Shown in pieces: positions 1 to 64,000 of a stretch of DNA of 64,000 nucleotides. The notes under the pieces were generated by a model that was not told the DNA's origin, did no database searches, and saw nothing but the letters and a program-made list of their open reading frames with translations. Position 1 is the stretch's first letter. Each line of letters starts with the position of its first letter. The translations under genes were made by a program, and so were the position numbers. The DNA is from Candidatus Iainarchaeum sp. (GTDB lineage: Archaea > Iainarchaeota > Iainarchaeia > Iainarchaeales > DTGL01), in NCBI GenBank assembly GCA_026413945.1, contig JAOAJX010000006.1, positions 13,577 to 77,576 of the forward strand. Reading direction: 5' to 3'.

Positions 1-2
1 TG

Positions 3-22
3 GCCCCGGAAGGGGCTTTTAT
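3..22 (+). terminator. GC hairpin (gcccc-ggaa-ggggc) followed by a T-run. Terminator-like element for a + strand gene ending upstream of the window.
   Basis: Seen directly: a 5-bp perfect stem at 3-7/12-16 with a 4-nt loop, then tttt at 17-20 and more T-rich sequence to about 45. Confidence 0.35.
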
Positions 23-97
23 TACTTTTTTCTTTTTAATTTTTTTCTTGCAACTGTGCGATAGCTTTATTTAACTTTGGCAGTTTTTAGTGATATT

Positions 98-1447
98 ATG
101 GTTAAAGCAGTTTTAAGACCTTTTATTGCTTTTTTGCCATTATTTTTGCTTTTAATATTGATCTTAAACAATGTTGCCGCACAGGAAGGCGAGCTTCCTC
201 TTATTCCGCATTCATTTTATGGAACAGTGAAAATAAATGACCAAAACGCCCCTGCTGGCACTAAAATATATGTTTTTATAAATGGCGTATTGCGCGGTTC
301 AATTGAAACAACTGAAAGCGGCTTTTATGGCAGATTTCCAAAGCTTGCAATAGACGGCACCTCTGCTGACAGGAACAAGCTCATTGTATTTTGCATTGGC
401 GCTTTAAAAGCAAACCAAACTTCACGCTGGCAGTCAGCAAAGGTGGAGCGCCTTAATCTCACAACCTCCGCTGAGAATTGCCCTTATAACCTAGAAGCAA
501 CGCCACAGCCGAGTCCGACACCAACACCTACTTCAACAAGAACCCCAGCGCCAACAAGGACGCCTAATGATGATGGTGCTGGTGGCGGAGGCGGTAGCTC
601 TGGAGGCAGCAGCGCTAGTGCAAGCCCAACTCAAACACAATCAGCCAAAACGCCGCAGGTTGCAGAAAAAATATTGTTGGAGGAAACAATTCATTGCAAA
701 AAGCGCGATGACCTTGAAGGCTTTCTTGTTTTTGTAAAGAAGGAGCAAAGGAAAAAGAGCGCAATGGCACTCGATGGGCTTTTAAGGATTGAGAGGAAGA
801 TTGTGCTGAAGGAAATGAGCCAAGGAAACAAGAAATGGCTTAGGGCTGAAGTAATGCTTATAATTGAGAATGTGTCCGGCAGAAGAATTGAGAACTTGTT
901 CCTAATTGAGGAAATCCCAAAGGAAATAGCAGAAAGCGCCGACTCGGTAAAAAGCAAAAGGAATTTTGCTGTTCTCATAAAAGACCCTGTGATTGAGTTT
1001 TATCTTGGAAGCATTGAAAATGCAGCCGTAATTTCTGTGCAGTATTATTCTGATATTGATTACAGCACAGATATTAATGAATTAAAGGCAGTTCTTACTG
1101 CAACGAAAGGGCCTGTTGCTTATGAAGTAAAAGAAAGCAAGGACTGCAATGATAATAATCCATGCACGATTGACGAATTTAAAGAAGAGATTGGCTCTTG
1201 CCAATACACTGTGCTTCCTGACGGGACAAAATGTGGAACTGGAAAAGAATGCAAGGCCGGCAAATGCACAGAAGTTAAAGAAACTAAGGCGCCTGTTGAA
1301 ACGGAAATGCCTCTAGAAACGACTGCGGCTAAAGAAAAAGTCGTCCTGCAGGATTATTTATGGGTTATTTTTGCAGTTTTGGCAGCATTTTTTGTGGTAG
1401 GGATATCTATATTAATAAGAAGGTACAATATAGTTAAAGAAAAATAA
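98..1447 (+). CDS. Secreted/surface protein with an N-terminal signal peptide, a Pro/Thr-rich and poly-Gly linker, a Cys-containing C-terminal domain and a C-terminal TM anchor.
   Basis: The six-frame ORF is 77-1447 and begins at TTG. An in-frame ATG at 98 gives MVKAVLRPFIAFLPLFLLLILILNNVAAQ, a typical signal peptide. The linker TPQPSPTPTPTSTRTPAPTRTP+GAGGGGGSSGG lies at about 494-660. The C-terminal hydrophobic stretch is WVIFAVLAAFFVVGISILI followed by RRYNIVKEK. It is a paralogue of the next ORF (shared NGQNAP.GT motif). Confidence 0.6.
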   Translation: MVKAVLRPFIAFLPLFLLLILILNNVAAQEGELPLIPHSFYGTVKINDQNAPAGTKIYVFINGVLRGSIETTESGFYGRFPKLAIDGTSADRNKLIVFCIGALKANQTSRWQSAKVERLNLTTSAENCPYNLEATPQPSPTPTPTSTRTPAPTRTPNDDGAGGGGGSSGGSSASASPTQTQSAKTPQVAEKILLEETIHCKKRDDLEGFLVFVKKEQRKKSAMALDGLLRIERKIVLKEMSQGNKKWLRAEVMLIIENVSGRRIENLFLIEEIPKEIAESADSVKSKRNFAVLIKDPVIEFYLGSIENAAVISVQYYSDIDYSTDINELKAVLTATKGPVAYEVKESKDCNDNNPCTIDEFKEEIGSCQYTVLPDGTKCGTGKECKAGKCTEVKETKAPVETEMPLETTAAKEKVVLQDYLWVIFAVLAAFFVVGISILIRRYNIVKEK

Positions 1448-1493
1448 TGGGAAATAGGTGGGAATAAAGATAAATGATTAGTAGGTGTTAATT

Positions 1494-3308
1494 ATGCGAT
1501 CAAGTTTACTTTTAATGCTTATTATTGTTTGTTCCTGTGTTTACGCCCAAACATGGTTTACTGGAAGCCTAAAGGTTAATGGCCAAAATGCGCCTGTTGG
1601 CACTACTCTTCAAGGCATAGTTGAAGGAATCATAGATGGAAGCGCCACTGTTTCGACTGCTGGAAAATACACCCTAATGGTGACAAATGACATGTGGGCA
1701 AACTATATCACATTTAGGATAAAAACACCGCAGATGCTTAGCTATGCTGAGAAGACAATTCTTTTTGATCCAGAAGTTGATTTGCCTGAAGGCCTTGGCA
1801 CAGAAGATGAGCCGTATGTTCTTGATTTAGATTTTGAGGTAGAGTTGCCAACGCCAACTCCTACAGCTACGCCAAGCCCAACCCCAACGGTAAGCCCCTC
1901 GCCAACACCAAAGCCAACAAGGACGCCAAAGCCAACTGCAACAAGAACACCAGGCGGTGGCCCTGGTGGTGGCGGAAGAGGTGGCGGAGGTGGAGCACCA
2001 CCAACACTGACTCCCAGCCCTTTAAAGACAATCACACCTTTGGAAACACCGCCAAGACCGCCAAGAGATGAAAACAGAAATGTTATTTTCGAATCAACCT
2101 ATGAATACAAGCCAACTGCTGAGGAAGTTGCAAGCATGCTTGCCAAGGCTGGCTATAGTCAAGAGTTTATAAACAGGGCTCTGAAACAGCTTAACTATAT
2201 AAAGATTAAAAAGACGTTGAGAATTGAAAAGATAACAAATGTAAATGGCAAGGTGAGTTATGAGAGCGTATATGTGATAAAGGTCACAAACATTTCAGAT
2301 GACATTCTCTTTGGGGAAGTTATAATTTCGGAATACATACCAAAAAACATAGCAAAAAAAGCCTCTGATATAAAGTCGGACATGAAATTTGAGATAGTAC
2401 AGGAAGACCCCGTAATTCAGTGGCTCGTTAAGGAGCTTGGGCCTTGGGAGTCGGTAACGATTGAATATAAGGTAATTGGCCAACTTGCACCTGAGAACCT
2501 CGCTGAAACAAAGACATTTTTCCAAGCAACCAATGAAAGCAAGGTTGTTGGCTTGGCAAAGCTTATAGTTAATGTAAAAGATCCCGAAGGAAGGCTGATT
2601 GAAGGCAAATTCAATGTTTCTGTTTATGATAAAGCTGGCAATAAGGTAAAAGAAGGAACAACTGAAAAAGGCAGGATTGTATTTTCCCTTAGTGCTGGAA
2701 CATACAAAATAGAAGTAGCTGAAAGCCAAAGCTATGTAAAAGGCACAGCTGAAGTAAAGCTTAAGGCTGGTGAAACAAAAAGTGTTGATGTAAAAGTTGC
2801 TTTGAAAACCACTCCAAGGCCAACTGGAACAGTAGCACCTACACCTAAGCCATACAGCCCCGAGCTTTTGCTCCTTATAATAATAATCTGCCTTGTTGTA
2901 TTCTTGTTATACTACTTTATAACAAAGAGACATGAAAAGCCAAGGGCAAAGGAAAGACTAAGAGAGGAAAAAGAATCTGAGGAAAGAGGGGCAGCACCTG
3001 CTGTTGTGACAGCAGAAAAGGAAAAACCTGAGGAAAAGAAAATTGAGCCCGAGAAAAGGGCGCGCATTAAGAGACCTAAAAGAAAGCCAAAAAGGCCAGA
3101 ACATAAGGAAAAAGTGAAAGAAGAGGGCAAGTTCAAAGAGCCAATTGAATACGCAAAGGAAGAAAAGCCGAAAGAAGAGCCAAAAGCGCCTGCAGAAACT
3201 AAGGAAGAGCCTAAGCAAACAGAGCAAAAGGAAGAGAAGAAAGAAGAACAACCGCAGGAACAAACTGACAAAAAGGAAGAGAGTGCAGAAGACAGCATAG
3301 TCGGCTAA
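1494..3308 (+). CDS. Paralogous surface protein with a signal peptide, PT/poly-Gly linker, Ig/prealbumin-like domain, single TM and a long K/E/P-rich cytoplasmic tail.
   Basis: The track ORF 1485-3308 starts at GTG. The ATG at 1494 is preceded by aggtg and gives MRSSLLLMLIIVCSCVYAQ. The linker PTPTPTATPSPTPTVSPSPTPKPTRTPKPTATRTPGGGPGGGGRGGGGG lies at about 1850-2010. The TM is LLLLIIIICLVVFLLYYFI at about 2860-2920, followed by a roughly 125-aa K/E-rich tail. Confidence 0.6.
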   Translation: MRSSLLLMLIIVCSCVYAQTWFTGSLKVNGQNAPVGTTLQGIVEGIIDGSATVSTAGKYTLMVTNDMWANYITFRIKTPQMLSYAEKTILFDPEVDLPEGLGTEDEPYVLDLDFEVELPTPTPTATPSPTPTVSPSPTPKPTRTPKPTATRTPGGGPGGGGRGGGGGAPPTLTPSPLKTITPLETPPRPPRDENRNVIFESTYEYKPTAEEVASMLAKAGYSQEFINRALKQLNYIKIKKTLRIEKITNVNGKVSYESVYVIKVTNISDDILFGEVIISEYIPKNIAKKASDIKSDMKFEIVQEDPVIQWLVKELGPWESVTIEYKVIGQLAPENLAETKTFFQATNESKVVGLAKLIVNVKDPEGRLIEGKFNVSVYDKAGNKVKEGTTEKGRIVFSLSAGTYKIEVAESQSYVKGTAEVKLKAGETKSVDVKVALKTTPRPTGTVAPTPKPYSPELLLLIIIICLVVFLLYYFITKRHEKPRAKERLREEKESEERGAAPAVVTAEKEKPEEKKIEPEKRARIKRPKRKPKRPEHKEKVKEEGKFKEPIEYAKEEKPKEEPKAPAETKEEPKQTEQKEEKKEEQPQEQTDKKEESAEDSIVG

Positions 3309-3373
3309 AGACTTCTAATTTACTTTTTTAAACCTTACCTTGCAGCATTAATTATAGCTGCTAAGGGGTTGGG

Positions 3374-5113
3374 ATGCATTTAGAAGCAGATTCTACTCTG
3401 TGTGAAGCGTGCAAAGAAAAAGCCTGTATGAACTTTTGCCCCAAATCTTTAAGTATTAACGCACTGAAATGCAAGCATTGCAAACCAGAGGAAGCGCGAT
3501 GCGCCTTGGTTTGTAGAAAAAATGCTTTTTACAAGGTTACTGAAAACATAGTTTCGATTGACAAAGAGCTTTGCGATGGCTGTGGCGCATGCATGAAAGC
3601 ATGCTCTTACAGAGCAATAACCATTGTTGAAGGAAAGGCAAGCAAATGTGACCTTTGTGCAGAGCATGGCTTTGAGATTGTTTGTGCAAGGGAATGCCCA
3701 AAAGGTGCAATAAAAATTGAAAAAAGTGATAGGGAGTGCTTGCTAACAGAAAAGCTTCTCGGTTGGAAGTGCTTTAGCATTGATAAAAAAATAAGGAAGG
3801 TTTATAGAAAAAGGCCAAAAATAGTAGAAGCTGAGGGTTACATTTGGTACATTTTGCCTTTGCCAGAGCTTTCATCTGAAGAAGCAAACCTTGTTAAGGA
3901 TGTTTTGGATGGCTTTCAGAACAATGGCTATGGCCAAAAAGACATTGAAAAAGCACTCACGCATTACTGCTTTGACAATGAAATATTGCTTGATGATAAC
4001 CAAAAAAGCTACTTAGTTAAACTGCTCAAAAGCCTTGCAAATGGCTTTGGTCCTATTGACGAGCTTCTTAGTGATGAAGAGCTTGAGGAAATAGCGCTTA
4101 CTGGAATTGGCATAGAAAAGCCGCTCAAGGTATTTCACCAGACCTTTGGTTGGTGCAACATAAACCTTTGCTTTACAGATGAAGAAACAGTACGCAACCT
4201 TGTGAATAAGATGCTGAGAAACAACGAGAGGCGCCTTACGCTTAATAGCCCTTGCGTCAATGGCATGTTACCTGACGGCTCAAGAATAAATGCTACGCTG
4301 CCGCCAGTTTCAGTTGGTGAGCCAACATTCACTATAAGAAAGTTTAATGTTAAGAGATTCACTCCTGAGGAGCTTGTGAGAAACAAAACATTTACCTTGG
4401 AGCTAATGGCTTTTTTGAATTGTGTAATGCAAACCGATTGCTCAATAATGGTTGCAGGAAACACTGGAAGTGGAAAAACAACAAGCTTAAATGCAATATT
4501 CAATTTTGTGCCAAAAGATGAAAGGGTTGTAATAATTGAGGAAACCCCTGAGCTCCAGATACCTCACAAGCATGCTGTAAAGCTTTCAGTTTGTAGGGAA
4601 AAAAATGTAGGGATGCACAAGCTTATAGAAAACTCTCTCCGAATGCGCCCAGACAGAATTGTGGTCAGCGAAATACGAAATAGTGCAGAGGCAAAAGCAT
4701 TCATTAATACGTTGCTAGCAGGCCAAGGAAAGGGCAGTTACACGACATTCCACGCAAACTCCGCAGAAGACACTGTGAAGCGCCTTGAATTTTTGGGAGT
4801 TAAAAGAGTTGATATTGGCTCAATAGACCTTGTGCTTGTGCAAAGGCGCTGGCCTGTTATGAAAAATGGTAGAAGCATAGAACAGCGCAGGATAGTGGAA
4901 GTATCAGAACTTGAAAACAACTCTGAGAATATAATATACAGCTATGATTACAAAAAAGGCATACTGAAAAAAAACTCTGAAAGCAAAAAAGTTTTTGAAA
5001 AGATTGAAAGGACTTTTGGCGAAAGCGCAAATGCAGTCGTAAGAAGATTCTCTAAGAGCATGAGAAAAAAAATCTTTTTTGGTGACAAAAGTGCCATTGC
5101 CCAGCTTCATTGA
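3374..5113 (+). CDS. Type II/IV secretion-family ATPase (archaeal FlaI/ArlI / TadA-like) with an N-terminal 4xCys-cluster, ferredoxin-like extension.
   Basis: Walker A is GNTGSGKTTSLNA and the Walker B/Asp box is RPDRIVVSEIR. The His box TFHANSAEDTVKRL is typical of the FlaI/VirB11 family. The N-terminal ~115 aa carry four Cys clusters: CEACKEKACMNFCP, CKHCKPEEARCALVC, CDGCGACMKAC and CDLCAEHGFEIVCARECP, consistent with 2x[4Fe-4S] binding motifs. Confidence 0.8.
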   Translation: MHLEADSTLCEACKEKACMNFCPKSLSINALKCKHCKPEEARCALVCRKNAFYKVTENIVSIDKELCDGCGACMKACSYRAITIVEGKASKCDLCAEHGFEIVCARECPKGAIKIEKSDRECLLTEKLLGWKCFSIDKKIRKVYRKRPKIVEAEGYIWYILPLPELSSEEANLVKDVLDGFQNNGYGQKDIEKALTHYCFDNEILLDDNQKSYLVKLLKSLANGFGPIDELLSDEELEEIALTGIGIEKPLKVFHQTFGWCNINLCFTDEETVRNLVNKMLRNNERRLTLNSPCVNGMLPDGSRINATLPPVSVGEPTFTIRKFNVKRFTPEELVRNKTFTLELMAFLNCVMQTDCSIMVAGNTGSGKTTSLNAIFNFVPKDERVVIIEETPELQIPHKHAVKLSVCREKNVGMHKLIENSLRMRPDRIVVSEIRNSAEAKAFINTLLAGQGKGSYTTFHANSAEDTVKRLEFLGVKRVDIGSIDLVLVQRRWPVMKNGRSIEQRRIVEVSELENNSENIIYSYDYKKGILKKNSESKKVFEKIERTFGESANAVVRRFSKSMRKKIFFGDKSAIAQLH

Positions 5114-5126
5114 AAGATATGTGTGT

Positions 5127-5678
5127 ATGAGAAAGGCAAAGTACCTTGAGGCATCACTTGCAATTTTTGTGCTTTCGCTGAGAACAAAGCTACTTGCTGG
5201 CCTAACGCTTGAAACAGCAATATTGAAGCTAAGGGATGAACTTTCAGGGGAACTGAAGGAAGAGCTATCAAAAATAATAGGTGAGGTAGATAAAGGTAAA
5301 GATATAAGCGATGCTTTTGCTCATGCAGCAACACAGACATGTTCTATTGAATTTAAAAAGGTTTTAAGCCATTTGAACCAGATTGCCCAGAATGGCTACT
5401 CGAGAAAAAACGATACGCTGAAGCTCTTGAGCAAGGAGCTTAGTTCAATGCAGCTTGCAAAGATACGCAATTACTCTTCAAAGCTAGCAATTATAAGCCT
5501 TATATTCATTGCGAGCACGGTTGTACTGCCAGCGCTTTGGCTTGCTTTTGTCGTGATGGGCTCGGCTTTTTTTGCGCTTGATATTGAGCCTTTGCATGTG
5601 CTTGTAGTAACAACAGTTGCATTCCCTATGATTGGCTCTGTTGTTCTGCTTTATATGAAGGAGGTTGCGCCAATATGA
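5127..5678 (+). CDS. Membrane platform protein, N-terminal half: one T2SS-F/FlaJ/TadB-like domain followed by TM helices.
   Basis: The track ORF starts at 5079 inside the preceding gene. The in-frame ATG at 5127, just after the ATPase stop at 5111-5113, is preferred. A soluble helical domain (LETAILKLRDELSGELKEELSKIIGEVDKGKDISDAF...) followed by the hydrophobic helices LAIISLIFIASTVVLPALWLAFVVMGSAFF is typical T2SSF architecture. It sits immediately downstream of a FlaI-like ATPase. Confidence 0.55.
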   Translation: MRKAKYLEASLAIFVLSLRTKLLAGLTLETAILKLRDELSGELKEELSKIIGEVDKGKDISDAFAHAATQTCSIEFKKVLSHLNQIAQNGYSRKNDTLKLLSKELSSMQLAKIRNYSSKLAIISLIFIASTVVLPALWLAFVVMGSAFFALDIEPLHVLVVTTVAFPMIGSVVLLYMKEVAPI

Positions 5679-6586
5679 TTCAAGCGCTAACCTTCTTTTT
5701 TCCAGAACACAAGATTAGGGGCTTTGGAACGCTCATCCACAATGAGTTAAACATAAGCATTGAAAAAGCAGATAGCATAGCAAAAATTTTTGCAGCAATA
5801 GCTTCAGTGATTTCGGCATTCTTTGTTTTTATTTCAGCAGGGGATACAGCAATAATAATTGCTACTTTCATTTTGTCCTTCTTGGGCTTTTACTTTTTTG
5901 CTATGGCTTTTATCGGCTTTTTCGCTGAAAAAAAATTGATTGAAAAGGAGAACAGCTGTGCTGAAGCACTAATGCATGCAAGCCTACTTCCTGAAGGCAC
6001 ACCAGTTGAGAAAATCATAAGCTATTTAGGCAATGGAAATTATGCCATTGCCAAAGAGTTTCAAAAGGCAGAGGATGAAATAAACAAAGGGGCAAGCCCA
6101 AACAAAGCACTCTCTAGAATATACAAAAGATGCAAAAAAGCAAATATAGCCCACATAGTACAGCTGCTAAAATTAGCAGATGTTTCTGGCAGCATAGGTC
6201 CAGAAACCTTTAGAGAATCAGCTACCGGAATGCTTGAAGAAAAAGCACTTATGCGTGAAAGGGCAGCAATGCTTACAATACAAAAAGTTACAGTGATCTT
6301 AAGCAGCATGCTTCTTGTGCCTTTTATACTTGGCATCCTTTGCAGCATAACAAGCAGCTTTGACTTAAGCTACCTTGAGATTCTTGGCATGGATAAGCCA
6401 AACCAAAGAAAGCTTGTAGCTGCTTCAGCAATGGCAAGCATCACGTATGTACTTGAATTAGCATTGATTTCAGCGGTTTTTTTGGGCATGCAAGATGGAA
6501 ACCTTAAAAAATCTGTTTTTTATCTTGCCTTTATAGCGCCTATTGCGCTCCTAATTTTTCTAAATGCCTCTGCCTTAATGGCATGA
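5675..6586 (+). CDS. Membrane platform protein, C-terminal half: a second T2SS-F/FlaJ/TadC-like domain flanked by TM helices.
   Basis: There is a 4-nt ATGA overlap with the previous ORF. It has N-terminal TM helices, then a soluble helical domain (AEALMHASLLPEGTPVEKIISYLGNGNYAIAKEFQKAEDEINKGASPNKALSRIY...), then 3 or more TM helices. Confidence 0.55.
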   Translation: MIQALTFFFPEHKIRGFGTLIHNELNISIEKADSIAKIFAAIASVISAFFVFISAGDTAIIIATFILSFLGFYFFAMAFIGFFAEKKLIEKENSCAEALMHASLLPEGTPVEKIISYLGNGNYAIAKEFQKAEDEINKGASPNKALSRIYKRCKKANIAHIVQLLKLADVSGSIGPETFRESATGMLEEKALMRERAAMLTIQKVTVILSSMLLVPFILGILCSITSSFDLSYLEILGMDKPNQRKLVAASAMASITYVLELALISAVFLGMQDGNLKKSVFYLAFIAPIALLIFLNASALMA

Positions 6587-6658
6587 TTAAAAAATAAGGA
6601 AAATAATGGCATTTAAGGAAGCATTTTTAATATACTATAAATATTAAAAATAACAAAG

Positions 6659-9600
6659 ATGTTATTAGAAATGATGTTTGATTATTTTCGTTTACCGAAG
6701 CAGTTAGCAAAAGATATTTCCTTGGTTTTCTTAGTGTGGATTTTGATAAATTATCAGTTTGTTTTGCCGGTGTACGCCGCAGATGAGTCATCTGATGAAA
6801 AAAAAGCAGCACCAATAAGAGATAAGTTTACATGTGAAATGGGGCAGCTTAGCAAAGAGGATTCTTTCAAGATTTTAAAGCTACTTGCAGAAGGCCTTAC
6901 CGGCTCAAAGATAGCAAGTTCCACGAAACAGGATACTAACAAAGACCGTGAGAAGCTCGAGAATCCAACCATAATAATACCAATAGATGCTAATAAAGGT
7001 GAAGCGGCAAAGGTGCCTGTTGCTGATGAAAAGTTTAACATTTCTGAAGCAATACATCTCACAAATGACTGGATTTCAGGCCCTTATGCCTTTGGTCTTG
7101 TTCTTACAGATACGTTGCGTGTTGGTAGATGCAACAACCTTGAAGATAAAAACATACCTTGCCCGGTGGTTGATAAGCAGCTAACTCTAAGAAATTCTGG
7201 TGAGGGCATAGTTAGCGACTTTAAACCTCTTACTGACATTCTAGCCATTAAGGGCAAAAAGCCAGAAGATTTTACAGAAGAGGAATACAAGGAAATAAGG
7301 GAAAAACTTGGCCTGCCGGAAGATGCTCAAGATGAATTAGAGATGCGGATTGCTGCAAGCGATTTTAATGAAATAAATATTCAGGCTTATAAAAGAGCTC
7401 AAGGCAAGATGATACCTAACTCAATATTAACTTATACTTTCAATGCGTATGGGCAAACAACCTGTAATAGCTCAGACTGTACAATAACAATATACTCGCT
7501 TTTTGACAAGTACTATAACAATTGGTTTTCCATGGAGATGACATTTTCCACTTTCGGGCCGACTCTTGTTGGCCAAGCAAGAAAGCTATTTCAACACCTC
7601 GGTGTAAGCAAAACATTTCTTTTTAGGCTATCAGAAACAGAACTTGCAGACAGATTAAGGCGGAGCCTTTACAATTCGGATGCACTTTTTGGGAGGCGTC
7701 TTAGGGCAAGAATGAAGATGCGCGCCCAACAATACCCTGAAGTAGCAAAATTTACAAAAGAACTCACAGAAGGAAAAGGTTGGACTTCGGGTTATGAGCT
7801 TCTTACAAACCCATCAATACCGCGAACAGTCTCAAGTGACTGGCTCGGCGCAGGCGGATGGATGAGCAAAATAGATGATCCTATTGTGAAGCGAGAGCTT
7901 TATAGGCAGGCAAAAGATATTGAAAAATTCACCAAAACACAAAGGGCTTTTTTAAGGGAGGCCAAGGAAAACTATCTCAAGGCTGCAAAGAGTGGCTTAG
8001 GCTCACCACAAGAAATGGCAGCCAGGGTTGAATATGGAAAGACGATAAGTGAAGCAATGCTTGATTACACAGATACACTAAGTTTAGATGTACCGGGTTG
8101 GTTTTCAAAATATTCGCCAGTAGGCTTATATACACAGAACATAAAAGGGGTAGGTGATGTATCACCTGCTTGGATTGCTGGTGATTCTGCGTATATGTAT
8201 GATATGCTAAAAAAATATTCAATAGATGGTCACTTTGGTGGTGGTTGGCCCGGTAACGCATATCATACTGAAGGAAAAAACTTAGTGCTTTATAGGTTAG
8301 TTCCTGAAGAGGCTAAAATAAAAGATATAACATTCGACGAGTTACAAAAAGGTTGGTTTAAGTATGAAGGCTTCTTTGTCCAGACAGACTCTGGCGTATT
8401 GCTACCGGTAAATGAAACAAGCCTAAACACACTTAAAACCCAGATGACAGGAGCTAAGCCGCTATTCTCATTAAATGAGGTGAAAAAGAAACCAACTGGT
8501 AGGTTAACCCCAGAAGACTTCGCAACTAAACTTATGGAAACAAAAAATACTTTACAGTTAGAAATCTTTGCTCCGGAAAGTGCAGAAAAAATAACACAGA
8601 TCCTACAAGCAAGGGGTTTCGAGCTAAGGCGTTATTCTAGCTTACTTGATAGGGCAATCGCTTATCAAGATAACTTTATACATAATTATATGAGGCCAGC
8701 TGGTGGACTTAAATGGACTGCCCTCTTTAACATGTATTGGGTTGGGAAGCGCGGCCTTAATCAGAAGTTTGCCTCAGCATATATGCTGCCAGATACATGG
8801 CGTGAGGTGCGTTGGCCTCTTGGCCAAGGTGAAATTTATGATGATGCCTTTATTGACTTTTTCTCACACGAAGGATCTGATCAAGGAGATATGTTCAGGC
8901 GCCTTATGAGTTTAATGCCTTGGGAGTGGCTAATGCTAAATACATTTGAGAAGTTCGAACCTGTAAAAAATATGTACGAACGCCTTACTGGGAGCAATGT
9001 AAGGACAAGTGTTGAAAATCTGGCTATATATGCAACAACGCCGCAGGATTGCACAAATTGTGGCATACTCATGCGCTCAGGCATGGATTATAGGTATTAT
9101 TTCACAAACTTTTATTCTGGCAGAAAAATTGATTCATACATTCTTGAGGACGCTGTTTCAGAGAATGTAAAAAACTGGGGTTCAACGCTTATAATGTTCT
9201 CTCGCCACACAGATCTTGAAGGCAAAGAAAAGAATGTGAGTGGAAGCTCGAGGATAAGCCTGGAAGAAGCGGTAAAGAAGAAGAAAACATGCGCAGATGC
9301 TGTCGAAGAGGCAACAATGGGCATTTCAAAGTATATTGGAATAGGCACATTATTTAAGCCACACACCATAGGTGGTGCCCTAGCTTTAACCGATTCTTTA
9401 GGCTATGCGCTCTTTGGATTTGGTGCCGTTTTCGGAACTTTGGCACAGCAGCTTGTAATAGCTCCAAAACTTCAGGATTGCGTTGATGTTGATGGCGGCT
9501 ATTATACGCACATATTTGTGCCCGCTAAAAAAGAGGATAAAGGCAAGGCAGCAAGCCAGCTTTCTGCTGAAACCGCAATGAATAGCATCAGGTCATTTGT

Positions 9601-11236
9601 TGATTCCCTTACCTCTATGTTTAAATCAAATTCAAATTCATATACAGCAAAAGCGGCAACAGAGCTTGATGAGAAAGTAAAAAAGTTCACAAGCGGGGCA
9701 AAACAAGACAACATTGTACAGGCAAATGTGCACCTTGAAGGCCCAACTACGGGAATACTCCAAGGTGAAGAGCTTTTTTCCTTTTGGTTTAAGGGCGAGT
9801 CAACACCAACAACATACAAAACAGAGGGACAAAAAGTGATTGCTTCAGATAATAACCGAGCAATCATTGTGGACTTCAAGAACGGAAGAATTCTCTTAGT
9901 GGATCAGAATGGCAACATTTTAGATGTTATAACTGAAAACGATGTGCCTTCTCGCCTGATTTCTACAAACACAGATATACCTGCTGAAGAGATTCCAAAG
10001 CGCTATACGCTTGTAGGTTTGCCAGACTCAAATGACCCAATGTTTGAGATGAACATAGACTCTGAGCTTATTGTGCTCATCCCTGAAATTTCCGAATGCA
10101 TATTGAAAGGCATAGAGTATCAAAGCGGCTTGGAATACAAACAAGCAGACTTAAAGCGCCTTAATCTTACTGATGTCTTTGGAAAAGTGCTTGCAATCAC
10201 TACAGACACGCACACGATAAAGGCAGTAGCGGAGCAAAAAAGGATTGTCGCTGAGGGAATGCCAAGAACAATGGTTGAAAGCCAAAATGCAAAAGCAATA
10301 GTTCTTGCAAACAGGGAAACAAAAATTAAAGATGGCAAAGAGGAGTATGTTGGCTTATTTGAGTCTGTGCAGTTTGAAAATGGTGTAATACTTTACAAGC
10401 CAGACACTCACGAGCTCATTATTTGGCTTAAAAGAAACAAGCAGGCAGAGCTCTCGGGTAATGATGTGGGTGGAATTAAGCTAAGCCCTGCGCAAGTTGT
10501 TGACCCTGAAACAAATTGCCCTGTGCCAGCAGTATCATTACAAGCAATTCCAAAGGAAACTGAAGGCATAGGCGCTTACCGTGTTGAGCAGTTCAATAAA
10601 TCATTAGCTGCCTCTGGGCCTTTCAATGTATTGGAAACACCAACAAGAAGATTTGTGTTCTTCGCAAAATACGAGCCAGATGGCAAATGCTCGGGCCTAG
10701 AATGCTGCAAGAATTACATAAGGGTTATAAACAAGGAAACTGGAGAAGTTTATGAGGCGCCCATTGAAACATTCCAGGTAAGACCTGATGGCATATACAT
10801 AAAGGATGGAAAAGGTAACGAGCACAATATAAAGATCACCGCAGATGATGGAAAACCTATGCTTCAATATAATAACTATCCGCCGGAGCCACTTACAAGT
10901 GCACAAGGCCCAAACGGCTCATTTTGGTATGATCCAACTGCAAACAAATGGTATGCAGAAAATGCACAGCTTTTGCCATTGCTTGAAGCATTTAGGGCCG
11001 GAGCCTTGACTCAAGCTGGTGCAGGCGGAGTCGTAACAAAGGCAGGTGACAATATTTTGAATGTATCAGGCCTTGGCTCATCAGGTGGCTTCAATCTACC
11101 ATCTTTGCCAGAAGACGTGGTTTTTCTAGTAGTTTACCTTTCTTTGTTACTTACTACAATAACCACAACACGTACCTTTTTAAGTAGAAATAGCAAAAAA
11201 AACTTCTCAATGCAAAAGCAAAAAGATTTTAAATAA
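6659..11236 (+). CDS. Large (1525 aa) secreted/surface protein of unknown function with an N-terminal signal anchor and a C-terminal TM segment.
   Basis: The N-terminus DISLVFLVWILINYQFVLPVYAADESSD is an uncleaved or cleaved signal. The body is long, hydrophilic and Cys-poor. The C-terminus is ...GGFNLPSLPEDVVFLVVYLSLLLTTITTTRTFLSRNSKKNFSMQKQKDFK, a TM plus basic tail. No catalytic motif was recognised. Confidence 0.6.
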   Translation: MLLEMMFDYFRLPKQLAKDISLVFLVWILINYQFVLPVYAADESSDEKKAAPIRDKFTCEMGQLSKEDSFKILKLLAEGLTGSKIASSTKQDTNKDREKLENPTIIIPIDANKGEAAKVPVADEKFNISEAIHLTNDWISGPYAFGLVLTDTLRVGRCNNLEDKNIPCPVVDKQLTLRNSGEGIVSDFKPLTDILAIKGKKPEDFTEEEYKEIREKLGLPEDAQDELEMRIAASDFNEINIQAYKRAQGKMIPNSILTYTFNAYGQTTCNSSDCTITIYSLFDKYYNNWFSMEMTFSTFGPTLVGQARKLFQHLGVSKTFLFRLSETELADRLRRSLYNSDALFGRRLRARMKMRAQQYPEVAKFTKELTEGKGWTSGYELLTNPSIPRTVSSDWLGAGGWMSKIDDPIVKRELYRQAKDIEKFTKTQRAFLREAKENYLKAAKSGLGSPQEMAARVEYGKTISEAMLDYTDTLSLDVPGWFSKYSPVGLYTQNIKGVGDVSPAWIAGDSAYMYDMLKKYSIDGHFGGGWPGNAYHTEGKNLVLYRLVPEEAKIKDITFDELQKGWFKYEGFFVQTDSGVLLPVNETSLNTLKTQMTGAKPLFSLNEVKKKPTGRLTPEDFATKLMETKNTLQLEIFAPESAEKITQILQARGFELRRYSSLLDRAIAYQDNFIHNYMRPAGGLKWTALFNMYWVGKRGLNQKFASAYMLPDTWREVRWPLGQGEIYDDAFIDFFSHEGSDQGDMFRRLMSLMPWEWLMLNTFEKFEPVKNMYERLTGSNVRTSVENLAIYATTPQDCTNCGILMRSGMDYRYYFTNFYSGRKIDSYILEDAVSENVKNWGSTLIMFSRHTDLEGKEKNVSGSSRISLEEAVKKKKTCADAVEEATMGISKYIGIGTLFKPHTIGGALALTDSLGYALFGFGAVFGTLAQQLVIAPKLQDCVDVDGGYYTHIFVPAKKEDKGKAASQLSAETAMNSIRSFVDSLTSMFKSNSNSYTAKAATELDEKVKKFTSGAKQDNIVQANVHLEGPTTGILQGEELFSFWFKGESTPTTYKTEGQKVIASDNNRAIIVDFKNGRILLVDQNGNILDVITENDVPSRLISTNTDIPAEEIPKRYTLVGLPDSNDPMFEMNIDSELIVLIPEISECILKGIEYQSGLEYKQADLKRLNLTDVFGKVLAITTDTHTIKAVAEQKRIVAEGMPRTMVESQNAKAIVLANRETKIKDGKEEYVGLFESVQFENGVILYKPDTHELIIWLKRNKQAELSGNDVGGIKLSPAQVVDPETNCPVPAVSLQAIPKETEGIGAYRVEQFNKSLAASGPFNVLETPTRRFVFFAKYEPDGKCSGLECCKNYIRVINKETGEVYEAPIETFQVRPDGIYIKDGKGNEHNIKITADDGKPMLQYNNYPPEPLTSAQGPNGSFWYDPTANKWYAENAQLLPLLEAFRAGALTQAGAGGVVTKAGDNILNVSGLGSSGGFNLPSLPEDVVFLVVYLSLLLTTITTTRTFLSRNSKKNFSMQKQKDFK

Positions 11237-11277
11237 TAAAATGTTAAAATAATACACAAAACTTAAAAGGTGCTAAG

Positions 11278-12816
11278 ATGCCTAGCAAAGTTGCAGATAA
11301 TATAGTACCACAGAATGTAAAGCATCAGGGGATATATGATCTCACTGAAGATGACTTAAAGAAGCTTGATGAGACACAAACTGAGCGCATAATGAAATCC
11401 CTTGGGCAAGCAAAAGAACCTTTGAGAAAAAATATGAAATATATTTTAGGTGTAATTGTTGCCATTTTTCTGATTTTTGTTGCCTATCTTATAAATGAGA
11501 ATTTTCTTTTTGGCTCATACAGAGACCTTACAATTCAAGTGAAAGACCTTGAAAAACAAAGCATAAGCGAAAATATAGTCACTATAAAGGATATGTCGGG
11601 AAAGTCCGTCTTTGAAAAAAGCGGCGAAAGCACATACATTGCAAGAATACAAAAGGGCAAGTATGTTGTTTCTGTAAGTGCGACAAACTACAAGAAAGCG
11701 TCAAAGAATATTGAAATTGACAACTCAAAAACAATTGAAATATATTTGGAAAAGGATAGTGGTGTCAAGATAGACTCAATATCGTTCCCTACAACGCTTT
11801 ATATTGGACAGAATTTTATTTTAGATATCAAATTGAAAAATTATACAGTAACGAACGAAACTTTATTGCTTTCATTTGGAAATGACTTAAATCTCTTCAA
11901 CTGCCGTTTGGCTGAAATAATGGTGCCTGCAAACACTACACAAGATATATCTGTTCTGTGCGAGATTCCAGAAAACATTAAGTTAAAGTATGACTGCGAA
12001 CAAAAAAAGGCAAAAGTTGGAATAAAATATACTAATGAAACCGCTGAAAAGCAATTTAGTCTTTGTATAAAGCCAACAATCTCTATGAGTGAAATTAGTT
12101 TCACAATAGATCCGGTAACAAAACCAAACGAAAGGAAAGATATAGGCATAAAAAACCAAAGCCCGTTTCATGTAAAGGACCTTACTCTTGGCATAGAAAT
12201 AACTTCTTCGAAAGAGAATAAAGTTGAAGATATTCTTAAGTGGTTCGCATTTGGAAATGTTATAACAGATCCGAGAAACAAGAGAACAATTATTGAGATA
12301 CAACCAAAGTCAACCATAAATGAGCCATTGGAAGTAAGCGTACCTCTCACGGCAAAAGCTGAAACAATATATGGGAATATTGTATTAGATGCTCCTTACC
12401 TTAAGGAGCCTGTTAAGTCAAAGCTTACGCTTGCAATAAAGCGTACTCCACGTTTAGCATTTAAAGCAAACCTAACGGTTTCAAGGACAGTAATAGTTTA
12501 CAGAAATGACCTTCCCACAGAGATAACAGTTAAAGTACAAATAACTAATAGTGGAGACTTGCCAATAAAAAATATAGATATTAAAGTTGATAACCCGCAA
12601 GAATGCACAACACAATGGCTTAGGCCTCTTGATGTGCTTTCGCTTGACTCTGTTGAGCCACAAAAAGTTGGCTATATAACACTCATAGCTTCAGCGCCAG
12701 CAGATGCTACAAAAAACACAACGAAAAGATGTATAATAAGCATGACCTACGAAGACACCATTAAAGGTACAATAGAAACAGAAAATGTGGGGGTCGTTGA
12801 AGTAGTAAAAGGATAA
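11278..12816 (+). CDS. Type-II membrane protein with Ig/prealbumin-like extracellular domains.
   Basis: A roughly 55-aa cytoplasmic N-terminus is followed by the TM KYILGVIVAIFLIFVAYLI and then beta-rich repeats (for example KGKYVVSVSATNYKKASKNIEID). Confidence 0.55.
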   Translation: MPSKVADNIVPQNVKHQGIYDLTEDDLKKLDETQTERIMKSLGQAKEPLRKNMKYILGVIVAIFLIFVAYLINENFLFGSYRDLTIQVKDLEKQSISENIVTIKDMSGKSVFEKSGESTYIARIQKGKYVVSVSATNYKKASKNIEIDNSKTIEIYLEKDSGVKIDSISFPTTLYIGQNFILDIKLKNYTVTNETLLLSFGNDLNLFNCRLAEIMVPANTTQDISVLCEIPENIKLKYDCEQKKAKVGIKYTNETAEKQFSLCIKPTISMSEISFTIDPVTKPNERKDIGIKNQSPFHVKDLTLGIEITSSKENKVEDILKWFAFGNVITDPRNKRTIIEIQPKSTINEPLEVSVPLTAKAETIYGNIVLDAPYLKEPVKSKLTLAIKRTPRLAFKANLTVSRTVIVYRNDLPTEITVKVQITNSGDLPIKNIDIKVDNPQECTTQWLRPLDVLSLDSVEPQKVGYITLIASAPADATKNTTKRCIISMTYEDTIKGTIETENVGVVEVVKG

Positions 12817-12840
12817 TTCTTTTTTGTTGAGGGTGGTTTT

Positions 12841-13593
12841 TTGATAAGTATTGTGGAAAAGCAAGAAACAGACTTTAGTGGTTACACGTTAATAGAAGGA
12901 TTCCCAGGTTTGGGGCTTATTGGAACAATAACCGCAAATTACTTAGTGGAAAAGTTATCTTTTGAGAAATATGCACATATAGAAGCAGATTTCTTCCTGC
13001 CAGTTGTTAGGGTCCATAAAGGTTGGCCTAGGCATCCATCAATGATTTATGTTAATCATGAGCTTAAGCTACTTGTTGTATATTCGGAACAGATAATACC
13101 AAAAACATCAGTTTTTGAGGTTGCCAAAGCAATTGCTGATTGGGCAAAAAAAAGGAACATAGCAAGAGTTATATCTTTGGAGGGCATATACACTCAAAAC
13201 ACTGAGCAGAACAATTCAGAGGCTAATGATGTTTATGGGATAGCTTGCAATGAAAAAGCAAAAGAGGAGCTCCTTAAGCATAGTGTAAAGCTAGTCGAAG
13301 AAGGAATAACTAGCGGTGTAAGTTCAATTCTTATGCTTGAACTCACAAAAAGCAATGACATTATAAGCTATTGCCTTCTTGGCAAAGTATCTGTCATAGA
13401 AGACTACCATTCGGCAGCAATATGCTTAAATAAGCTCGCTCAGATTCTTGGGATTAAAATTGACACGCAACCACTTTTAAAGGAGGCAAAGCGCATGGAA
13501 GCCACACTCTCAAAACACATCAGAGATATGAAGAAAGTGCAGGACAGTGTGCAGAGATTTGAAGAAAGCGGCAACCCAATGATGTATACTTAA
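12841..13593 (+). CDS. PAC2-family protein (proteasome assembly chaperone-like, PbaA/PbaB-type).
   Basis: The N-terminal motif YTLIEGFPGLGLIGTITANYLVEKL matches the PAC2-family signature (LIeGfPGvGlvG...yL). It is about 250 aa with a TTG start and no nearby ATG. Confidence 0.55.
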   Translation: MISIVEKQETDFSGYTLIEGFPGLGLIGTITANYLVEKLSFEKYAHIEADFFLPVVRVHKGWPRHPSMIYVNHELKLLVVYSEQIIPKTSVFEVAKAIADWAKKRNIARVISLEGIYTQNTEQNNSEANDVYGIACNEKAKEELLKHSVKLVEEGITSGVSSILMLELTKSNDIISYCLLGKVSVIEDYHSAAICLNKLAQILGIKIDTQPLLKEAKRMEATLSKHIRDMKKVQDSVQRFEESGNPMMYT

Positions 13594-13614
13594 ATTTTTA
13601 AAGTTTCTTTTAGT

Positions 13615-14151
13615 TTAGCCAGAGTAGAGATAATAAAGCACTCCAACTAAAATTGGCTCCATGAAAAAAAGGAACAGGGCGAAAAATATTAATGTGCTAA
13701 TATAAGTTGAAATAAAAAGTGCAACTTTTTTATTGAATTTCTTTCCTTCCAAAGCTCTTGCGATAAAGCTAGCCATAAAAACGAATGGCATGGAAAGTAG
13801 TGCGAAAAAAATAGATGTGATGAAAACTTTAAACATTGAGTTAGTCGCAGATAAAAATTTCTCGGAGAGTTCTGGCCTTAGCTCAGCTGGAATTTCACCT
13901 AGCTGCTCGCGTGGCAAAGAGATTATATAAGGAAAAATATAGGCCAAAGAAACAGCAATAAGCGAGAACAAAAAGGCAACTAGAAGGGCGCTTTGAAACC
14001 ATGAAATCCTTAATCGCTTCTGGAGTTTAACCTGAATGTATTTGCCAAAAATAGCCAATAAAAAGAACAAAATTGCGAATGGCAAACTACCCTTTAGCAG
14101 ATCTAATATAGATAAAAGCAGTGCTAAGATATTATCAAAAAATCCCGACAT
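13615..14151 (-). CDS. Small polytopic membrane protein (about 5 TM), unknown function.
   Basis: The 178-aa ORF is dominated by hydrophobic helices. It is convergent with the PAC2 gene across a T-rich 21-nt spacer. Confidence 0.5.
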   Translation of the reverse strand: MSGFFDNILALLLSILDLLKGSLPFAILFFLLAIFGKYIQVKLQKRLRISWFQSALLVAFLFSLIAVSLAYIFPYIISLPREQLGEIPAELRPELSEKFLSATNSMFKVFITSIFFALLSMPFVFMASFIARALEGKKFNKKVALFISTYISTLIFFALFLFFMEPILVGVLYYLYSG

Positions 14152-14210
14152 TTGATTAATTAAAACAAAAACATATATAAATAGGTTTTGCTTTTATATT
14201 AAAGGGTAGG

Positions 14211-14891
14211 ATGGACAAAACAGAATTTACAACATACCATGTTATTCAACATATAGACTTAAGCTCAATCCCGAGAAGAAAAAGAAGGTTTTTTAGAAAT
14301 AAAAATCGCATAATAACTGCAGTATCTAAGCATATAGCCAACATGCCTGATGTAAGGGAAGCCGAAAAACAGCGCATAATACAAGAGCTTAGGGAAAAGC
14401 TTGAACACCTTGCAAAAGAGGAACTTATTCTTCTTTCAGAGAGAATATTTGATCAGATGAGCAAAGAAGAAGCAGAAAAGATTGTCGAAAAGAGCATAAG
14501 GGAGAAAAGAAAGGGCACTGAGCAGCTTACGAAAGCAGATATAGAGGAAATAGTCAACAGCATATATGAGCATATAAAAGAATCTAAACGCAACGAGGTT
14601 ATTGAAAAACAAAAAGAAGAAACAAATAAGGAAAAAGAATTGAAGAAAGTAAAAGAGCGCTTATCTTCGCTGAAAAAAGAGCCTGAAAAAGAAGTGATGC
14701 AACCAAAGCAACGAATTCAGGAAAGCAAGAATATACCTAGCGATGATGAAATATTGGCTGAACTTAAAAAAAGTTCTTTTGATGACGAGCTAAGTGAAAG
14801 TGATCTCTCATTAGGTGATAAAGAAAAGGATGAATCATTGTTCAGGGAGCTTGAGGAACTTACAAGTGAAGAGAAGAAGAAGAAAAAGTAA
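14211..14891 (+). CDS. K/E-rich coiled-coil protein, unknown function.
   Basis: It is 226 aa and highly charged (EKQRIIQELREKLEHLAKEE..., KKKKK C-terminus), with no TM. Confidence 0.45.
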   Translation: MDKTEFTTYHVIQHIDLSSIPRRKRRFFRNKNRIITAVSKHIANMPDVREAEKQRIIQELREKLEHLAKEELILLSERIFDQMSKEEAEKIVEKSIREKRKGTEQLTKADIEEIVNSIYEHIKESKRNEVIEKQKEETNKEKELKKVKERLSSLKKEPEKEVMQPKQRIQESKNIPSDDEILAELKKSSFDDELSESDLSLGDKEKDESLFRELEELTSEEKKKKK

Positions 14892-14894
14892 TTG

Positions 14895-15653
14895 TTAAAT
14901 ATCATTTATTCTTGTACAATTAAGGCTGTTTGGACCTATTAAGCTCTCATTTTCTACTCCAGGTAGCATTCCTGCTGAATGCCACATTATAAGGCCGGTG
15001 AATATGACTACGCTCTTACTTTCTCTACCGCTGTAAGAAGGAACAAAGCGCTTGAAAAGAAGCGTAATAACCCTTGTGCTTGTGGAATTTGGTGCATGTT
15101 TGAGAACAAGGTTTAAGGCGCGATTAAGCTTTAATTTTGGCTCGCAAAAGTATTCCAAGCGCTCTACGTTTTGTGGCCCCTTTATATCGTTTATTTTCAT
15201 ATAGACAAAAACAAAGCGATCTGTTTGATTTCCAGTTGGATTTCCTGTTGGTTCAGGTGCATAATCTGCTGGGGTCCAAAAATATAAGATATAGTCATAG
15301 TTTACTGCTCTCGGGGACATTATTTTGTCAAGGACCCTCTTTGCAAGAATTTTTGTATCATTTGCTATTGTTCCTGTGTTTGCATAATCCTCTTTCATCT
15401 TTGTGAGAAGCCAATCAACCTCATCTGCTGTTTCTAACTCGTCTGATGTGAAACGCGGTATGCTTGAATTAAGCATTGCACGCAATGCAGAAGATGCATA
15501 ATCTTCATTGAAGTACTTATGAATGTTTATTTCAACGCCACGGCCGTACGAAAACGAAATATAAGCCATTCCAGCAGCAAGTGTCGCAACAATTACTAGC
15601 ATAAAAAGTGCATCTGTTATTGAAGCCTGTGCCTTTTCACATTTCATTCCCAT
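14895..15653 (-). CDS. Pilin-like protein with an archaeal class III (type IV pilin-type) signal peptide.
   Basis: The N-terminus is MGMKCEKAQ|ASITDALFMLVIVATLAAGMAYI: a short charged leader, then a ~22-aa hydrophobic helix, then a soluble domain. It shares the EKAQ leader motif with the ORF at 16833-17384. Confidence 0.6.
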   Translation of the reverse strand: MGMKCEKAQASITDALFMLVIVATLAAGMAYISFSYGRGVEINIHKYFNEDYASSALRAMLNSSIPRFTSDELETADEVDWLLTKMKEDYANTGTIANDTKILAKRVLDKIMSPRAVNYDYILYFWTPADYAPEPTGNPTGNQTDRFVFVYMKINDIKGPQNVERLEYFCEPKLKLNRALNLVLKHAPNSTSTRVITLLFKRFVPSYSGRESKSVVIFTGLIMWHSAGMLPGVENESLIGPNSLNCTRINDI

Positions 15654-16147
15654 ACCACCACTACCAAAAGCATTGGTTTTGTTATTGGTTTTCTCAGCGC
15701 ACTATTATCTTTATAAGATACAGGCACCATGTGGACTATAACACGGCTGTTTAGCTTAAGCTTTTGTTCTATCTCAAGTGGGCAAGAAAAAAAGTTACCG
15801 TCTTGTGAAAATATTCTTTTACCTTCGTTCACGAAAGCATATATATCTATGTGCTCAAATGGTTGATTAAGGTCTACAATACCAGCCCTAAAATTATAGC
15901 CACGAGGATTAAGGCCATAGCAGATACTCTCAAATTCAGCATAATCATCTATTTCACGATCACTCTTAAGAAAGCTGGCAATGCTCATTGCATTAGAAGT
16001 TAAGCTAAAATTGGCAGATGTTTGCCTGTATATTGTATGGGCGCTATAGAAAGATGCAAAGAAAATAAGCAATGCAAATATCAGTGGAACCAGGCTTGGT
16101 AGGTCATCACCAATTGGACCAATATAGCCAGCAGCTCTTTTAAACAA
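15644..16147 (-). CDS. Pilin-like protein (class III signal peptide-like N-terminus).
   Basis: The N-terminus MFKRAAGYIGPIGDDLPSLVPLIFALLIFFASF precedes a soluble domain. There is a 10-nt overlap with the downstream gene, indicating an operon. Confidence 0.5.
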   Translation of the reverse strand: MFKRAAGYIGPIGDDLPSLVPLIFALLIFFASFYSAHTIYRQTSANFSLTSNAMSIASFLKSDREIDDYAEFESICYGLNPRGYNFRAGIVDLNQPFEHIDIYAFVNEGKRIFSQDGNFFSCPLEIEQKLKLNSRVIVHMVPVSYKDNSALRKPITKPMLLVVVVWE

Positions 16148-16828
16148 TTAAACCCCCCAGCATGTTGGAGCATCCCTGCTTATGCAGTCAGCAATGTTAA
16201 CATTGAAGCAGTTGCTCAAATCTTTTCTTTTCCTGTACAAGTAGCAGCCGACTAACTGTTTGTTTTGCTCGCAAATGCCTTTGGCAGTAGTTGAACACGG
16301 TATCAGATAAAGATATGGTTTGCCCTTATAAATCTCATGAACCACAGTAAGTTGATCCATCGTTATTGGTGCAGATCTAACATCAAGCACTGTTCTTTCT
16401 GTAGGACACAAAAGCGCTTCCTTTTGGTCATATGAAAATATTTGTATATCTGAGTTTAGGTCAAGCTGCGAAGAGCTCACTACTGTTGGATTACCACGCT
16501 TCTTTAGGTAATCGTTGCGTTCAATAATTGCAATTATAAGGTGCTGTTTGCCTGAAGTTAAAGATGTCTCTTTTCTCAATTCTACTACATAATAAAAGTC
16601 CATAAGGTTGTAAAAAGAGTACTTCCGTCTAAAAGCAATCTCTTGTGAATCGCAAAGGGCTTTTTGGCTCACCACACGAGAGATTGTTTCGGCAGAGCTG
16701 CTTGCAATATTTTTAGAGATGTCATAAAGCAACGTTGACCTAAATGAAAACGCAAATCCAACAATTATTGCAAATAAGGCAATTGCAAGTATTAAAAGAT
16801 TGATTTTGCTCAGCGTAAATTCCATCAT
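16148..16828 (-). CDS. Pilin-like or membrane-anchored protein.
   Basis: The N-terminus is MMEFTLSKINLLILAIALFAIIVGFAFSF, followed by a Cys-containing soluble domain. It abuts its neighbours at 0-4 nt spacing. Confidence 0.5.
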   Translation of the reverse strand: MMEFTLSKINLLILAIALFAIIVGFAFSFRSTLLYDISKNIASSSAETISRVVSQKALCDSQEIAFRRKYSFYNLMDFYYVVELRKETSLTSGKQHLIIAIIERNDYLKKRGNPTVVSSSQLDLNSDIQIFSYDQKEALLCPTERTVLDVRSAPITMDQLTVVHEIYKGKPYLYLIPCSTTAKGICEQNKQLVGCYLYRKRKDLSNCFNVNIADCISRDAPTCWGV

Positions 16829-16832
16829 AAAA

Positions 16833-17384
16833 TCACTTTTTGTAATATGCGCAAACTATTGGAAATGTCTGCCTCGGGGGTGTTTCGTTGACCAAATCAT
16901 AGTGACCTATTGGCATGTTATCGCGAAGATCTATTAGCGTGTAACCTTCGGAAGACCTGTCTGGACAATTATCAAGCGTTGTTGGGAAGTAAACCTGCAC
17001 TGCAGTTTTAAGGCAAAATCGCTCAACAAAATCTTTGCTGTCAAACAAAATGAAAAGGCATGCAGGAGTTGCTATATCACATGCGGAAGCACATATTACT
17101 TCATCAGTTGTAGAGACAACTTTTATCCTCTGGTTTCTATAGCACGATGGTGGGTTAAAGTAAAGCTTTGACCGGCTTCTTAATTCAGAGACGTTTTCAA
17201 GCTCAGAGCGAAATTTTTCAATGCTTGCCCTTAAGCGATTTTTGCAATCCTGATTAAGCATATCGCTCATTACCATAAAACCAATGTAGAGGACGAAACC
17301 CATTATTATCACAGCAATTAAAACCTCAAAAGGCGCAGATTCTTGCGCCTTTTCATGCATTCTGCTTTTAACCGTAGATATCAT
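16833..17384 (-). CDS. Pilin-like protein with a class III signal peptide.
   Basis: The track ORF extends to 17552 with an implausible N-terminal extension. The internal starts at 17384 (MISTVKSRMHEKAQ|ESAPFEVLIAVIIMGFVLYIGFMVM) or 17360 (MHEKAQ...) give a canonical short-leader plus hydrophobic-helix pilin N-terminus. Confidence 0.55.
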   Translation of the reverse strand: MISTVKSRMHEKAQESAPFEVLIAVIIMGFVLYIGFMVMSDMLNQDCKNRLRASIEKFRSELENVSELRSRSKLYFNPPSCYRNQRIKVVSTTDEVICASACDIATPACLFILFDSKDFVERFCLKTAVQVYFPTTLDNCPDRSSEGYTLIDLRDNMPIGHYDLVNETPPRQTFPIVCAYYKK

Positions 17385-17552
17385 GAAGTCACACTCTTTG
17401 TTGTTTTTGTCACTATCTTTTGGGTATTTTGGTACATTGGTTTTATAATATATATAATGAGAAGCGCAACAATTGCAAACACAAGGATTAAGTAAACTGC
17501 AGACCAATCGCCTTGGGCCTTTTCTTCTGGCAAGATGCCTTTTTTCAATCAC

Positions 17553-17658
17553 ACCACCATTAAATTAGAATATGCTTTGGACTATATAAAGTTTTTCAAT
17601 TTAGTTAAATTTAATAATAAGTTAAAATATCAATCCTAAAGAAGAGGCGTGAATTAAA
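17553..17658. promoter_or_regulatory. AT-rich divergent intergenic region between the pilin operon (-) and the ATPase gene (+). It probably carries two archaeal promoters (TATA-like ctatataaag at about 17586-17596).
   Basis: It is the only sizeable non-coding gap between divergent operons of module 2. TATA-like octamers are present. The call rests on inference and no TSS data are available. Confidence 0.3.
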
Positions 17659-19938
17659 ATGAAGATTGGCGGTTTTAAAGTAGGGGAATATGCATTTAAG
17701 GAAGAGGGCAAAAAAAAGCATCTTGTATTTGATTGTGCCTCATGTGTTTATCATGCATCAATATCCGATGACCGCGTTTGCATGTATCATGTGCTTTATG
17801 CACTCAATGAGATAGATGCAGATGTAATTGTACTTTCCGAGGTTTATGAGAGGATATATGATGAAAAGCAAACCCTTATTTTGAAAGAAATTGTAAAGCT
17901 TATTCAAAAGTTCTCGATGGAGGCGCCTTGGTCATACAATAACCTTGTCAATCCGCAATACCTTAAGGATGAAGGCGTTGTAAGTGCAAGACATAAAATG
18001 ATTGTAACTATAACTCATGACCTAATAGCATATGATCCACTCGGTGCCTACTTTGCATGTCTGCGTGAAATTAACAGGGAAAAGGAAACGTTCTCTAGCA
18101 GCGGCCCTGATTACAAAGCAGGTTCTGCTATTTACCTCAAGACACTGCTTTACATTAAAAGTGCATTTGAGGAATGCGAACTAATAAAGCAGACAAAGAA
18201 GTTTTTAACTGAGCTCAAGGAGATGCCTGAATTTAAGGAAATTTATAGGGCTTTGTTTGAAGCGCAAATAAAGCCGGCCTTTATCGGATCGCGTCTTGTT
18301 TTTAGAGAAGAAGAAGGCATGGAGCTTCTCGATGAGTATTTGGTTAAGAATAGCACAGTCCAGATATTTAGCCATCCAAACCAGACACAAAATCTTTACT
18401 TCATAAATCCCCCCGAATATACTTTGAGCCCAGAAAAATATTTCGTACTTAGCAAGGCAAAAGAGATTGTCTCTGGCTATACGCCGGGCAAGGCATCACT
18501 GAGCACAGTTGCAAAATCGAGGGAGTATTTTGAGCGTTTATATAGAAGCACTATAATGGAAATAGCACAACAGCATAACATCTCGCTAAACAAAAAAGAA
18601 ATTGTTGAACTCAGCGAAATTGTTGCAAGATACAGCGTTGGTTATGGCATACTTGAAATACTTCTAAGCGACAGGAAGCTCACAGACATCTACCTTGACT
18701 CCCCAATAGGCCAGACGCCGCTCTATGTTATGCACTCTGATTTTGATCAGTGCCTTACAAATGTCCTTTATACAGAAAGGGAAGCATCTGCGCTTATCAC
18801 AAAGCTCAGAGCTATGAGCGCAAGGCCTTTTGATGAAGTACATCCAGTGCTTGATTTTGACCTACCTGAGCTCGAGACTAGGGTAGCAGCTATAGGACCG
18901 CCACTTGCACCAGATGGCGTTGCTTTTGCATTCCGCCTACATAAAATAACGCCTTGGACATTGCCTCAATTCATAGATGTAAAATACCTAAATCCTTTGG
19001 CTGCTGGATTTATTTCATTCTTAATAGATAATCAAGCAACAATGCTTGTAACTGGTTCAAGAGGCTCTGGCAAGACATCTTTGCTTAGTGCATGCATCCT
19101 TGAAATTCCTAAGAACACAAGGATTATTGTGCAAGAGGACACGCTTGAAATACCCGTAGAATACATGAAAAAAGTTGGTTTTAACATACAGCGCCTAAAA
19201 ACAAGATCGCCCATAAGTGTGTCAAAAACTGAAGTTGAGGTTGAACCAGAGGAAGCGCTTAGGACTGCCCTGCGCTTGGGCAACAGCGCGCTTGTCATAG
19301 GAGAGGTGCGTTCAAAAGAAGCAAGAACATTATACGAAGCGATGCGCATAGGTGCCGCAGGCAATGTTGTAATTGGCACAATACATGCTGACTCAGCCTA
19401 TGCTGTTTGGGATCGTGTTGTTAATGACCTTGAAGTTCCCACCACTTCTTTCAAGGCAACAGATATAGTTGTTACGGCACGCCCAATAAGGTTTTATGGC
19501 TCATTAAAAAGTAACAGACGGGTTGTTGAGATAACAGAAATAAGGAAGCATTGGATTGAGGAACCTGCAAGAGAAGGCGGCCTTTTAGATCTGATGAGAT
19601 ATTCTGCAAAAGAAGATAATCTTGAGCTTTTGGAGGACAATCTTAAAGAGTCTGAGCTTTTTGATAAAATCTCGAGAATATCTGGACAAACCCTTGAAGA
19701 GATGTGGAAAGATATAAGAATGCGTGCAGAGTCAAAGCGCTACCTAGTAGAAATGAAAAACAAGCATGATATACCTGAGTTATTAGAAGCTGACACTGCA
19801 TCAATGGCAAATGACAAGCTTATGCTTCTGAGGGAAAAACAAATCAGAGAGTTTGGCAAAGTAAACTATGATGAAATTCTTGAGCAGTGGAAGAAATGGC
19901 TAAATGATAAAATAATACCAAGGCTTATAAAGAAATGA
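17659..19938 (+). CDS. Type II/IV secretion-family ATPase (FlaI/ArlI / PilB/TadA-like) with a ~160-aa C-terminal extension.
   Basis: Walker A is LVTGSRGSGKTSLLSA and the Walker B/Asp box is NSALVIGEVRSKEA. The His box is GTIHADSAYAVWDRV. It is 759 aa. Confidence 0.85.
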   Translation: MKIGGFKVGEYAFKEEGKKKHLVFDCASCVYHASISDDRVCMYHVLYALNEIDADVIVLSEVYERIYDEKQTLILKEIVKLIQKFSMEAPWSYNNLVNPQYLKDEGVVSARHKMIVTITHDLIAYDPLGAYFACLREINREKETFSSSGPDYKAGSAIYLKTLLYIKSAFEECELIKQTKKFLTELKEMPEFKEIYRALFEAQIKPAFIGSRLVFREEEGMELLDEYLVKNSTVQIFSHPNQTQNLYFINPPEYTLSPEKYFVLSKAKEIVSGYTPGKASLSTVAKSREYFERLYRSTIMEIAQQHNISLNKKEIVELSEIVARYSVGYGILEILLSDRKLTDIYLDSPIGQTPLYVMHSDFDQCLTNVLYTEREASALITKLRAMSARPFDEVHPVLDFDLPELETRVAAIGPPLAPDGVAFAFRLHKITPWTLPQFIDVKYLNPLAAGFISFLIDNQATMLVTGSRGSGKTSLLSACILEIPKNTRIIVQEDTLEIPVEYMKKVGFNIQRLKTRSPISVSKTEVEVEPEEALRTALRLGNSALVIGEVRSKEARTLYEAMRIGAAGNVVIGTIHADSAYAVWDRVVNDLEVPTTSFKATDIVVTARPIRFYGSLKSNRRVVEITEIRKHWIEEPAREGGLLDLMRYSAKEDNLELLEDNLKESELFDKISRISGQTLEEMWKDIRMRAESKRYLVEMKNKHDIPELLEADTASMANDKLMLLREKQIREFGKVNYDEILEQWKKWLNDKIIPRLIKK

Positions 19939-19950
19939 AGTCGTGGTTAT

Positions 19951-22308
19951 ATGCCTGAAAGAGCGAAAAAAAGCACTGGTTACACAATAGGTCAGCTTTA
20001 CAAAGGCATTGTTGTAGAGCGCGGCTTACCTGAAGAAGGTGAAAGCAAGCTGATGAAAAAAAAGATGCCAAGGTATGTGCGGTTCTGCAAGAGAGTTGCA
20101 AGAATGGTGCCTGCGATGGGCGGGCAGAAAAAATTTCCAGAGGAGCACAACAATGCAATTGAATTTCTTGGCTGGGATCTTAGACCAGAAGAGTTTTCAG
20201 CAGCAGTCAACTTCATTGCACTAATTCTTGTTTTTTTAGCTTTCGCTATTTGGCTTGTAGTTGTATCTAGCCCAATTGCCAAAGCGCTTTCGACAGTGCC
20301 TTACAGTGCGTATGCATTGCTTGCTATGCTTGTGGTTGCCGCACTTTCAGTAGCAAATTATATTTACCGTTATCCAATATCAGCTGCACAGGCAGAACAG
20401 AAAAAAGCCCTTGGGTATATACCTGAGATTGTAGGTTACATGATAATGTCAATGAAGTTAACACCAAATCTTGAAAAAGCGGTTGAGTTTTCTGCAGACC
20501 ACGGAAGGGGCAAAATAGCTGAAGAGTTTAAGAAGCTCACATGGGATATAAGCACTGGAATATATACAACCATAACTGAGGGGCTTGACAGAGTTGCATA
20601 CAGATGGGGCTCTTATGCGCCGGAATTCAAGCGTGCACTAGTTAGGATAAGGGCATCAGTGCTTGAGGACACTGAAGCAAAAAGGGATGCGGTGCTAAAC
20701 AAAACCATGGATGAGCTTCTTGCCACCATTAAAGAAAAAATGGATGCTTATGCAAGAAGCTTAAGGCAGCCTGCTGTTGTGCTTTTTTTTGTGGGTGTGC
20801 TTTTGCCACTTATCCTCATGATAATACTGCCTATTGGTTCAGTATTCAGCGGCTTGCCACTTGCAAATCCTCTCGTAATAATTGCTTTGTACAATGTAGC
20901 AATACCTCTTGGGTTGATTTATTTTTCATTAGGGATTTTAAAGCAGCGACCGCCTACACAAGAAGCACCAGAGATACCCGATGATTATCCAGGATTACCA
21001 CCAAAAAATAAAATTAGGTTTGGAAATAATTATATTGACATCTTCTTGTTGGTTGGAATTGTTGCTTTTATTGGCATAATTGCTTCTTATTATTTTCATC
21101 AGGAAGGCTTTCCCCCAAAAAGCATGCTTAGGTCAGAGTATGGCGAAAAACCTTCTCAAATTATAAGAGCTGACCGCACTGAAAAAGAGGTACTTGAAAG
21201 AAGTGGTTACCCAGAAGATTATTTTGATATACCTAATGGTGTGCTTTATAAGCAATATTTGAGCAGTTATTCAGAAAGTAGTAGCGCTGACATAGAGAAA
21301 AAGGCAGAAAATAAGGTTTTATTTGAAAAAAAAATATTCTTTATGACAAAAGAAAATGATATAACGCCCTACAATCTCTGGTTTGGGCTTATATTAACTT
21401 TTTCCATCTGTCTTTTCATCGTTTTATATTATCCGGCGAAATACAAAAGAAAGATACAGCTTGAAATATCAGCCATGGAAAGCGAATTTAAAGATGCACT
21501 TTATATTATGGCTTCACGTCTCGGAGAAAACAGGCCAATGGAAGAAGTGCTCAAGCAAACTATTGATTTTTTACCTAACGCAGTAATAAGCAAACAAGTG
21601 TTTTCAAAAACAATTGATAACATCACTCTTCTTGGAATGCCTTTGGACAGCGCTGTTTTTGATCAAAAGTTTGGCTCTGTTGCAAGGATACCCTCTGAAG
21701 TTATAAAAACCGGGATGCGCCTTGTAGTAGATGCTTCAACCTTGGGCACGAGTATTGCTGCAAGAACATTGGCATCTTTGTCTATACAGCTTGATAACAC
21801 TGAAAAGGTTGCAAAAGCGCTGAAGGAAATGATTGATGAGATAACAGTAACAATGCGCACCATGGCAGTAATAATAGCCCCTGTTGTCTTGGGCATAACA
21901 ACGGCACTTTTCAAGATAGTTGTGCTTACGATGGCTAGCATATCACAAAGCTTAGAAGGAAGCAGCTTAGGTGGACTATCTGGAAACATACCAACTGTGG
22001 GGACAAGTGGAAGATATGGAAACCTTGGTGCTTTAACTGAATCATTTGCAAAGGTAAGTGTAAGCAGCTTTGTAAAACCGGAAGCACTAGCACATATTGC
22101 TGATCCGCTGCAATTCATCATCATAAGCGGAATATATGTATTTCAAATTGTTGCTATAATCCTATACTTTGTAACAATGCTTGAAGAGCGAAATAAGCTT
22201 CTTCTCAGACTGAACATCGCAAAGTATCTTCCACTTGCTTTGGCAATATACATTGCGACAGTCATGGGCACCAACGTGCTTCTTGAAACGATGACAAGCG
22301 GAGTGTAA
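19951..22308 (+). CDS. Type IV pilus/archaellum-type platform membrane protein (FlaJ/TadC/PilC-like) with two T2SS-F domains.
   Basis: It is a 785-aa polytopic protein. Two soluble helical T2SSF-like domains (ALGYIPEIVGYMIMSMKLTPNLEKAVEFSADHGRGKIAEEF... and MESEFKDALYIMASRLGENRPMEEVLKQTIDF...) are each followed by TM bundles. It lies directly downstream of the ATPase. Confidence 0.75.
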   Translation: MPERAKKSTGYTIGQLYKGIVVERGLPEEGESKLMKKKMPRYVRFCKRVARMVPAMGGQKKFPEEHNNAIEFLGWDLRPEEFSAAVNFIALILVFLAFAIWLVVVSSPIAKALSTVPYSAYALLAMLVVAALSVANYIYRYPISAAQAEQKKALGYIPEIVGYMIMSMKLTPNLEKAVEFSADHGRGKIAEEFKKLTWDISTGIYTTITEGLDRVAYRWGSYAPEFKRALVRIRASVLEDTEAKRDAVLNKTMDELLATIKEKMDAYARSLRQPAVVLFFVGVLLPLILMIILPIGSVFSGLPLANPLVIIALYNVAIPLGLIYFSLGILKQRPPTQEAPEIPDDYPGLPPKNKIRFGNNYIDIFLLVGIVAFIGIIASYYFHQEGFPPKSMLRSEYGEKPSQIIRADRTEKEVLERSGYPEDYFDIPNGVLYKQYLSSYSESSSADIEKKAENKVLFEKKIFFMTKENDITPYNLWFGLILTFSICLFIVLYYPAKYKRKIQLEISAMESEFKDALYIMASRLGENRPMEEVLKQTIDFLPNAVISKQVFSKTIDNITLLGMPLDSAVFDQKFGSVARIPSEVIKTGMRLVVDASTLGTSIAARTLASLSIQLDNTEKVAKALKEMIDEITVTMRTMAVIIAPVVLGITTALFKIVVLTMASISQSLEGSSLGGLSGNIPTVGTSGRYGNLGALTESFAKVSVSSFVKPEALAHIADPLQFIIISGIYVFQIVAIILYFVTMLEERNKLLLRLNIAKYLPLALAIYIATVMGTNVLLETMTSGV

Positions 22309-22313
22309 CTGCA

Positions 22314-22760
22314 ATGATGAACAAAGGTTATTTTTGGCCTTTTAGGTTGTTGATTGCAACAATATTTGCGCTTGCGATGCTCACAATAATAATTTCTGCT
22401 TTGGAGTACTTCAAAAATGTGGAAAGATCAACAAGCTACGAGAGGTTTGAAAACGGCTTCAAAAATGCGCTATATGCTGCAAGCAGCGATCCAAGTTATG
22501 GCTTGGCAAAAGAGAAAAACATCACAATTGTTGGAATAATAACAGCAGGCCAATTTTCAGAAAAATACAAAATACCCTCAGAATGCATAGAGTTTCAGGC
22601 AATAAGCGGCATGCTAATAAAGCTCTCAGAAAACAAGCGAAGGGTTATCATTGAGAAGGAAATAACGATTGATGTTTATTTCCATTGCATACGATACAAC
22701 GTTGGAGAATGCGAAATAAAATGCTACATATCCTTTGGCAAAGCGCCAAAAATTGGTTAA
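22314..22760 (+). CDS. Pilin-like protein with a class III signal peptide.
   Basis: The N-terminus is MMNKG|YFWPFRLLIATIFALAMLTIIISAL. It is 148 aa with a Cys-containing globular C-terminal domain. Confidence 0.6.
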   Translation: MMNKGYFWPFRLLIATIFALAMLTIIISALEYFKNVERSTSYERFENGFKNALYAASSDPSYGLAKEKNITIVGIITAGQFSEKYKIPSECIEFQAISGMLIKLSENKRRVIIEKEITIDVYFHCIRYNVGECEIKCYISFGKAPKIG

Positions 22761-22836
22761 AGGTTACATTGGCTATACAAAAGGTTTAAATATAAGAAAT
22801 AGTATTCTTATGAAATATAACTCGTGAGGTGAGGAT

Positions 22837-23439
22837 ATGATGCGTATGAATTCAAAAGGGCAGGCTTTCTCAACATTCCAGCTGCTTATATCTGCAATAA
22901 TTGCGCTGGCTATACTTGTGATCCTGCTTTCCGTGCTAGGAATAATTCCAAATCTTTTCAATATATCCCAGAATCCAGTGGATGCGATGGTTGACAAGAT
23001 AAAAGATGCGAGGAACAAGCCAGCCGTGCCAGTACAAGGCGGTAAGGTAAATTTCACAAAGGACAACAGAACTGTTACAACTGAAAGCATAGCAAGTGTA
23101 AGTGGTGTTGGTCTTGAAAAAGAACAAATATGCTTAAGCCCGGGCCAATTTATGGGCCAAGCAGAAATAATCAGCAAAGGCCAAGATGGTTCAAAAGAGA
23201 AGCAATGGACTGTAGTAGAGGATGGTTCAAGGATAACTTACAATAAGGACAATGTGCAGACAACATTTACAGTTATTTGCCATTCTTCAGCGACAAGGCT
23301 CAAGACTTACATTGAAGAGGATCTTCCAGAGATAAAGGTAGAGTGGATGGACAGCGGCTCTTTTAAGTGCAAGTGCCTTGATAATGAGCAATTCAAGGAG
23401 CAGCCATGTTGCCTAATAGTGCTTAAATACTCTAGCTAA
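22837..23439 (+). CDS. Pilin-like protein with a canonical archaeal class III signal peptide.
   Basis: The N-terminus is MMRMNSKG|QAFSTFQLLISAIIALAILVILLSVL, with a KG|Q prepilin-peptidase-type site. The 200-aa protein has four Cys in its C-terminal domain. Confidence 0.7.
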   Translation: MMRMNSKGQAFSTFQLLISAIIALAILVILLSVLGIIPNLFNISQNPVDAMVDKIKDARNKPAVPVQGGKVNFTKDNRTVTTESIASVSGVGLEKEQICLSPGQFMGQAEIISKGQDGSKEKQWTVVEDGSRITYNKDNVQTTFTVICHSSATRLKTYIEEDLPEIKVEWMDSGSFKCKCLDNEQFKEQPCCLIVLKYSS

Positions 23440-23452
23440 AAGGCTATGAAAG

Positions 23453-24103
23453 ATGGCCAAAAAAAGCGCATCTAAGAAAAAAAGCCCCAATACTTTTATA
23501 GGACACTCTTGGCAAAGATTTAGCAAACAGAGCTTGAAGAAAGAGCTTTTGGCATCAGCAAAGTTTCTAATTTTTTTTCTGATTTCTTTTTCCATTATTT
23601 TCATTATTTTTTCTTTTCTGCCAATAGAAATTTTCGAATTTTTCACAGCAAAGATATCTGCAGCAATTCTCGAAGCCGTGGGCTATTCTACCAAAATAAT
23701 AACCGATGAACCCGTAAAGATTATTGTGAACTCTAAACACACGATTGAGATAAGCTACCTATGCACAGGAATTATTGAAACTATCGTGGTTGTAAGTGCG
23801 GTTGCAGCATCACTTGGAATAAGTCTCAAGAAAAGGCTCATTGGTGCTTTGGCAGGAGCTATTTTTGTGAATGTGCTTAATATATTAAGGATAATTGTAA
23901 CAATCGTTGCAATATCGAATCTGAAAGATATTGGCTTTGTGGATTTTATACATAATGTGCTTTTCAGGGCAACTCTTTTTGTGGGCATCGCTGTTTATTA
24001 TGCTGTCTGGTTTTTTGCCTCAACAAGAAGCTTTAATCCAATAGCACGTTTTAAGCTATGGCTTTTCCCTAAAATAAATTGTAGAAGAAACAAAAAACAA
24101 TAA
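23453..24103 (+). CDS. Small archaeosortase/exosortase-family-like polytopic membrane protein.
   Basis: It is 216 aa with about 5 TM helices. A candidate active-site Cys lies in a membrane helix (ISYLCTGIIETIVVV) and a conserved Arg in NVLNILRIIVTI, as in EpsH/ArtA-family transpeptidases. The call is family-level only, made by motif pattern and not by a search. Confidence 0.4.
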   Translation: MAKKSASKKKSPNTFIGHSWQRFSKQSLKKELLASAKFLIFFLISFSIIFIIFSFLPIEIFEFFTAKISAAILEAVGYSTKIITDEPVKIIVNSKHTIEISYLCTGIIETIVVVSAVAASLGISLKKRLIGALAGAIFVNVLNILRIIVTIVAISNLKDIGFVDFIHNVLFRATLFVGIAVYYAVWFFASTRSFNPIARFKLWLFPKINCRRNKKQ

Positions 24104-24173
24104 TTATATTAATAACAATAGCATTTCTTATTCATAAATCAGTATCTGGAATAAATATCTGGGGCGTAAAAGG

Positions 24174-27100
24174 ATGTTAACAGATAAGCTCGGCTCTATT
24201 TACGCAGGCATAGAGGAGAAATGGTTTGAGCTGCTTAAAGCACTGCAGGAAAAAGGCATTCCTGCGTATAGCTATGCTGAGTTCTTAGAAAGCAGGGGCA
24301 TACCATCTTTGCCTTTTACAATAGCCATCATAATACTCCTTCTTGTAATTTTGTTTTCATTTTCTTTTGGGGGCGCATACACGGATGTGAGCTTAACTGT
24401 TACAATAAGGGATGATCAGGGGCAATCGCTAAGTGATGTCAAGCTCGAATTATATAATGACGATGGGCAAACACTTAAAAGTGAAACTGTGCAAAGTGGT
24501 TACAAGATTGAACTTAAAAGAGTTAAGATTGGCTCAACCATAACAGCATCTGCTTCAAAATCTGGTTACAGAAGTGCTTCGGCCGAAAAAGAGATAAATT
24601 CCAAAACCGCAACTATAAGCATAACACTTAAGAGAGAGGCAAGGCTTGTTTCTGCAAAAGTCCGGCTCATCGATGAGCTTACCTCAACCTTGATCAGAGA
24701 TGCGAGGTGCGAAGTTTCTTTTGATAAGAATACATTAGGCATTACTAGAGACTATGATGGCTTGTTTTTGGTAAATGTGCCACAGAAAACAGATGTGGTG
24801 CTAAAATGCACAGCTAATGGCTATGAAGACCTTCAGGAAGCAATGCGATTTGATGACGGTGAAATCAAAGTAGTAAAGTTGAAGCCAAAATCGGTTGATG
24901 TTAATTTAAGCACTCTACTGATAAGCGTATATGACGAGGAAACAAAGCAGCTTATAAAAGGGACAAGCATTCGCATTATAAACTCATCAACAGGCGTCAC
25001 GATAACAGACATTAATTCACAGAGCGGCGATTATACTGAAAAGATAAAGATAAACACCCAGGTTAGGATAATTGTAGAAAAAGCAGGTTATATGAGCTAT
25101 GTTGAAGATTTCACCATAAGAACCGCAGAGGTTGTTAAGAAAATATACTTAAAAAAAGGCGGTGCACAACTTATAGTAAATGTTACCTCAAAGGATGGCA
25201 TTGTGCAAGTAAATGCTGATGTTTCGCTTTTTGACTCAAACTTCCAACTCGTTTCTGCAAAAAAAACTGCCGTTTTAGGGAATGCTGCTTTTGATGGTAT
25301 TGATCCAAACAGGGATTATTATTTTAATGCATTCAAAGAAGGTTTTCTGCCGGCTTATGGAAGAATAAGTGCAGGGACCAAAAGCTTGGATATTAAACTT
25401 GAAAAGCCAACAGCACAAAATTCTGCATTGGTGAAAATAACAGTTAGGAACAGCTCAGGCAATATTACAAACAATGCAGCGCTGAAATATTATCGCATTA
25501 TAAATGCATTCAAGATTCCTCTTGGCATTCCTGTGAGAAAAACAGGGCTTACAGGCACAATTATAGAAACCCTTCCAGAGGGTACATTCCTTATAGCTGC
25601 CGAGACTGAAGTAGAGTATGGTGAAAAGGAAATAACAGTGATGGCAGGCATCGACCAACAGGTTGACATAAACATGTCAAGAAAGCCAAACTTTGTTGAG
25701 CTTCGATTAATTGATGGGAATGGAATGCCTTTGAAGGGAGAAGTTATTGTAAAGAGCAAAAGCGGAAAGACACTTTTTGCTGGAAATGTAAATGGGGGCG
25801 CGATTTTTGACAGTGAGATGAATGAAAGCTTTTTGGTGAGCGTGAAAACGCCTGATGGCAAAACATTTGAGCAGGAAGTAAGGGTTGGCGCAAACAATGT
25901 TGCTGAAGTCCGATTAGGGGCTGATAAAAAGGAACTAACAGATGGTGTCAAGCCCATAATAGAGTTTGCTGGAGTTTTTGATTCTGGAGGAAAAAGCATT
26001 GAAGGAGTTACGGCTGGGGAGTTTGCTTGGCTGCGTTTCAATGTCAGTTTTCCCCAGGGTGAGAAAACAGGCATACATATAAGGGTTGGGCCTGATAGCA
26101 TTGCGTCTGCCGATGCCCAAGAGATTGGAATTTTTGGTTTTGATGGAAATGCAAGCAGCTTTGTGTATGGCAAAAGCTATCAGGCACCTTTAGGTGAACA
26201 AAAGGATCTTGCAAGCAAAGGTGCAGCGAATGAGAGAAACAAATGGCTTGAGCTTTACTTTAACAAAGCACCATCGCAAACAGCAGTAAGCATAAAGGTA
26301 AAAACAGATAATATAAGCAGAGAAAAAGACTTTGAAGTACACTACAGAGCTTGGAGCGAAATAGGTACAAAAGTATTCAGAGACCCTGCAGACAGCGTGC
26401 TTGGAAATGAGAAAACAAGCAATGCAAAGCAAGCGCTTTATGCTGAAACAAAGATTGCAAGAGTAAAGGTATTTGAAGGAAAAGCAAGCTGCTCTGAAGA
26501 ACTCTGCATAGCTCTTGCTTTAATAGACTCAAACAATGTGAAGGTTAAAGAAGATGGTTTCTCTGCAGTTGAGGGTCAAACATATGCTCTAGAAATCTCT
26601 GTAAATTCTGGCAAAAAGATGAGTGCTGAAATTGTAGTAAGAAGCGAAAACTCAAATGTATTGCTTTCAGAGCTTACCGAAGATGTGTTGTCCTTTAGCC
26701 CGAAGGGAGAATTTTCAAAGACTGAGTTAAGGGGCTCCTTAAAACTCGAGGCAAATTCTTCAAAAATTGTAAGGGCTTACTTCAAAGGCAAGTCAGCCGG
26801 TACAGCAACGCTTGAGGCCCTTGTTAGGAGCGGAGACCTGAACGCAAATAAAAAGATAAGTTTCAATGTAACTGGAAGCAAAGAAATGCTTGCTGAAATT
26901 TATAAGAAAGGTGAAATAAAGGCAGGTGAAAAGCTAAGAGTTACCTTAAGGGATTCTGAAACAAAGGATCCCATCACAAATGCTTTTGTTTCAATAACAA
27001 GGGAAGGTGAGGTGCTTTTAAGCACTACTGGAAACAACACAAATGAAAACGGTGCAAATGGCATTTATGTCTTGGGTATAGATAAGCTAAGCCCGGGAAA

Positions 27101-30100
27101 GTATGTGCTGACAGCTAAGGCAGTTGGTTACAAAGATGCTTCTTTCCCAATAGTAATTTCAGCAGAAAAGTTACTTTCAATAGAACCACAATTAGAAATA
27201 ATGCTAAATAAGGGCGAGAAACAAAGAAGCGCAAAGCTGAAGCTTACAAATGGCTCATTTGATGTTATAGATAAGCTTGGTTATGAAGTAAAAGGCCTAA
27301 GCGGGGATACAAGCGATTTTAACATCATAGTTGCTCTGCCTCCAAAAATAGATGTCAGCAGAACCATTGATATTGAAGTGGTTGCCATATATAAAGGAGA
27401 TGTTGAGAAAAGAGCATATGCTGAATTTGAACTTATTGTTAGTGGATCTGAAAACCCAGTAGTAACTGCAAAAAGCAAAATAAAGGTTTCATACAATAAA
27501 GAGATTCCACCAGAGTGCATTGAGATTGACAAAAGTGAGGCTGAGATGCATTTCTCAGGAATTGCTGGCTCAGCTGAAGTCTTGCCTTTGACAATAACAT
27601 ACAAAAATGAAGCCTTTTGCAATAAGCCGCTTACATTCACGCCCAAGATGAAAAGCGATGATGATAAGCTTGTGCTAAGTGCACAGCCCTTCACCATAGT
27701 GCCTGGTGAAAATAAGACTATTGAGCTGAAAATAACAAACAATGCAGAAAGAGTGGGTGTGTTTGAGCAAAAAGTAGAAGCTACGGTATTCCTAGAAGCA
27801 CCCGAGGTTACGAAAAGCATTAGCTTGGGGATATTATTTACAGATCCTGCTTATGCGCTCCAGACGAATGATAACATACCGATATTCATGAGTTTTGATG
27901 TTGCAAAAGGCAGCTTTAGCGGAACAGCACCTTTGTTTGCGAAGAACTTTGGCAAAAAGGTTATTGAAAATATAAGGTGGAGCGTTAAGCCACCACAGCA
28001 GATTGAAATTTATATAACTTCTACAACCGGCAGTGGTAGTGGACAGCCACAGAACATTCCCAACCAGCAAATGCCTGGAATGCAAAATTTCATGCAAGCA
28101 CCAAACACGCCTTACATACAAGGAAACCCTTCAATGGCCGGAACCCAGTTTGCTGTAACCCTTGCTCCAGGCGAAGAAATGGAACCAAAAACAGTATTGG
28201 CAACAAGCACTGCAGCTAACCTCACAAGAGGGCCTCACAAGGGCGAGATAATACTGACTGGAACTGTCGATGGCAAGCAGTTCCAAAAAGTAGTTTCGAT
28301 ATGGGTATTTGTTTCAACAGCACAATGCATAAAAGTTGCCCCAGCTGATGAGCTTTACTTCTCAAGTGAGGATTCATCTCAGGGTGTAATAGCAAAGAAG
28401 ATAACAATAAAGAACGAATGCGGAGAAGTAGCCAGGAACTTTATCCTAAAGCCCCAAAACCTTGGAAACAACACTTTGAGCATAACACTTCTTGGCAATA
28501 AGGACTTTTTGTATCCTGATGAAAGTGCACAAGCACAAATAGTTCTTACAAAGCGCGGTGATTACTTCAATGCTCAAAGGCCTGATAACATAATTGTTAG
28601 TGTTTTCCTAGTAAATAGCCAGAAATTTGTTGATTCTAATCCCTTGCCTGTGCTTATTGAAGTAGGAAAGAAGCCAGATGTATCTGCTGGTCCAGTTTAT
28701 AAAGAAGTGCAAATACCTGTTTGCGGCGAAACATCTTCAGTTAAAAAATCAGTCCAGTTCCCTGTAATGAGTGCAGATATTGGCTGTGATTCTGGCTACT
28801 GCGACGCAGTGCAGCTTTCTGGCTATATTGTGGAGCGCATAAAAGGTGTGATGCAAAAAGTTGACAAAGTGCTGCAGCAAAACGATTTGGTGAGCAGCTA
28901 TGCTATGTGCAGCCAGTTGGAAGGCTTCTGCAGCTTTTCTGCAATGGGCATAGTGCCTGAAGTTTACACAGTTTATATGAGAAATGATTCTTTTGGAAAA
29001 GAAGTTCTGCAAAGAAGGGTTGAAAGCTCAAAGGAGTTTGCAACATTTGTAACAGAATATTTCCAAGGCGATGTTAGTGAGATAGTAAAGAGCGCAACTG
29101 GTTTCACAACAAGCAAAATATTCATGACAAAGCCTCTTGTTGGCTGCGGTCGCTATAAGATATCAATACAAGGCGCTGTGCAGAATATTCAAGGGCGTTT
29201 GTCAAGAGAAAACTACTTTATACTTGTAAAAATTGTTGAAGATAGGAAAGTTACGCCTGAGTGCATGATGCGTATCCAAAACATTGCAAATTTCTTACCA
29301 TTAGATCGTGGGCTTGCTGCTGACAAACATTATAATACCTGGCTCGGAACAACCGAGGGTTTGGATGCCACACGTAAAGCAGCTGAGCTTTTTGCACAAA
29401 AGCTTTTTGATGATAAGAGCAGAGTTAATGTTGCATATCACACGAATAAGCTTAAAGTTATTCTCGGTGAAATACCTGAAAGCGGCATTGCAAAGATTTC
29501 AATGAACCAGGTATCGCAACAGCAGGCACAGCCTGCAACCCTTGGCGTTACAATAAATAAGCTTTATGTTACGCTTGACGAAAAGATGCAGGATGAAATG
29601 ATTGCAAAAGCATCTGAAGCGCTTAAGCAACTCATGGAGGGCTCATTTACTGTTGAGGGCTGCATAACAAAGGATGACTCTGCACTTGTAATATCAAAGC
29701 TCGAGCACACCGGCGACCTTGACATTGAGAAAGCATCAGACACAATTGAACTTTACTATAGTATGCCTATGTGCGTTGATATGAACGTAGTTAGCACAGT
29801 TCTTGAGCCGGTGGTGCTAAAAACAAGCTTTGCTTCGATGAAAGACAATGAAAAAGCAGGTATTCAGGATGTTTGGATTGAAGTCGATGGCAAGAGAATT
29901 TCAGAGTACTCTGAAAGGCAGGAGGGGACGCCAATCACACTTGAAAAAGAGGGTGGAGAAGAAAGCAAAAAGTTTAAGAAAAGCTTTAAACTATGCGTAA
30001 AGGCAAATGATGCTTACTTTGAGCTTGCTGCAGGCAAGAAGATTGGTGTGAAAGCCAGAAGCGTTATATTTGCAACTAAGGAGATGCGCTCATGGAAGGA

Positions 30101-32252
30101 AGTAACACTTGAGCTTTGTGGGATACACCCATATAAGCTAATTCAAAAGATGTCTAATGAAAAAGTAGAGCCTGGCAAAAGCAAGGTTTTTTATGCAACG
30201 GTTGGCTGGAAAGGCGAGCCAAATGAGATTGACTTTGCTGCTACAACTAGGGGTTTGACTGCAAGCGATCGCTTGAAAAGAGCACAAGAGCTCATGGAAG
30301 ATGTTGGCAAAGGCGGCCGCATTGATGATTCGCCAATAGGCCAGAAAATATTGGGCCTGAAAAGGCAGGGTTATGGGCTTTATTTCGGTGCTTGCTTAGC
30401 CGTATCTTTCATCTGCCATGTAGTTACAGGTTTAGATCCTCTTGGCATTAGGGCTCTAATAAATGCCATGATCGACTGTTTGCCTGCAACAATAGGGGGG
30501 CTTTTTGGCACTACAAAAGCGGGGCAGGGGTTCCAAAAAGCTTTAAACGATGCTTGGGAAAAGGTTAAATCAAATCTTAGATGGTTCTATGCGCCATGGA
30601 GCAGCGGAAAGGCAACTCCAAATACAGAAGCGGGGCTTTATGGGCAAGCAATGGATGAATTCTGGGATAATGCAGTGCCTGCTGCAATATTGGGCTTTGA
30701 GGCAGATTGGCTTGCAACAGAATTGCGCTCTTATGTTTACTCAAGAGGTTGGGCAAACAAGACAATAGGTAGCACCGAAGCCATAGATACAATTGCTGAA
30801 CAGATGGCAAAAGATGCAACACAAAAGTTTACCTCAAAGTATCTAAAAGGTGTTACGACGGCAGCATCGGATGATTTTATTAATGCTTTTACCCCTCAGT
30901 TACAGAGTTCATTACAAGAAAGCATTTCAAGCACATTAAGAAAAAACAGCAGCATGACATTTGGAAAACTTATTCAAGATAAAGCGGTTATGCAAAGCAT
31001 GTGGCAAAAGGCAACGTCGGATGAGAAAATAAAAACGCTTGTTTACAGCAAAGGGTTTGGCCGCGGAGCAGAAATAGAAAAACTTATTAGCAGCCACGCT
31101 GAAGATTTCCTTAGAAAAAGCGTTGATCCTAAAGATATAAAAGAAATTTTTGGCTCAAGCTCTGTCAGCCAAGAAGATCTCGCAAAGGCAATTGTAGATC
31201 AGATAGATAGCGCTGGATACAAAACATATGGAGTTAGGTTAACAAAGGATGTGCGAAAAGGTCTAATTAGTTCAGCAAAAAAGGGTATTAGCAAGGGTCA
31301 TATTTATGCAGATAGTATAGAGGGACAAGTGAATAATGCCTTAAAACACATACATATGGATAGAAGTAATGAGCTCATGCAAATTTATGGGCAAAATGTA
31401 CTTGACAATCTTGATGATGTAATGGCCCAACCAAAGCAGCCCGGGGCTTTTAAGAGAATGATTGAGGCAATGAAAACAAGGAGCTTTTGGGCACGCTTGG
31501 CAAAAAGCATTGCCTGTGGCGCTGTTTCAAATGCTGCAGGATATGCTGCTTATTCAAGCCATGTAAAAGGCGGGATTGAAGAACTTATGGACAAGGGGTA
31601 TATTCCAGAGGCGGGAGTCAGCGTTGGAGATCCTTCAAAGCTTATCAGCGGCTACACAGGCCCTAAACTTATGAAAAATAGGACTTACAAGATAACAATA
31701 AGCAAGGATGATTACGGAAACATAAGCTACAATCTTGAGCTTGTGGATACAGAAAAAGAAATAGAAGAAATGCGCGCTGCCATAAGCAAAAACCCTTCTG
31801 CACTGTGGCGCGAAGATTGTAAAGAGTACCGTGAAAAAGGCCTTTCTGAAATGGTCGGTTGCTTGGCACCAAAAACAGGTGATTACATAAAGCCAGAAGA
31901 GGTTGTCGCTTACTACAAAAACAGCGGCTTTATAAGGGAAGCTTCAATACAATTCAATGTGCACGAAGCGCTGATAATGGCTGCGCTTACAACAAGATTT
32001 GAAAACTTCGAGCCGTGCCCTGTAAACCAGAAATGGTACGAAGGCGAAGACAGTGAAAGAAAGCTCACCATAAAATGCGTAGCAATGCACATAAGTGAGA
32101 AGCTTGCAGCAAATCAGGATAATATAAGGTCTGCATTTGAAGTCCTTAGCAAAGAAAGGTCTGCTGATAAAGCAAGAGCCTACGCGATGGATGTCGAAGC
32201 TAAATACAGGATGTGGAAAACATACGACACATGCAAAGGAGAAGGGGGCTAA
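24174..32252 (+). CDS. Giant (2692 aa) type-II membrane surface protein, paralogue A of four. It has an N-terminal cytoplasmic segment and a single TM, then tandem prealbumin/Ig-like domains, a conserved central module and a helical C-terminal region.
   Basis: The N-terminus is ...EEKWFELLKALQEKGIP...LPFTIAIIILLLVILFSFSF. About 10 or more ~85-aa beta-rich repeats follow (for example SLTVTIRDDQGQSLSDVKLELYNDDGQ). Motifs shared with giants B-D are NKWLELYF, ALYAETK...ASCSEELC and CDSGYCDAVQ. A Q/N-rich linker lies at about 28020-28140 and a hydrophobic segment at 30364-30515. Confidence 0.85.
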   Translation: MLTDKLGSIYAGIEEKWFELLKALQEKGIPAYSYAEFLESRGIPSLPFTIAIIILLLVILFSFSFGGAYTDVSLTVTIRDDQGQSLSDVKLELYNDDGQTLKSETVQSGYKIELKRVKIGSTITASASKSGYRSASAEKEINSKTATISITLKREARLVSAKVRLIDELTSTLIRDARCEVSFDKNTLGITRDYDGLFLVNVPQKTDVVLKCTANGYEDLQEAMRFDDGEIKVVKLKPKSVDVNLSTLLISVYDEETKQLIKGTSIRIINSSTGVTITDINSQSGDYTEKIKINTQVRIIVEKAGYMSYVEDFTIRTAEVVKKIYLKKGGAQLIVNVTSKDGIVQVNADVSLFDSNFQLVSAKKTAVLGNAAFDGIDPNRDYYFNAFKEGFLPAYGRISAGTKSLDIKLEKPTAQNSALVKITVRNSSGNITNNAALKYYRIINAFKIPLGIPVRKTGLTGTIIETLPEGTFLIAAETEVEYGEKEITVMAGIDQQVDINMSRKPNFVELRLIDGNGMPLKGEVIVKSKSGKTLFAGNVNGGAIFDSEMNESFLVSVKTPDGKTFEQEVRVGANNVAEVRLGADKKELTDGVKPIIEFAGVFDSGGKSIEGVTAGEFAWLRFNVSFPQGEKTGIHIRVGPDSIASADAQEIGIFGFDGNASSFVYGKSYQAPLGEQKDLASKGAANERNKWLELYFNKAPSQTAVSIKVKTDNISREKDFEVHYRAWSEIGTKVFRDPADSVLGNEKTSNAKQALYAETKIARVKVFEGKASCSEELCIALALIDSNNVKVKEDGFSAVEGQTYALEISVNSGKKMSAEIVVRSENSNVLLSELTEDVLSFSPKGEFSKTELRGSLKLEANSSKIVRAYFKGKSAGTATLEALVRSGDLNANKKISFNVTGSKEMLAEIYKKGEIKAGEKLRVTLRDSETKDPITNAFVSITREGEVLLSTTGNNTNENGANGIYVLGIDKLSPGKYVLTAKAVGYKDASFPIVISAEKLLSIEPQLEIMLNKGEKQRSAKLKLTNGSFDVIDKLGYEVKGLSGDTSDFNIIVALPPKIDVSRTIDIEVVAIYKGDVEKRAYAEFELIVSGSENPVVTAKSKIKVSYNKEIPPECIEIDKSEAEMHFSGIAGSAEVLPLTITYKNEAFCNKPLTFTPKMKSDDDKLVLSAQPFTIVPGENKTIELKITNNAERVGVFEQKVEATVFLEAPEVTKSISLGILFTDPAYALQTNDNIPIFMSFDVAKGSFSGTAPLFAKNFGKKVIENIRWSVKPPQQIEIYITSTTGSGSGQPQNIPNQQMPGMQNFMQAPNTPYIQGNPSMAGTQFAVTLAPGEEMEPKTVLATSTAANLTRGPHKGEIILTGTVDGKQFQKVVSIWVFVSTAQCIKVAPADELYFSSEDSSQGVIAKKITIKNECGEVARNFILKPQNLGNNTLSITLLGNKDFLYPDESAQAQIVLTKRGDYFNAQRPDNIIVSVFLVNSQKFVDSNPLPVLIEVGKKPDVSAGPVYKEVQIPVCGETSSVKKSVQFPVMSADIGCDSGYCDAVQLSGYIVERIKGVMQKVDKVLQQNDLVSSYAMCSQLEGFCSFSAMGIVPEVYTVYMRNDSFGKEVLQRRVESSKEFATFVTEYFQGDVSEIVKSATGFTTSKIFMTKPLVGCGRYKISIQGAVQNIQGRLSRENYFILVKIVEDRKVTPECMMRIQNIANFLPLDRGLAADKHYNTWLGTTEGLDATRKAAELFAQKLFDDKSRVNVAYHTNKLKVILGEIPESGIAKISMNQVSQQQAQPATLGVTINKLYVTLDEKMQDEMIAKASEALKQLMEGSFTVEGCITKDDSALVISKLEHTGDLDIEKASDTIELYYSMPMCVDMNVVSTVLEPVVLKTSFASMKDNEKAGIQDVWIEVDGKRISEYSERQEGTPITLEKEGGEESKKFKKSFKLCVKANDAYFELAAGKKIGVKARSVIFATKEMRSWKEVTLELCGIHPYKLIQKMSNEKVEPGKSKVFYATVGWKGEPNEIDFAATTRGLTASDRLKRAQELMEDVGKGGRIDDSPIGQKILGLKRQGYGLYFGACLAVSFICHVVTGLDPLGIRALINAMIDCLPATIGGLFGTTKAGQGFQKALNDAWEKVKSNLRWFYAPWSSGKATPNTEAGLYGQAMDEFWDNAVPAAILGFEADWLATELRSYVYSRGWANKTIGSTEAIDTIAEQMAKDATQKFTSKYLKGVTTAASDDFINAFTPQLQSSLQESISSTLRKNSSMTFGKLIQDKAVMQSMWQKATSDEKIKTLVYSKGFGRGAEIEKLISSHAEDFLRKSVDPKDIKEIFGSSSVSQEDLAKAIVDQIDSAGYKTYGVRLTKDVRKGLISSAKKGISKGHIYADSIEGQVNNALKHIHMDRSNELMQIYGQNVLDNLDDVMAQPKQPGAFKRMIEAMKTRSFWARLAKSIACGAVSNAAGYAAYSSHVKGGIEELMDKGYIPEAGVSVGDPSKLISGYTGPKLMKNRTYKITISKDDYGNISYNLELVDTEKEIEEMRAAISKNPSALWREDCKEYREKGLSEMVGCLAPKTGDYIKPEEVVAYYKNSGFIREASIQFNVHEALIMAALTTRFENFEPCPVNQKWYEGEDSERKLTIKCVAMHISEKLAANQDNIRSAFEVLSKERSADKARAYAMDVEAKYRMWKTYDTCKGEGG

Positions 32253-32257
32253 TTTAA

Positions 32258-33949
32258 GTGAAAGTCCGTGGTTTTAATCTGTTTACAGCACTACTCGCAA
32301 TGATAATTGTCGTAACAAGCTCCATGCTTGTGCTAATAATGATACAAAATGAAAGAAACGCGAACACCATTGTCGAAAATGCAACAAGTGATGCTAGGCT
32401 TGAAGCGGTTATAAGGACAATGCGCACAGATGTGCTCAATTCTTTCAACCATTATGTTAGGGAAGAAATAGAGTACTACACAAGCATGAATCCCATTCCA
32501 ATAGAAGATCTCTCTGTTTGGGAGGATTGGGATACACTCATAAGGTATTTTATACACGGTTACTTTGGACGTAGTGGTTCACCCATGTTTGCATCACAGA
32601 TAGCAAACAGCATGCCAGAAATGATAAGAAGCTACCGCGAAACCCTAACTTATGAAGCACGTTACAAAGTTGAAGTTGTCGGCGACGATGAAAAGTTAAA
32701 GGATGCAATACTTGAGCTAATACTTGTATCAGCAGAAGAAGATGATTTCATTGAGGTAATTCAATGTGATGGCACACCGCAGGGCTGCCCCATTGGAAGC
32801 TTTTATATTAATCTTAGAATAACAAAGCTGAGCAATGAAAAATATGAAAGCTTGCCAAGGATTGTGGTGCAAGACCTTGTAACAAAAAAAGAGATTAGGG
32901 AAATAATACTTCCAAAGGCAGACCTAAAGATGTATGTCCCATCACGGCTTTTTAAGGCAATGGCTTATACGAGATATTTTATGCATACTGACTTAACTAA
33001 TGTAAATTCTTCTAATGATTATGGTTATTTATCTCCAAGAATACACAATGAGATTGATTCAATGGCTTTAGGCATCTGTGACTATGGATTTTGCAAACCT
33101 CGGGAAAATCCATACTTTCCACCAACTGCAAGGTTTATTGAGGACAAAGGATGTCCCAATAGCGGCAGAAATCAGTTAGATAAAGTAATTGGGAATTTTA
33201 GAGGCCATTCTTTTGTCTATAACCCATCAGATGGTGCTGATTTAAGAGAATCTCTTGAGAAGCTTGTAAAGATGCGCATATGCGATCTTTCTGCAAAGCA
33301 TGTTGCACCTTTAAGCACAGATAAATTCACAGTTGCGAAGGGGCCTTCTGTGGAAGGCGTTGATTGCTATGTTACGTTTGATAGGGTTTCAGCAACTGCT
33401 ACATCTGCGAAAAAAGTAGAATATTCTTTGCCGGGCCTTACTTTACCAGGCATAATGCCACCCCAAGAGCCAAACAATCCAAGTGCATGTCCCTTCAATT
33501 TCAACTTACCACAAAACCGAAATTTGGGGTACTACATAGAAGGAAGCAAAATTAAGTGGCCGTCAGAGAAAACAATTAGCGTCCATCAAGACGTTTGTAG
33601 TGCACTTTTAGCTACTGTGCCAGGCCTTGAACAAAAGCTAAGGTTTTGTGGTGTTCAAAATTGGAGTTGTTGTGCAGAGATTGCTGAAGCTACCTTTGTA
33701 GTTACTTTTATAGAAGGCGATGCAAACTATAAGGTAAACAAGAACAGGAATGTGAGATTTATGTTCCAGATTCCTGACATGAGCTACACGCCATTTAATC
33801 CAAATTACACTTCTGGATCAGTGCTTGGAACGCTTGGTTGTGCTTTAGAGCATCAGCCGAGATTACAAAGCTGCAACCCAGATCAATGGACTTGCCAAAC
33901 ATATGAGTATCAGGGCAATGTATATGGCTGCTATCCAAAAGTGCCATAA
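32258..33949 (+). CDS. Pilin-like, Cys-rich 563-aa protein with a class III signal peptide-like N-terminus.
   Basis: A GTG start is preceded by a strong SD-like ggagaaggggg about 10 nt upstream. The N-terminus is MKVRG|FNLFTALLAMIIVVTSSMLVLIMIQ. There are more than 20 Cys in the C-terminal half (CDGTPQGCPIG, CDYGFC, CGVQNWSCC). The start lies 5 nt after the stop of giant A. Confidence 0.6.
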   Translation: MKVRGFNLFTALLAMIIVVTSSMLVLIMIQNERNANTIVENATSDARLEAVIRTMRTDVLNSFNHYVREEIEYYTSMNPIPIEDLSVWEDWDTLIRYFIHGYFGRSGSPMFASQIANSMPEMIRSYRETLTYEARYKVEVVGDDEKLKDAILELILVSAEEDDFIEVIQCDGTPQGCPIGSFYINLRITKLSNEKYESLPRIVVQDLVTKKEIREIILPKADLKMYVPSRLFKAMAYTRYFMHTDLTNVNSSNDYGYLSPRIHNEIDSMALGICDYGFCKPRENPYFPPTARFIEDKGCPNSGRNQLDKVIGNFRGHSFVYNPSDGADLRESLEKLVKMRICDLSAKHVAPLSTDKFTVAKGPSVEGVDCYVTFDRVSATATSAKKVEYSLPGLTLPGIMPPQEPNNPSACPFNFNLPQNRNLGYYIEGSKIKWPSEKTISVHQDVCSALLATVPGLEQKLRFCGVQNWSCCAEIAEATFVVTFIEGDANYKVNKNRNVRFMFQIPDMSYTPFNPNYTSGSVLGTLGCALEHQPRLQSCNPDQWTCQTYEYQGNVYGCYPKVP

Positions 33950-34059
33950 ACAGAATATTAAAGGACATTTTAATGCATTTAAATTAAAGATAAGATTAAT
34001 AAATCACAAATAACTATATAGATACCAAAAAAGCCATTAAAGATAGGCGGTTGGTTTAA

Positions 34060-37000
34060 ATGCCATTTACTGAAGCGCTCAAGGAAAAGTGGGAGAATTT
34101 TAAGTTTTGGCTTGAGGAACACAACATCCCAATACCTTTATTTTTTATATTAGTTATTTTAGCGATAGTTGCGCTTGCGTATTTTTTAATAACCATGTTT
34201 TTACCTACAGAAGAAGTATATTATTCTCTTAAAATAACTGTTTTGGATAGGCAAAATCAGCCCATAAGCAACGCTACTGTCACAATTAAAAGCGAGTTTT
34301 TTAAGGAAAAGACAGAGAAAACAGATTCTAGGGGCAGAGCATCTTTTGAACTGCCAGCAAAGAAAGAATTTACAGCAATAGCAACCTATCAAGAGAAATC
34401 TGCTTCGCTAAAAATGTCTCTTGAAAGTGACAGGGAAGAAAAAATTGTGCTTCCAATTGAAATCGTTACTTATGCTGATAAAAAAGTAATATTTTACAAA
34501 GGTGAAACTTCTGAGAAGGCAACCGAGATAAAAGATTTTTCAGCATATTGCTCAAAAGCTGAGTGGAACAAAAACCTTTTGGCTTCTGGCGGTGAGGCCA
34601 CTCTTGAAAAAATACCAAGTGACTGCGGAACATTAACATTGCGCATCGGAAGTGAGATATATACAACAACAGACGTAAGTGCAAGGCCTTTTGAGGTCAG
34701 GGTTAAAAGCATTGCAACCAAAGGCAGCATTCTTGCAATAATAAAAAGCTTAGAAACTGGGCTTGCTGTAGGTGCTGGTGAAGTAAGTGTTTCCCTAATC
34801 AATGAATTTGGAATTACTATAGAGGGCCCTCTACCAAGTAGTGCCGCTGGCTCTGTTACTTTTACTGATATTGAACCTGGCAAGTATGCTGTAAGCGTCT
34901 CTGGGGCTGGAAAATATAAAAGCACAACAAGTGAATACAAAGAACTAAAGGGCGCGGGACAAGTAATATTTGATGTCAGTTTACAGCCTGCTGAAAAGGT
35001 TTATAACATAAAAGTGCGAGTATCTGACACAAAAAGCCAACCAGTAAAGGCAATGCTCGAACTCAGAGATCTTTCAAACAATATCATAGTGCAAAGCAGA
35101 TATGCTGATGACAAAGGCGAATACACATTCAAAGTTGATGAGAACAAAAGCTATAACCTTATAGTGAAAGTCGGCGAATGGGTTGAAAATTTCAATGTGA
35201 GGCCTAGCGAATCTTTTTACGATATAACATATGATGAATCAAAGCTCAGTAAATGCGCAACATTATTTGTTTATGTGAAAGACTCTGAAGAAAAGGCACT
35301 TGAAAAAGCAAAAGTGGAAATCTTCAAAAAGAGCAATGAATCTGCTGGTCTACAATGCTCTACAGGTGCAGACGGCAAATGTGAATTTTACAACCTGCCA
35401 GAGGGCCTTTACTATGCCAAAGCATCTTTTGCAAATTATCCGCCTGTGCAAAGCGGAATTTTTGAGGCAAAAGCAAACATGCAGAAGCCGATTGAAGTTG
35501 TAATTAAAATAGAGATTCCTAAAGCTCAATTCGAGTTTGTTGTTTATGGAGAAAACGATGAAAGATTGCAATCAGTAAACATAACTGCTTATGACTCTGC
35601 CTCAAGCAATATTCTGGGAGAAAGTAAAACTGATACAAACGGGGTTGGTAAAATTTCAGTTCTTGCAGGCCTGAAGCCATACTTTGTTATAGACGCAGAA
35701 GATAGTGATTACCTACCTTATATAACAATGCCAATGAGCGCAATTTTCGGCATTAAAACAACTAGGGAGATAAGATTAGTAAGAGGAAAAACACTGAAAA
35801 TAATTTTTGACGGCCTTAAATCGCAAGATGGTAATGCGGAAAAAACACTAAGTGCTGGTAGTGCCTATAATGCAAAATTCAGACTGATTGTACCAAATAA
35901 AGGTTATACTAGTGCGGGCATTTTTGTTATTTCCGGCAATGACATTTCTGGTAAAACAAACTTGATGGAAGAAGACACAACCTATCTCGGTGGCATAAAA
36001 ACCTCTGCAACGAGAATCTCGCGCGGAACCTCTTATACGCCACCGACAGGAACAGCCACAGACCTTGAAAGTGCTACAAATGAAAATGCTAAATGGGTTG
36101 AGATGGAATGGTCACTATCAAGGTTGGGCGTAAGTGGTGGTGTGTTTGAGGCAGAGGTTGAGTATTTTGTAAAGGAAGGAATTTCTGCTGGTGAGTTAGC
36201 AAAGATTGGTTATAGAGGATATGCGCAAGCAGATAGTGTAGACAGAGATCCTAAAGACAATATCTTGGGAAATAAGAAAAATTCACCTGAAAAGCATGCA
36301 CTGTATGCTGCAACATATAGCTTAGTTTATTCAGTGGGCGAAACAAACCTTTGTGATGGCAAGTTCTGCAAGAGCTTTTCCATAGAAGATATTCAAAGAA
36401 GAACCAAAAGCTTTGTAACAGATACCTATTCTGCACAGCTTAATAGCAACTACCGCCTTAGCTTTGTGATTAATAGGCAGGCCGGATCTTCAGGCAATGC
36501 AACACTTAGAATATTTGATGAGCAGCGCGCATTTAGCTATGGTAAATATGAGGTTATAATCCCTGATGGTTCTGAACAAAAAGGAACTGCGGAAAAGGAG
36601 CTATTGGTAAATTTGGGCTCATTTAGGCAAAATTCATCAGTATCGGGAACGCTGCAGTTTTCTACTTTGAAGGAAGGGGATATTCCTTTAAAAATTCTTA
36701 TAGAAGACGCATCTGGAATTGTATTTGAGCATGTGATAACAATAAAGGTAGCGCCTGCAAGAGAACTTTCTTTAGATGTTGTGCCAAAAATACTTATAGC
36801 TTTGGTAGATAATGAGGTGCTCTTTAGGTTTACAGATAAAAATACTGGTGAACCAGAAAGCAATGTTTCAGTTACGCTTTATCTCGATGATAAGATCATT
36901 GCTTCGGGAATTACAGATTACGATGGAGTTTTACCATACAAAATTGAATCACCCTCTGCTGGCTCTGTTTTAAAAGTCGTTGGTAGAAAGACCGGCTTTA

Positions 37001-40000
37001 GAAAGTTGGTTCAGGAAATCAAAATAGAATCTAGCGCTTTAAAATTAACCCCGCCAACTCTTGACTTGGAGCTGCAACCAGAAAGTCGTGAAGAAGCAGA
37101 GCTTATTTTTAGAATTGAAAACCAAGCGCCTTTCAAGTTGAAAATTGGTGCAATAAGTATTGATGGCCTAGAAGATCTTGTAGTTGTGGGTGATATCTCT
37201 TCGTATATTGGTAAAGAAATTGCTCCGAGCAAAAGTTTAGACGTAAAACTCAAGGCCAAATTAAGTGATAAAGGTAAAAATATAGATGTAACAAAAGAGC
37301 TTTTGGGTGCAATATCTGTCACCACTGAAAGTTCATCACCAGCCAAGGAATGGACCGGATCTATTGAGCTAAGGGTGAGAATAAAGCTTGGCTCAGCACT
37401 TGACAGCATAAAGTGCTTAGCTGTTGAGCCATCATCTTGGGAAATAAAAAGTTATGGCGAACAGAAAAAGCTTACCTTAACAATAAAAAATAACTGCACA
37501 GTCCAGGGCATACCTGTGCCACTCAAGGAATTAAATGCTAAGGTTAGATGGCTTGGTGAGAGCGCAATTGGCAACTTCCAAATAAGTGGAGACGATCTCG
37601 AAACAACAGAAATTGAAACACAATGGACAACAATAAGTGATTCATTGGCTAAAAGTGAAGAGCGGGAATTCATTTTGTTCTTTAATCCAAGCGCTCAACT
37701 GACAAGTGCGAATGCTCAGCCAAAGATAGAGTTCTCAGCAAATTATTATTCAGATAAAGGCATAGATAAGCCGAAAGCAACTATGAACATAAGCATAAGC
37801 GTAAATAATTTGCTCAAATGTTTGCAGATCGTAAGGCCTCAGGGCATAGAGCTTAAGACTTGTGGCTTTGACACGGGATGGGGTCTTAATACAAAATACT
37901 TTGACAGAGATCCTTACGAGGCAGCGCAGCAACAGCAGTATTTCGCATGGCCCACTGTGCAGTATATACCACCGTGGCAGACATCAGCACAAGGGCAAAG
38001 CACCCAATGGAAATGCACATCAGATAGCGCTGACATAATCATAGATAATTCTTGCGCCCAGGACGTTGATATAACTGTGCAGGCCGATTCTGGTCTTATT
38101 GCAAAGCCAACATCTTTGAAGGTAAATGCAAACTCATCGAAAAGCTTCAAAATTGAGCCAGCTACAGCTAAAGGCCAATTTAATGTTAAAGTCCTTGCAA
38201 AGTTTAGTTCATCAAGCAAAAGAGCTGAAGAAATAGACAACTTTGCTGTCAAGGTTGTAAGACATGATGAAATGCTAGAGGAATGTTTGCCAATAATAGA
38301 GCCAAGGACTTTAAGAGCTAACTTTCTTGGCTGGCAGCACACAGTTGCAAAGATATATAACAAGTGTTACCACCTCGGTTATGCTTTAAGCCAGCTTAAG
38401 CTTAGCAACATACATTGTTATTCACCTTCAAGCAAAGGCACATCGCTTGAGGGACCATGCCCAATGATAAAAAATATGGTAATTGCAAATACTGAAACAA
38501 AAAAGGTTTCAGAAAGAGAAGAATGGGAAATTATGGAAGTGCACCTATGGTTTGATCCCAGCATAAAGGAAGTCAACCCAATTGACTTTGAAGGATCTGC
38601 TGAAGAAGTAATAGGTAACATAAGGGTCATAGCAACAGACCAGTATATGGCTGCTGTATCACCGGGAATAATTTCGGTTCCAATGAAAGTACCAATGTTG
38701 GGAGAAAAGTACTTCCCGGTAAGCGTCACATTTGAGAATCCCCTTGCATGGCTTGGCCTTTTAGGTGGCCTTTTAAATAAAGGCTCAGACAAGCTCGAGC
38801 CAGCACAATGCATAAACCCAAATGCATTAATAGTTCCAGAGCCACTCACAGACGATCACTTTGTTGATGATTTGTTTATATGGAAGGAAAGCCCGCCTGT
38901 GACTGAGTTAGTGCTACCATATGCTAGATCAAACGAAGAAGTTAATCCATCTGGTGAAGGTGGAAGGGCTTTTTGTGGGAAGGACGACTATATAAGCAAC
39001 GTTGGCTTTAACTCATGGGAAGACCCTAAGTCGGGTGTGCGCCTTTACTTTGAGCTCACAAACGACAAGCATCATATTGTAATGAAAGTAGACAGAAGTA
39101 AAATGATAACTGAGTGCGCGAGGATAAATATTGAGCTTCCAATCAAGGTAACAAGAGTTTACTACAAAAAAGGCACACAAGAAGTAAAGCTTAAAGTATC
39201 TGTAAATGTATTGAACAAAGGAATTTCACAGCTTTCAGATGGTTGTGAAAACAGGGCTGCTAGGCTCAACGTCATGCCTAGCTGGGGCGTAATAAAGCCA
39301 TGTGATGGCGAGGATAAATATGAGAAGTATGGCTTTGACCGGCTTCTGTTTACATGGCGTACGGATGATATAACTACAAAAACTTGCGAACCTGAACCAA
39401 AAGGTGATGGTTATTTCTGCGATGGTGCGCAGTTTGTAATGCAGACTGCAGCCAAAATAAGAAAGATAAACCAAAGGGTAAGTGAGATAAATACAAGGTT
39501 GCCAGCTGAATATCAGGCAGCTGTTTCTGTAATAGGCAAGAGTCCAGAATTAGTGCAAGAAATAAATTCATCTGAAGGGAAACTATATAAGATTTTCAAG
39601 TCGCAGTTCATACTGCGTGACGATGTCTCAAACAGCAGTGCACTTGTTTTTGTTTCCAAAGAAGGCCTTTTGCTAGGCCAACCGCCATTGCCTCAAGAAG
39701 CTTGCAGTGCATCACACATAGAGACTACTCTTAGTAACATAATAAAGGCACCTCAAAATGAGCTCGGTGCGATAGACGCAATGAATATTTCATTCGCACA
39801 ATTCGAAGCCCTTTTAGCAAAATGCTATGGTAATGACATTGGTATGGGAAATGCGGTTGCTTTAACTTCAAAGGAAATCGATTATATTTCTGATGTTCAA
39901 AACATATGGAGCAACATTAGGAAAGTAGCAGATGAGATAAAGCTTCCGAGACAAAATGCATATGCTCTTACATTTTCAGAATATCTTACCATACACGAAC

Positions 40001-41379
40001 AATTAACCGCTGGAGTAAAAGCAAACATTGTTCAGAAAAACAGAAGTGCACCCATAACCGTAAACATTGGTCAAACTTCCATAACTGCTACGGAACAAGA
40101 ATGGACAAAGTTCCTATTAGAATATAGCAAACGCACCACTTTTATGCTTGTAGTTATGAATAAGCCAGGCCTTTCTCAAGCAATGGAAGAATATATAAGA
40201 ATAAGAGCTCAAGACATCCTCGGTAAAACAGAGGAAGAAAGCCTTATAGCAAGTGCAGAAGCATATCTCAAAACAGATAACCTAAGCCGCGCACTTATAG
40301 AAGACCTCGACAAAGGAAACGAAACACTCAAAATGCTTGGTCTCAAAGTTGATCAGCTTGAATTCAAACGCTACGAAGATATTAATTTTAAAGATGAAAT
40401 TTCCCAGAAAAGGACAGAATGTGGCGTAGTTTCTGGCAAATATTTTTACAGAATTGAGCCGAAGATTGCTATTGATTATGCAAGCAACCCGCCAAAGATA
40501 ATTGTTATGCAATACATTGTAAAGCTAGCACTTACAGAATCACTCGAAGCCATTGACAAAAGAAAAGGAACTAAGTTTTCAGAAAATCCTCTGATGTATA
40601 TGTCATTTGATGGAGAAATAGGTAAAGAAAGTGTTGGTGCAAACTACGGTGTTGGTATAACACTAGCAGGTGCAGTACCTTCTGAGCTGTTCTATAATGA
40701 ACACGGCGAACGCATTTATCCGAGAAAGCCGGGCGTCGCGCCATTGTCATTCTCCTATAATGGGAAATTTGAAAAGAGCAGGACTGGTGTTTTAGTTAGC
40801 ATAGACCTTAAGTCAAAAAAGATGGAGTATATACCAAGCTATCCTTTTATGCTGAGAATTATCTCGAAAAATGAAGGTCAAAATGTGGTATATTACAGAT
40901 TGAGCAATAGAGAATATTATGGGGATATCAAGGAGCTTTTCGTTTGGCACCAGCCAAGTGAATCAAATACTGAAGGCACTGAAGCAAAGCCTTTTAGTGT
41001 CGACAGCTTTGGTATGCAAGAGCCAGATAGCTTTTGCTCTGGTTGGTCACAAAAAACAGAGGCAGCAAAGCTTATTATCGGACAAGGTGCTTGGTTTGCC
41101 ATGAGCTATGTTCCTTCAAGGGCCGCAAATGAATACCTCAAGCTTGAGCTTATTTGTGCAAAAAATCCCGTTGTTTTAAGCACAGTCACTTACGAAGGCC
41201 AAGAGTACAGCACCTCTGAAAGCCGTGGAGTCGAAGGTGGCACCGTAAGAATAATAGACACTGCAAGGCAGCCATCGCTTAAAGAATATATTGAGAAGAT
41301 TGAAACAGGAGAGATATGCATAGAAAATATCAGCAGGACACAACTAAAGCTAAGATGGAATCCAGCAATATTTGGGTAG
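34060..41379 (+). CDS. Giant (2439 aa) type-II membrane surface protein, paralogue B.
   Basis: The N-terminus EKWENFKFWLEEHNIP plus TM LFFILVILAIVALAYFLITMF parallels giant A. Shared modules are AKWVEMEWS, ALYAATYSLVYSVGETNLCDGKFC, GDGYFCDGAQFVMQ and a C-terminal LKLRWNP. Confidence 0.85.
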   Translation: MPFTEALKEKWENFKFWLEEHNIPIPLFFILVILAIVALAYFLITMFLPTEEVYYSLKITVLDRQNQPISNATVTIKSEFFKEKTEKTDSRGRASFELPAKKEFTAIATYQEKSASLKMSLESDREEKIVLPIEIVTYADKKVIFYKGETSEKATEIKDFSAYCSKAEWNKNLLASGGEATLEKIPSDCGTLTLRIGSEIYTTTDVSARPFEVRVKSIATKGSILAIIKSLETGLAVGAGEVSVSLINEFGITIEGPLPSSAAGSVTFTDIEPGKYAVSVSGAGKYKSTTSEYKELKGAGQVIFDVSLQPAEKVYNIKVRVSDTKSQPVKAMLELRDLSNNIIVQSRYADDKGEYTFKVDENKSYNLIVKVGEWVENFNVRPSESFYDITYDESKLSKCATLFVYVKDSEEKALEKAKVEIFKKSNESAGLQCSTGADGKCEFYNLPEGLYYAKASFANYPPVQSGIFEAKANMQKPIEVVIKIEIPKAQFEFVVYGENDERLQSVNITAYDSASSNILGESKTDTNGVGKISVLAGLKPYFVIDAEDSDYLPYITMPMSAIFGIKTTREIRLVRGKTLKIIFDGLKSQDGNAEKTLSAGSAYNAKFRLIVPNKGYTSAGIFVISGNDISGKTNLMEEDTTYLGGIKTSATRISRGTSYTPPTGTATDLESATNENAKWVEMEWSLSRLGVSGGVFEAEVEYFVKEGISAGELAKIGYRGYAQADSVDRDPKDNILGNKKNSPEKHALYAATYSLVYSVGETNLCDGKFCKSFSIEDIQRRTKSFVTDTYSAQLNSNYRLSFVINRQAGSSGNATLRIFDEQRAFSYGKYEVIIPDGSEQKGTAEKELLVNLGSFRQNSSVSGTLQFSTLKEGDIPLKILIEDASGIVFEHVITIKVAPARELSLDVVPKILIALVDNEVLFRFTDKNTGEPESNVSVTLYLDDKIIASGITDYDGVLPYKIESPSAGSVLKVVGRKTGFRKLVQEIKIESSALKLTPPTLDLELQPESREEAELIFRIENQAPFKLKIGAISIDGLEDLVVVGDISSYIGKEIAPSKSLDVKLKAKLSDKGKNIDVTKELLGAISVTTESSSPAKEWTGSIELRVRIKLGSALDSIKCLAVEPSSWEIKSYGEQKKLTLTIKNNCTVQGIPVPLKELNAKVRWLGESAIGNFQISGDDLETTEIETQWTTISDSLAKSEEREFILFFNPSAQLTSANAQPKIEFSANYYSDKGIDKPKATMNISISVNNLLKCLQIVRPQGIELKTCGFDTGWGLNTKYFDRDPYEAAQQQQYFAWPTVQYIPPWQTSAQGQSTQWKCTSDSADIIIDNSCAQDVDITVQADSGLIAKPTSLKVNANSSKSFKIEPATAKGQFNVKVLAKFSSSSKRAEEIDNFAVKVVRHDEMLEECLPIIEPRTLRANFLGWQHTVAKIYNKCYHLGYALSQLKLSNIHCYSPSSKGTSLEGPCPMIKNMVIANTETKKVSEREEWEIMEVHLWFDPSIKEVNPIDFEGSAEEVIGNIRVIATDQYMAAVSPGIISVPMKVPMLGEKYFPVSVTFENPLAWLGLLGGLLNKGSDKLEPAQCINPNALIVPEPLTDDHFVDDLFIWKESPPVTELVLPYARSNEEVNPSGEGGRAFCGKDDYISNVGFNSWEDPKSGVRLYFELTNDKHHIVMKVDRSKMITECARINIELPIKVTRVYYKKGTQEVKLKVSVNVLNKGISQLSDGCENRAARLNVMPSWGVIKPCDGEDKYEKYGFDRLLFTWRTDDITTKTCEPEPKGDGYFCDGAQFVMQTAAKIRKINQRVSEINTRLPAEYQAAVSVIGKSPELVQEINSSEGKLYKIFKSQFILRDDVSNSSALVFVSKEGLLLGQPPLPQEACSASHIETTLSNIIKAPQNELGAIDAMNISFAQFEALLAKCYGNDIGMGNAVALTSKEIDYISDVQNIWSNIRKVADEIKLPRQNAYALTFSEYLTIHEQLTAGVKANIVQKNRSAPITVNIGQTSITATEQEWTKFLLEYSKRTTFMLVVMNKPGLSQAMEEYIRIRAQDILGKTEEESLIASAEAYLKTDNLSRALIEDLDKGNETLKMLGLKVDQLEFKRYEDINFKDEISQKRTECGVVSGKYFYRIEPKIAIDYASNPPKIIVMQYIVKLALTESLEAIDKRKGTKFSENPLMYMSFDGEIGKESVGANYGVGITLAGAVPSELFYNEHGERIYPRKPGVAPLSFSYNGKFEKSRTGVLVSIDLKSKKMEYIPSYPFMLRIISKNEGQNVVYYRLSNREYYGDIKELFVWHQPSESNTEGTEAKPFSVDSFGMQEPDSFCSGWSQKTEAAKLIIGQGAWFAMSYVPSRAANEYLKLELICAKNPVVLSTVTYEGQEYSTSESRGVEGGTVRIIDTARQPSLKEYIEKIETGEICIENISRTQLKLRWNPAIFG

Positions 41380-41453
41380 TGCGAATTATAAAAGCTTAGT
41401 CAATAAACAAAAAATATATTAATATTAGAGGCGTATTAAAGTTAGGGATATCT

Positions 41454-44400
41454 ATGGGAATAATGAGTTCTTTGCGTGAATTTTATTACCATTTAGAGGA
41501 TCGCTACTATGAAGTAATAGACAAAATAAGCACTAAAATACCCATAAACAAATTAACAGATGCTATTGACAAAGTTTTTCCTTCATTTATTCTTTTTATA
41601 ATACTTTTATTTGTACTTTTAGCAGCTTTAGTGCTTTTTTTAATTCCATCCGTGGTAATTCCAAAAGATGTCGCATTAAATGTTTTTGTACAGTATCAAG
41701 ACAGGTTTGGTGCAAAAAGACCTCTTGAGGGCGCAAAAATTGAGATAATCGTTGGTGAAAAGGTTCATAGGATAACAACATCAGAAAATGGAAAAATTCA
41801 GCCAATAATCCTCAAACCAAAAAGTGAAGTAATACTGCGCGTTTCAAAGGATGGTTTTAAGCCAAACCCGGCTGAGAAAAGCATAACGATGGAGGATGAA
41901 AATGCACAGGTAAGCTTTTTGCTTACAGAGATAATAAAGACACAGAGCATTAGCTTCAAGATTATAGATGAAAATACAAAAAGCCCAATAGTGAAGCGCG
42001 TATCATTATCATTTGAGTGCTCAAACAAAAAAGCAAATCCGCCAAAAGCTGCTGAAAAATACACTGATTATAGCGGCAGTATCCAAATAGATGATGTTGA
42101 GATTGACTGCTTACCATTGCTAGTAACGGTAAATGCGCAGGAGTACGAAACAGCAGAAAATGTCAGTGTTAGAGATGGTACCACAATAGCTTTGAGGAAA
42201 GTTGTAGAGCTTAAGCCGGTAGAACAAAAGGGCAGGCTAATTGTAAATGTCACCTTTAGAGGTGAGTTGCCAGAAGAGAATATTATTGTTGATCTTGAAA
42301 AGGATACTGGTGCAGCCCCAATTTTTATGGAATCTGGAGTTACTAGCAGTGGCCAAGTTGTTTTTGAAGTCTTGCCTGGTAAATACCGAGTAAGAACAAA
42401 GGCAACTGCAAATTATAGTGTTGCGGAATCACAATTTATAAATGTTGGTGCAAACGAGAATAGGTCAATCAGCTTAGAAATTCAGAAGATAATAATTGGC
42501 AGTATAAAGATACAAGTTTTTGATAAAGACAACTCAAAGCCATTAGCAAATGCCAGAGTAACATTAATTAAAGATAATACTCAGTTTGCATGCGCAGATA
42601 CAAATGCTGAAGGCAGAGCTGATTTCCATCTATCCAAAGACGAAAATTTCTTGCTTGTCGTTGATCATCCTGATTACTGTGTTTATCGCCTTAGAGATGT
42701 GAGAAAATCGGATAGCATTCTTAGAATAGGCCTTGTAAAATACACTCAAGATTGTGGCGGCTCCATATCAGTAAAGGTTATCGACTTTGAAAAGCGTGCC
42801 ATTTCAGGTGCAAAGGTTGCTGCCTTTGATGAAAACGGTAGCAGCCTTGGGCTAAAAGAGTTGATAACAGACATAAACGGCATCGCGGTATTCAAAGGGT
42901 TTTATCTCGGAAGATACAAATTCTTCGCATATAAGGGCTTTGGAAGCAGCTGGAGCGATATTATTGAGTTCTCGCCAAGATTGGGCACTGAACATGAAGC
43001 AGTGATCGTATTAAGCATCCCTAAGGCAACTCTAAAACTGAAAGTAACTAATGATGGTGGTGAAGGCCTTCCATTTAGTGATGTTATTGTAAAAGATGCA
43101 TACACTGATAAAGTAATAAAGGGGCCACTAAAAATTGAAAATATTGGTGGAGATATTGACATAAACATAGATGCCGGCTTTTCTTTCTATTTGTATATAA
43201 ACAACCCAGATTACGCACCATACATAAGCGAAAGAATAGTGCTTAAGCCAGAAGAGCAGAGGCAAATGCATGTAAAGCTTGAGCCAAAGAGAATAAGTGG
43301 CGAAATAGCCATTGAATTCTTAGGCCTTTTTAAAGATGGGCAAAATGCTGTTGTGCTTGCAGCTGGAAAAGAATACATGGCAAAGTTTAAGGTTTCTGTC
43401 CCAGAATCTGCACAATATGATAAATTCGGGGTGCATCTACGAGTTGGAAAATACAATATAATGGAAAAAGACTTCTTGTTCATAAAAGAAATTTATGCTG
43501 GCGGAAACCCAAAAATTATTCGGGGCATTTCATATAGCCCAGAGCAAGGCATGGGTCATGATTTCAGTCTATTGAGCACTGAAAGTGCAAAATGGGTTAA
43601 TCTTGAATGGACAAGATTGAGTGGTGGCACCATTTATGTTTACGCAAAAGTTAAGGTAAAAGAATCCGCATCCTCTGAAGAGCTAAAAGTAATGTGGCGT
43701 GCTTGGGGCCTTAGAAAAGGTTTAATGGTAAGAGATCCTGAAGATATGGCTTTAGGCAATGCTATGAGCGATGCAGAGCTTTATGCGAAAACGTATGAGC
43801 GTATTTATAATGTAGGAGAAGAAAAGCTTTGCACAGATAAGTGGTGCACTGTTTTCAAAGCACTTGATATTGAGGAAAATGTTGCAACATATATTGATGG
43901 AAGCTATACTGCAAAAGTTGGAAAACCTTACAAGCTATACTTTAGTATAGCAAACAGTAGCAAATTTGAAACTGACACTTTTACAAATGTCAAGCTGAAG
44001 ATATTTAATACTGAAAAAAACATAACCTTTGGAAACTACATTGTTTATGGAGAAACGGTTGTTAAAGGCAGTGCTAATGCAAATGAAACACCATACATTG
44101 AAGTGGGAAATATAAAGCCAAATAATGAAATTCATGGTGAGATAGAATTTTCGCCAAAATCAGGCAAATTTGGAAGCATAAATTTACGCTTGCACGATCC
44201 AACAAAGCATGCGCACATATTCGAAGAAACCATTGCGGTTAGCATAATTGCGGCAAGAAACTTCACGATTGACTTTAAGGTTGGTGAAAGCTTTCAGTCA
44301 GAGGCGCCTCTGCTGCCAAGCGGTGTTGAGAATACAATTATTGCTAGAATAAGGGACAAACAATCTGGGCTAGAAGTGTCGGATGCTATAGTTAAGGTTA

Positions 44401-47400
44401 AGGACTCTACTGGCAACACTATAATACAAACCTTTACAGGCTCTTTAGGCCTTGCAGAAATAAAGCTTCCTTCGCTCATGCCAGATGAAAAATTAGTGCT
44501 TACTGCAGAAAAGCCAGATTATGAAGAAGCAAGGAAAGAAATACGCACTGATGGAAATGTTATTAATCTTGAGCCAGCAGAGATAGGCCTACAGCTTAAT
44601 GTTTTCACAAAAAGGGAAGACAGCGTAGTTGTGAGAATCTTAAACAAAACAGCAATGACGCTCAAGCTTAGGGCAATTAAGCTTTCGGGAGAATTCTATG
44701 GAATAATTGACGAGCGGAAAGTTAGGGATTGGCTAGTTGGTGAATATGTAGGCAAGGAGATAGGGCCCAAAGGTAAGTTAGATATCGCACTAAAGGTTTC
44801 GCTAAGCGATTATGGAAAAACTATTAATGAAGTCAAGAACCTTGAGGGTCTGGTAACAGCAAGCGTCTCCACTTCCTCTGCCTATGGTCACGAGTGGCAT
44901 GCTGATAGCAAAGTCAAAATCTCTGTTGGAATAGGCGGTGAAGTTGATGATCCTTCATGCCTTATTGCCAGCATAAAAGAATGGAAAGCAAAAACAAAAA
45001 GCAACGAGGTAAGCACTGATTTTTCTGTTAAAAACAACTGCACTCTCGAAGGAAAGCCTATAGCACTCAAAAACTTAAGTGCAAAAATTGAGCTTAAAGG
45101 CAACCGGCTTGGAAGCTATTATGTGAAAATTGGCGACGTTGGCATAGAACTAAGCAACGCATACCCTAAAATATTGAAAGGAACTTTAAACCCAGAAGAA
45201 ACTTTACCTGCCCTATTATCATTTGCTCCAGACGGTGGCATTGTCGGAACTGCAAAGGCAACTATTATAATAACTGCAGAACATTACACTAATAAAGGAA
45301 AGCAGACTTTGAGCACAAGCATAGAGACTGAAATAGAGATGATAAGCTTAGAGAATTGTATAAGATATGATAAAAGTCTCATAAGGATAGTTGATCATAA
45401 CAGTGCAACTTTGAAAATAGAAACTAAAGGTTGCAAGGTGCCAATTGACTTTATGCTTGATACTAAAATTGCGGTTTCTGAAAAAGAGTTTAACATGAAG
45501 GCTGATGATAATAAAGAATTAATAGTAATGCCTTCTCAGGAAGACATACCTGGACAGTATCCAATATATGTGATGGTAAAAAGTGCTAACGACAGCGAAT
45601 ATTCTTTCAACAAGCTTATAAGGGTAATTATAGAGCCCAAAGGCTGCTTAAAATTGAACCGCTATGAGTTTGACATATACGACGATGCAAATAACCCATA
45701 TGATGGCTTTGATACTGCTCTTTTAATGAATGAATGCTATAAAAGGACTGAAAAGATAAGTATAAGCTATGATGAGCGTGACTGGTGGGAAGCAATAAAA
45801 ACCGGCGCAGTATGGGGCCTTGTAGGTTTTGTCTATGGTGGCGTAAGGTCACTTGCAGCAGGCAAAACTTTCTTTGGCACAGAAAGGCCTTCTAATGTTT
45901 GCAGCAAAGCAGGCTATAAATACTGTGGAACTAAAAATCTATGCAAAGATGAACGTGTAGTAGTAGTTAATAATGTAACATGCTGTGCATCCGAGTGCAT
46001 AACAGAAGAAACAGGTCTTCATAAAGACATTTGCAGCAAAAAAGGGTATAATTACTGTGGCGCAGGCAATTGTGATTTAACACAAGGTAAAGAGACGGTA
46101 GTAGATGGGGTTGTATGCTGCACAGGTAAATGTAAAACAGGAACTATTGAGAAACCTGAAAATATTTGCAAGTCGGCAGGCAAATATTTCTGCAAGACTG
46201 ACGAAATATGCCCAGATGCAGCATACGTTGTTGTTGGTGATGTAACATGCTGTGGAAAACCATGTGCAAAAGGTCAGATTGCTAAGCCACCGATAACTCA
46301 GCCAACAACAGCAACTGTAAAACCACCTTCAGGACAAAAAACAGACGAAGAACTATGTAAGGAATATTATCCAAATTCGCGCAAAATTACTTCTCAGGAA
46401 GAGTGTCACCCAAATTGTACATTTAGCAGACAAACTGCGGAAAGGTTAGTGAAATGTTGCAAGAATGACTGCACCGGCACAGAAAAGCCACCAACTGATG
46501 GTACAACAGAGGGGGGAAAGCCACCCTCTGAAACAGGCGCACCTATTGAAGGACCAACCATACCAGATTGCTACAACACTGAGCTTGAATGTGCTGCAAA
46601 GGCATGGAAAAAGACAACTTTGCTTACTGGTGGTTGTGACTGCTATGCAGCAATAAATTGCATATATGACGAGTTTGGAAAGTGTTATAGGTTTGGGTAT
46701 TGTAATAACAGCAAATGCACAACTCAAGGCACGACAGGCCCAAGTGAGCCCGTGGAAGGAGAATGTAAAATAGAGGGTTATTTCTGTAAAGGAACGGTAA
46801 TGTATTGGAGAGATAGTTGCGGAAATGAAGGCATACAGATGGACTGTGCAGAATCTGGTGCCATATGTGAAGCTGGAAATTGTGTATTACAGGAAGGTTG
46901 CAAACTTGAAGGTTACTTCTGTCAAGGAACTGTTTTACATTGGAAAGATAGCTGTGGTAATACGGGTGTTGAGAGAGACTGTGCAGATGCTGGAGGAATA
47001 TGTCAGAATGGGAATTGTGTTGCTGCTGAAAGTGGTTGCCAGCGCATTGGTTACTTCTGTCAAGGAACTGTTTTACATTGGAAAGATAGCTGTGGTAATA
47101 CGGGTGTTGAGAGAGACTGTGCAGATGCTGGAGGAATATGTCAGAATGGTAATTGTGTTGCTGCTGAAGGCAGCAGCAGTGGTACCACTCAACCGCCTTC
47201 AGGCGATGTTTGTATTGGTTGCCATGAAACATTGTCCAAATGCCAAAAAGCTAATGGTGCAGGCATCGCTAGGATATGTGATTGTGAGCTTGCTGTTACA
47301 TGTGAATATGTGCCATCTTGTTCTGTAGCAACGCCGTGCTACAGATTCAAGAGCTGTAACAACAGTTTTTGCTCTTTAGGTAGTAGTGGAAGAAAAATGA

Positions 47401-49934
47401 ATGAGGAAGGTATGATAAGAAAGGTTGTCGCTGCCAATTCTTCACCAGGCTTTGCAATTGGCTTATTTAGCTTGGAAAGCATCACAAACATCTTTAAAGG
47501 AAATATAGACATTTTGGGAAGTTTGCTGAAGATTGATGATCCATGGACTGGGGCATTGATTGGCTTTATAGCTGGCACACTATACACTTACTGGCAGCAG
47601 AGCCAAAATGTTGGCGTGCTCCAGATTCCTGTTGCTGTAAGAGACCTAAACATATTGGAATTAAAGCTTCTAATACAAAAAGGTCTTGAAGAAGAGATTG
47701 AAAACAAGATCATCGTGGAAAAGGGCAAAGCCAAGATTGAAAACCCACCAGAAAAGCCATTGGGCATTGAGAAGATTGAAATTGTGTTCAAAAACAATGG
47801 CATAAAGCAAGAAGATATATACAAGCCAATATACCGCATACTAAAAGTGAATGGAAGCAAAATGGAATATCAGACTGACTACAATACAAAGAAAAAGAAA
47901 GATGCTGAGGCAATGAAGAAAATGGAGCCATCAGTGATTGGCAGCGAAGAGTATATACAGAAATTCCATCTGCAGTTCAATTCGTACAAGGCAAAACCAA
48001 CCAAACCGGAAGTGAGACCTGAAGTAAGCTGCAAAGTTGGTGGTCTCATTGGCTCAACAGGGAAAGAAGCATTGCCAAAGATTAAGCTTTCATGGAACTG
48101 GAATGATATTGCAATTAATGAATGTGATGAAAGCGGAATCGGCAATTACTGCGATGCAACACAATTTAGCATAGAATTACTTAAGAAGTTAAAAAGAATT
48201 GACGAACTGCTCAGAGGCCAGAAATTAAAGTGCCCTTCGGCTGAAGGCATACTTAGTGAAAAAACACAGGAATTGGATAATCTTAAGTTGGACGTCGCAG
48301 TTACAAAAATAAGAGTTGAAAAAAGTGGATTTAATGCAACAGTTATTGGAACCATAGCAAGCAATAACAAGCAAGAGATGACAGTAAATGCATTTTTGTC
48401 TGTTTCCAAAGGTGGAAATACAATAAACTGCCCAGAAGGTGAAAAAGCAGTAAAGGTTATTGACAAAACCGAAGTAACATGCGTCTTTAACAACCTAGAA
48501 GAAGGCCTTTATGATGCTATGGTCAGGATAAGCCCTCAGCTAACAACATGTAGTGGGTCATGCAAAAACGAAAATTTAGGCAATGACACTATAAGCACAA
48601 AGTTCGCTGTTGGCACAACAGCAGGGATATTTGAAAAATGTGAGCCATACAGTACTGAACGCCTCCCAGATTTTATAGCAGCAAACCCAAACAATGCAAG
48701 TCTTAAAGAAGCATTATCACTTACAAACTTCAACGCATACCTTATGCAAGATGGTTACACCTTGGACTTCAGAAAGGATTTCCATGAGTTCTCAGAAACT
48801 AAAGATTTCTTCAGCACCCCTTCTTGGTACAAAGGAGACATCGGCATAGGCAAGTATTTCTCAAGTGCAGCGCTCTTTGAATTTAAATCTCCATTCCTGA
48901 GACCTGAGTCAGGCTACCTACCAGCAGGCAAGTACAATGTTAGGATAAAAATTGATTATAATAATGGATCTTGGTGCTTGTTTGAAGGCACAATTCCAAA
49001 TGCAAGAATAGAAGTAATTTTTGAGCGTTTAGATACGCCCGATCCAGATTCTGTGTTTTATTATATGCCATTTAACGGTCTTGTTGGTGTTGATAGCCAA
49101 AACGGGCGGCAGGGCTATGGAATAAACTTCAGGCAAAAATCAGAGGAAACCATAAAAATAAATGAAGATGTGAAACAGCCAATAAGAACTACCACAATTG
49201 CAAACTCAATACCAATACCAAATGGCTGGGTTGAAGCCCGCGTTGTTAAGGATTTCAAAACATTGCATGGTGATACGCCTGGTGTTGTGCTCGAAATTGA
49301 AAAAAGCACAGCTGGCTTGAATATGGTATATAGCCCAAGTGTAGCCACACCGCTTTTGCTAAAAGTTAGTGGTGGTGAGAGAAAGAACGCTTATGCATTT
49401 TACCAGCTAACAATAAACAACAGACCACAGGAAGCCTCAAGTAGCTTGTTCTCATGGAGTGGCCTTGTAAAAGGCTGTAAGGACTTCACTGATGCTGAAG
49501 TTACAGAAGCATTTAACTACAGGCGTGATATACGCGGAGGTGTTGGCAAAACTCAATGTGCAGGCAGCTTTTCAACACATCAGTATGGCGTAGAGTGGTG
49601 CAACATTAAGAGGCAAGGAGATGTATTCCTGAAAACAATTCTATTCACACCACAAGAGAGTGTAGCTTTGCTCGAAATTGTAAGCTCTTCCGACAAAGCA
49701 GTGTTCATAAGCCCAAAAGGCACTGGCAATCGCATAGAAACCGGTGGCATCGAAGGTGCAACAATTACATCTGTAGAGAAAATACTTAAGCTTGTGGAAG
49801 AGAAGAAAGTGTGTGTTGCCGGCCTTGGAAGCAATAGCAGGGCAACATTCTTCTGGAATCAGCAACAGCTTATAGATGCTGCATTTAAAAACACGATAGA
49901 AAGCATACCTTCACAATGCATAAAAAGTAGCTGA
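41454..49934 (+). CDS. Giant (2826 aa) type-II membrane surface protein, paralogue C. It contains two families of Cys-rich tandem modules.
   Basis: It has an N-terminal TM FILFIILLFVLLAALVLFLI. Shared modules are AKWVNLEWT, ELYAKTYERIYNVGEEKLCTDKWC and PKIKLSWNWNDIAINECDESGIGNYCDATQFS. Cys-rich repeats lie at about 45890-47400. Confidence 0.85.
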   Translation: MGIMSSLREFYYHLEDRYYEVIDKISTKIPINKLTDAIDKVFPSFILFIILLFVLLAALVLFLIPSVVIPKDVALNVFVQYQDRFGAKRPLEGAKIEIIVGEKVHRITTSENGKIQPIILKPKSEVILRVSKDGFKPNPAEKSITMEDENAQVSFLLTEIIKTQSISFKIIDENTKSPIVKRVSLSFECSNKKANPPKAAEKYTDYSGSIQIDDVEIDCLPLLVTVNAQEYETAENVSVRDGTTIALRKVVELKPVEQKGRLIVNVTFRGELPEENIIVDLEKDTGAAPIFMESGVTSSGQVVFEVLPGKYRVRTKATANYSVAESQFINVGANENRSISLEIQKIIIGSIKIQVFDKDNSKPLANARVTLIKDNTQFACADTNAEGRADFHLSKDENFLLVVDHPDYCVYRLRDVRKSDSILRIGLVKYTQDCGGSISVKVIDFEKRAISGAKVAAFDENGSSLGLKELITDINGIAVFKGFYLGRYKFFAYKGFGSSWSDIIEFSPRLGTEHEAVIVLSIPKATLKLKVTNDGGEGLPFSDVIVKDAYTDKVIKGPLKIENIGGDIDINIDAGFSFYLYINNPDYAPYISERIVLKPEEQRQMHVKLEPKRISGEIAIEFLGLFKDGQNAVVLAAGKEYMAKFKVSVPESAQYDKFGVHLRVGKYNIMEKDFLFIKEIYAGGNPKIIRGISYSPEQGMGHDFSLLSTESAKWVNLEWTRLSGGTIYVYAKVKVKESASSEELKVMWRAWGLRKGLMVRDPEDMALGNAMSDAELYAKTYERIYNVGEEKLCTDKWCTVFKALDIEENVATYIDGSYTAKVGKPYKLYFSIANSSKFETDTFTNVKLKIFNTEKNITFGNYIVYGETVVKGSANANETPYIEVGNIKPNNEIHGEIEFSPKSGKFGSINLRLHDPTKHAHIFEETIAVSIIAARNFTIDFKVGESFQSEAPLLPSGVENTIIARIRDKQSGLEVSDAIVKVKDSTGNTIIQTFTGSLGLAEIKLPSLMPDEKLVLTAEKPDYEEARKEIRTDGNVINLEPAEIGLQLNVFTKREDSVVVRILNKTAMTLKLRAIKLSGEFYGIIDERKVRDWLVGEYVGKEIGPKGKLDIALKVSLSDYGKTINEVKNLEGLVTASVSTSSAYGHEWHADSKVKISVGIGGEVDDPSCLIASIKEWKAKTKSNEVSTDFSVKNNCTLEGKPIALKNLSAKIELKGNRLGSYYVKIGDVGIELSNAYPKILKGTLNPEETLPALLSFAPDGGIVGTAKATIIITAEHYTNKGKQTLSTSIETEIEMISLENCIRYDKSLIRIVDHNSATLKIETKGCKVPIDFMLDTKIAVSEKEFNMKADDNKELIVMPSQEDIPGQYPIYVMVKSANDSEYSFNKLIRVIIEPKGCLKLNRYEFDIYDDANNPYDGFDTALLMNECYKRTEKISISYDERDWWEAIKTGAVWGLVGFVYGGVRSLAAGKTFFGTERPSNVCSKAGYKYCGTKNLCKDERVVVVNNVTCCASECITEETGLHKDICSKKGYNYCGAGNCDLTQGKETVVDGVVCCTGKCKTGTIEKPENICKSAGKYFCKTDEICPDAAYVVVGDVTCCGKPCAKGQIAKPPITQPTTATVKPPSGQKTDEELCKEYYPNSRKITSQEECHPNCTFSRQTAERLVKCCKNDCTGTEKPPTDGTTEGGKPPSETGAPIEGPTIPDCYNTELECAAKAWKKTTLLTGGCDCYAAINCIYDEFGKCYRFGYCNNSKCTTQGTTGPSEPVEGECKIEGYFCKGTVMYWRDSCGNEGIQMDCAESGAICEAGNCVLQEGCKLEGYFCQGTVLHWKDSCGNTGVERDCADAGGICQNGNCVAAESGCQRIGYFCQGTVLHWKDSCGNTGVERDCADAGGICQNGNCVAAEGSSSGTTQPPSGDVCIGCHETLSKCQKANGAGIARICDCELAVTCEYVPSCSVATPCYRFKSCNNSFCSLGSSGRKMNEEGMIRKVVAANSSPGFAIGLFSLESITNIFKGNIDILGSLLKIDDPWTGALIGFIAGTLYTYWQQSQNVGVLQIPVAVRDLNILELKLLIQKGLEEEIENKIIVEKGKAKIENPPEKPLGIEKIEIVFKNNGIKQEDIYKPIYRILKVNGSKMEYQTDYNTKKKKDAEAMKKMEPSVIGSEEYIQKFHLQFNSYKAKPTKPEVRPEVSCKVGGLIGSTGKEALPKIKLSWNWNDIAINECDESGIGNYCDATQFSIELLKKLKRIDELLRGQKLKCPSAEGILSEKTQELDNLKLDVAVTKIRVEKSGFNATVIGTIASNNKQEMTVNAFLSVSKGGNTINCPEGEKAVKVIDKTEVTCVFNNLEEGLYDAMVRISPQLTTCSGSCKNENLGNDTISTKFAVGTTAGIFEKCEPYSTERLPDFIAANPNNASLKEALSLTNFNAYLMQDGYTLDFRKDFHEFSETKDFFSTPSWYKGDIGIGKYFSSAALFEFKSPFLRPESGYLPAGKYNVRIKIDYNNGSWCLFEGTIPNARIEVIFERLDTPDPDSVFYYMPFNGLVGVDSQNGRQGYGINFRQKSEETIKINEDVKQPIRTTTIANSIPIPNGWVEARVVKDFKTLHGDTPGVVLEIEKSTAGLNMVYSPSVATPLLLKVSGGERKNAYAFYQLTINNRPQEASSSLFSWSGLVKGCKDFTDAEVTEAFNYRRDIRGGVGKTQCAGSFSTHQYGVEWCNIKRQGDVFLKTILFTPQESVALLEIVSSSDKAVFISPKGTGNRIETGGIEGATITSVEKILKLVEEKKVCVAGLGSNSRATFFWNQQQLIDAAFKNTIESIPSQCIKSS
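45890..46270 (+). repeat. Three or more divergent ~45-aa Cys-rich modules (C.K.GY.YCG...C....VVV..VTCC...C) inside giant C.
   Basis: The modules are CSKAGYKYCGTKNLCKDERVVVVNNVTCCASEC, CSKKGYNYCGAGNCDLTQGKETVVDGVVCCTGKC and CKSAGKYFCKTDEICPDAAYVVVGDVTCCGKPC. Confidence 0.6.
46758..47172 (+). repeat. In-frame tandem repeat of period 138 nt (46 aa, 8 Cys per unit). The last two units are near-identical at DNA level (46896-47033 vs 47034-47171). An upstream unit at 46758-46895 is about 70% identical.
   Basis: Direct comparison of the two units shows an identical ~110-nt core (ggttacttctgtcaaggaactgttttacattggaaagatagctgtggtaatacgggtgttgagagagactgtgcagatgctggaggaatatgtcagaatgg) differing by 1 SNP plus the unit ends. 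The same duplication appears in the antisense and +2-frame track ORFs (46624-47232, 46825-47328). Confidence 0.9.
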
Positions 49935-49957
49935 CGCAATTACTAACAGGGATAGTT

Positions 49958-52900
49958 GTGGAAATCGAAGAAATTGAAGATGAGGAAAATATAATCTATA
50001 GGATAAAGGAACGTTACATCGCTTTTTGTGAAAAAAACAAAATACCAAAAGCACTTCCTATTTTAGTTGCAATAATTCTTATTTTAGCATTAGCTTATAT
50101 TCTTTTTTTTAGTGCAAATCCGCAGCCGAAGCCAAAAGAATTTAGCTTAATAGTATATTTTAGAGATGAAAAAGGTGCTCCGGTAAGCGGACTTGATGTT
50201 AATGTAACAATAAATGGTGAAAAGACACGCAGAAAAACAGACAGCAAAGGAAAAATTTCTATTACCGTGGATGAAAACAGCAATGTAAAGATTTCGTTGA
50301 GAGAAACTCTTTACCTTGATGGTGAATGGACTTTCAAAATAAGCGAGGATACTGAAAGAACAATAACATTAAAGCTAAGGGAAAAGCCACTTGAGAAGAT
50401 TATAGTTCGCTTTGAAACAAGCAAGGGGTCAACAAAAGGAAAATATGTAAAAGTGACGCTTAGCTGCTCAAATAAGGCCATTAATCAATGGGATGAGTTT
50501 GATTCGGATAAGGATGGCATTATAGAAATTACATTGCCGCTTGATTGTGGTGAAGTCAAAGTTGAAAATGCAGAGCTTGAAAACCATTTATTTGAGCGCA
50601 CATTTAAAAAGGGAAAGGACATTTTTGTGACATTTAAAGAAATAGAGATACCCAAGGGAACATTGAGGGTAAAAATAGTAGATGATAAAAAAGAGCTTAT
50701 ACTTAACAAAAACATAACAGTCAGCATTGAAAGGGATGGTGAAAGAAAAAGCTCGTTTACACAAGGTTATGGAATAGTTGAATTTTCTAATCTTATGCCT
50801 GGAAGTTACAATGTTTATGCAGTTGACCCCGAGCAAAGCTACTCTGCGTCAAATACAAATGCAATAGTCAAGGCTAATGAAACTACTGAAGTATTTTTGG
50901 CTTTGAGCAGAAACATCAGTGCGATGCTTCTCATAAGAACAATTGATATGAAAACACTTGGTGCTATCGAAGGCGCAACAGCAAAGGTTATTAAAAATGG
51001 CAACACAATGGTCGAAGAGATAACAAAAGAAAATGGCATTGCTAGGGTACCTCTTTTCGATATGGGTTCTTATGTTATAGTTGTGAAAAGAGATGGTTAT
51101 TTCCCAAAGAAGATTGACTTTAATGTTACATCAGCAAGCGAATCTGTGACTATTGAGCTCGAAAGAATTACGGAAGAAAATATGGGCAGGACTTTTGTAA
51201 AAGTTGTTGATGAGGAAGGCATGGCTGTTAAAGACGCAAAAGTGATTTTCAAATATAAGGAAACTGGCGCAATTGTTGAACTGCAATCAAAACAAAATTA
51301 CGCGCTTACAGACGAAAATGGCACAGCAGAATTTGTTCTTGGAGCCATAAATTCTGATGTTTATCCGTTTGCAATCAAGTACCCGGCTTTTGGTGGGTCG
51401 CCAGCGCAGGCAAAAAAGATAATTCCTGACGAGAACAATTACTTTGAGGTTATCCTTAAGGTTGGTAAAAGCAAAATTAAAGTAATGGCCAAAGATTCCG
51501 AGGGAAAGCCTTTGAATGAGGCATACTTTGAAGTTTTCTCATCATTTGACCATAATTCAGTAACAAAAGGAAAAATGTTGATAATTGACGGCATGACGGA
51601 ATATGAAATTAAGGCAGCCCAAAGTGTCTATGTGGTGGTAAGCAAAGAGGGATATATCAAATATAAAAGCAGAATATTGCAGCTCTGGCCAAATGAGGAA
51701 TATGAAATAAACGCTGTTTTGCTAAAAGAAGGCGAGGTTGCTAAGCCAAAAATTGAGTTTTTAGGTATTTTTGATGGAAATCTCGTTGCCTCTGCACTTA
51801 AAGCGGGCAGAACTTATGTTGTTAAGTTTAATGCCTATTTTCCTAAAGGTTCATCAAAGAATGGCTTTCACTTTAGAATTGGTGAAAACCAAGACGCTAA
51901 CTTAGAACCGGCCTTTATAAAGTTTGTGAATGCAAAAGGTGCTAAAGTAAAGATTGGGCTCACGTATAGGCCGCCAAAATCAGAGAGCATAGAAGAGCTT
52001 GCACCCACAGGAGGGAAATGGGCTTCTATAGAGTGGGATTCAAATGAAACGGGCACATACGAGTTATATTTTGAAATTAAAATTAAGGAAAATGTGAAAC
52101 CAAGGACAGTCATATTATTTTATTATAGAAGCTATGCTATTTTTGATAAGGCTGTGACAAGAGAGCCGTTTGATGAAGAGCTTGGTGAATTACTTAGCAC
52201 TCAATCTAAAGATGGCCTTTACGCTAAAGCCCACAAGTTACAATTTTATGAGGGTTCTGAGAGTGCCTGCAAAGAGCTATTTTGCATTTCTGGCTACTGG
52301 CTATATGACGCGCAAGAAGACATTTTCCTCAAGGAACCTTATTCTGTGATGCTATTTGGTGACTATAACTTTTTGTTCGATATAATTAACAATTCGCAAA
52401 ATGATTACAACAAAATAATTTTGATAGTAAAGAATACTATAAACAACAGGCAAGATAATGCTTTGGCTTTTGAAAGCTTGGTTATTTCAATACCAGCTGG
52501 TCAAAAAGAGCTTAAGCCAAAAGATAACGAATTTAAGGAAGAAGTAATGCCTTTTTCATATAGTGAGCAGCTAAAAGGCAATGTGAAGTTCAAAGGCAGG
52601 ATAGAAATAACTACGAACATAGCTGTTGAAATTGTTGCTGATCGCTACGTTGTTTTTTCAAAAAGCATTCCTGTAAAAGTATACTCTGCTGGAAAGCTCG
52701 ATGTTAACATTCAACCGAATGCCTTTTTGCCATTTGCAAGCCATGACTTAAAAATAATGGTTAGAGATCAAAGCAAAAGCCCGATTAAAGGTGCTTTGGT
52801 TACTGTTCGAAGAACACACGATGATGGTACCGATGAGACCTTGCAAGAAATCACAGATAACAATGGGCTTGTTTCATTCAAAATAAAGGAGTCGTTTCCA

Positions 52901-55900
52901 AAAACCAAAATAGAGGTTCTCGTTGAAAAAATGGGCTATGCGCCTTTCAGATGGGAAAAAAGTGTTGATGGAAATATTGCGAAAATAACACCTGAAAGCA
53001 TAAGTGTTAATCTCAATACTGATTCGAAAACCCAGGAAAAAATAATTTTGAGTATTGAAAACAGAGTCGGCTCAGATTTGTTGGTTAAAAGTGCAAGGTT
53101 TACAGGGGGCTTCAATGGCATACTTGACGAAGCCTCGATGAACGCCAACGCCACAACAATTGTTGGAAAAACTATAAAAACCAAAGACCAGCTTGACTTT
53201 GCCTTAAATTTTTTGCTTTCGCAAAATGCAGAAGATTTGATGCAAAGCAACGTAGATCTTAATGGCGCAATCGAGATAATAGTTTCAGTGCCAAGATTTG
53301 GAGCTGATTATGCCTTAGTGGTCCCTTTTAAAGCAAAAGTCTCTCTTGGTGGGCTCCCGGAAAATGCGCCTTGTATTTCTCTCTCTGGACCAAATGTGCC
53401 TGACTGGAGTGTTGCCACAATAAATGACACTGCAAGGACAGAAGTAAAAATATCAAATATTTGCATAAGCAACGGGAAGCCCATTGACCTTGAAAATTTG
53501 CAAGCAAAGCTTACATGGGCTTCAGGATCAAAAAAAGCAGGAAGTATTGAAATAAGCATAAATTCTCCTGATGGCTCAACTGTAACTAAAATACTCAAGC
53601 CTGGCATATGGACAAAATTATTTGATGGTTTTAAAAACGAGTTGAATTCTGGAACATATAATGCTGTTATAACATTCAAGCCTCTGCCAGACTATGCTGG
53701 AGAAACAGCAAGCTTTACAATTGAAATAGACGGCCAGACAAAAACAGACAAAGGCCTCGCTTTTGTAGGTTCTGATTCTAAAATAGAGGCGAAAATACTA
53801 ATAATTGATCTCAAAGGATGCATAAAGTATCCAAAAGAAAAAATAACCATAAAGCCAAACGAGAAAGAAGCAAAAATAAAAATAGATGCAAATGGCTGCA
53901 ACACGAACATATCTGTATGGCTCTGTAAGGATGATCCAAAGTGCCGCGGTGGTACCGAAGAAGGCGGCATAACTTTGATACCTTATGAAGAGCTTAAGTT
54001 TACAAAAACAGAAACATCAAAAAGTGTTACAGTATATAGGGAGCAGATTGCTGGCCAATATGGCATAACAGTCCATGCAAAAGCACCGGATATGGATTAT
54101 CAGCAAATAGGTACAATAGATGTTGTTGTTGAGCCAACAGAAAGAGAATACTTTAGCATGAGCAGATATGAGTTTACGCTAACTAATTCAACAAACTGGA
54201 AAGATTCCACAGACTTGATAAATAAAATGTGGGTTGAAGATGTAAACATAACTGCAAAGCTCTGCACAGCTTGCCAAAATCCGAAAAAGCTGCCAGATTA
54301 TTGCATAATGAACAGAGCTCTTGAAAAATCAACATTGGACAAGCCAGACTGGTGGGTAAATGTAGCAATATCATTAGGTGTAGGATTAACAGCTGGTGCT
54401 GGATGTGCTATTGCTGCTGCCGAAGCAAAAATTGTAGACCCGACAGCTTTGATAATAATAGCTGGTGCTTGCTTCCTTGGCTCAGCTCTAGCAACATATT
54501 TTACAATTTCTGGTGCAGAATGCGATGTTCAAATGGCCACATATCCTTTTATGGACTATGTTGTAAACTTACCTGACGATTTGAAAGGCCTTAAAGTAAT
54601 GGGCAAACCTTATGACGTAAATTTAGGAAGTGATGAAAGAAGCAGCTATAAGAAAAGAGAGCAGATATTGCCAATAAGCTTCGAAAATAAGGGCAAAGAT
54701 TCTTCGGACAAAAGTGGTTATGGCATACTAGAAATAAAAGCAATCGAACACATTCATGGAGATCCAACACATACAAATCCTAAGATGGAAAGAAACAAAG
54801 CTGACTTTGGATTATTCAACGTTCCAGACACTGAAACTAAAGAATACTCGCAAAAAATCCACTTAAGGTTTATCACAAATGCAAACTTTAGCGAAAAGCT
54901 TACAAAGGCAGGGGCAGAAACAAAATCATGCAGCATCGGGACAAAAAGCGGTTTTACTGGTGATGGGCTTGTTCCAAAAATAAAGCTCGATTGGAGTTGG
55001 AAAACAATTGAATGGAATTTTTGCGATGCTGACAATGAAAACGCAGCATACTGCGATGCGGTGCAGCATAGCATAGCCCTTACAAAAAGGTTAAAAATGC
55101 TTGATGACTTTTTCAAGGCAAACAATTACTCATTTGAATGCCCTGCTCACCCTAAGAATAAGGCAACACAAAGTATAATTGATAGCACTAATGAAAAGGA
55201 ATCTTCAAGGTCTGTCAGTATTGGAAAAGTTGGCGTTTCAAAAGTTGAGTATTCTGCAAACAATATCAGTTTAAGCGTTGTTTTAAGAGCAATGGTAGAA
55301 AACAAAACTGCAGATGAGCAAAGCACAAAGATAAAATTCTTGCTTAAAAACCAAGCTCTTGCAAAAGAGTGCGAAAAAGAAACTATTGTTGGCTCGAATT
55401 CGAGTGTAACGGTTGAGTGCTTATTTGAGAATTTGGTTGCTAATGATGACCCGTATTTTGGTTCTGCTGCTGCTGTTGATTCTAGCAAAGGAAATGCTGA
55501 TAAAAAAGCAGTTACTGTTGCTTTTGTACTCCAGAGCAAGAATAGCGATTGTTGGTTGCCCTATTCCACTAGAAAGATTGAAGGTAAACCTGCTTTGCTT
55601 TATTTCATAGACAGAAATATAAGAAACTGGGGCAACTATGTAAATGTAAAAGAGATAAATTGGCCAGCTGGCTGGCCTGGCTCTAATGCCCAGGAAAAGA
55701 TAGCATTCCTTGAGAAGCTTATTGAGTTCGATACATTGTTAGTAAGGGACGCATATCCTAATAGTTTGAAAAGCGATTTTGTAGAGCATTACACAAAGGA
55801 GACCTTTATGGATGTGCCAACATGGTTTAGTGGAAGCTCCGGCTTTAAAGAGTATTTCTTAGATAAAGACGCTATCGAATTTGAGACAGGTGACAGCACA

Positions 55901-56848
55901 AAGAAGCTTCCGGGGCCTGGCAAGTACAGAATTTTCCTTGAAATTAACTTCAATAACAACTTTGCATTCTTCAGAGAAGGGAAAACAAACGCAAAAGTAA
56001 GAGTAAAGTATTCAAAAATATCCAGCCCAGAACCTGACTCCTTATTCTACTACTGGCCTATTGACGGCGAAGTTGGGCTTAAAACAGGGCGTAACGGGTA
56101 TGGAAGCACATATGAGAATATCAATAAACCAATTATCATTGGATCTTATGGTGGGAGAGAGCTTAAAACAGATTCGAAGAGCAGTAATGCTCTCGTGAAA
56201 GTTTCTACAAATATTGTCGATAAATTTGAGTATGTTAATACAGATCCTAAGACAAGAGGCAACCTCTTAAGCGCAAAAATTTCTGAAAATGGGCTTTCCA
56301 TTAATTTTTCTCCTAACACGGCATCTTTTGTAATAATGAAGGTTTCAAACAATGAAGAAAACCCAATATATGCAAAATATCAACTCTTTAGTGGTGGGGC
56401 AAAGATCAATTGCGGTGACACATTAGCATATTGGGCTGGAATTGGGAATTGCACTTCATTTTCTGGTGAGCCAATTAAAGAGATTAAAAACCAGCCTGAT
56501 GAACATTTCGGGGAAAGCACTTATGGTTTACAGTGGCCAAACAATGGCAAAGCAAGTAGCGTTTACCTAAGCACTATTTTATTTGTACCATCTAATAAGG
56601 AGTTTGAATTGCGTTCAGCATCTAGAAATGTCATTTTCTTGGACAAGGAGCTTAGCCAAAATGCATCTTACAACCTGAAATCAACTCATAGCCATGCGGT
56701 ACGCTCAATAGACGAACTATTAAACATGATGAAGCAGGGGCTTCTTTGTGTTTCTGCTGAAAGTAATGAGATGCAAATATGGTGGAACCCTGAAAGCACT
56801 GATTACAGCACAGCAGCTGAAATACTTTCAAAAAGGGGCTGTAGCTAG
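49958..56848 (+). CDS. Giant (2296 aa) type-II membrane surface protein, paralogue D.
   Basis: It has a GTG start and no in-frame ATG nearby. The N-terminus RYIAFCEKNKIP plus TM ALPILVAIILILALAYILFF parallels A-C. Shared modules are GGKWASIEWDS, GLYAKAHKLQFYEGSESACKELFC and PKIKLDWSWKTIEWNFCDADNENAAYCDAVQHS. Hydrophobic, Gly/Ala-rich helices lie at about 54347-54525. Confidence 0.85.
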   Translation: MEIEEIEDEENIIYRIKERYIAFCEKNKIPKALPILVAIILILALAYILFFSANPQPKPKEFSLIVYFRDEKGAPVSGLDVNVTINGEKTRRKTDSKGKISITVDENSNVKISLRETLYLDGEWTFKISEDTERTITLKLREKPLEKIIVRFETSKGSTKGKYVKVTLSCSNKAINQWDEFDSDKDGIIEITLPLDCGEVKVENAELENHLFERTFKKGKDIFVTFKEIEIPKGTLRVKIVDDKKELILNKNITVSIERDGERKSSFTQGYGIVEFSNLMPGSYNVYAVDPEQSYSASNTNAIVKANETTEVFLALSRNISAMLLIRTIDMKTLGAIEGATAKVIKNGNTMVEEITKENGIARVPLFDMGSYVIVVKRDGYFPKKIDFNVTSASESVTIELERITEENMGRTFVKVVDEEGMAVKDAKVIFKYKETGAIVELQSKQNYALTDENGTAEFVLGAINSDVYPFAIKYPAFGGSPAQAKKIIPDENNYFEVILKVGKSKIKVMAKDSEGKPLNEAYFEVFSSFDHNSVTKGKMLIIDGMTEYEIKAAQSVYVVVSKEGYIKYKSRILQLWPNEEYEINAVLLKEGEVAKPKIEFLGIFDGNLVASALKAGRTYVVKFNAYFPKGSSKNGFHFRIGENQDANLEPAFIKFVNAKGAKVKIGLTYRPPKSESIEELAPTGGKWASIEWDSNETGTYELYFEIKIKENVKPRTVILFYYRSYAIFDKAVTREPFDEELGELLSTQSKDGLYAKAHKLQFYEGSESACKELFCISGYWLYDAQEDIFLKEPYSVMLFGDYNFLFDIINNSQNDYNKIILIVKNTINNRQDNALAFESLVISIPAGQKELKPKDNEFKEEVMPFSYSEQLKGNVKFKGRIEITTNIAVEIVADRYVVFSKSIPVKVYSAGKLDVNIQPNAFLPFASHDLKIMVRDQSKSPIKGALVTVRRTHDDGTDETLQEITDNNGLVSFKIKESFPKTKIEVLVEKMGYAPFRWEKSVDGNIAKITPESISVNLNTDSKTQEKIILSIENRVGSDLLVKSARFTGGFNGILDEASMNANATTIVGKTIKTKDQLDFALNFLLSQNAEDLMQSNVDLNGAIEIIVSVPRFGADYALVVPFKAKVSLGGLPENAPCISLSGPNVPDWSVATINDTARTEVKISNICISNGKPIDLENLQAKLTWASGSKKAGSIEISINSPDGSTVTKILKPGIWTKLFDGFKNELNSGTYNAVITFKPLPDYAGETASFTIEIDGQTKTDKGLAFVGSDSKIEAKILIIDLKGCIKYPKEKITIKPNEKEAKIKIDANGCNTNISVWLCKDDPKCRGGTEEGGITLIPYEELKFTKTETSKSVTVYREQIAGQYGITVHAKAPDMDYQQIGTIDVVVEPTEREYFSMSRYEFTLTNSTNWKDSTDLINKMWVEDVNITAKLCTACQNPKKLPDYCIMNRALEKSTLDKPDWWVNVAISLGVGLTAGAGCAIAAAEAKIVDPTALIIIAGACFLGSALATYFTISGAECDVQMATYPFMDYVVNLPDDLKGLKVMGKPYDVNLGSDERSSYKKREQILPISFENKGKDSSDKSGYGILEIKAIEHIHGDPTHTNPKMERNKADFGLFNVPDTETKEYSQKIHLRFITNANFSEKLTKAGAETKSCSIGTKSGFTGDGLVPKIKLDWSWKTIEWNFCDADNENAAYCDAVQHSIALTKRLKMLDDFFKANNYSFECPAHPKNKATQSIIDSTNEKESSRSVSIGKVGVSKVEYSANNISLSVVLRAMVENKTADEQSTKIKFLLKNQALAKECEKETIVGSNSSVTVECLFENLVANDDPYFGSAAAVDSSKGNADKKAVTVAFVLQSKNSDCWLPYSTRKIEGKPALLYFIDRNIRNWGNYVNVKEINWPAGWPGSNAQEKIAFLEKLIEFDTLLVRDAYPNSLKSDFVEHYTKETFMDVPTWFSGSSGFKEYFLDKDAIEFETGDSTKKLPGPGKYRIFLEINFNNNFAFFREGKTNAKVRVKYSKISSPEPDSLFYYWPIDGEVGLKTGRNGYGSTYENINKPIIIGSYGGRELKTDSKSSNALVKVSTNIVDKFEYVNTDPKTRGNLLSAKISENGLSINFSPNTASFVIMKVSNNEENPIYAKYQLFSGGAKINCGDTLAYWAGIGNCTSFSGEPIKEIKNQPDEHFGESTYGLQWPNNGKASSVYLSTILFVPSNKEFELRSASRNVIFLDKELSQNASYNLKSTHSHAVRSIDELLNMMKQGLLCVSAESNEMQIWWNPESTDYSTAAEILSKRGCS

Positions 56849-56898
56849 GGACGCAAATTAATTTAAACAAAAAAAGCATTTTTATTAAAGGTGTAATA

Positions 56899-57315
56899 AT
56901 GCTTTGGCTTACTTTATTGAATATTTTGCTCTTTTGGGAAATAATTTCAGATTTTATGCTGGTTCTTAAAATTTTTGCGATTATAACTATAATCTCTTTT
57001 GTTCTAAACCATGTGGAAAGCAAGCCGCTTGCCGCAATACTAATAGTTGCGATATCTTGGTTTGTGGTATTTGAATGGTGGCAATTCTTTGGTGGAATAT
57101 ATCTCTTATATACGCTCATAACGCTAGGTATAAGCGGCATGCTTGTTGACTTCTTTTTCATTAGTGGTATGGCAGGAGATCGTACACCTCAGCAAGTAGC
57201 TGATGATAATTCACCGGTTAGCTCCTCATTGGACTTGGCCCAAAGAAAAGAAAGATTAGAGGCTGCAAGGCGCATACATGCAATGAAAAAAAGGCCCGGG
57301 GGTATGATGAGATGA
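56899..57315 (+). CDS. Small membrane protein (3-4 TM), unknown function.
   Basis: It is 138 aa with hydrophobic helices. Its end overlaps the next ORF by 4 nt (ATGA). Confidence 0.45.
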   Translation: MLWLTLLNILLFWEIISDFMLVLKIFAIITIISFVLNHVESKPLAAILIVAISWFVVFEWWQFFGGIYLLYTLITLGISGMLVDFFFISGMAGDRTPQQVADDNSPVSSSLDLAQRKERLEAARRIHAMKKRPGGMMR

Positions 57316-57632
57316 GCCAGAGGGGAATTCACCTGATGGTGCTTATATTTGTAGCTCTTTTTGTATTGCTTCTGCTACCGCCGATAATAATGGCTATTTT
57401 TAAGCCAGCAGACTTGTTAATAAGGATACTGTTGACAATAATGATATTTGCAACGGTTAGAAACATGCTTGGCTCAAATGCACTTACAATTGTAATAAGC
57501 AGCGTGTTAGTGTATATACTAGTCATAAAATATGCTCCAATAACTGCTTCACTTTATATATTCTTTTTTGTGCTGTTAGCTTACAACTTTATAGCTGCTG
57601 TAATGTGGGGGCTTACAAGGTTGCCAAGGTAA
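57312..57632 (+). CDS. Small membrane protein (3-4 TM), unknown function.
   Basis: It is 106 aa, almost entirely hydrophobic helices, and is translationally coupled to the previous ORF. Confidence 0.45.
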   Translation: MSQRGIHLMVLIFVALFVLLLLPPIIMAIFKPADLLIRILLTIMIFATVRNMLGSNALTIVISSVLVYILVIKYAPITASLYIFFFVLLAYNFIAAVMWGLTRLPR

Positions 57633-57678
57633 TGCGCATAGAAAAACATTTAAATACAGAATCACTTTTCTAATATAC

Positions 57679-58134
57679 ATGGTTGAAGAAAGATTATCAG
57701 AATCGAGACCGATTAAAACATCTACGCTTTTGATGCAAATTATGGAAGACGTGAAAGCACTAAACAGCGCAGTTTCACTTATTTCCCAAAAGATGAGGCA
57801 CATTGCTAGAAATGAGAAAATACTTGGAAGAAACATAATCGTACTAAACAAAAAGATAAAGGAAATTGCTGAAAGCGGTGCTAACCAAGCAATACCTGAA
57901 AGCTTGATAAAGAGAATTGAAGATATTGAAAAAAATTTGGATGATACAAATAAAAAGATCGAGGAAATAAATGTTGTTGTGGCTCATTTACGCAAAGAGT
58001 TTGTAAGCCACGGCGAATTCAATGAGCTGAAGCAAATAGTAGATGCTATAAACCCTTTAGAACTTGTAACAATAGATCAAGTAAAGGAAATTGTTGGTCA
58101 AAGCCAAAAAAAGAGTCAGTCAGTGGGTTTTTAG
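57679..58134 (+). CDS. Coiled-coil protein (151 aa), unknown function.
   Basis: It is charged with heptad-like periodicity (IEDIEKNLDDTNKKIEEINVVVAHLRKEF) and has no TM. Confidence 0.45.
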   Translation: MVEERLSESRPIKTSTLLMQIMEDVKALNSAVSLISQKMRHIARNEKILGRNIIVLNKKIKEIAESGANQAIPESLIKRIEDIEKNLDDTNKKIEEINVVVAHLRKEFVSHGEFNELKQIVDAINPLELVTIDQVKEIVGQSQKKSQSVGF

Positions 58135-59636
58135 TTTTCCTTCTTACAGCAGTCGCTTATACCGGGCCTTATAAGCGCCCTATAATTTTTCCTGTTTTCT
58201 ATAACAACAGCTGCATCATTTCCTGATATTATGCCTATTGTGCTCAAAAAAAGCTTTGCAACATCGCTGTTGATGTCAACCTTATCACTAGCTTCAACAA
58301 TAAGGCCGCAACCATACTTGGCCATTTCGACAAGATCAGCAGCAATTCTTTTGCTTGTATAGTTCGCCGAAAATCTTGGTATTGTCATATTGCTTGCTGT
58401 AAAGAAAACAATCCACCTTAGCTTGCTACTCTCTCCTTTGCTCTTGAAGTAAGTCTTTAGCGCGGCAGTTGTGGCCTGCAGAGAGAGTATGTCTTTTCTG
58501 AAATCATTGCTTTTAAAGAGCAGTATATTTGCTCTGCTAATTCCTCTAGCCCATTTTTTTGTTATGTCTTCTACAGGAGTATAATTTACAAAAAGACCTG
58601 GGTAGATACATTCTATAACTTCTATTATTCTTTGTGCCCCCCTCTTTACAAAAGGGGTTATCTTTGGAGTTTCTTCTATGTCTGCAATTCTCCTTTTCAG
58701 CTCTTCAATAGTTTTGAACCCGCCACGCTTGAAAGTCTCCACTAATACTTGGCTTATAGTATTTTTGCCCAATCCAAAAAGCTCGATAAGAGCTTCTGGA
58801 TCAACATATTCTATCTGGGCGTTTATTTCCAAACCGGAGCGGAAAACCTTTATTGGAAAACCAACTGGATCAAGCTCAACTTTGTATTTTGCTAGCTCAT
58901 CAAATCTTTTGTTTGGATTATTCAAGCCTCTAAAAGAGTCAGTCCAATCAACTATTATAAGTGGAAGATCTGACAGCATAGCGCTTTCAGCCAACACATG
59001 TAGAACATGTAACCTATCGCTTTCCTGACCGCCAAAAACGACAGTTCTTTCAAAAAAGTCAAAAGGTTCCTTTACAGTTGTGTTTGCTTTTGTTATACCA
59101 AGATGTATTTCGCCATGGGTAACCTCTATTATCTCTGCACTATGGCCTCTTTTTGCGATTGGTGCAAAAATTAGATTTATGAGTGGCATAGAATAGAAAG
59201 CTGATTTGGTTTCGTTGTCACAATTATTGAGTTCAGTAAGAGTAACATCGTAAGCACTGCTAACTTTTAAAATCAGCTCTTTGAGTGTTTCGGTTCTCTT
59301 AACAAGCTCATCAAGTTTTTGTGAGATTCTTATTTCATCATAGGGAATATACTCTACGCCAGAGTCGACTAGCACGAACTGATGAGATATATTCGATGAG
59401 CTAATGCTAAGTGTAATTGTTCTTTTTGGAAGATGTTTTAAAAAAGAAGTTACATCACCCTTTGCATGCAATACATGAAAAACTTCAAGAAGAACTGCCT
59501 TTGTACTCTCGCCTTCTTTTTCGTGTATTATAGATAAAATTGTGTTCATGCTATTAGCCTTAACCTCATAGCTAAAGCCCTCTATTTCTCCGACGAGCAA
59601 ATCAGACCAAGGACCTGCAGAAACCTTAATTTCCAT
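58131..59636 (-). CDS. Cytoplasmic 501-aa hypothetical protein.
   Basis: It is a long ORF with balanced composition, no TM and no convincing Walker A motif. It is convergent with the previous ORF with a 4-nt overlap at the stops. Confidence 0.5.
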   Translation of the reverse strand: MEIKVSAGPWSDLLVGEIEGFSYEVKANSMNTILSIIHEKEGESTKAVLLEVFHVLHAKGDVTSFLKHLPKRTITLSISSSNISHQFVLVDSGVEYIPYDEIRISQKLDELVKRTETLKELILKVSSAYDVTLTELNNCDNETKSAFYSMPLINLIFAPIAKRGHSAEIIEVTHGEIHLGITKANTTVKEPFDFFERTVVFGGQESDRLHVLHVLAESAMLSDLPLIIVDWTDSFRGLNNPNKRFDELAKYKVELDPVGFPIKVFRSGLEINAQIEYVDPEALIELFGLGKNTISQVLVETFKRGGFKTIEELKRRIADIEETPKITPFVKRGAQRIIEVIECIYPGLFVNYTPVEDITKKWARGISRANILLFKSNDFRKDILSLQATTAALKTYFKSKGESSKLRWIVFFTASNMTIPRFSANYTSKRIAADLVEMAKYGCGLIVEASDKVDINSDVAKLFLSTIGIISGNDAAVVIENRKNYRALIRPGISDCCKKEN

Positions 59637-59760
59637 TAACCCACCATATAGATAAAATTTTTAAAAGATTTAAAGCTTTCTGTATGCTTTTAGCAAACTA
59701 TATTCTCTAAACAAATAGGATTAACTTTTTAAACCGTAAATGCATTATATTTAGCGCCGA

Positions 59761-60411
59761 TTGGTGGTGTCTTTTGTGGATGAGACTATACTTATAGAAA
59801 CTATAAAGAGAATGAAGGACTCTGGCCTTGAAGATGATGTAATATTAGATACATTAGAAGACGTTGGCATAAGCAGGGAAAGAGGCAAAATACTTATTGA
59901 AAAGTCCTCGGGAAAAACTACATTAGCGGGTGCAATAGAAAAAAAGGATCAACCCATAAAAAAACCTTTAACTGTGCAGGCAGAGAAAGAGGTTAGTGAG
60001 AACAAAGATGAATTTGTGGCAGAGGGAACTGAAAGCGAAATTGGCTCATTGCTTGAGTCTGCGGAGCCGGATTATATAGAAACTGAAGAGAAAGAGATAA
60101 CAACAGCTGAAAGAATAATGGGTAAGATAGATGACACAAAGCTCGAGCACGATTTGCATCACACGACACTGCAAGCGGCAGTAGTTCAACAAACAGGAAT
60201 GATTGAAGATCTGCATAAAACAGTTGGAGAAGCAGTAAACAAAAAACCGGAATGCCCAAAGACTATGAGCGAGCAAGTTACAAAAATGCAATCAGATATT
60301 GAGAAAATAAAGGAAGACATTGATGCACTAAAAGGCGACATTGCCGCAATGAAGGAGCTTATGGAAAAAGTGCTTGAGTCAACAAAAAAAGTTCTTTTAA
60401 GAATGTCTTAG
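59761..60411 (+). CDS. Acidic coiled-coil protein, unknown function.
   Basis: It is 216 aa and Glu/Lys-rich (QSDIEKIKEDIDALKGDIAAMKELMEKVLE). The start is uncertain: TTG at 59761 or the in-frame ATG at 59812. Confidence 0.4.
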   Translation: MVVSFVDETILIETIKRMKDSGLEDDVILDTLEDVGISRERGKILIEKSSGKTTLAGAIEKKDQPIKKPLTVQAEKEVSENKDEFVAEGTESEIGSLLESAEPDYIETEEKEITTAERIMGKIDDTKLEHDLHHTTLQAAVVQQTGMIEDLHKTVGEAVNKKPECPKTMSEQVTKMQSDIEKIKEDIDALKGDIAAMKELMEKVLESTKKVLLRMS

Positions 60412-60432
60412 GTTTGCACCAATATAAGAATT

Positions 60433-60819
60433 TTATTTAAAAATTGCTGAAAATTTTGAAGATAAGTTTTTTGCGGTCTTTCCAAGCTTAGCTTTTATTT
60501 CTTTTGATGATTCGCCTATTGACCATCGCCCATCCTCGTTGAATACTTGCTCACCAGCCTTCCTTCCAACCTCTTTAACCATTTCTGAAACTGCTTCTTC
60601 TGGATATGATGTTTGCGCCTTTGCAACCTCTTGAAGTTCCTTCTTTGCTACAGAAGCTGACTTTGATGCTCCTTTTTTGGCAAAGTCATATGCTTTTTTG
60701 GTGAGAGAAAGCAAAAGATATGAGAAAGCAGCCAGTGAGAAAAAAAAACCCATAAAAACTTGTTTTTGCCAAAAAAAGAAAAGCGCTATGAATATAAGCA
60801 CAAAAAAAACTTCAAGCAT
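60433..60819 (-). CDS. Small membrane-anchored protein (2 TM plus soluble C-terminal domain).
   Basis: The N-terminus MLEVFFVLIFIALFFFWQKQVFMGFFFSLAAFSYLLLSL is followed by a hydrophilic domain. Confidence 0.4.
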   Translation of the reverse strand: MLEVFFVLIFIALFFFWQKQVFMGFFFSLAAFSYLLLSLTKKAYDFAKKGASKSASVAKKELQEVAKAQTSYPEEAVSEMVKEVGRKAGEQVFNEDGRWSIGESSKEIKAKLGKTAKNLSSKFSAIFK

Positions 60820-60823
60820 GTTA

Positions 60824-61138
60824 TTATCCCATGCCTATTTCTTCTTGCCCATATGCACCAAAACCAATATCTGGAGAAAGTTCAGTCCTACTCTCCTTTT
60901 TAAAGCTAAGCACCAATGCTAGCACTATGAGGCAAATTGCAATGACTAACCAAAGGTCTTTAAGCATGTCTCTTGCCATGTAGGTTAAAACTAGGGCCAG
61001 TAGAATTACTGCTGTTGTTGAAAAAGATCTGGAAGTAAGGATCATCACCATAAATATGCCAAAAACTATCCAAAGCTGCCCATATTGCATAAAAAGCATC
61101 ATAAGGACAATTGAAACCGCAATCATTAGAGTATCCAT
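60824..61138 (-). CDS. Small membrane protein (3 TM).
   Basis: It is a 104-aa hydrophobic ORF in tandem with its neighbours on the minus strand. Confidence 0.4.
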   Translation of the reverse strand: MDTLMIAVSIVLMMLFMQYGQLWIVFGIFMVMILTSRSFSTTAVILLALVLTYMARDMLKDLWLVIAICLIVLALVLSFKKESRTELSPDIGFGAYGQEEIGMG

Positions 61139-61146
61139 TTGCTCAC

Positions 61147-61479
61147 CTAATCTTTCAGAAATTCTGGCTTTTTGCTTCCAGCTGGGATTTTTTCAAACAT
61201 GCCACTGAAAAGAGTTTGGATTAGGAAAAGAATGACAGGTATAAGTATAAGTTCGGGGTATTTTACGAAAGTAAGATAGACAACTAAGGTTGTAAGCACG
61301 GCTGCAATCTTTGCTGACCCAAGTTGTTTTTTGAACCAGCCAAATATCCATATAGTGTAAACTATGCAGAGAACAACCCAAAGATTTGTTACGAAGTCAT
61401 TTCTGCCAAAGATAGTATCAAGCACATCCATGAAATAATATTGTTGTTTCCACAATAAAATCCTTTCTTTGACAAGCAA
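61147..61479 (-). CDS. Small membrane protein (3 TM).
   Basis: It is a 110-aa hydrophobic ORF and the first gene of a three-gene minus-strand operon. Confidence 0.4.
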   Translation of the reverse strand: MLVKERILLWKQQYYFMDVLDTIFGRNDFVTNLWVVLCIVYTIWIFGWFKKQLGSAKIAAVLTTLVVYLTFVKYPELILIPVILFLIQTLFSGMFEKIPAGSKKPEFLKD

Positions 61480-61570
61480 TAGTGTTTTTAGGTAAAAATA
61501 GCCATAGTTTTGGAACAGGGCTTAATGAAAAGAATATAATAATAGCTTTCCTTTTTTTATAAGAGATTTA

Positions 61571-64000
61571 TGAAAAAAGAAGTTGCTCTTCTGTTAGATG
61601 TCGATTACACGAAAGAAGGCAAGTCACAAATTGTGCTTTTTTTTAAAGCGAAGAAAGAAAAATTAATGCTTTTTGTGCCGAATTATTTGCCATATTTGTA
61701 CATAACAAACGATGAAAATCCTAAAGAAATAATAAAAAAAATACTTGAAGCAGACTTAAACGGCGTTAAGGCTGCAAATGCTATCTGCGTTGAAAAAAAA
61801 CTCTTTGGCTCTGAAGAAAAAACAAATGCAATAATGGTTTTCTTTAACTCAACAAAGGAGCTAAAAGATGCGCGTGAAGCAATAAAGAGTCTGGGGCTAA
61901 ATGTGCACAAACATGAATTTGACATTCCTTTTGTAAAAAGGTTTCTACTAGACTCTAGCTTAGAGATTTTCTCCTATTATGAAATAGAATATGATGAAAA
62001 GACAAGGGAGATAAAAAAATTTAACAAAACCAGCAATCTTTACGAGCCATTTGAAATTAAAATAGGTGCTCTTGACATTGAGACATATTCACCAGAAAGG
62101 TTTTCCGATCCTTCGAAGGACCCAATAATTATGGCATCTTATGTGGATAAAGATGAAAGGGTCGTCCTTTGCACAGAAAAGATAAACGTCAATTATGCTA
62201 CAAAAGTCAAAGATGAGAAGGAATTAGTTGAAAAGATTGTTGAAAAGATAAAATCAAAGGATTTGGATTTGGTTGTAACATACAATGGCGACAATTTTGA
62301 TTTGCCTTATCTCAAGGTCCGTGCCACAAAGCTCAAAACAAGGTTTGATGTTGGTATTGATGGCTCTGAGCCAGTCACTGTGAAAAAAACACGAGAATCT
62401 GCAACAAAGATAAGGGGAAGGCCTCATATTGATTCTTATCAGTTATTGCGCATCTTAACGCGCTTAGGAGTTGTGAACCTTATAAAAATGGATTTGGAAA
62501 GTGTGAGCAAAGCACTTTTTAATGAGCAAAAGGAAAAAATACCTGCCGAAGAGATAAATAAGATTTGGAATAGCAAAAAAGGGTTGGAAAGGTTGGCAGA
62601 ATACAATCTTTTGGACTCTGAAGTTGCGTACAGAATTGCCGACAGGTATCTACCACTTTTCATAGAACTCGGAAAACTTGTACATTATACGCTTTTTGAT
62701 GTGACTAGAAGCTCGAGCTCGCAGCTTGTAGAAGCTTTGCTTAGTACAGAGGCATCAAAAGAAGATATGCTTATACCAAATAAACCCAGTGACAAGCAAG
62801 TTAGGGAGAGGATAATGCAAAGCTATCAAGGTGGCTTTGTGTATGAACCGGTGCCAGGACTGCATGAAAATATTGCAGTGCTTGACTTTACAAGCTTGCA
62901 TCCAACAATCATAATATCGCACAATGTAAGCCCTGACTCATTAAATTGTGAACATAAAGAGTGCATTGAAAAGAATTCAAGTCCAATAAAATATTGGTTT
63001 TGCACCAAAAAGAAGGGTTTTTTGCCAAAGGTTATACAGCGCTTATTTGAAGAAAGAGTTGCTATAAAGAAATCTCTAAAGAAATTGCAAAAAGGAAGCA
63101 AGGAGTACACGCTTGCTGATGCAAGACAGCACTCTCTAAAGATAATACTTAATTCATTTTACGGTACGCTTGGCTATGCAAGGTTCAGATGGTACAGCAA
63201 AGAGTGTGCTGCAGCAGTTACTGCATGGAGTCGCGAGTATGTCAAAATGGTCGCAGAAGAAGCCAAAAAAGCGGGTTTTCAGATATTATATGGAGATACG
63301 GATAGCACATTTATAAAAATTCCTTATGACAAAAAAAAGGAAGAGGTGCTCGCATTTGTTGAGTATATAAATTCAAAATTGCCCGGAGTTATGAACCTTG
63401 AGTTAGAGGGCTTTTATAGAAGAGGTATCTTTGTAACTAAAAAATCAGAAACAACACAAGCTGCAAAAAAGAAATATGCTTTGATAAGCGAGGATGGTAC
63501 TCTTAAGATTGTCGGCTTTGAATATGTGCGCCGCGATTGGGCCAATATTGCAAAGGAAACACAACGTATGGTTATAAAAGCTATATTGGAAGATGGCTCA
63601 CCAGAGAAAGCAATTGCGATAGTAAAGCAAAAGATACAGGAGTTACGCGATGGCAAAACAAAGAAGAGCGACCTTATTATATACTCACAAATAAAAAAGG
63701 ACATAAATGCATATGAAAGTGTTGGGCCTCATGTTGCTGCTGCAAAAAAGGCTATTATGCAAGGGCGTGATTTAGGTGAAAGCTCAGTTGTTGGCTATAT
63801 AATAACAAAATGTGGTAAAAGCATAAGCGACAAAGCCCAACTCGCAGAGTATGTAAACGAAGGAAACTATGATGCCGAATACTATATAAAAAATCAGATC
63901 ATACCTTCGGTTATAAAAATAATTAGCGAGTTTGGTTATAGTGAAGAAGATCTTGTTGCAGGTGGTAAGCAGGTGAGTTTAGGTTATTTTAGCAAAGGGT
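61571..64000 (+). CDS. polB: Family B DNA polymerase (archaeal PolB), 5' partial. It runs off the window end.
   Basis: The ATG at 61571 opens a frame with no stop through 64000 (810 codons). The Exo I motif is FEIKIGALDIETYS, Exo II is YNGDNFDLPYL and Exo III is YNLLDSEVAYRI. Polymerase motif A is DFTSLHPTIIISHN, motif B is KIILNSFYGTLGY and motif C is ILYGDTDSTFIKI. No intein insertion is seen in the visible part. Confidence 0.95.

Follow-up and report, generated by a model that had tools for sequence, protein, structure and literature searches.

Helical-hairpin anchors of polytopic proteins consist of two transmembrane helices and a tight turn and are inserted as a unit by Sec/YidC; the typical make-up, in hairpin insertion of the von Heijne type, is a near-uncharged block with a helix-breaking turn. 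The hairpins of caveolin, of reticulon-type proteins and of lipid-droplet proteins enter the membrane from the cytoplasm and measure about 30-33 residues. The internal fusion loop of Ebola virus is a hydrophobic loop closed by a disulfide. Signals for archaeosortase and exosortase (PGF-CTERM, PEP-CTERM) consist of a C-terminal motif, a transmembrane helix and a basic tail, and in the class III signals of type IV pilin-like proteins a short basic leader with Gly or Ala at position -1 is followed by an N-terminal hydrophobic helix. DPANN archaea account for a large share of archaeal diversity, and to our knowledge almost all of their surface and cell-contact proteins are uncharacterised; the SPEARE proteins of Nanohaloarchaeum are reportedly giant multi-domain surface proteins of such an archaeon. 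We know of no candidates for the molecules by which a DPANN cell engages the membrane of another cell. Among viral fusion proteins, two antiparallel strands carry the fusion loop of Ebola GP2 (PMC3347318), and the fusion domain of Lassa virus requires a disulfide (PMC10831964).

The window, a stretch of 64,000 nucleotides from Candidatus Iainarchaeum sp., encodes four giant proteins, A-D, and the gene order B-C-D is conserved. Giant D is 100% identical to an NCBI protein from a Candidatus Diapherotrites MAG. Pfam detected Ig-like repeat domains in all four giants, PF13620 scoring 66-75 bits against a cut-off of 32.3, and in every giant these domains are N-terminal, upstream of the hydrophobic segments studied here (Table 1). 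CarboxypepD_reg, Big_1 and MG4 Ig-like repeats were found in the N-terminal 1000 residues of D, and the Pfam scan gave no domain in its C-terminal 900 residues. Comparison of the C-terminal parts of A-D and of the large insert of C with Pfam and NCBIfam yielded nothing credible, the few hits being at chance level (E 0.04-0.16, well below the curated cut-offs), and Rfam and tRNA scans of the whole window gave no matches. Like the SPEARE proteins, the giants are very large, lineage-specific, multi-domain DPANN surface proteins; this is a likeness of category only, and the domain content differs.

Ahead of the signal anchor of D stands a Lys-rich stretch (KERYIAFCEKNKIPKA), an indication that the N-terminus of the protein is cytoplasmic. 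A class III (prepilin) signal at the N-termini of the giants was considered and rejected: 26-45 conserved residues stand before the helix. An archaeosortase signal was also considered for the hydrophobic helices; the locus resembles such systems in having an exosortase-family gene near giant A and in combining a motif with a transmembrane helix. This candidate was rejected as well, the hydrophobic segments of the giants being internal (about 775 residues from the C-terminus), with no basic tail and no conserved PGF- or PEP-like motif. The C-termini of giants A-D are polar, not hydrophobic.

Table 1. Positions of the features discussed in the text (numbering of the window)
Feature	Position	Strand	Description
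A hydrophobic pair GLYFGACLAVSFICHVVTGL-DPLG-IRALINAMIDCLPATIGGLFGTT	30354..30533	+	KD19 1.89 and 1.42
B patch LAWLGLLGGLL	38743..38775	+	11 aa; below any transmembrane threshold
C helix 1 AIKTGAVWGLVGFVYGGVRSLAAGKTFFGT	45792..45881	+	aa 1447-1476; homologue of D helix 1
C Cys-rich repeat insert	45882..47450	+	about 523 aa, between the two helices of C
C amphipathic segment and helix 2 FAIGLFSLESITNIF ... DDPWTGALIGFIAGTLYTYWQQS	47451..47603	+	helix-2 motif conserved in C-like relatives
Giant D	49958..56848	+	ORF of 2296 aa; D-like family member
D N-terminal signal anchor LPILVAIILILALAYILFF	50054..50110	+	aa 33-51; KD19 3.03
D upstream bracket C1436	54263..54265	+	closes the last beta strand before the hairpin (predicted E37-48)
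D helix 1 WWVNVAISLGVGLTAGAGCAIAAAEA	54350..54427	+	aa 1465-1490; Gly/Ala-rich; borderline transmembrane
D turn KIVDPTA	54428..54448	+	aa 1491-1497; gap between the two predicted helices
D helix 2 LIIIAGACFLGSALATYFTISG	54449..54514	+	aa 1498-1519; transmembrane-grade
D downstream bracket C1522	54521..54523	+	within the acidic motif (E/D)(D)PC(D/E)
D DYVVNL strand	54554..54571	+	first strand of the C-terminal ectodomain; family anchor motif DYVINL
D YCDAVQHS	55049..55072	+	most conserved motif of the C-terminal region; positional ruler
Two small multi-pass membrane proteins	56899..57632	+	138 and 106 aa; directly 3' of D

In a preliminary description of this DNA it was proposed that each giant carries a strongly hydrophobic segment about three-quarters along its length. 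The quoted peptides are present in the named frames, those of D and B at the positions in Table 1, those of C at 45807-45863, 47451-47495 and 47547-47594 and those of A at 30375-30434 and 30486-30515. The placement was a loose one, the segments lying at 64% of the length in D and B, at 77% in A and at 51% and 72% in C. Hydrophobicity was expressed as KD19 (Kyte-Doolittle hydropathy, mean over 19 residues) and as crude Hessa free energies, a plain sum of central-position values without position weighting. By these measures the wording holds for helix 2 of D (KD19 2.02, about -0.2 kcal/mol); helix 1 of D (1.85, about +1.9 kcal/mol) and helix 1 of A (1.89, about +1.7) are borderline, and C (best window 1.22) and B (best value 1.38, located elsewhere in the protein than the quoted patch) fall short of it. 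Two segments hydrophobic and long enough to be able to span a bilayer are present in D, helix 1 being borderline by the crude free energy, and are absent from C and B.

Two independent AlphaFold runs predicted the hairpin segment of D as two helices of 24-25 residues (H187-210 and H216-237 in model 1, H76-100 and H106-129 in model 2), a length that would suffice to span a bilayer, with Asp-Pro in the short joining turn. In model 2, which was built with a 44-sequence alignment, the flanking beta strands had pLDDT values of 86-98 and the helices of 47-68; the low helix values indicate that the helices are not confidently packed into a fold. On the evidence of these models, the segment is neither a buried beta-sandwich nor a confidently packed core helix. 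Since it is unburied in the models and conserved in the family (see below), it escapes the two objections foreseen in the preliminary description, burial and lack of conservation, and appears to be a conserved helix-turn-helix capable of membrane insertion.

C and D fall into an uncharacterised protein family that comprises about 790 clusters, is almost confined to Iainarchaeota and has members of 2300-3000 residues. Homologues were gathered by exhaustive HMM search with the C-terminal region, and motifs of the YCDAVQHS type, in which C, D and Q are invariant in four family alignments, served as search pattern for family members. The DYVVNL/DYVINL motif is kept in the D-like subfamily and lies within a predicted strand (E134-145, pLDDT 88-98). 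A PDB sequence search found no solved relative of the family, and a literature search found no description of it.

When the residues of the ectodomains were shuffled, the observed maximum of hydrophobicity was reached in 28% of the shuffles of D, 62% of those of A, 99.8% of those of B and 100% of those of C. Because shuffles match the observed values so often, no single giant is beyond chance by this test; single-sequence hydrophobicity was therefore dropped as the basis of the claim, and positional conservation was used instead. The top peak of the ectodomain falls at the aligned helix-2 site in 6/6 D orthologues. Among 91 full-length representatives, 52 have their top ectodomain peak between 185 and 335 aa upstream of YCDATQFS, a single span of 150 residues (chance 6.4%, binomial p about 5e-38, the sequences not being independent). 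Wherever the ectodomain KD19 reaches 1.9 or more, as it does in 28 representatives, the peak is at the hairpin site. The position of the peak in the D/C module is beyond chance, whereas the hydrophobicity of any single sequence is not. The helix residues themselves are poorly conserved, their hydrophobicity is retained and the flanks are highly conserved; low sequence conservation with retained hydrophobicity is usual for lipid-facing helices. Conservation thus extends across a large family for the character of the D segment, but it fails for the B patch, which is lost in a distant orthologue.

The composition of the segment is that of a hairpin. Across 26 typical D-like relatives, the block enclosed by the flanks has a mean length of 56 residues with fewer than two charged ones (means of 0.73 K/R and 1.00 D/E in the entire block), and the turn usually contains Gly/Pro or CPxC. 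The turn of D is short and helix-breaking, with one Lys and one Asp, and a Glu just ahead of it closes helix 1; in relatives the turn is GP, CPPC, CPxC, QGG or a short polar sequence. The small-residue pattern GxGxxxGxGC of helix 1 is conserved among close orthologues. Helix 2 of D-like proteins is hydrophobic on every face (hydrophobic moment 0.09, without a polar stripe), and in many relatives its KD19 is 2.5-3.0, up to 3.02, which is the level of the N-terminal signal anchor. Each helix of D has one Cys (C1483 and C1505), 11 residues off the turn centre, a placement that fits antiparallel packing of the putative helices; P0002 and P0012 have a similar pair.

The hairpin is bracketed by two cysteines, C1436 and C1522. 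Each is at least 90% conserved among 44 D-like sequences, and a Cys at the C1522 site is found in 53/55 D-like representatives. They co-vary: both are present in 41 sequences and both absent in 2, and in one sequence the Cys is displaced by two residues (Fisher p 0.003). A disulfide between C1436 and C1522, outside the cell, is probable. The flank downstream of the hairpin is strongly acidic in D-like proteins (mean net charge -2.4). Paired cysteines and an acidic flank would place both ends of the hairpin on one side and imply an even number of membrane crossings, and the co-variation and the acidic flank point that way. The density of N-glycosylation sequons, taken as an indicator of sidedness, gave no distinction between the regions.

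On balance, we lean slightly towards the view that residues 1465-1519 of D form a transmembrane helical hairpin, inserted back into the cytoplasmic membrane of the archaeon itself. This reading applies to D and its D-like relatives, not to C or B. The chain would start with a cytoplasmic N-terminus of about 30 residues, cross the membrane with the signal anchor and continue into a first ectodomain of about 1400 residues with the Ig-like repeats. Helix 1 would then run from outside to inside, the 7-residue turn would lie at the cytoplasmic face, and helix 2 would lead back to the outside, where about 775 residues would make up a second ectodomain rich in beta structure; the secondary structure predicted downstream of the hairpin is mostly beta. 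The hairpin would leave a beta domain between two strands, C1436 and C1522 holding its base. Such a second anchor would close the Ig-like stalk into a loop at the cell surface and keep the C-terminal region at the membrane, probably beside small multi-pass proteins encoded downstream. It had been argued that everything downstream of the N-terminal anchor should be extracellular, with the implication that an internal hydrophobic segment was at odds with this. The premise is compatible with a hydrophobic pair: two helices mean two crossings, so both large flanks would be outside, in agreement with the co-varying cysteines, and the implied conflict does not arise.

The gene neighbourhood is consistent with a second membrane anchor in D. 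Five small multi-pass membrane proteins are conserved directly downstream of D-like giants in most fetched loci, which indicates that the operon encodes integral-membrane partners; in the window the five are encoded at 56899-57632 and 60433-61479. Homologues of the 138 aa protein are found behind the D-like giant in 45 fetched loci and those of the 106 aa protein in 43, with identities down to about 30%, and these two proteins are candidate membrane partners.

The segment resembles the helical-hairpin anchors of polytopic proteins in its two helices of 24-25 residues, its Pro/Gly/Asp turn, the near-uncharged block of about 56 residues in relatives and the flanks that appear to lie on the same side. 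It differs from them in standing between ectodomains of about 1400 and about 775 residues in a protein already equipped with a signal anchor at its N-terminus, in emerging within a beta domain with a bracket of co-varying cysteines and in a turn without the usual Lys/Arg. In addition, the family includes paralogues with large inserts at the hairpin tip. With the monotopic hairpins the D family shares a hydrophobic stretch with a central Pro/Gly turn and a putative entry and exit on the same side; in contrast to them, entry would be from outside, and most members are long enough for a full crossing.

Several observations speak against the hairpin. The positive-inside rule gives it no support because the turn rarely carries Lys/Arg, and no such charge bias was seen in the K/R count over the D-like block. 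Helix 1 of D is borderline on the crude scale. Some D-like members, P0052 (Trp-rich, amphipathic), P0116 and P0048, have inter-cysteine loops of 14-27 residues, which are too short for a double crossing; the loops of P0048 and P0116 are closer to a monotopic hairpin. Finally, should the tip inserts of C-like paralogues lie outside the cell, the homologous helices are not membrane-crossing in those proteins. Helix 1 of C shares its DWW start with that of D and contains an internal Arg (crude free energy about +5.8), and the motif W..A(M/I)K.G..W(G/A)L of this helix is kept in C-like relatives. The helix-2 motif (N/D)P(W/F)..G...G..GT...Y.SQ(D/E) is conserved too and has about 17 hydrophobic residues, within the range of 12-17 found in the helices of C. 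Judged from their sequences, the helices of C are too short and too polar for crossing a bilayer. The insert between them had no Pfam match and is rich in Cys, with 60 in residues 1471-1999 (529 residues). The same point of the hairpin tip is occupied in C-like relatives by unrelated inserts of 15-750 aa, either Cys-rich (up to 11%) or rich in Thr/Pro/Ser, and these look extracellular.

The four giants can therefore not be treated as equivalent, as the preliminary description had done: the C helices are short and polar and flank a 523-residue Cys-rich insert, and the B patch is short and of limited conservation. The latter is retained in a 38%-identical orthologue, and the AR10 genome has FWEGLPYGERLI in its place. 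In A the hydrophobic element lies downstream, not upstream, of the CDAVQ motif, so its position is not homologous to that in D. No relatives of the C-terminal 793 residues of A were found by homologue search, metagenome scan or tblastn/blastp against all fetched loci and proteins.

If the own-membrane hairpin is correct, D-like giants have a first ectodomain closed into a loop, a second ectodomain and three membrane helices, instead of one anchor and one long ectodomain. This would affect the modelling and expression of these proteins and the search for them in tomograms, and would be a useful but ordinary piece of topology. A lineage-specific family of about 790 clusters with a conserved internal membrane module is now defined, and the two bracket cysteines, the 55-residue hairpin and the hypervariable tip inserts of the paralogues are experimental handles.

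An oligomerisation role for the hydrophobic segments, suggested earlier, is possible. In its specific form, the Gly/Ala-rich helices of A-D would pack as a glycine-zipper bundle outside the membrane and join the giants to each other. Each of the four paralogous or co-encoded giants has a Gly-rich hydrophobic element, the order B-C-D is conserved, helix 1 keeps small-xxx-small patterns, and low pLDDT in a monomer is what would be expected of an element that folds only in a complex; the C-like helices, too short for the bilayer, are long enough for a bundle. However, the all-round hydrophobicity of D-like helix 2 is that of a lipid-facing helix, the B element is not conserved and the A element has no homologous position, so that we give this interface a small, though real, chance.

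The D segment can also be compared with the class I viral fusion loops of Ebola GP2, avian sarcoma/leukosis virus Env and arenavirus GP2. The likeness lies in a Gly-rich hydrophobic element between strands with a Cys pair at its base (the disulfide being putative in D), and in some family members the loops are short, rich in Trp or Gly and able at most to enter a membrane part-way. On this analogy a shielded, translocated loop would, on contact, insert into the membrane of another cell, be it partner or host, and the giant would bridge two cells. The C-like and several D-like segments are moderately hydrophobic and Gly- or Trp-rich (for example IFGGGGIGGIIGGSAGQIV and GWSAFWRLSWSKMF); such segments could pass the translocon and then enter a membrane part-way, and the restriction of the family almost entirely to one DPANN lineage also speaks for this reading. 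The D-like block, however, is usually 45-65 residues long and transmembrane-grade, far longer than a viral fusion loop. The Sec translocon is expected to retain a helix as hydrophobic as the signal anchor in the cell's own membrane, and helix 2 of D and many relatives, being transmembrane-grade, would be expected to stop transfer in the producer. In C the 523-residue insert would block a tip-first insertion. Heptad repeats and a trimeric refolding core were not identified, and no sign of a trigger or of a target membrane was seen.

Fold searches gave no similarity to fusion proteins. With the 331-residue hairpin module, Foldseek found nothing below E 0.001 in PDB and BFVD; the best PDB match was a protocadherin (E 0.029), the best viral match had E 0.06, and archaeal Fsx1 scored E 0.37. 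A 1017-residue model gave generic multi-Ig matches only (alpha-2-macroglobulin, complement, PapD-like), with TM-scores around 0.09. For insertion into a second membrane, of the host or a partner, we thus found no positive evidence, and we regard it as unlikely. If it were true, it would lead to molecules through which a DPANN cell engages the membrane of another cell.

A broader version, which we consider decidedly doubtful, takes the Cys-bracketed module as an outward-acting insertion device and the giants as a contact apparatus of Iainarchaeota. The weakly hydrophobic C-like and Trp- or Gly-rich loops would enter the partner membrane, the D-like versions would hold the complex in the membrane of the producer, and a bridge between two cells would be built from the four giants and the type IV pilus-like machinery next to them. 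This would amount to a cellular, non-viral, non-fusexin membrane-insertion system in archaea.

A single membrane crossing, by helix 2 alone (in A by helix 1 alone) and with a cytoplasmic C-terminal region, is very improbable. Helix 1 of D and helix 2 of A are weak on the crude scale, and the C-terminal 580 residues of A, helical and Lys-rich by eye with 6 Cys in 578 aa, would suit a cytoplasmic domain; against this, the bracket cysteines of D-like proteins co-vary, the C-terminal region of D has further conserved cysteines, including a conserved pair close to the C-terminus, and an uncharged block of about 56 residues corresponds to two membrane spans. Equally improbable is that the segments are ordinary hydrophobic stretches of very long proteins, a view that concerns mainly B and C and draws on the shuffles, the 11-residue patch of B that is lost in AR10 and the low best window of C, but is contradicted by the family-wide motifs of the C helices and by the positional conservation of the D/C module, far beyond chance, which already refutes it for D.

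The exosortase-family gene (23453-24103) lies just upstream of giant A and scored 35.1 bits with TIGR04178 (cut-off 23). The N-termini of three other ORFs of the window (22837-23439, 22314-22760 and 32258-33949) resemble a class III, pilin-like signal peptide.

Giants A-D, the four very large surface proteins, are encoded consecutively on the + strand, with a 563-residue protein separating A from B. Each carries Ig-like CarboxypepD_reg-type repeats and begins with a helix of strong hydrophobicity (2.8-3.6 as KD19, the Kyte-Doolittle hydropathy averaged over 19 residues). The source organism is an uncultured DPANN archaeon, and an NCBI protein from a Candidatus Diapherotrites MAG matches giant D at 100% identity. 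In the preliminary description each giant was credited with a strongly hydrophobic ectodomain segment. The peptides quoted were all in frame, at or near the positions assigned to them; their strong hydrophobicity was borne out for D helix 2 (KD19 2.02), whereas the C segment (1.22 in its best window) and the B segment (a patch of 11 residues) were weak. Crude biological-scale free energies, which are rough (central-position Hessa-scale values, summed without position weighting), were about -0.2 kcal/mol for D helix 2, +1.9 for D helix 1 (KD19 1.85), +1.7 for A helix 1 (KD19 1.89) and +5.8 for C. The best window of B (KD19 1.38) lay elsewhere in the protein. Shuffling the residues of each ectodomain gave a maximum at least as high as the native one in 28% of trials for D, 62% for A, 99.8% for B and 100% for C, the native B and C maxima being lower than in their own shuffles. 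Because shuffles reach the observed maximum so often, single-sequence hydrophobicity is no evidence alone.

Conservation was more informative for D. Among six D orthologues (35-100% identity) the hydrophobic character of the helices was kept while their sequence drifted, and the flanks were highly conserved. The C-terminal region, used as a profile in an exhaustive search, returned 790 clusters at E ≤ 0.001 (529 at ≤ 1e-30), mostly 2300-3000 residues in length. With the invariant YCDATQFS motif as positional ruler, 52 of 91 full-length representatives had their top hydrophobic ectodomain window at a distance of 185-335 residues upstream of it, against a chance expectation of 6.4% (p about 5e-38, the sequences not being independent). 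All 28 representatives with KD19 ≥ 1.9 peaked at that site, with values up to 3.02, equal to those of N-terminal anchors. Relatives in species-representative genomes, including the complete genome GW2011_AR10, were nearly all labelled Candidatus Iainarchaeum. Two fetched loci carrying family members, L049 and L058, were labelled Chloroflexi bacterium and Thaumarchaeota archaeon; they are probably mis-binned contigs, since all remaining loci were Iainarchaeum, Micrarchaeota or unclassified archaeon. A literature search found no description of the family, the C-terminal 900 residues had no credible Pfam or NCBIfam model, and no solved structure of a relative was found.

The segments of the four giants do not form one equivalent feature. 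The alignment of C with D consisted of two blocks, residues 12-1413 and C 2108-2804 / D 1571-2279, with the hydrophobic region in the gap that separates them. Both C helices are homologous to those of D: in each protein helix 1 begins with DWW and helix 2 with D-P. B aligned to C and D in its N-terminal two-thirds only and A over only about 400 residues; therefore the segments are not four copies of one element. The B patch was retained in a 38%-identical orthologue (as DPFEWIGVVGMLM), was replaced in AR10 by FWEGLPYGERLI, and is regarded as an ordinary short hydrophobic element. The A pair, at aa 2068-2114, resembles that of D in its D-P turn; it lies downstream of A's CDAVQ motif, and is thus not positionally homologous. 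It may form a hairpin, cross the membrane once and continue as a cytoplasmic helical tail, or do neither; homologue and metagenome searches and blastp/tblastn of the fetched loci and proteins retrieved no relatives of A's C-terminal 793 residues.

In D-like members the module opens with a beta strand that has a conserved cysteine at its end (C.W.EA). Next come a helix rich in Gly and Ala, a tight turn made of GP, CPPC, CPxC or some polar residues, a second and strongly hydrophobic helix, the acidic motif (E/D)DPC(D/E) and, last, the strand DYVINL. Across 26 typical representatives the block enclosed by the flanks had a mean length of 56 residues with fewer than two charged, and the downstream flank had a mean net charge of -2.4. 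The two cysteines bracketing the block (C1436 and C1522 in D) were each at least 90% conserved among 44 sequences and co-varied (both present in 41, neither in 2, the first shifted by two residues in 1; Fisher p 0.003). D and its closest orthologues have one further cysteine per helix (C1483, C1505), each 11 residues from the turn centre, a symmetry that would be the expected product of an antiparallel hairpin. At least 10 D-like representatives (e.g. P0039, P0128, P0062, P0060, P0105, P0115, P0106, P0103, P0017 and P0005) carry CPPC, CPxC, CxPC or CGPPC exactly at the turn. The turn and helix cysteines could bind a metal, serve in redox chemistry or staple the turn by a disulfide. In EHIHGDPTH (D aa 1597-1605), E, H, I, H, D, P and H were invariant in the six orthologues; the motif was retained in the D-like consensus of 44 sequences and absent from C, and its histidine cluster may be a metal site of the C-terminal ectodomain.

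Structure prediction gave a low-confidence helix pair, so that the D segment is predicted neither as part of a beta-sandwich nor as a core helix buried with confidence; the check proposed in the preliminary description thus does not refute its idea for D. In a model of D 1280-2296 (1017 residues; alignment of 12 sequences; mean pLDDT 75) helices lay at 1466-1489 and 1495-1516 with pLDDT 50-59. A 331-residue model (44-sequence alignment, mean pLDDT 84) had flanking strands at pLDDT 86-98 and two helices of 25 and 24 residues (1465-1489, 1495-1518) at 47-68. Fold searches with both models gave generic Ig-like matches only, and nothing significant among solved structures and viral models (archaeal Fsx1 at E 0.37).

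When proteins are inserted by Sec, transfer is stopped by a helix that matches a signal anchor in hydrophobicity, and a weaker preceding helix linked by a Pro/Gly turn co-inserts with it as a hairpin. The simplest reading of the D segment, towards which we lean slightly, is that it forms such a transmembrane hairpin of two helices in the membrane of the producer itself. Crossing twice would leave both large flanks outside, which agrees with the cysteine bracket and with the other cysteines that are conserved in the C-terminal region. The operon context also fits, because in most fetched loci five small multi-pass membrane proteins and proteins of 151 and 501 residues (the latter two without family match) are conserved downstream of D-like giants, with identities down to about 30%. 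Against a hairpin, the turn of D-like members lacks the positive charges expected of a cytoplasmic loop, and in a few members the bracket cysteines are separated by only 14-27 residues (e.g. GWSAFWRLSWSKMF). A hairpin is an ordinary membrane anchor; what is unfamiliar from described systems is its position, with a very large ectodomain on either side, together with the bracketing cysteines and the hypervariable inserts at the tip in paralogues. Three of the small downstream genes (60433-61479) lie on the opposite strand here and in other genomes follow directly in the same orientation (e.g. L001 17793-18800), which indicates a local inversion.

C-like members conserve W..A(M/I)K.G..W(G/A)L in helix 1 and (N/D)P(W/F)..G...G..GT...Y.SQ(D/E) in helix 2, each with 12-17 hydrophobic residues. 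Between them lie mutually unrelated inserts of 15-750 residues (Cys-rich, Thr/Pro/Ser-rich, Thr/Pro-rich, Ala-rich, coiled-coil and acidic). From their composition these look extracellular, in which case the helices cannot form a double-crossing hairpin. The insert of giant C, without Pfam match, contains three copies each of C-x6-C-x5-C-x12-CC-x3-C and CKIEGYFC.G......DSCGN......C...G.C..GNC. What the whole family has in common is a hydrophobic element on a cysteine-closed stem from a beta domain, ranging from interfacial loop to full hairpin. This layout is similar to that of internal fusion loops closed by a disulfide, as certain viral glycoproteins have them (PMC3347318, PMC10831964). The similarity is the sole positive support for the earlier suggestion of a fusion-like element and the reason for keeping it as an improbable alternative; members of transmembrane grade speak against the element being exported.

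Positions of the giants, their parts and neighbouring genes in the window
Feature	Position	Strand	Remark
Second type IV pilus-like cluster	77-11236		
ORF of second cluster region	77-1447		ends in transmembrane helix + RRYNIVKEK
ATPase, second cluster	3374-5113		N-terminal 4Fe-4S ferredoxin domain
Platform protein, second cluster	5079-6586		split
1525-aa membrane protein	6659-11236		C-terminal hydrophobic helix + basic tail
Run of small ORFs, pilin-like N-termini	14895-17552	-	
Pilin-like ORF	14895-15653	-	...KAQ/ASITDALFMLVIVATLAAG
Pilin-like ORF	16148-16828	-	MMEFTLSKINLLILAIALFAII
Type IV pilus-like gene set	17659-24103		directly upstream of giant A
FlaI/PilB-like ATPase	17659-19938		upstream of giant A
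PilC/FlaJ-like platform protein	19951-22308		785 aa; upstream of giant A
Small protein, prepilin-like N-terminus	22314-22760		MMNKG/YFWPF...
Small protein, prepilin-like N-terminus	22837-23439		...SKG/QAFSTFQLLISAII...
Exosortase/archaeosortase-family protein	23453-24103		TIGR04178, 35.1 bits (cut-off 23)
Giant A	24174-32252	+	ORF
563-aa protein	32258-33949		short basic leader, then hydrophobic helix, VKVRG/FNLFTALLAMIIVV...
Giant B	34060-41379	+	ORF
Giant C	41454-49934	+	ORF
Giant C insert between helices	45882-47450		about 523 residues, 60 cysteines, several repeat types
Giant D	49958-56848	+	ORF
Pre-helix stretches, A, B, C, D	24174-24300, 34060-34140, 41454-41590, 49958-50055		conserved
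D helix cysteines	54404-54406, 54470-54472		one per helix
EHIHGDPTH of D	54746-54772		
Small multi-pass membrane proteins, 151-aa and 501-aa proteins	56899-57632, 57679-59636, 60433-61479		

Ahead of the N-terminal helix, all four giants and their distant relatives had 26-45 conserved residues with the approximate pattern Y..(L/M)E(D/E)(K/R)(Y/W)(Y/F)..(L/I)(D/E)K....IP. This stretch is presumably cytoplasmic and could be what the neighbouring ATPase or platform protein recognises. The 563-residue protein, without Pfam or NCBIfam match, looks by its N-terminus like a very large pilin-like subunit, and the small minus-strand ORFs are probably further pilins of the same system. The best named match of the exosortase-family protein was ArtD, with a score under the ArtD cut-off, and no C-terminal sorting signal was present in any of the giants. 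The C-termini of the 1525-residue protein and of the ORF at the start of the window look closer to sortase-type signals than anything in the giants.
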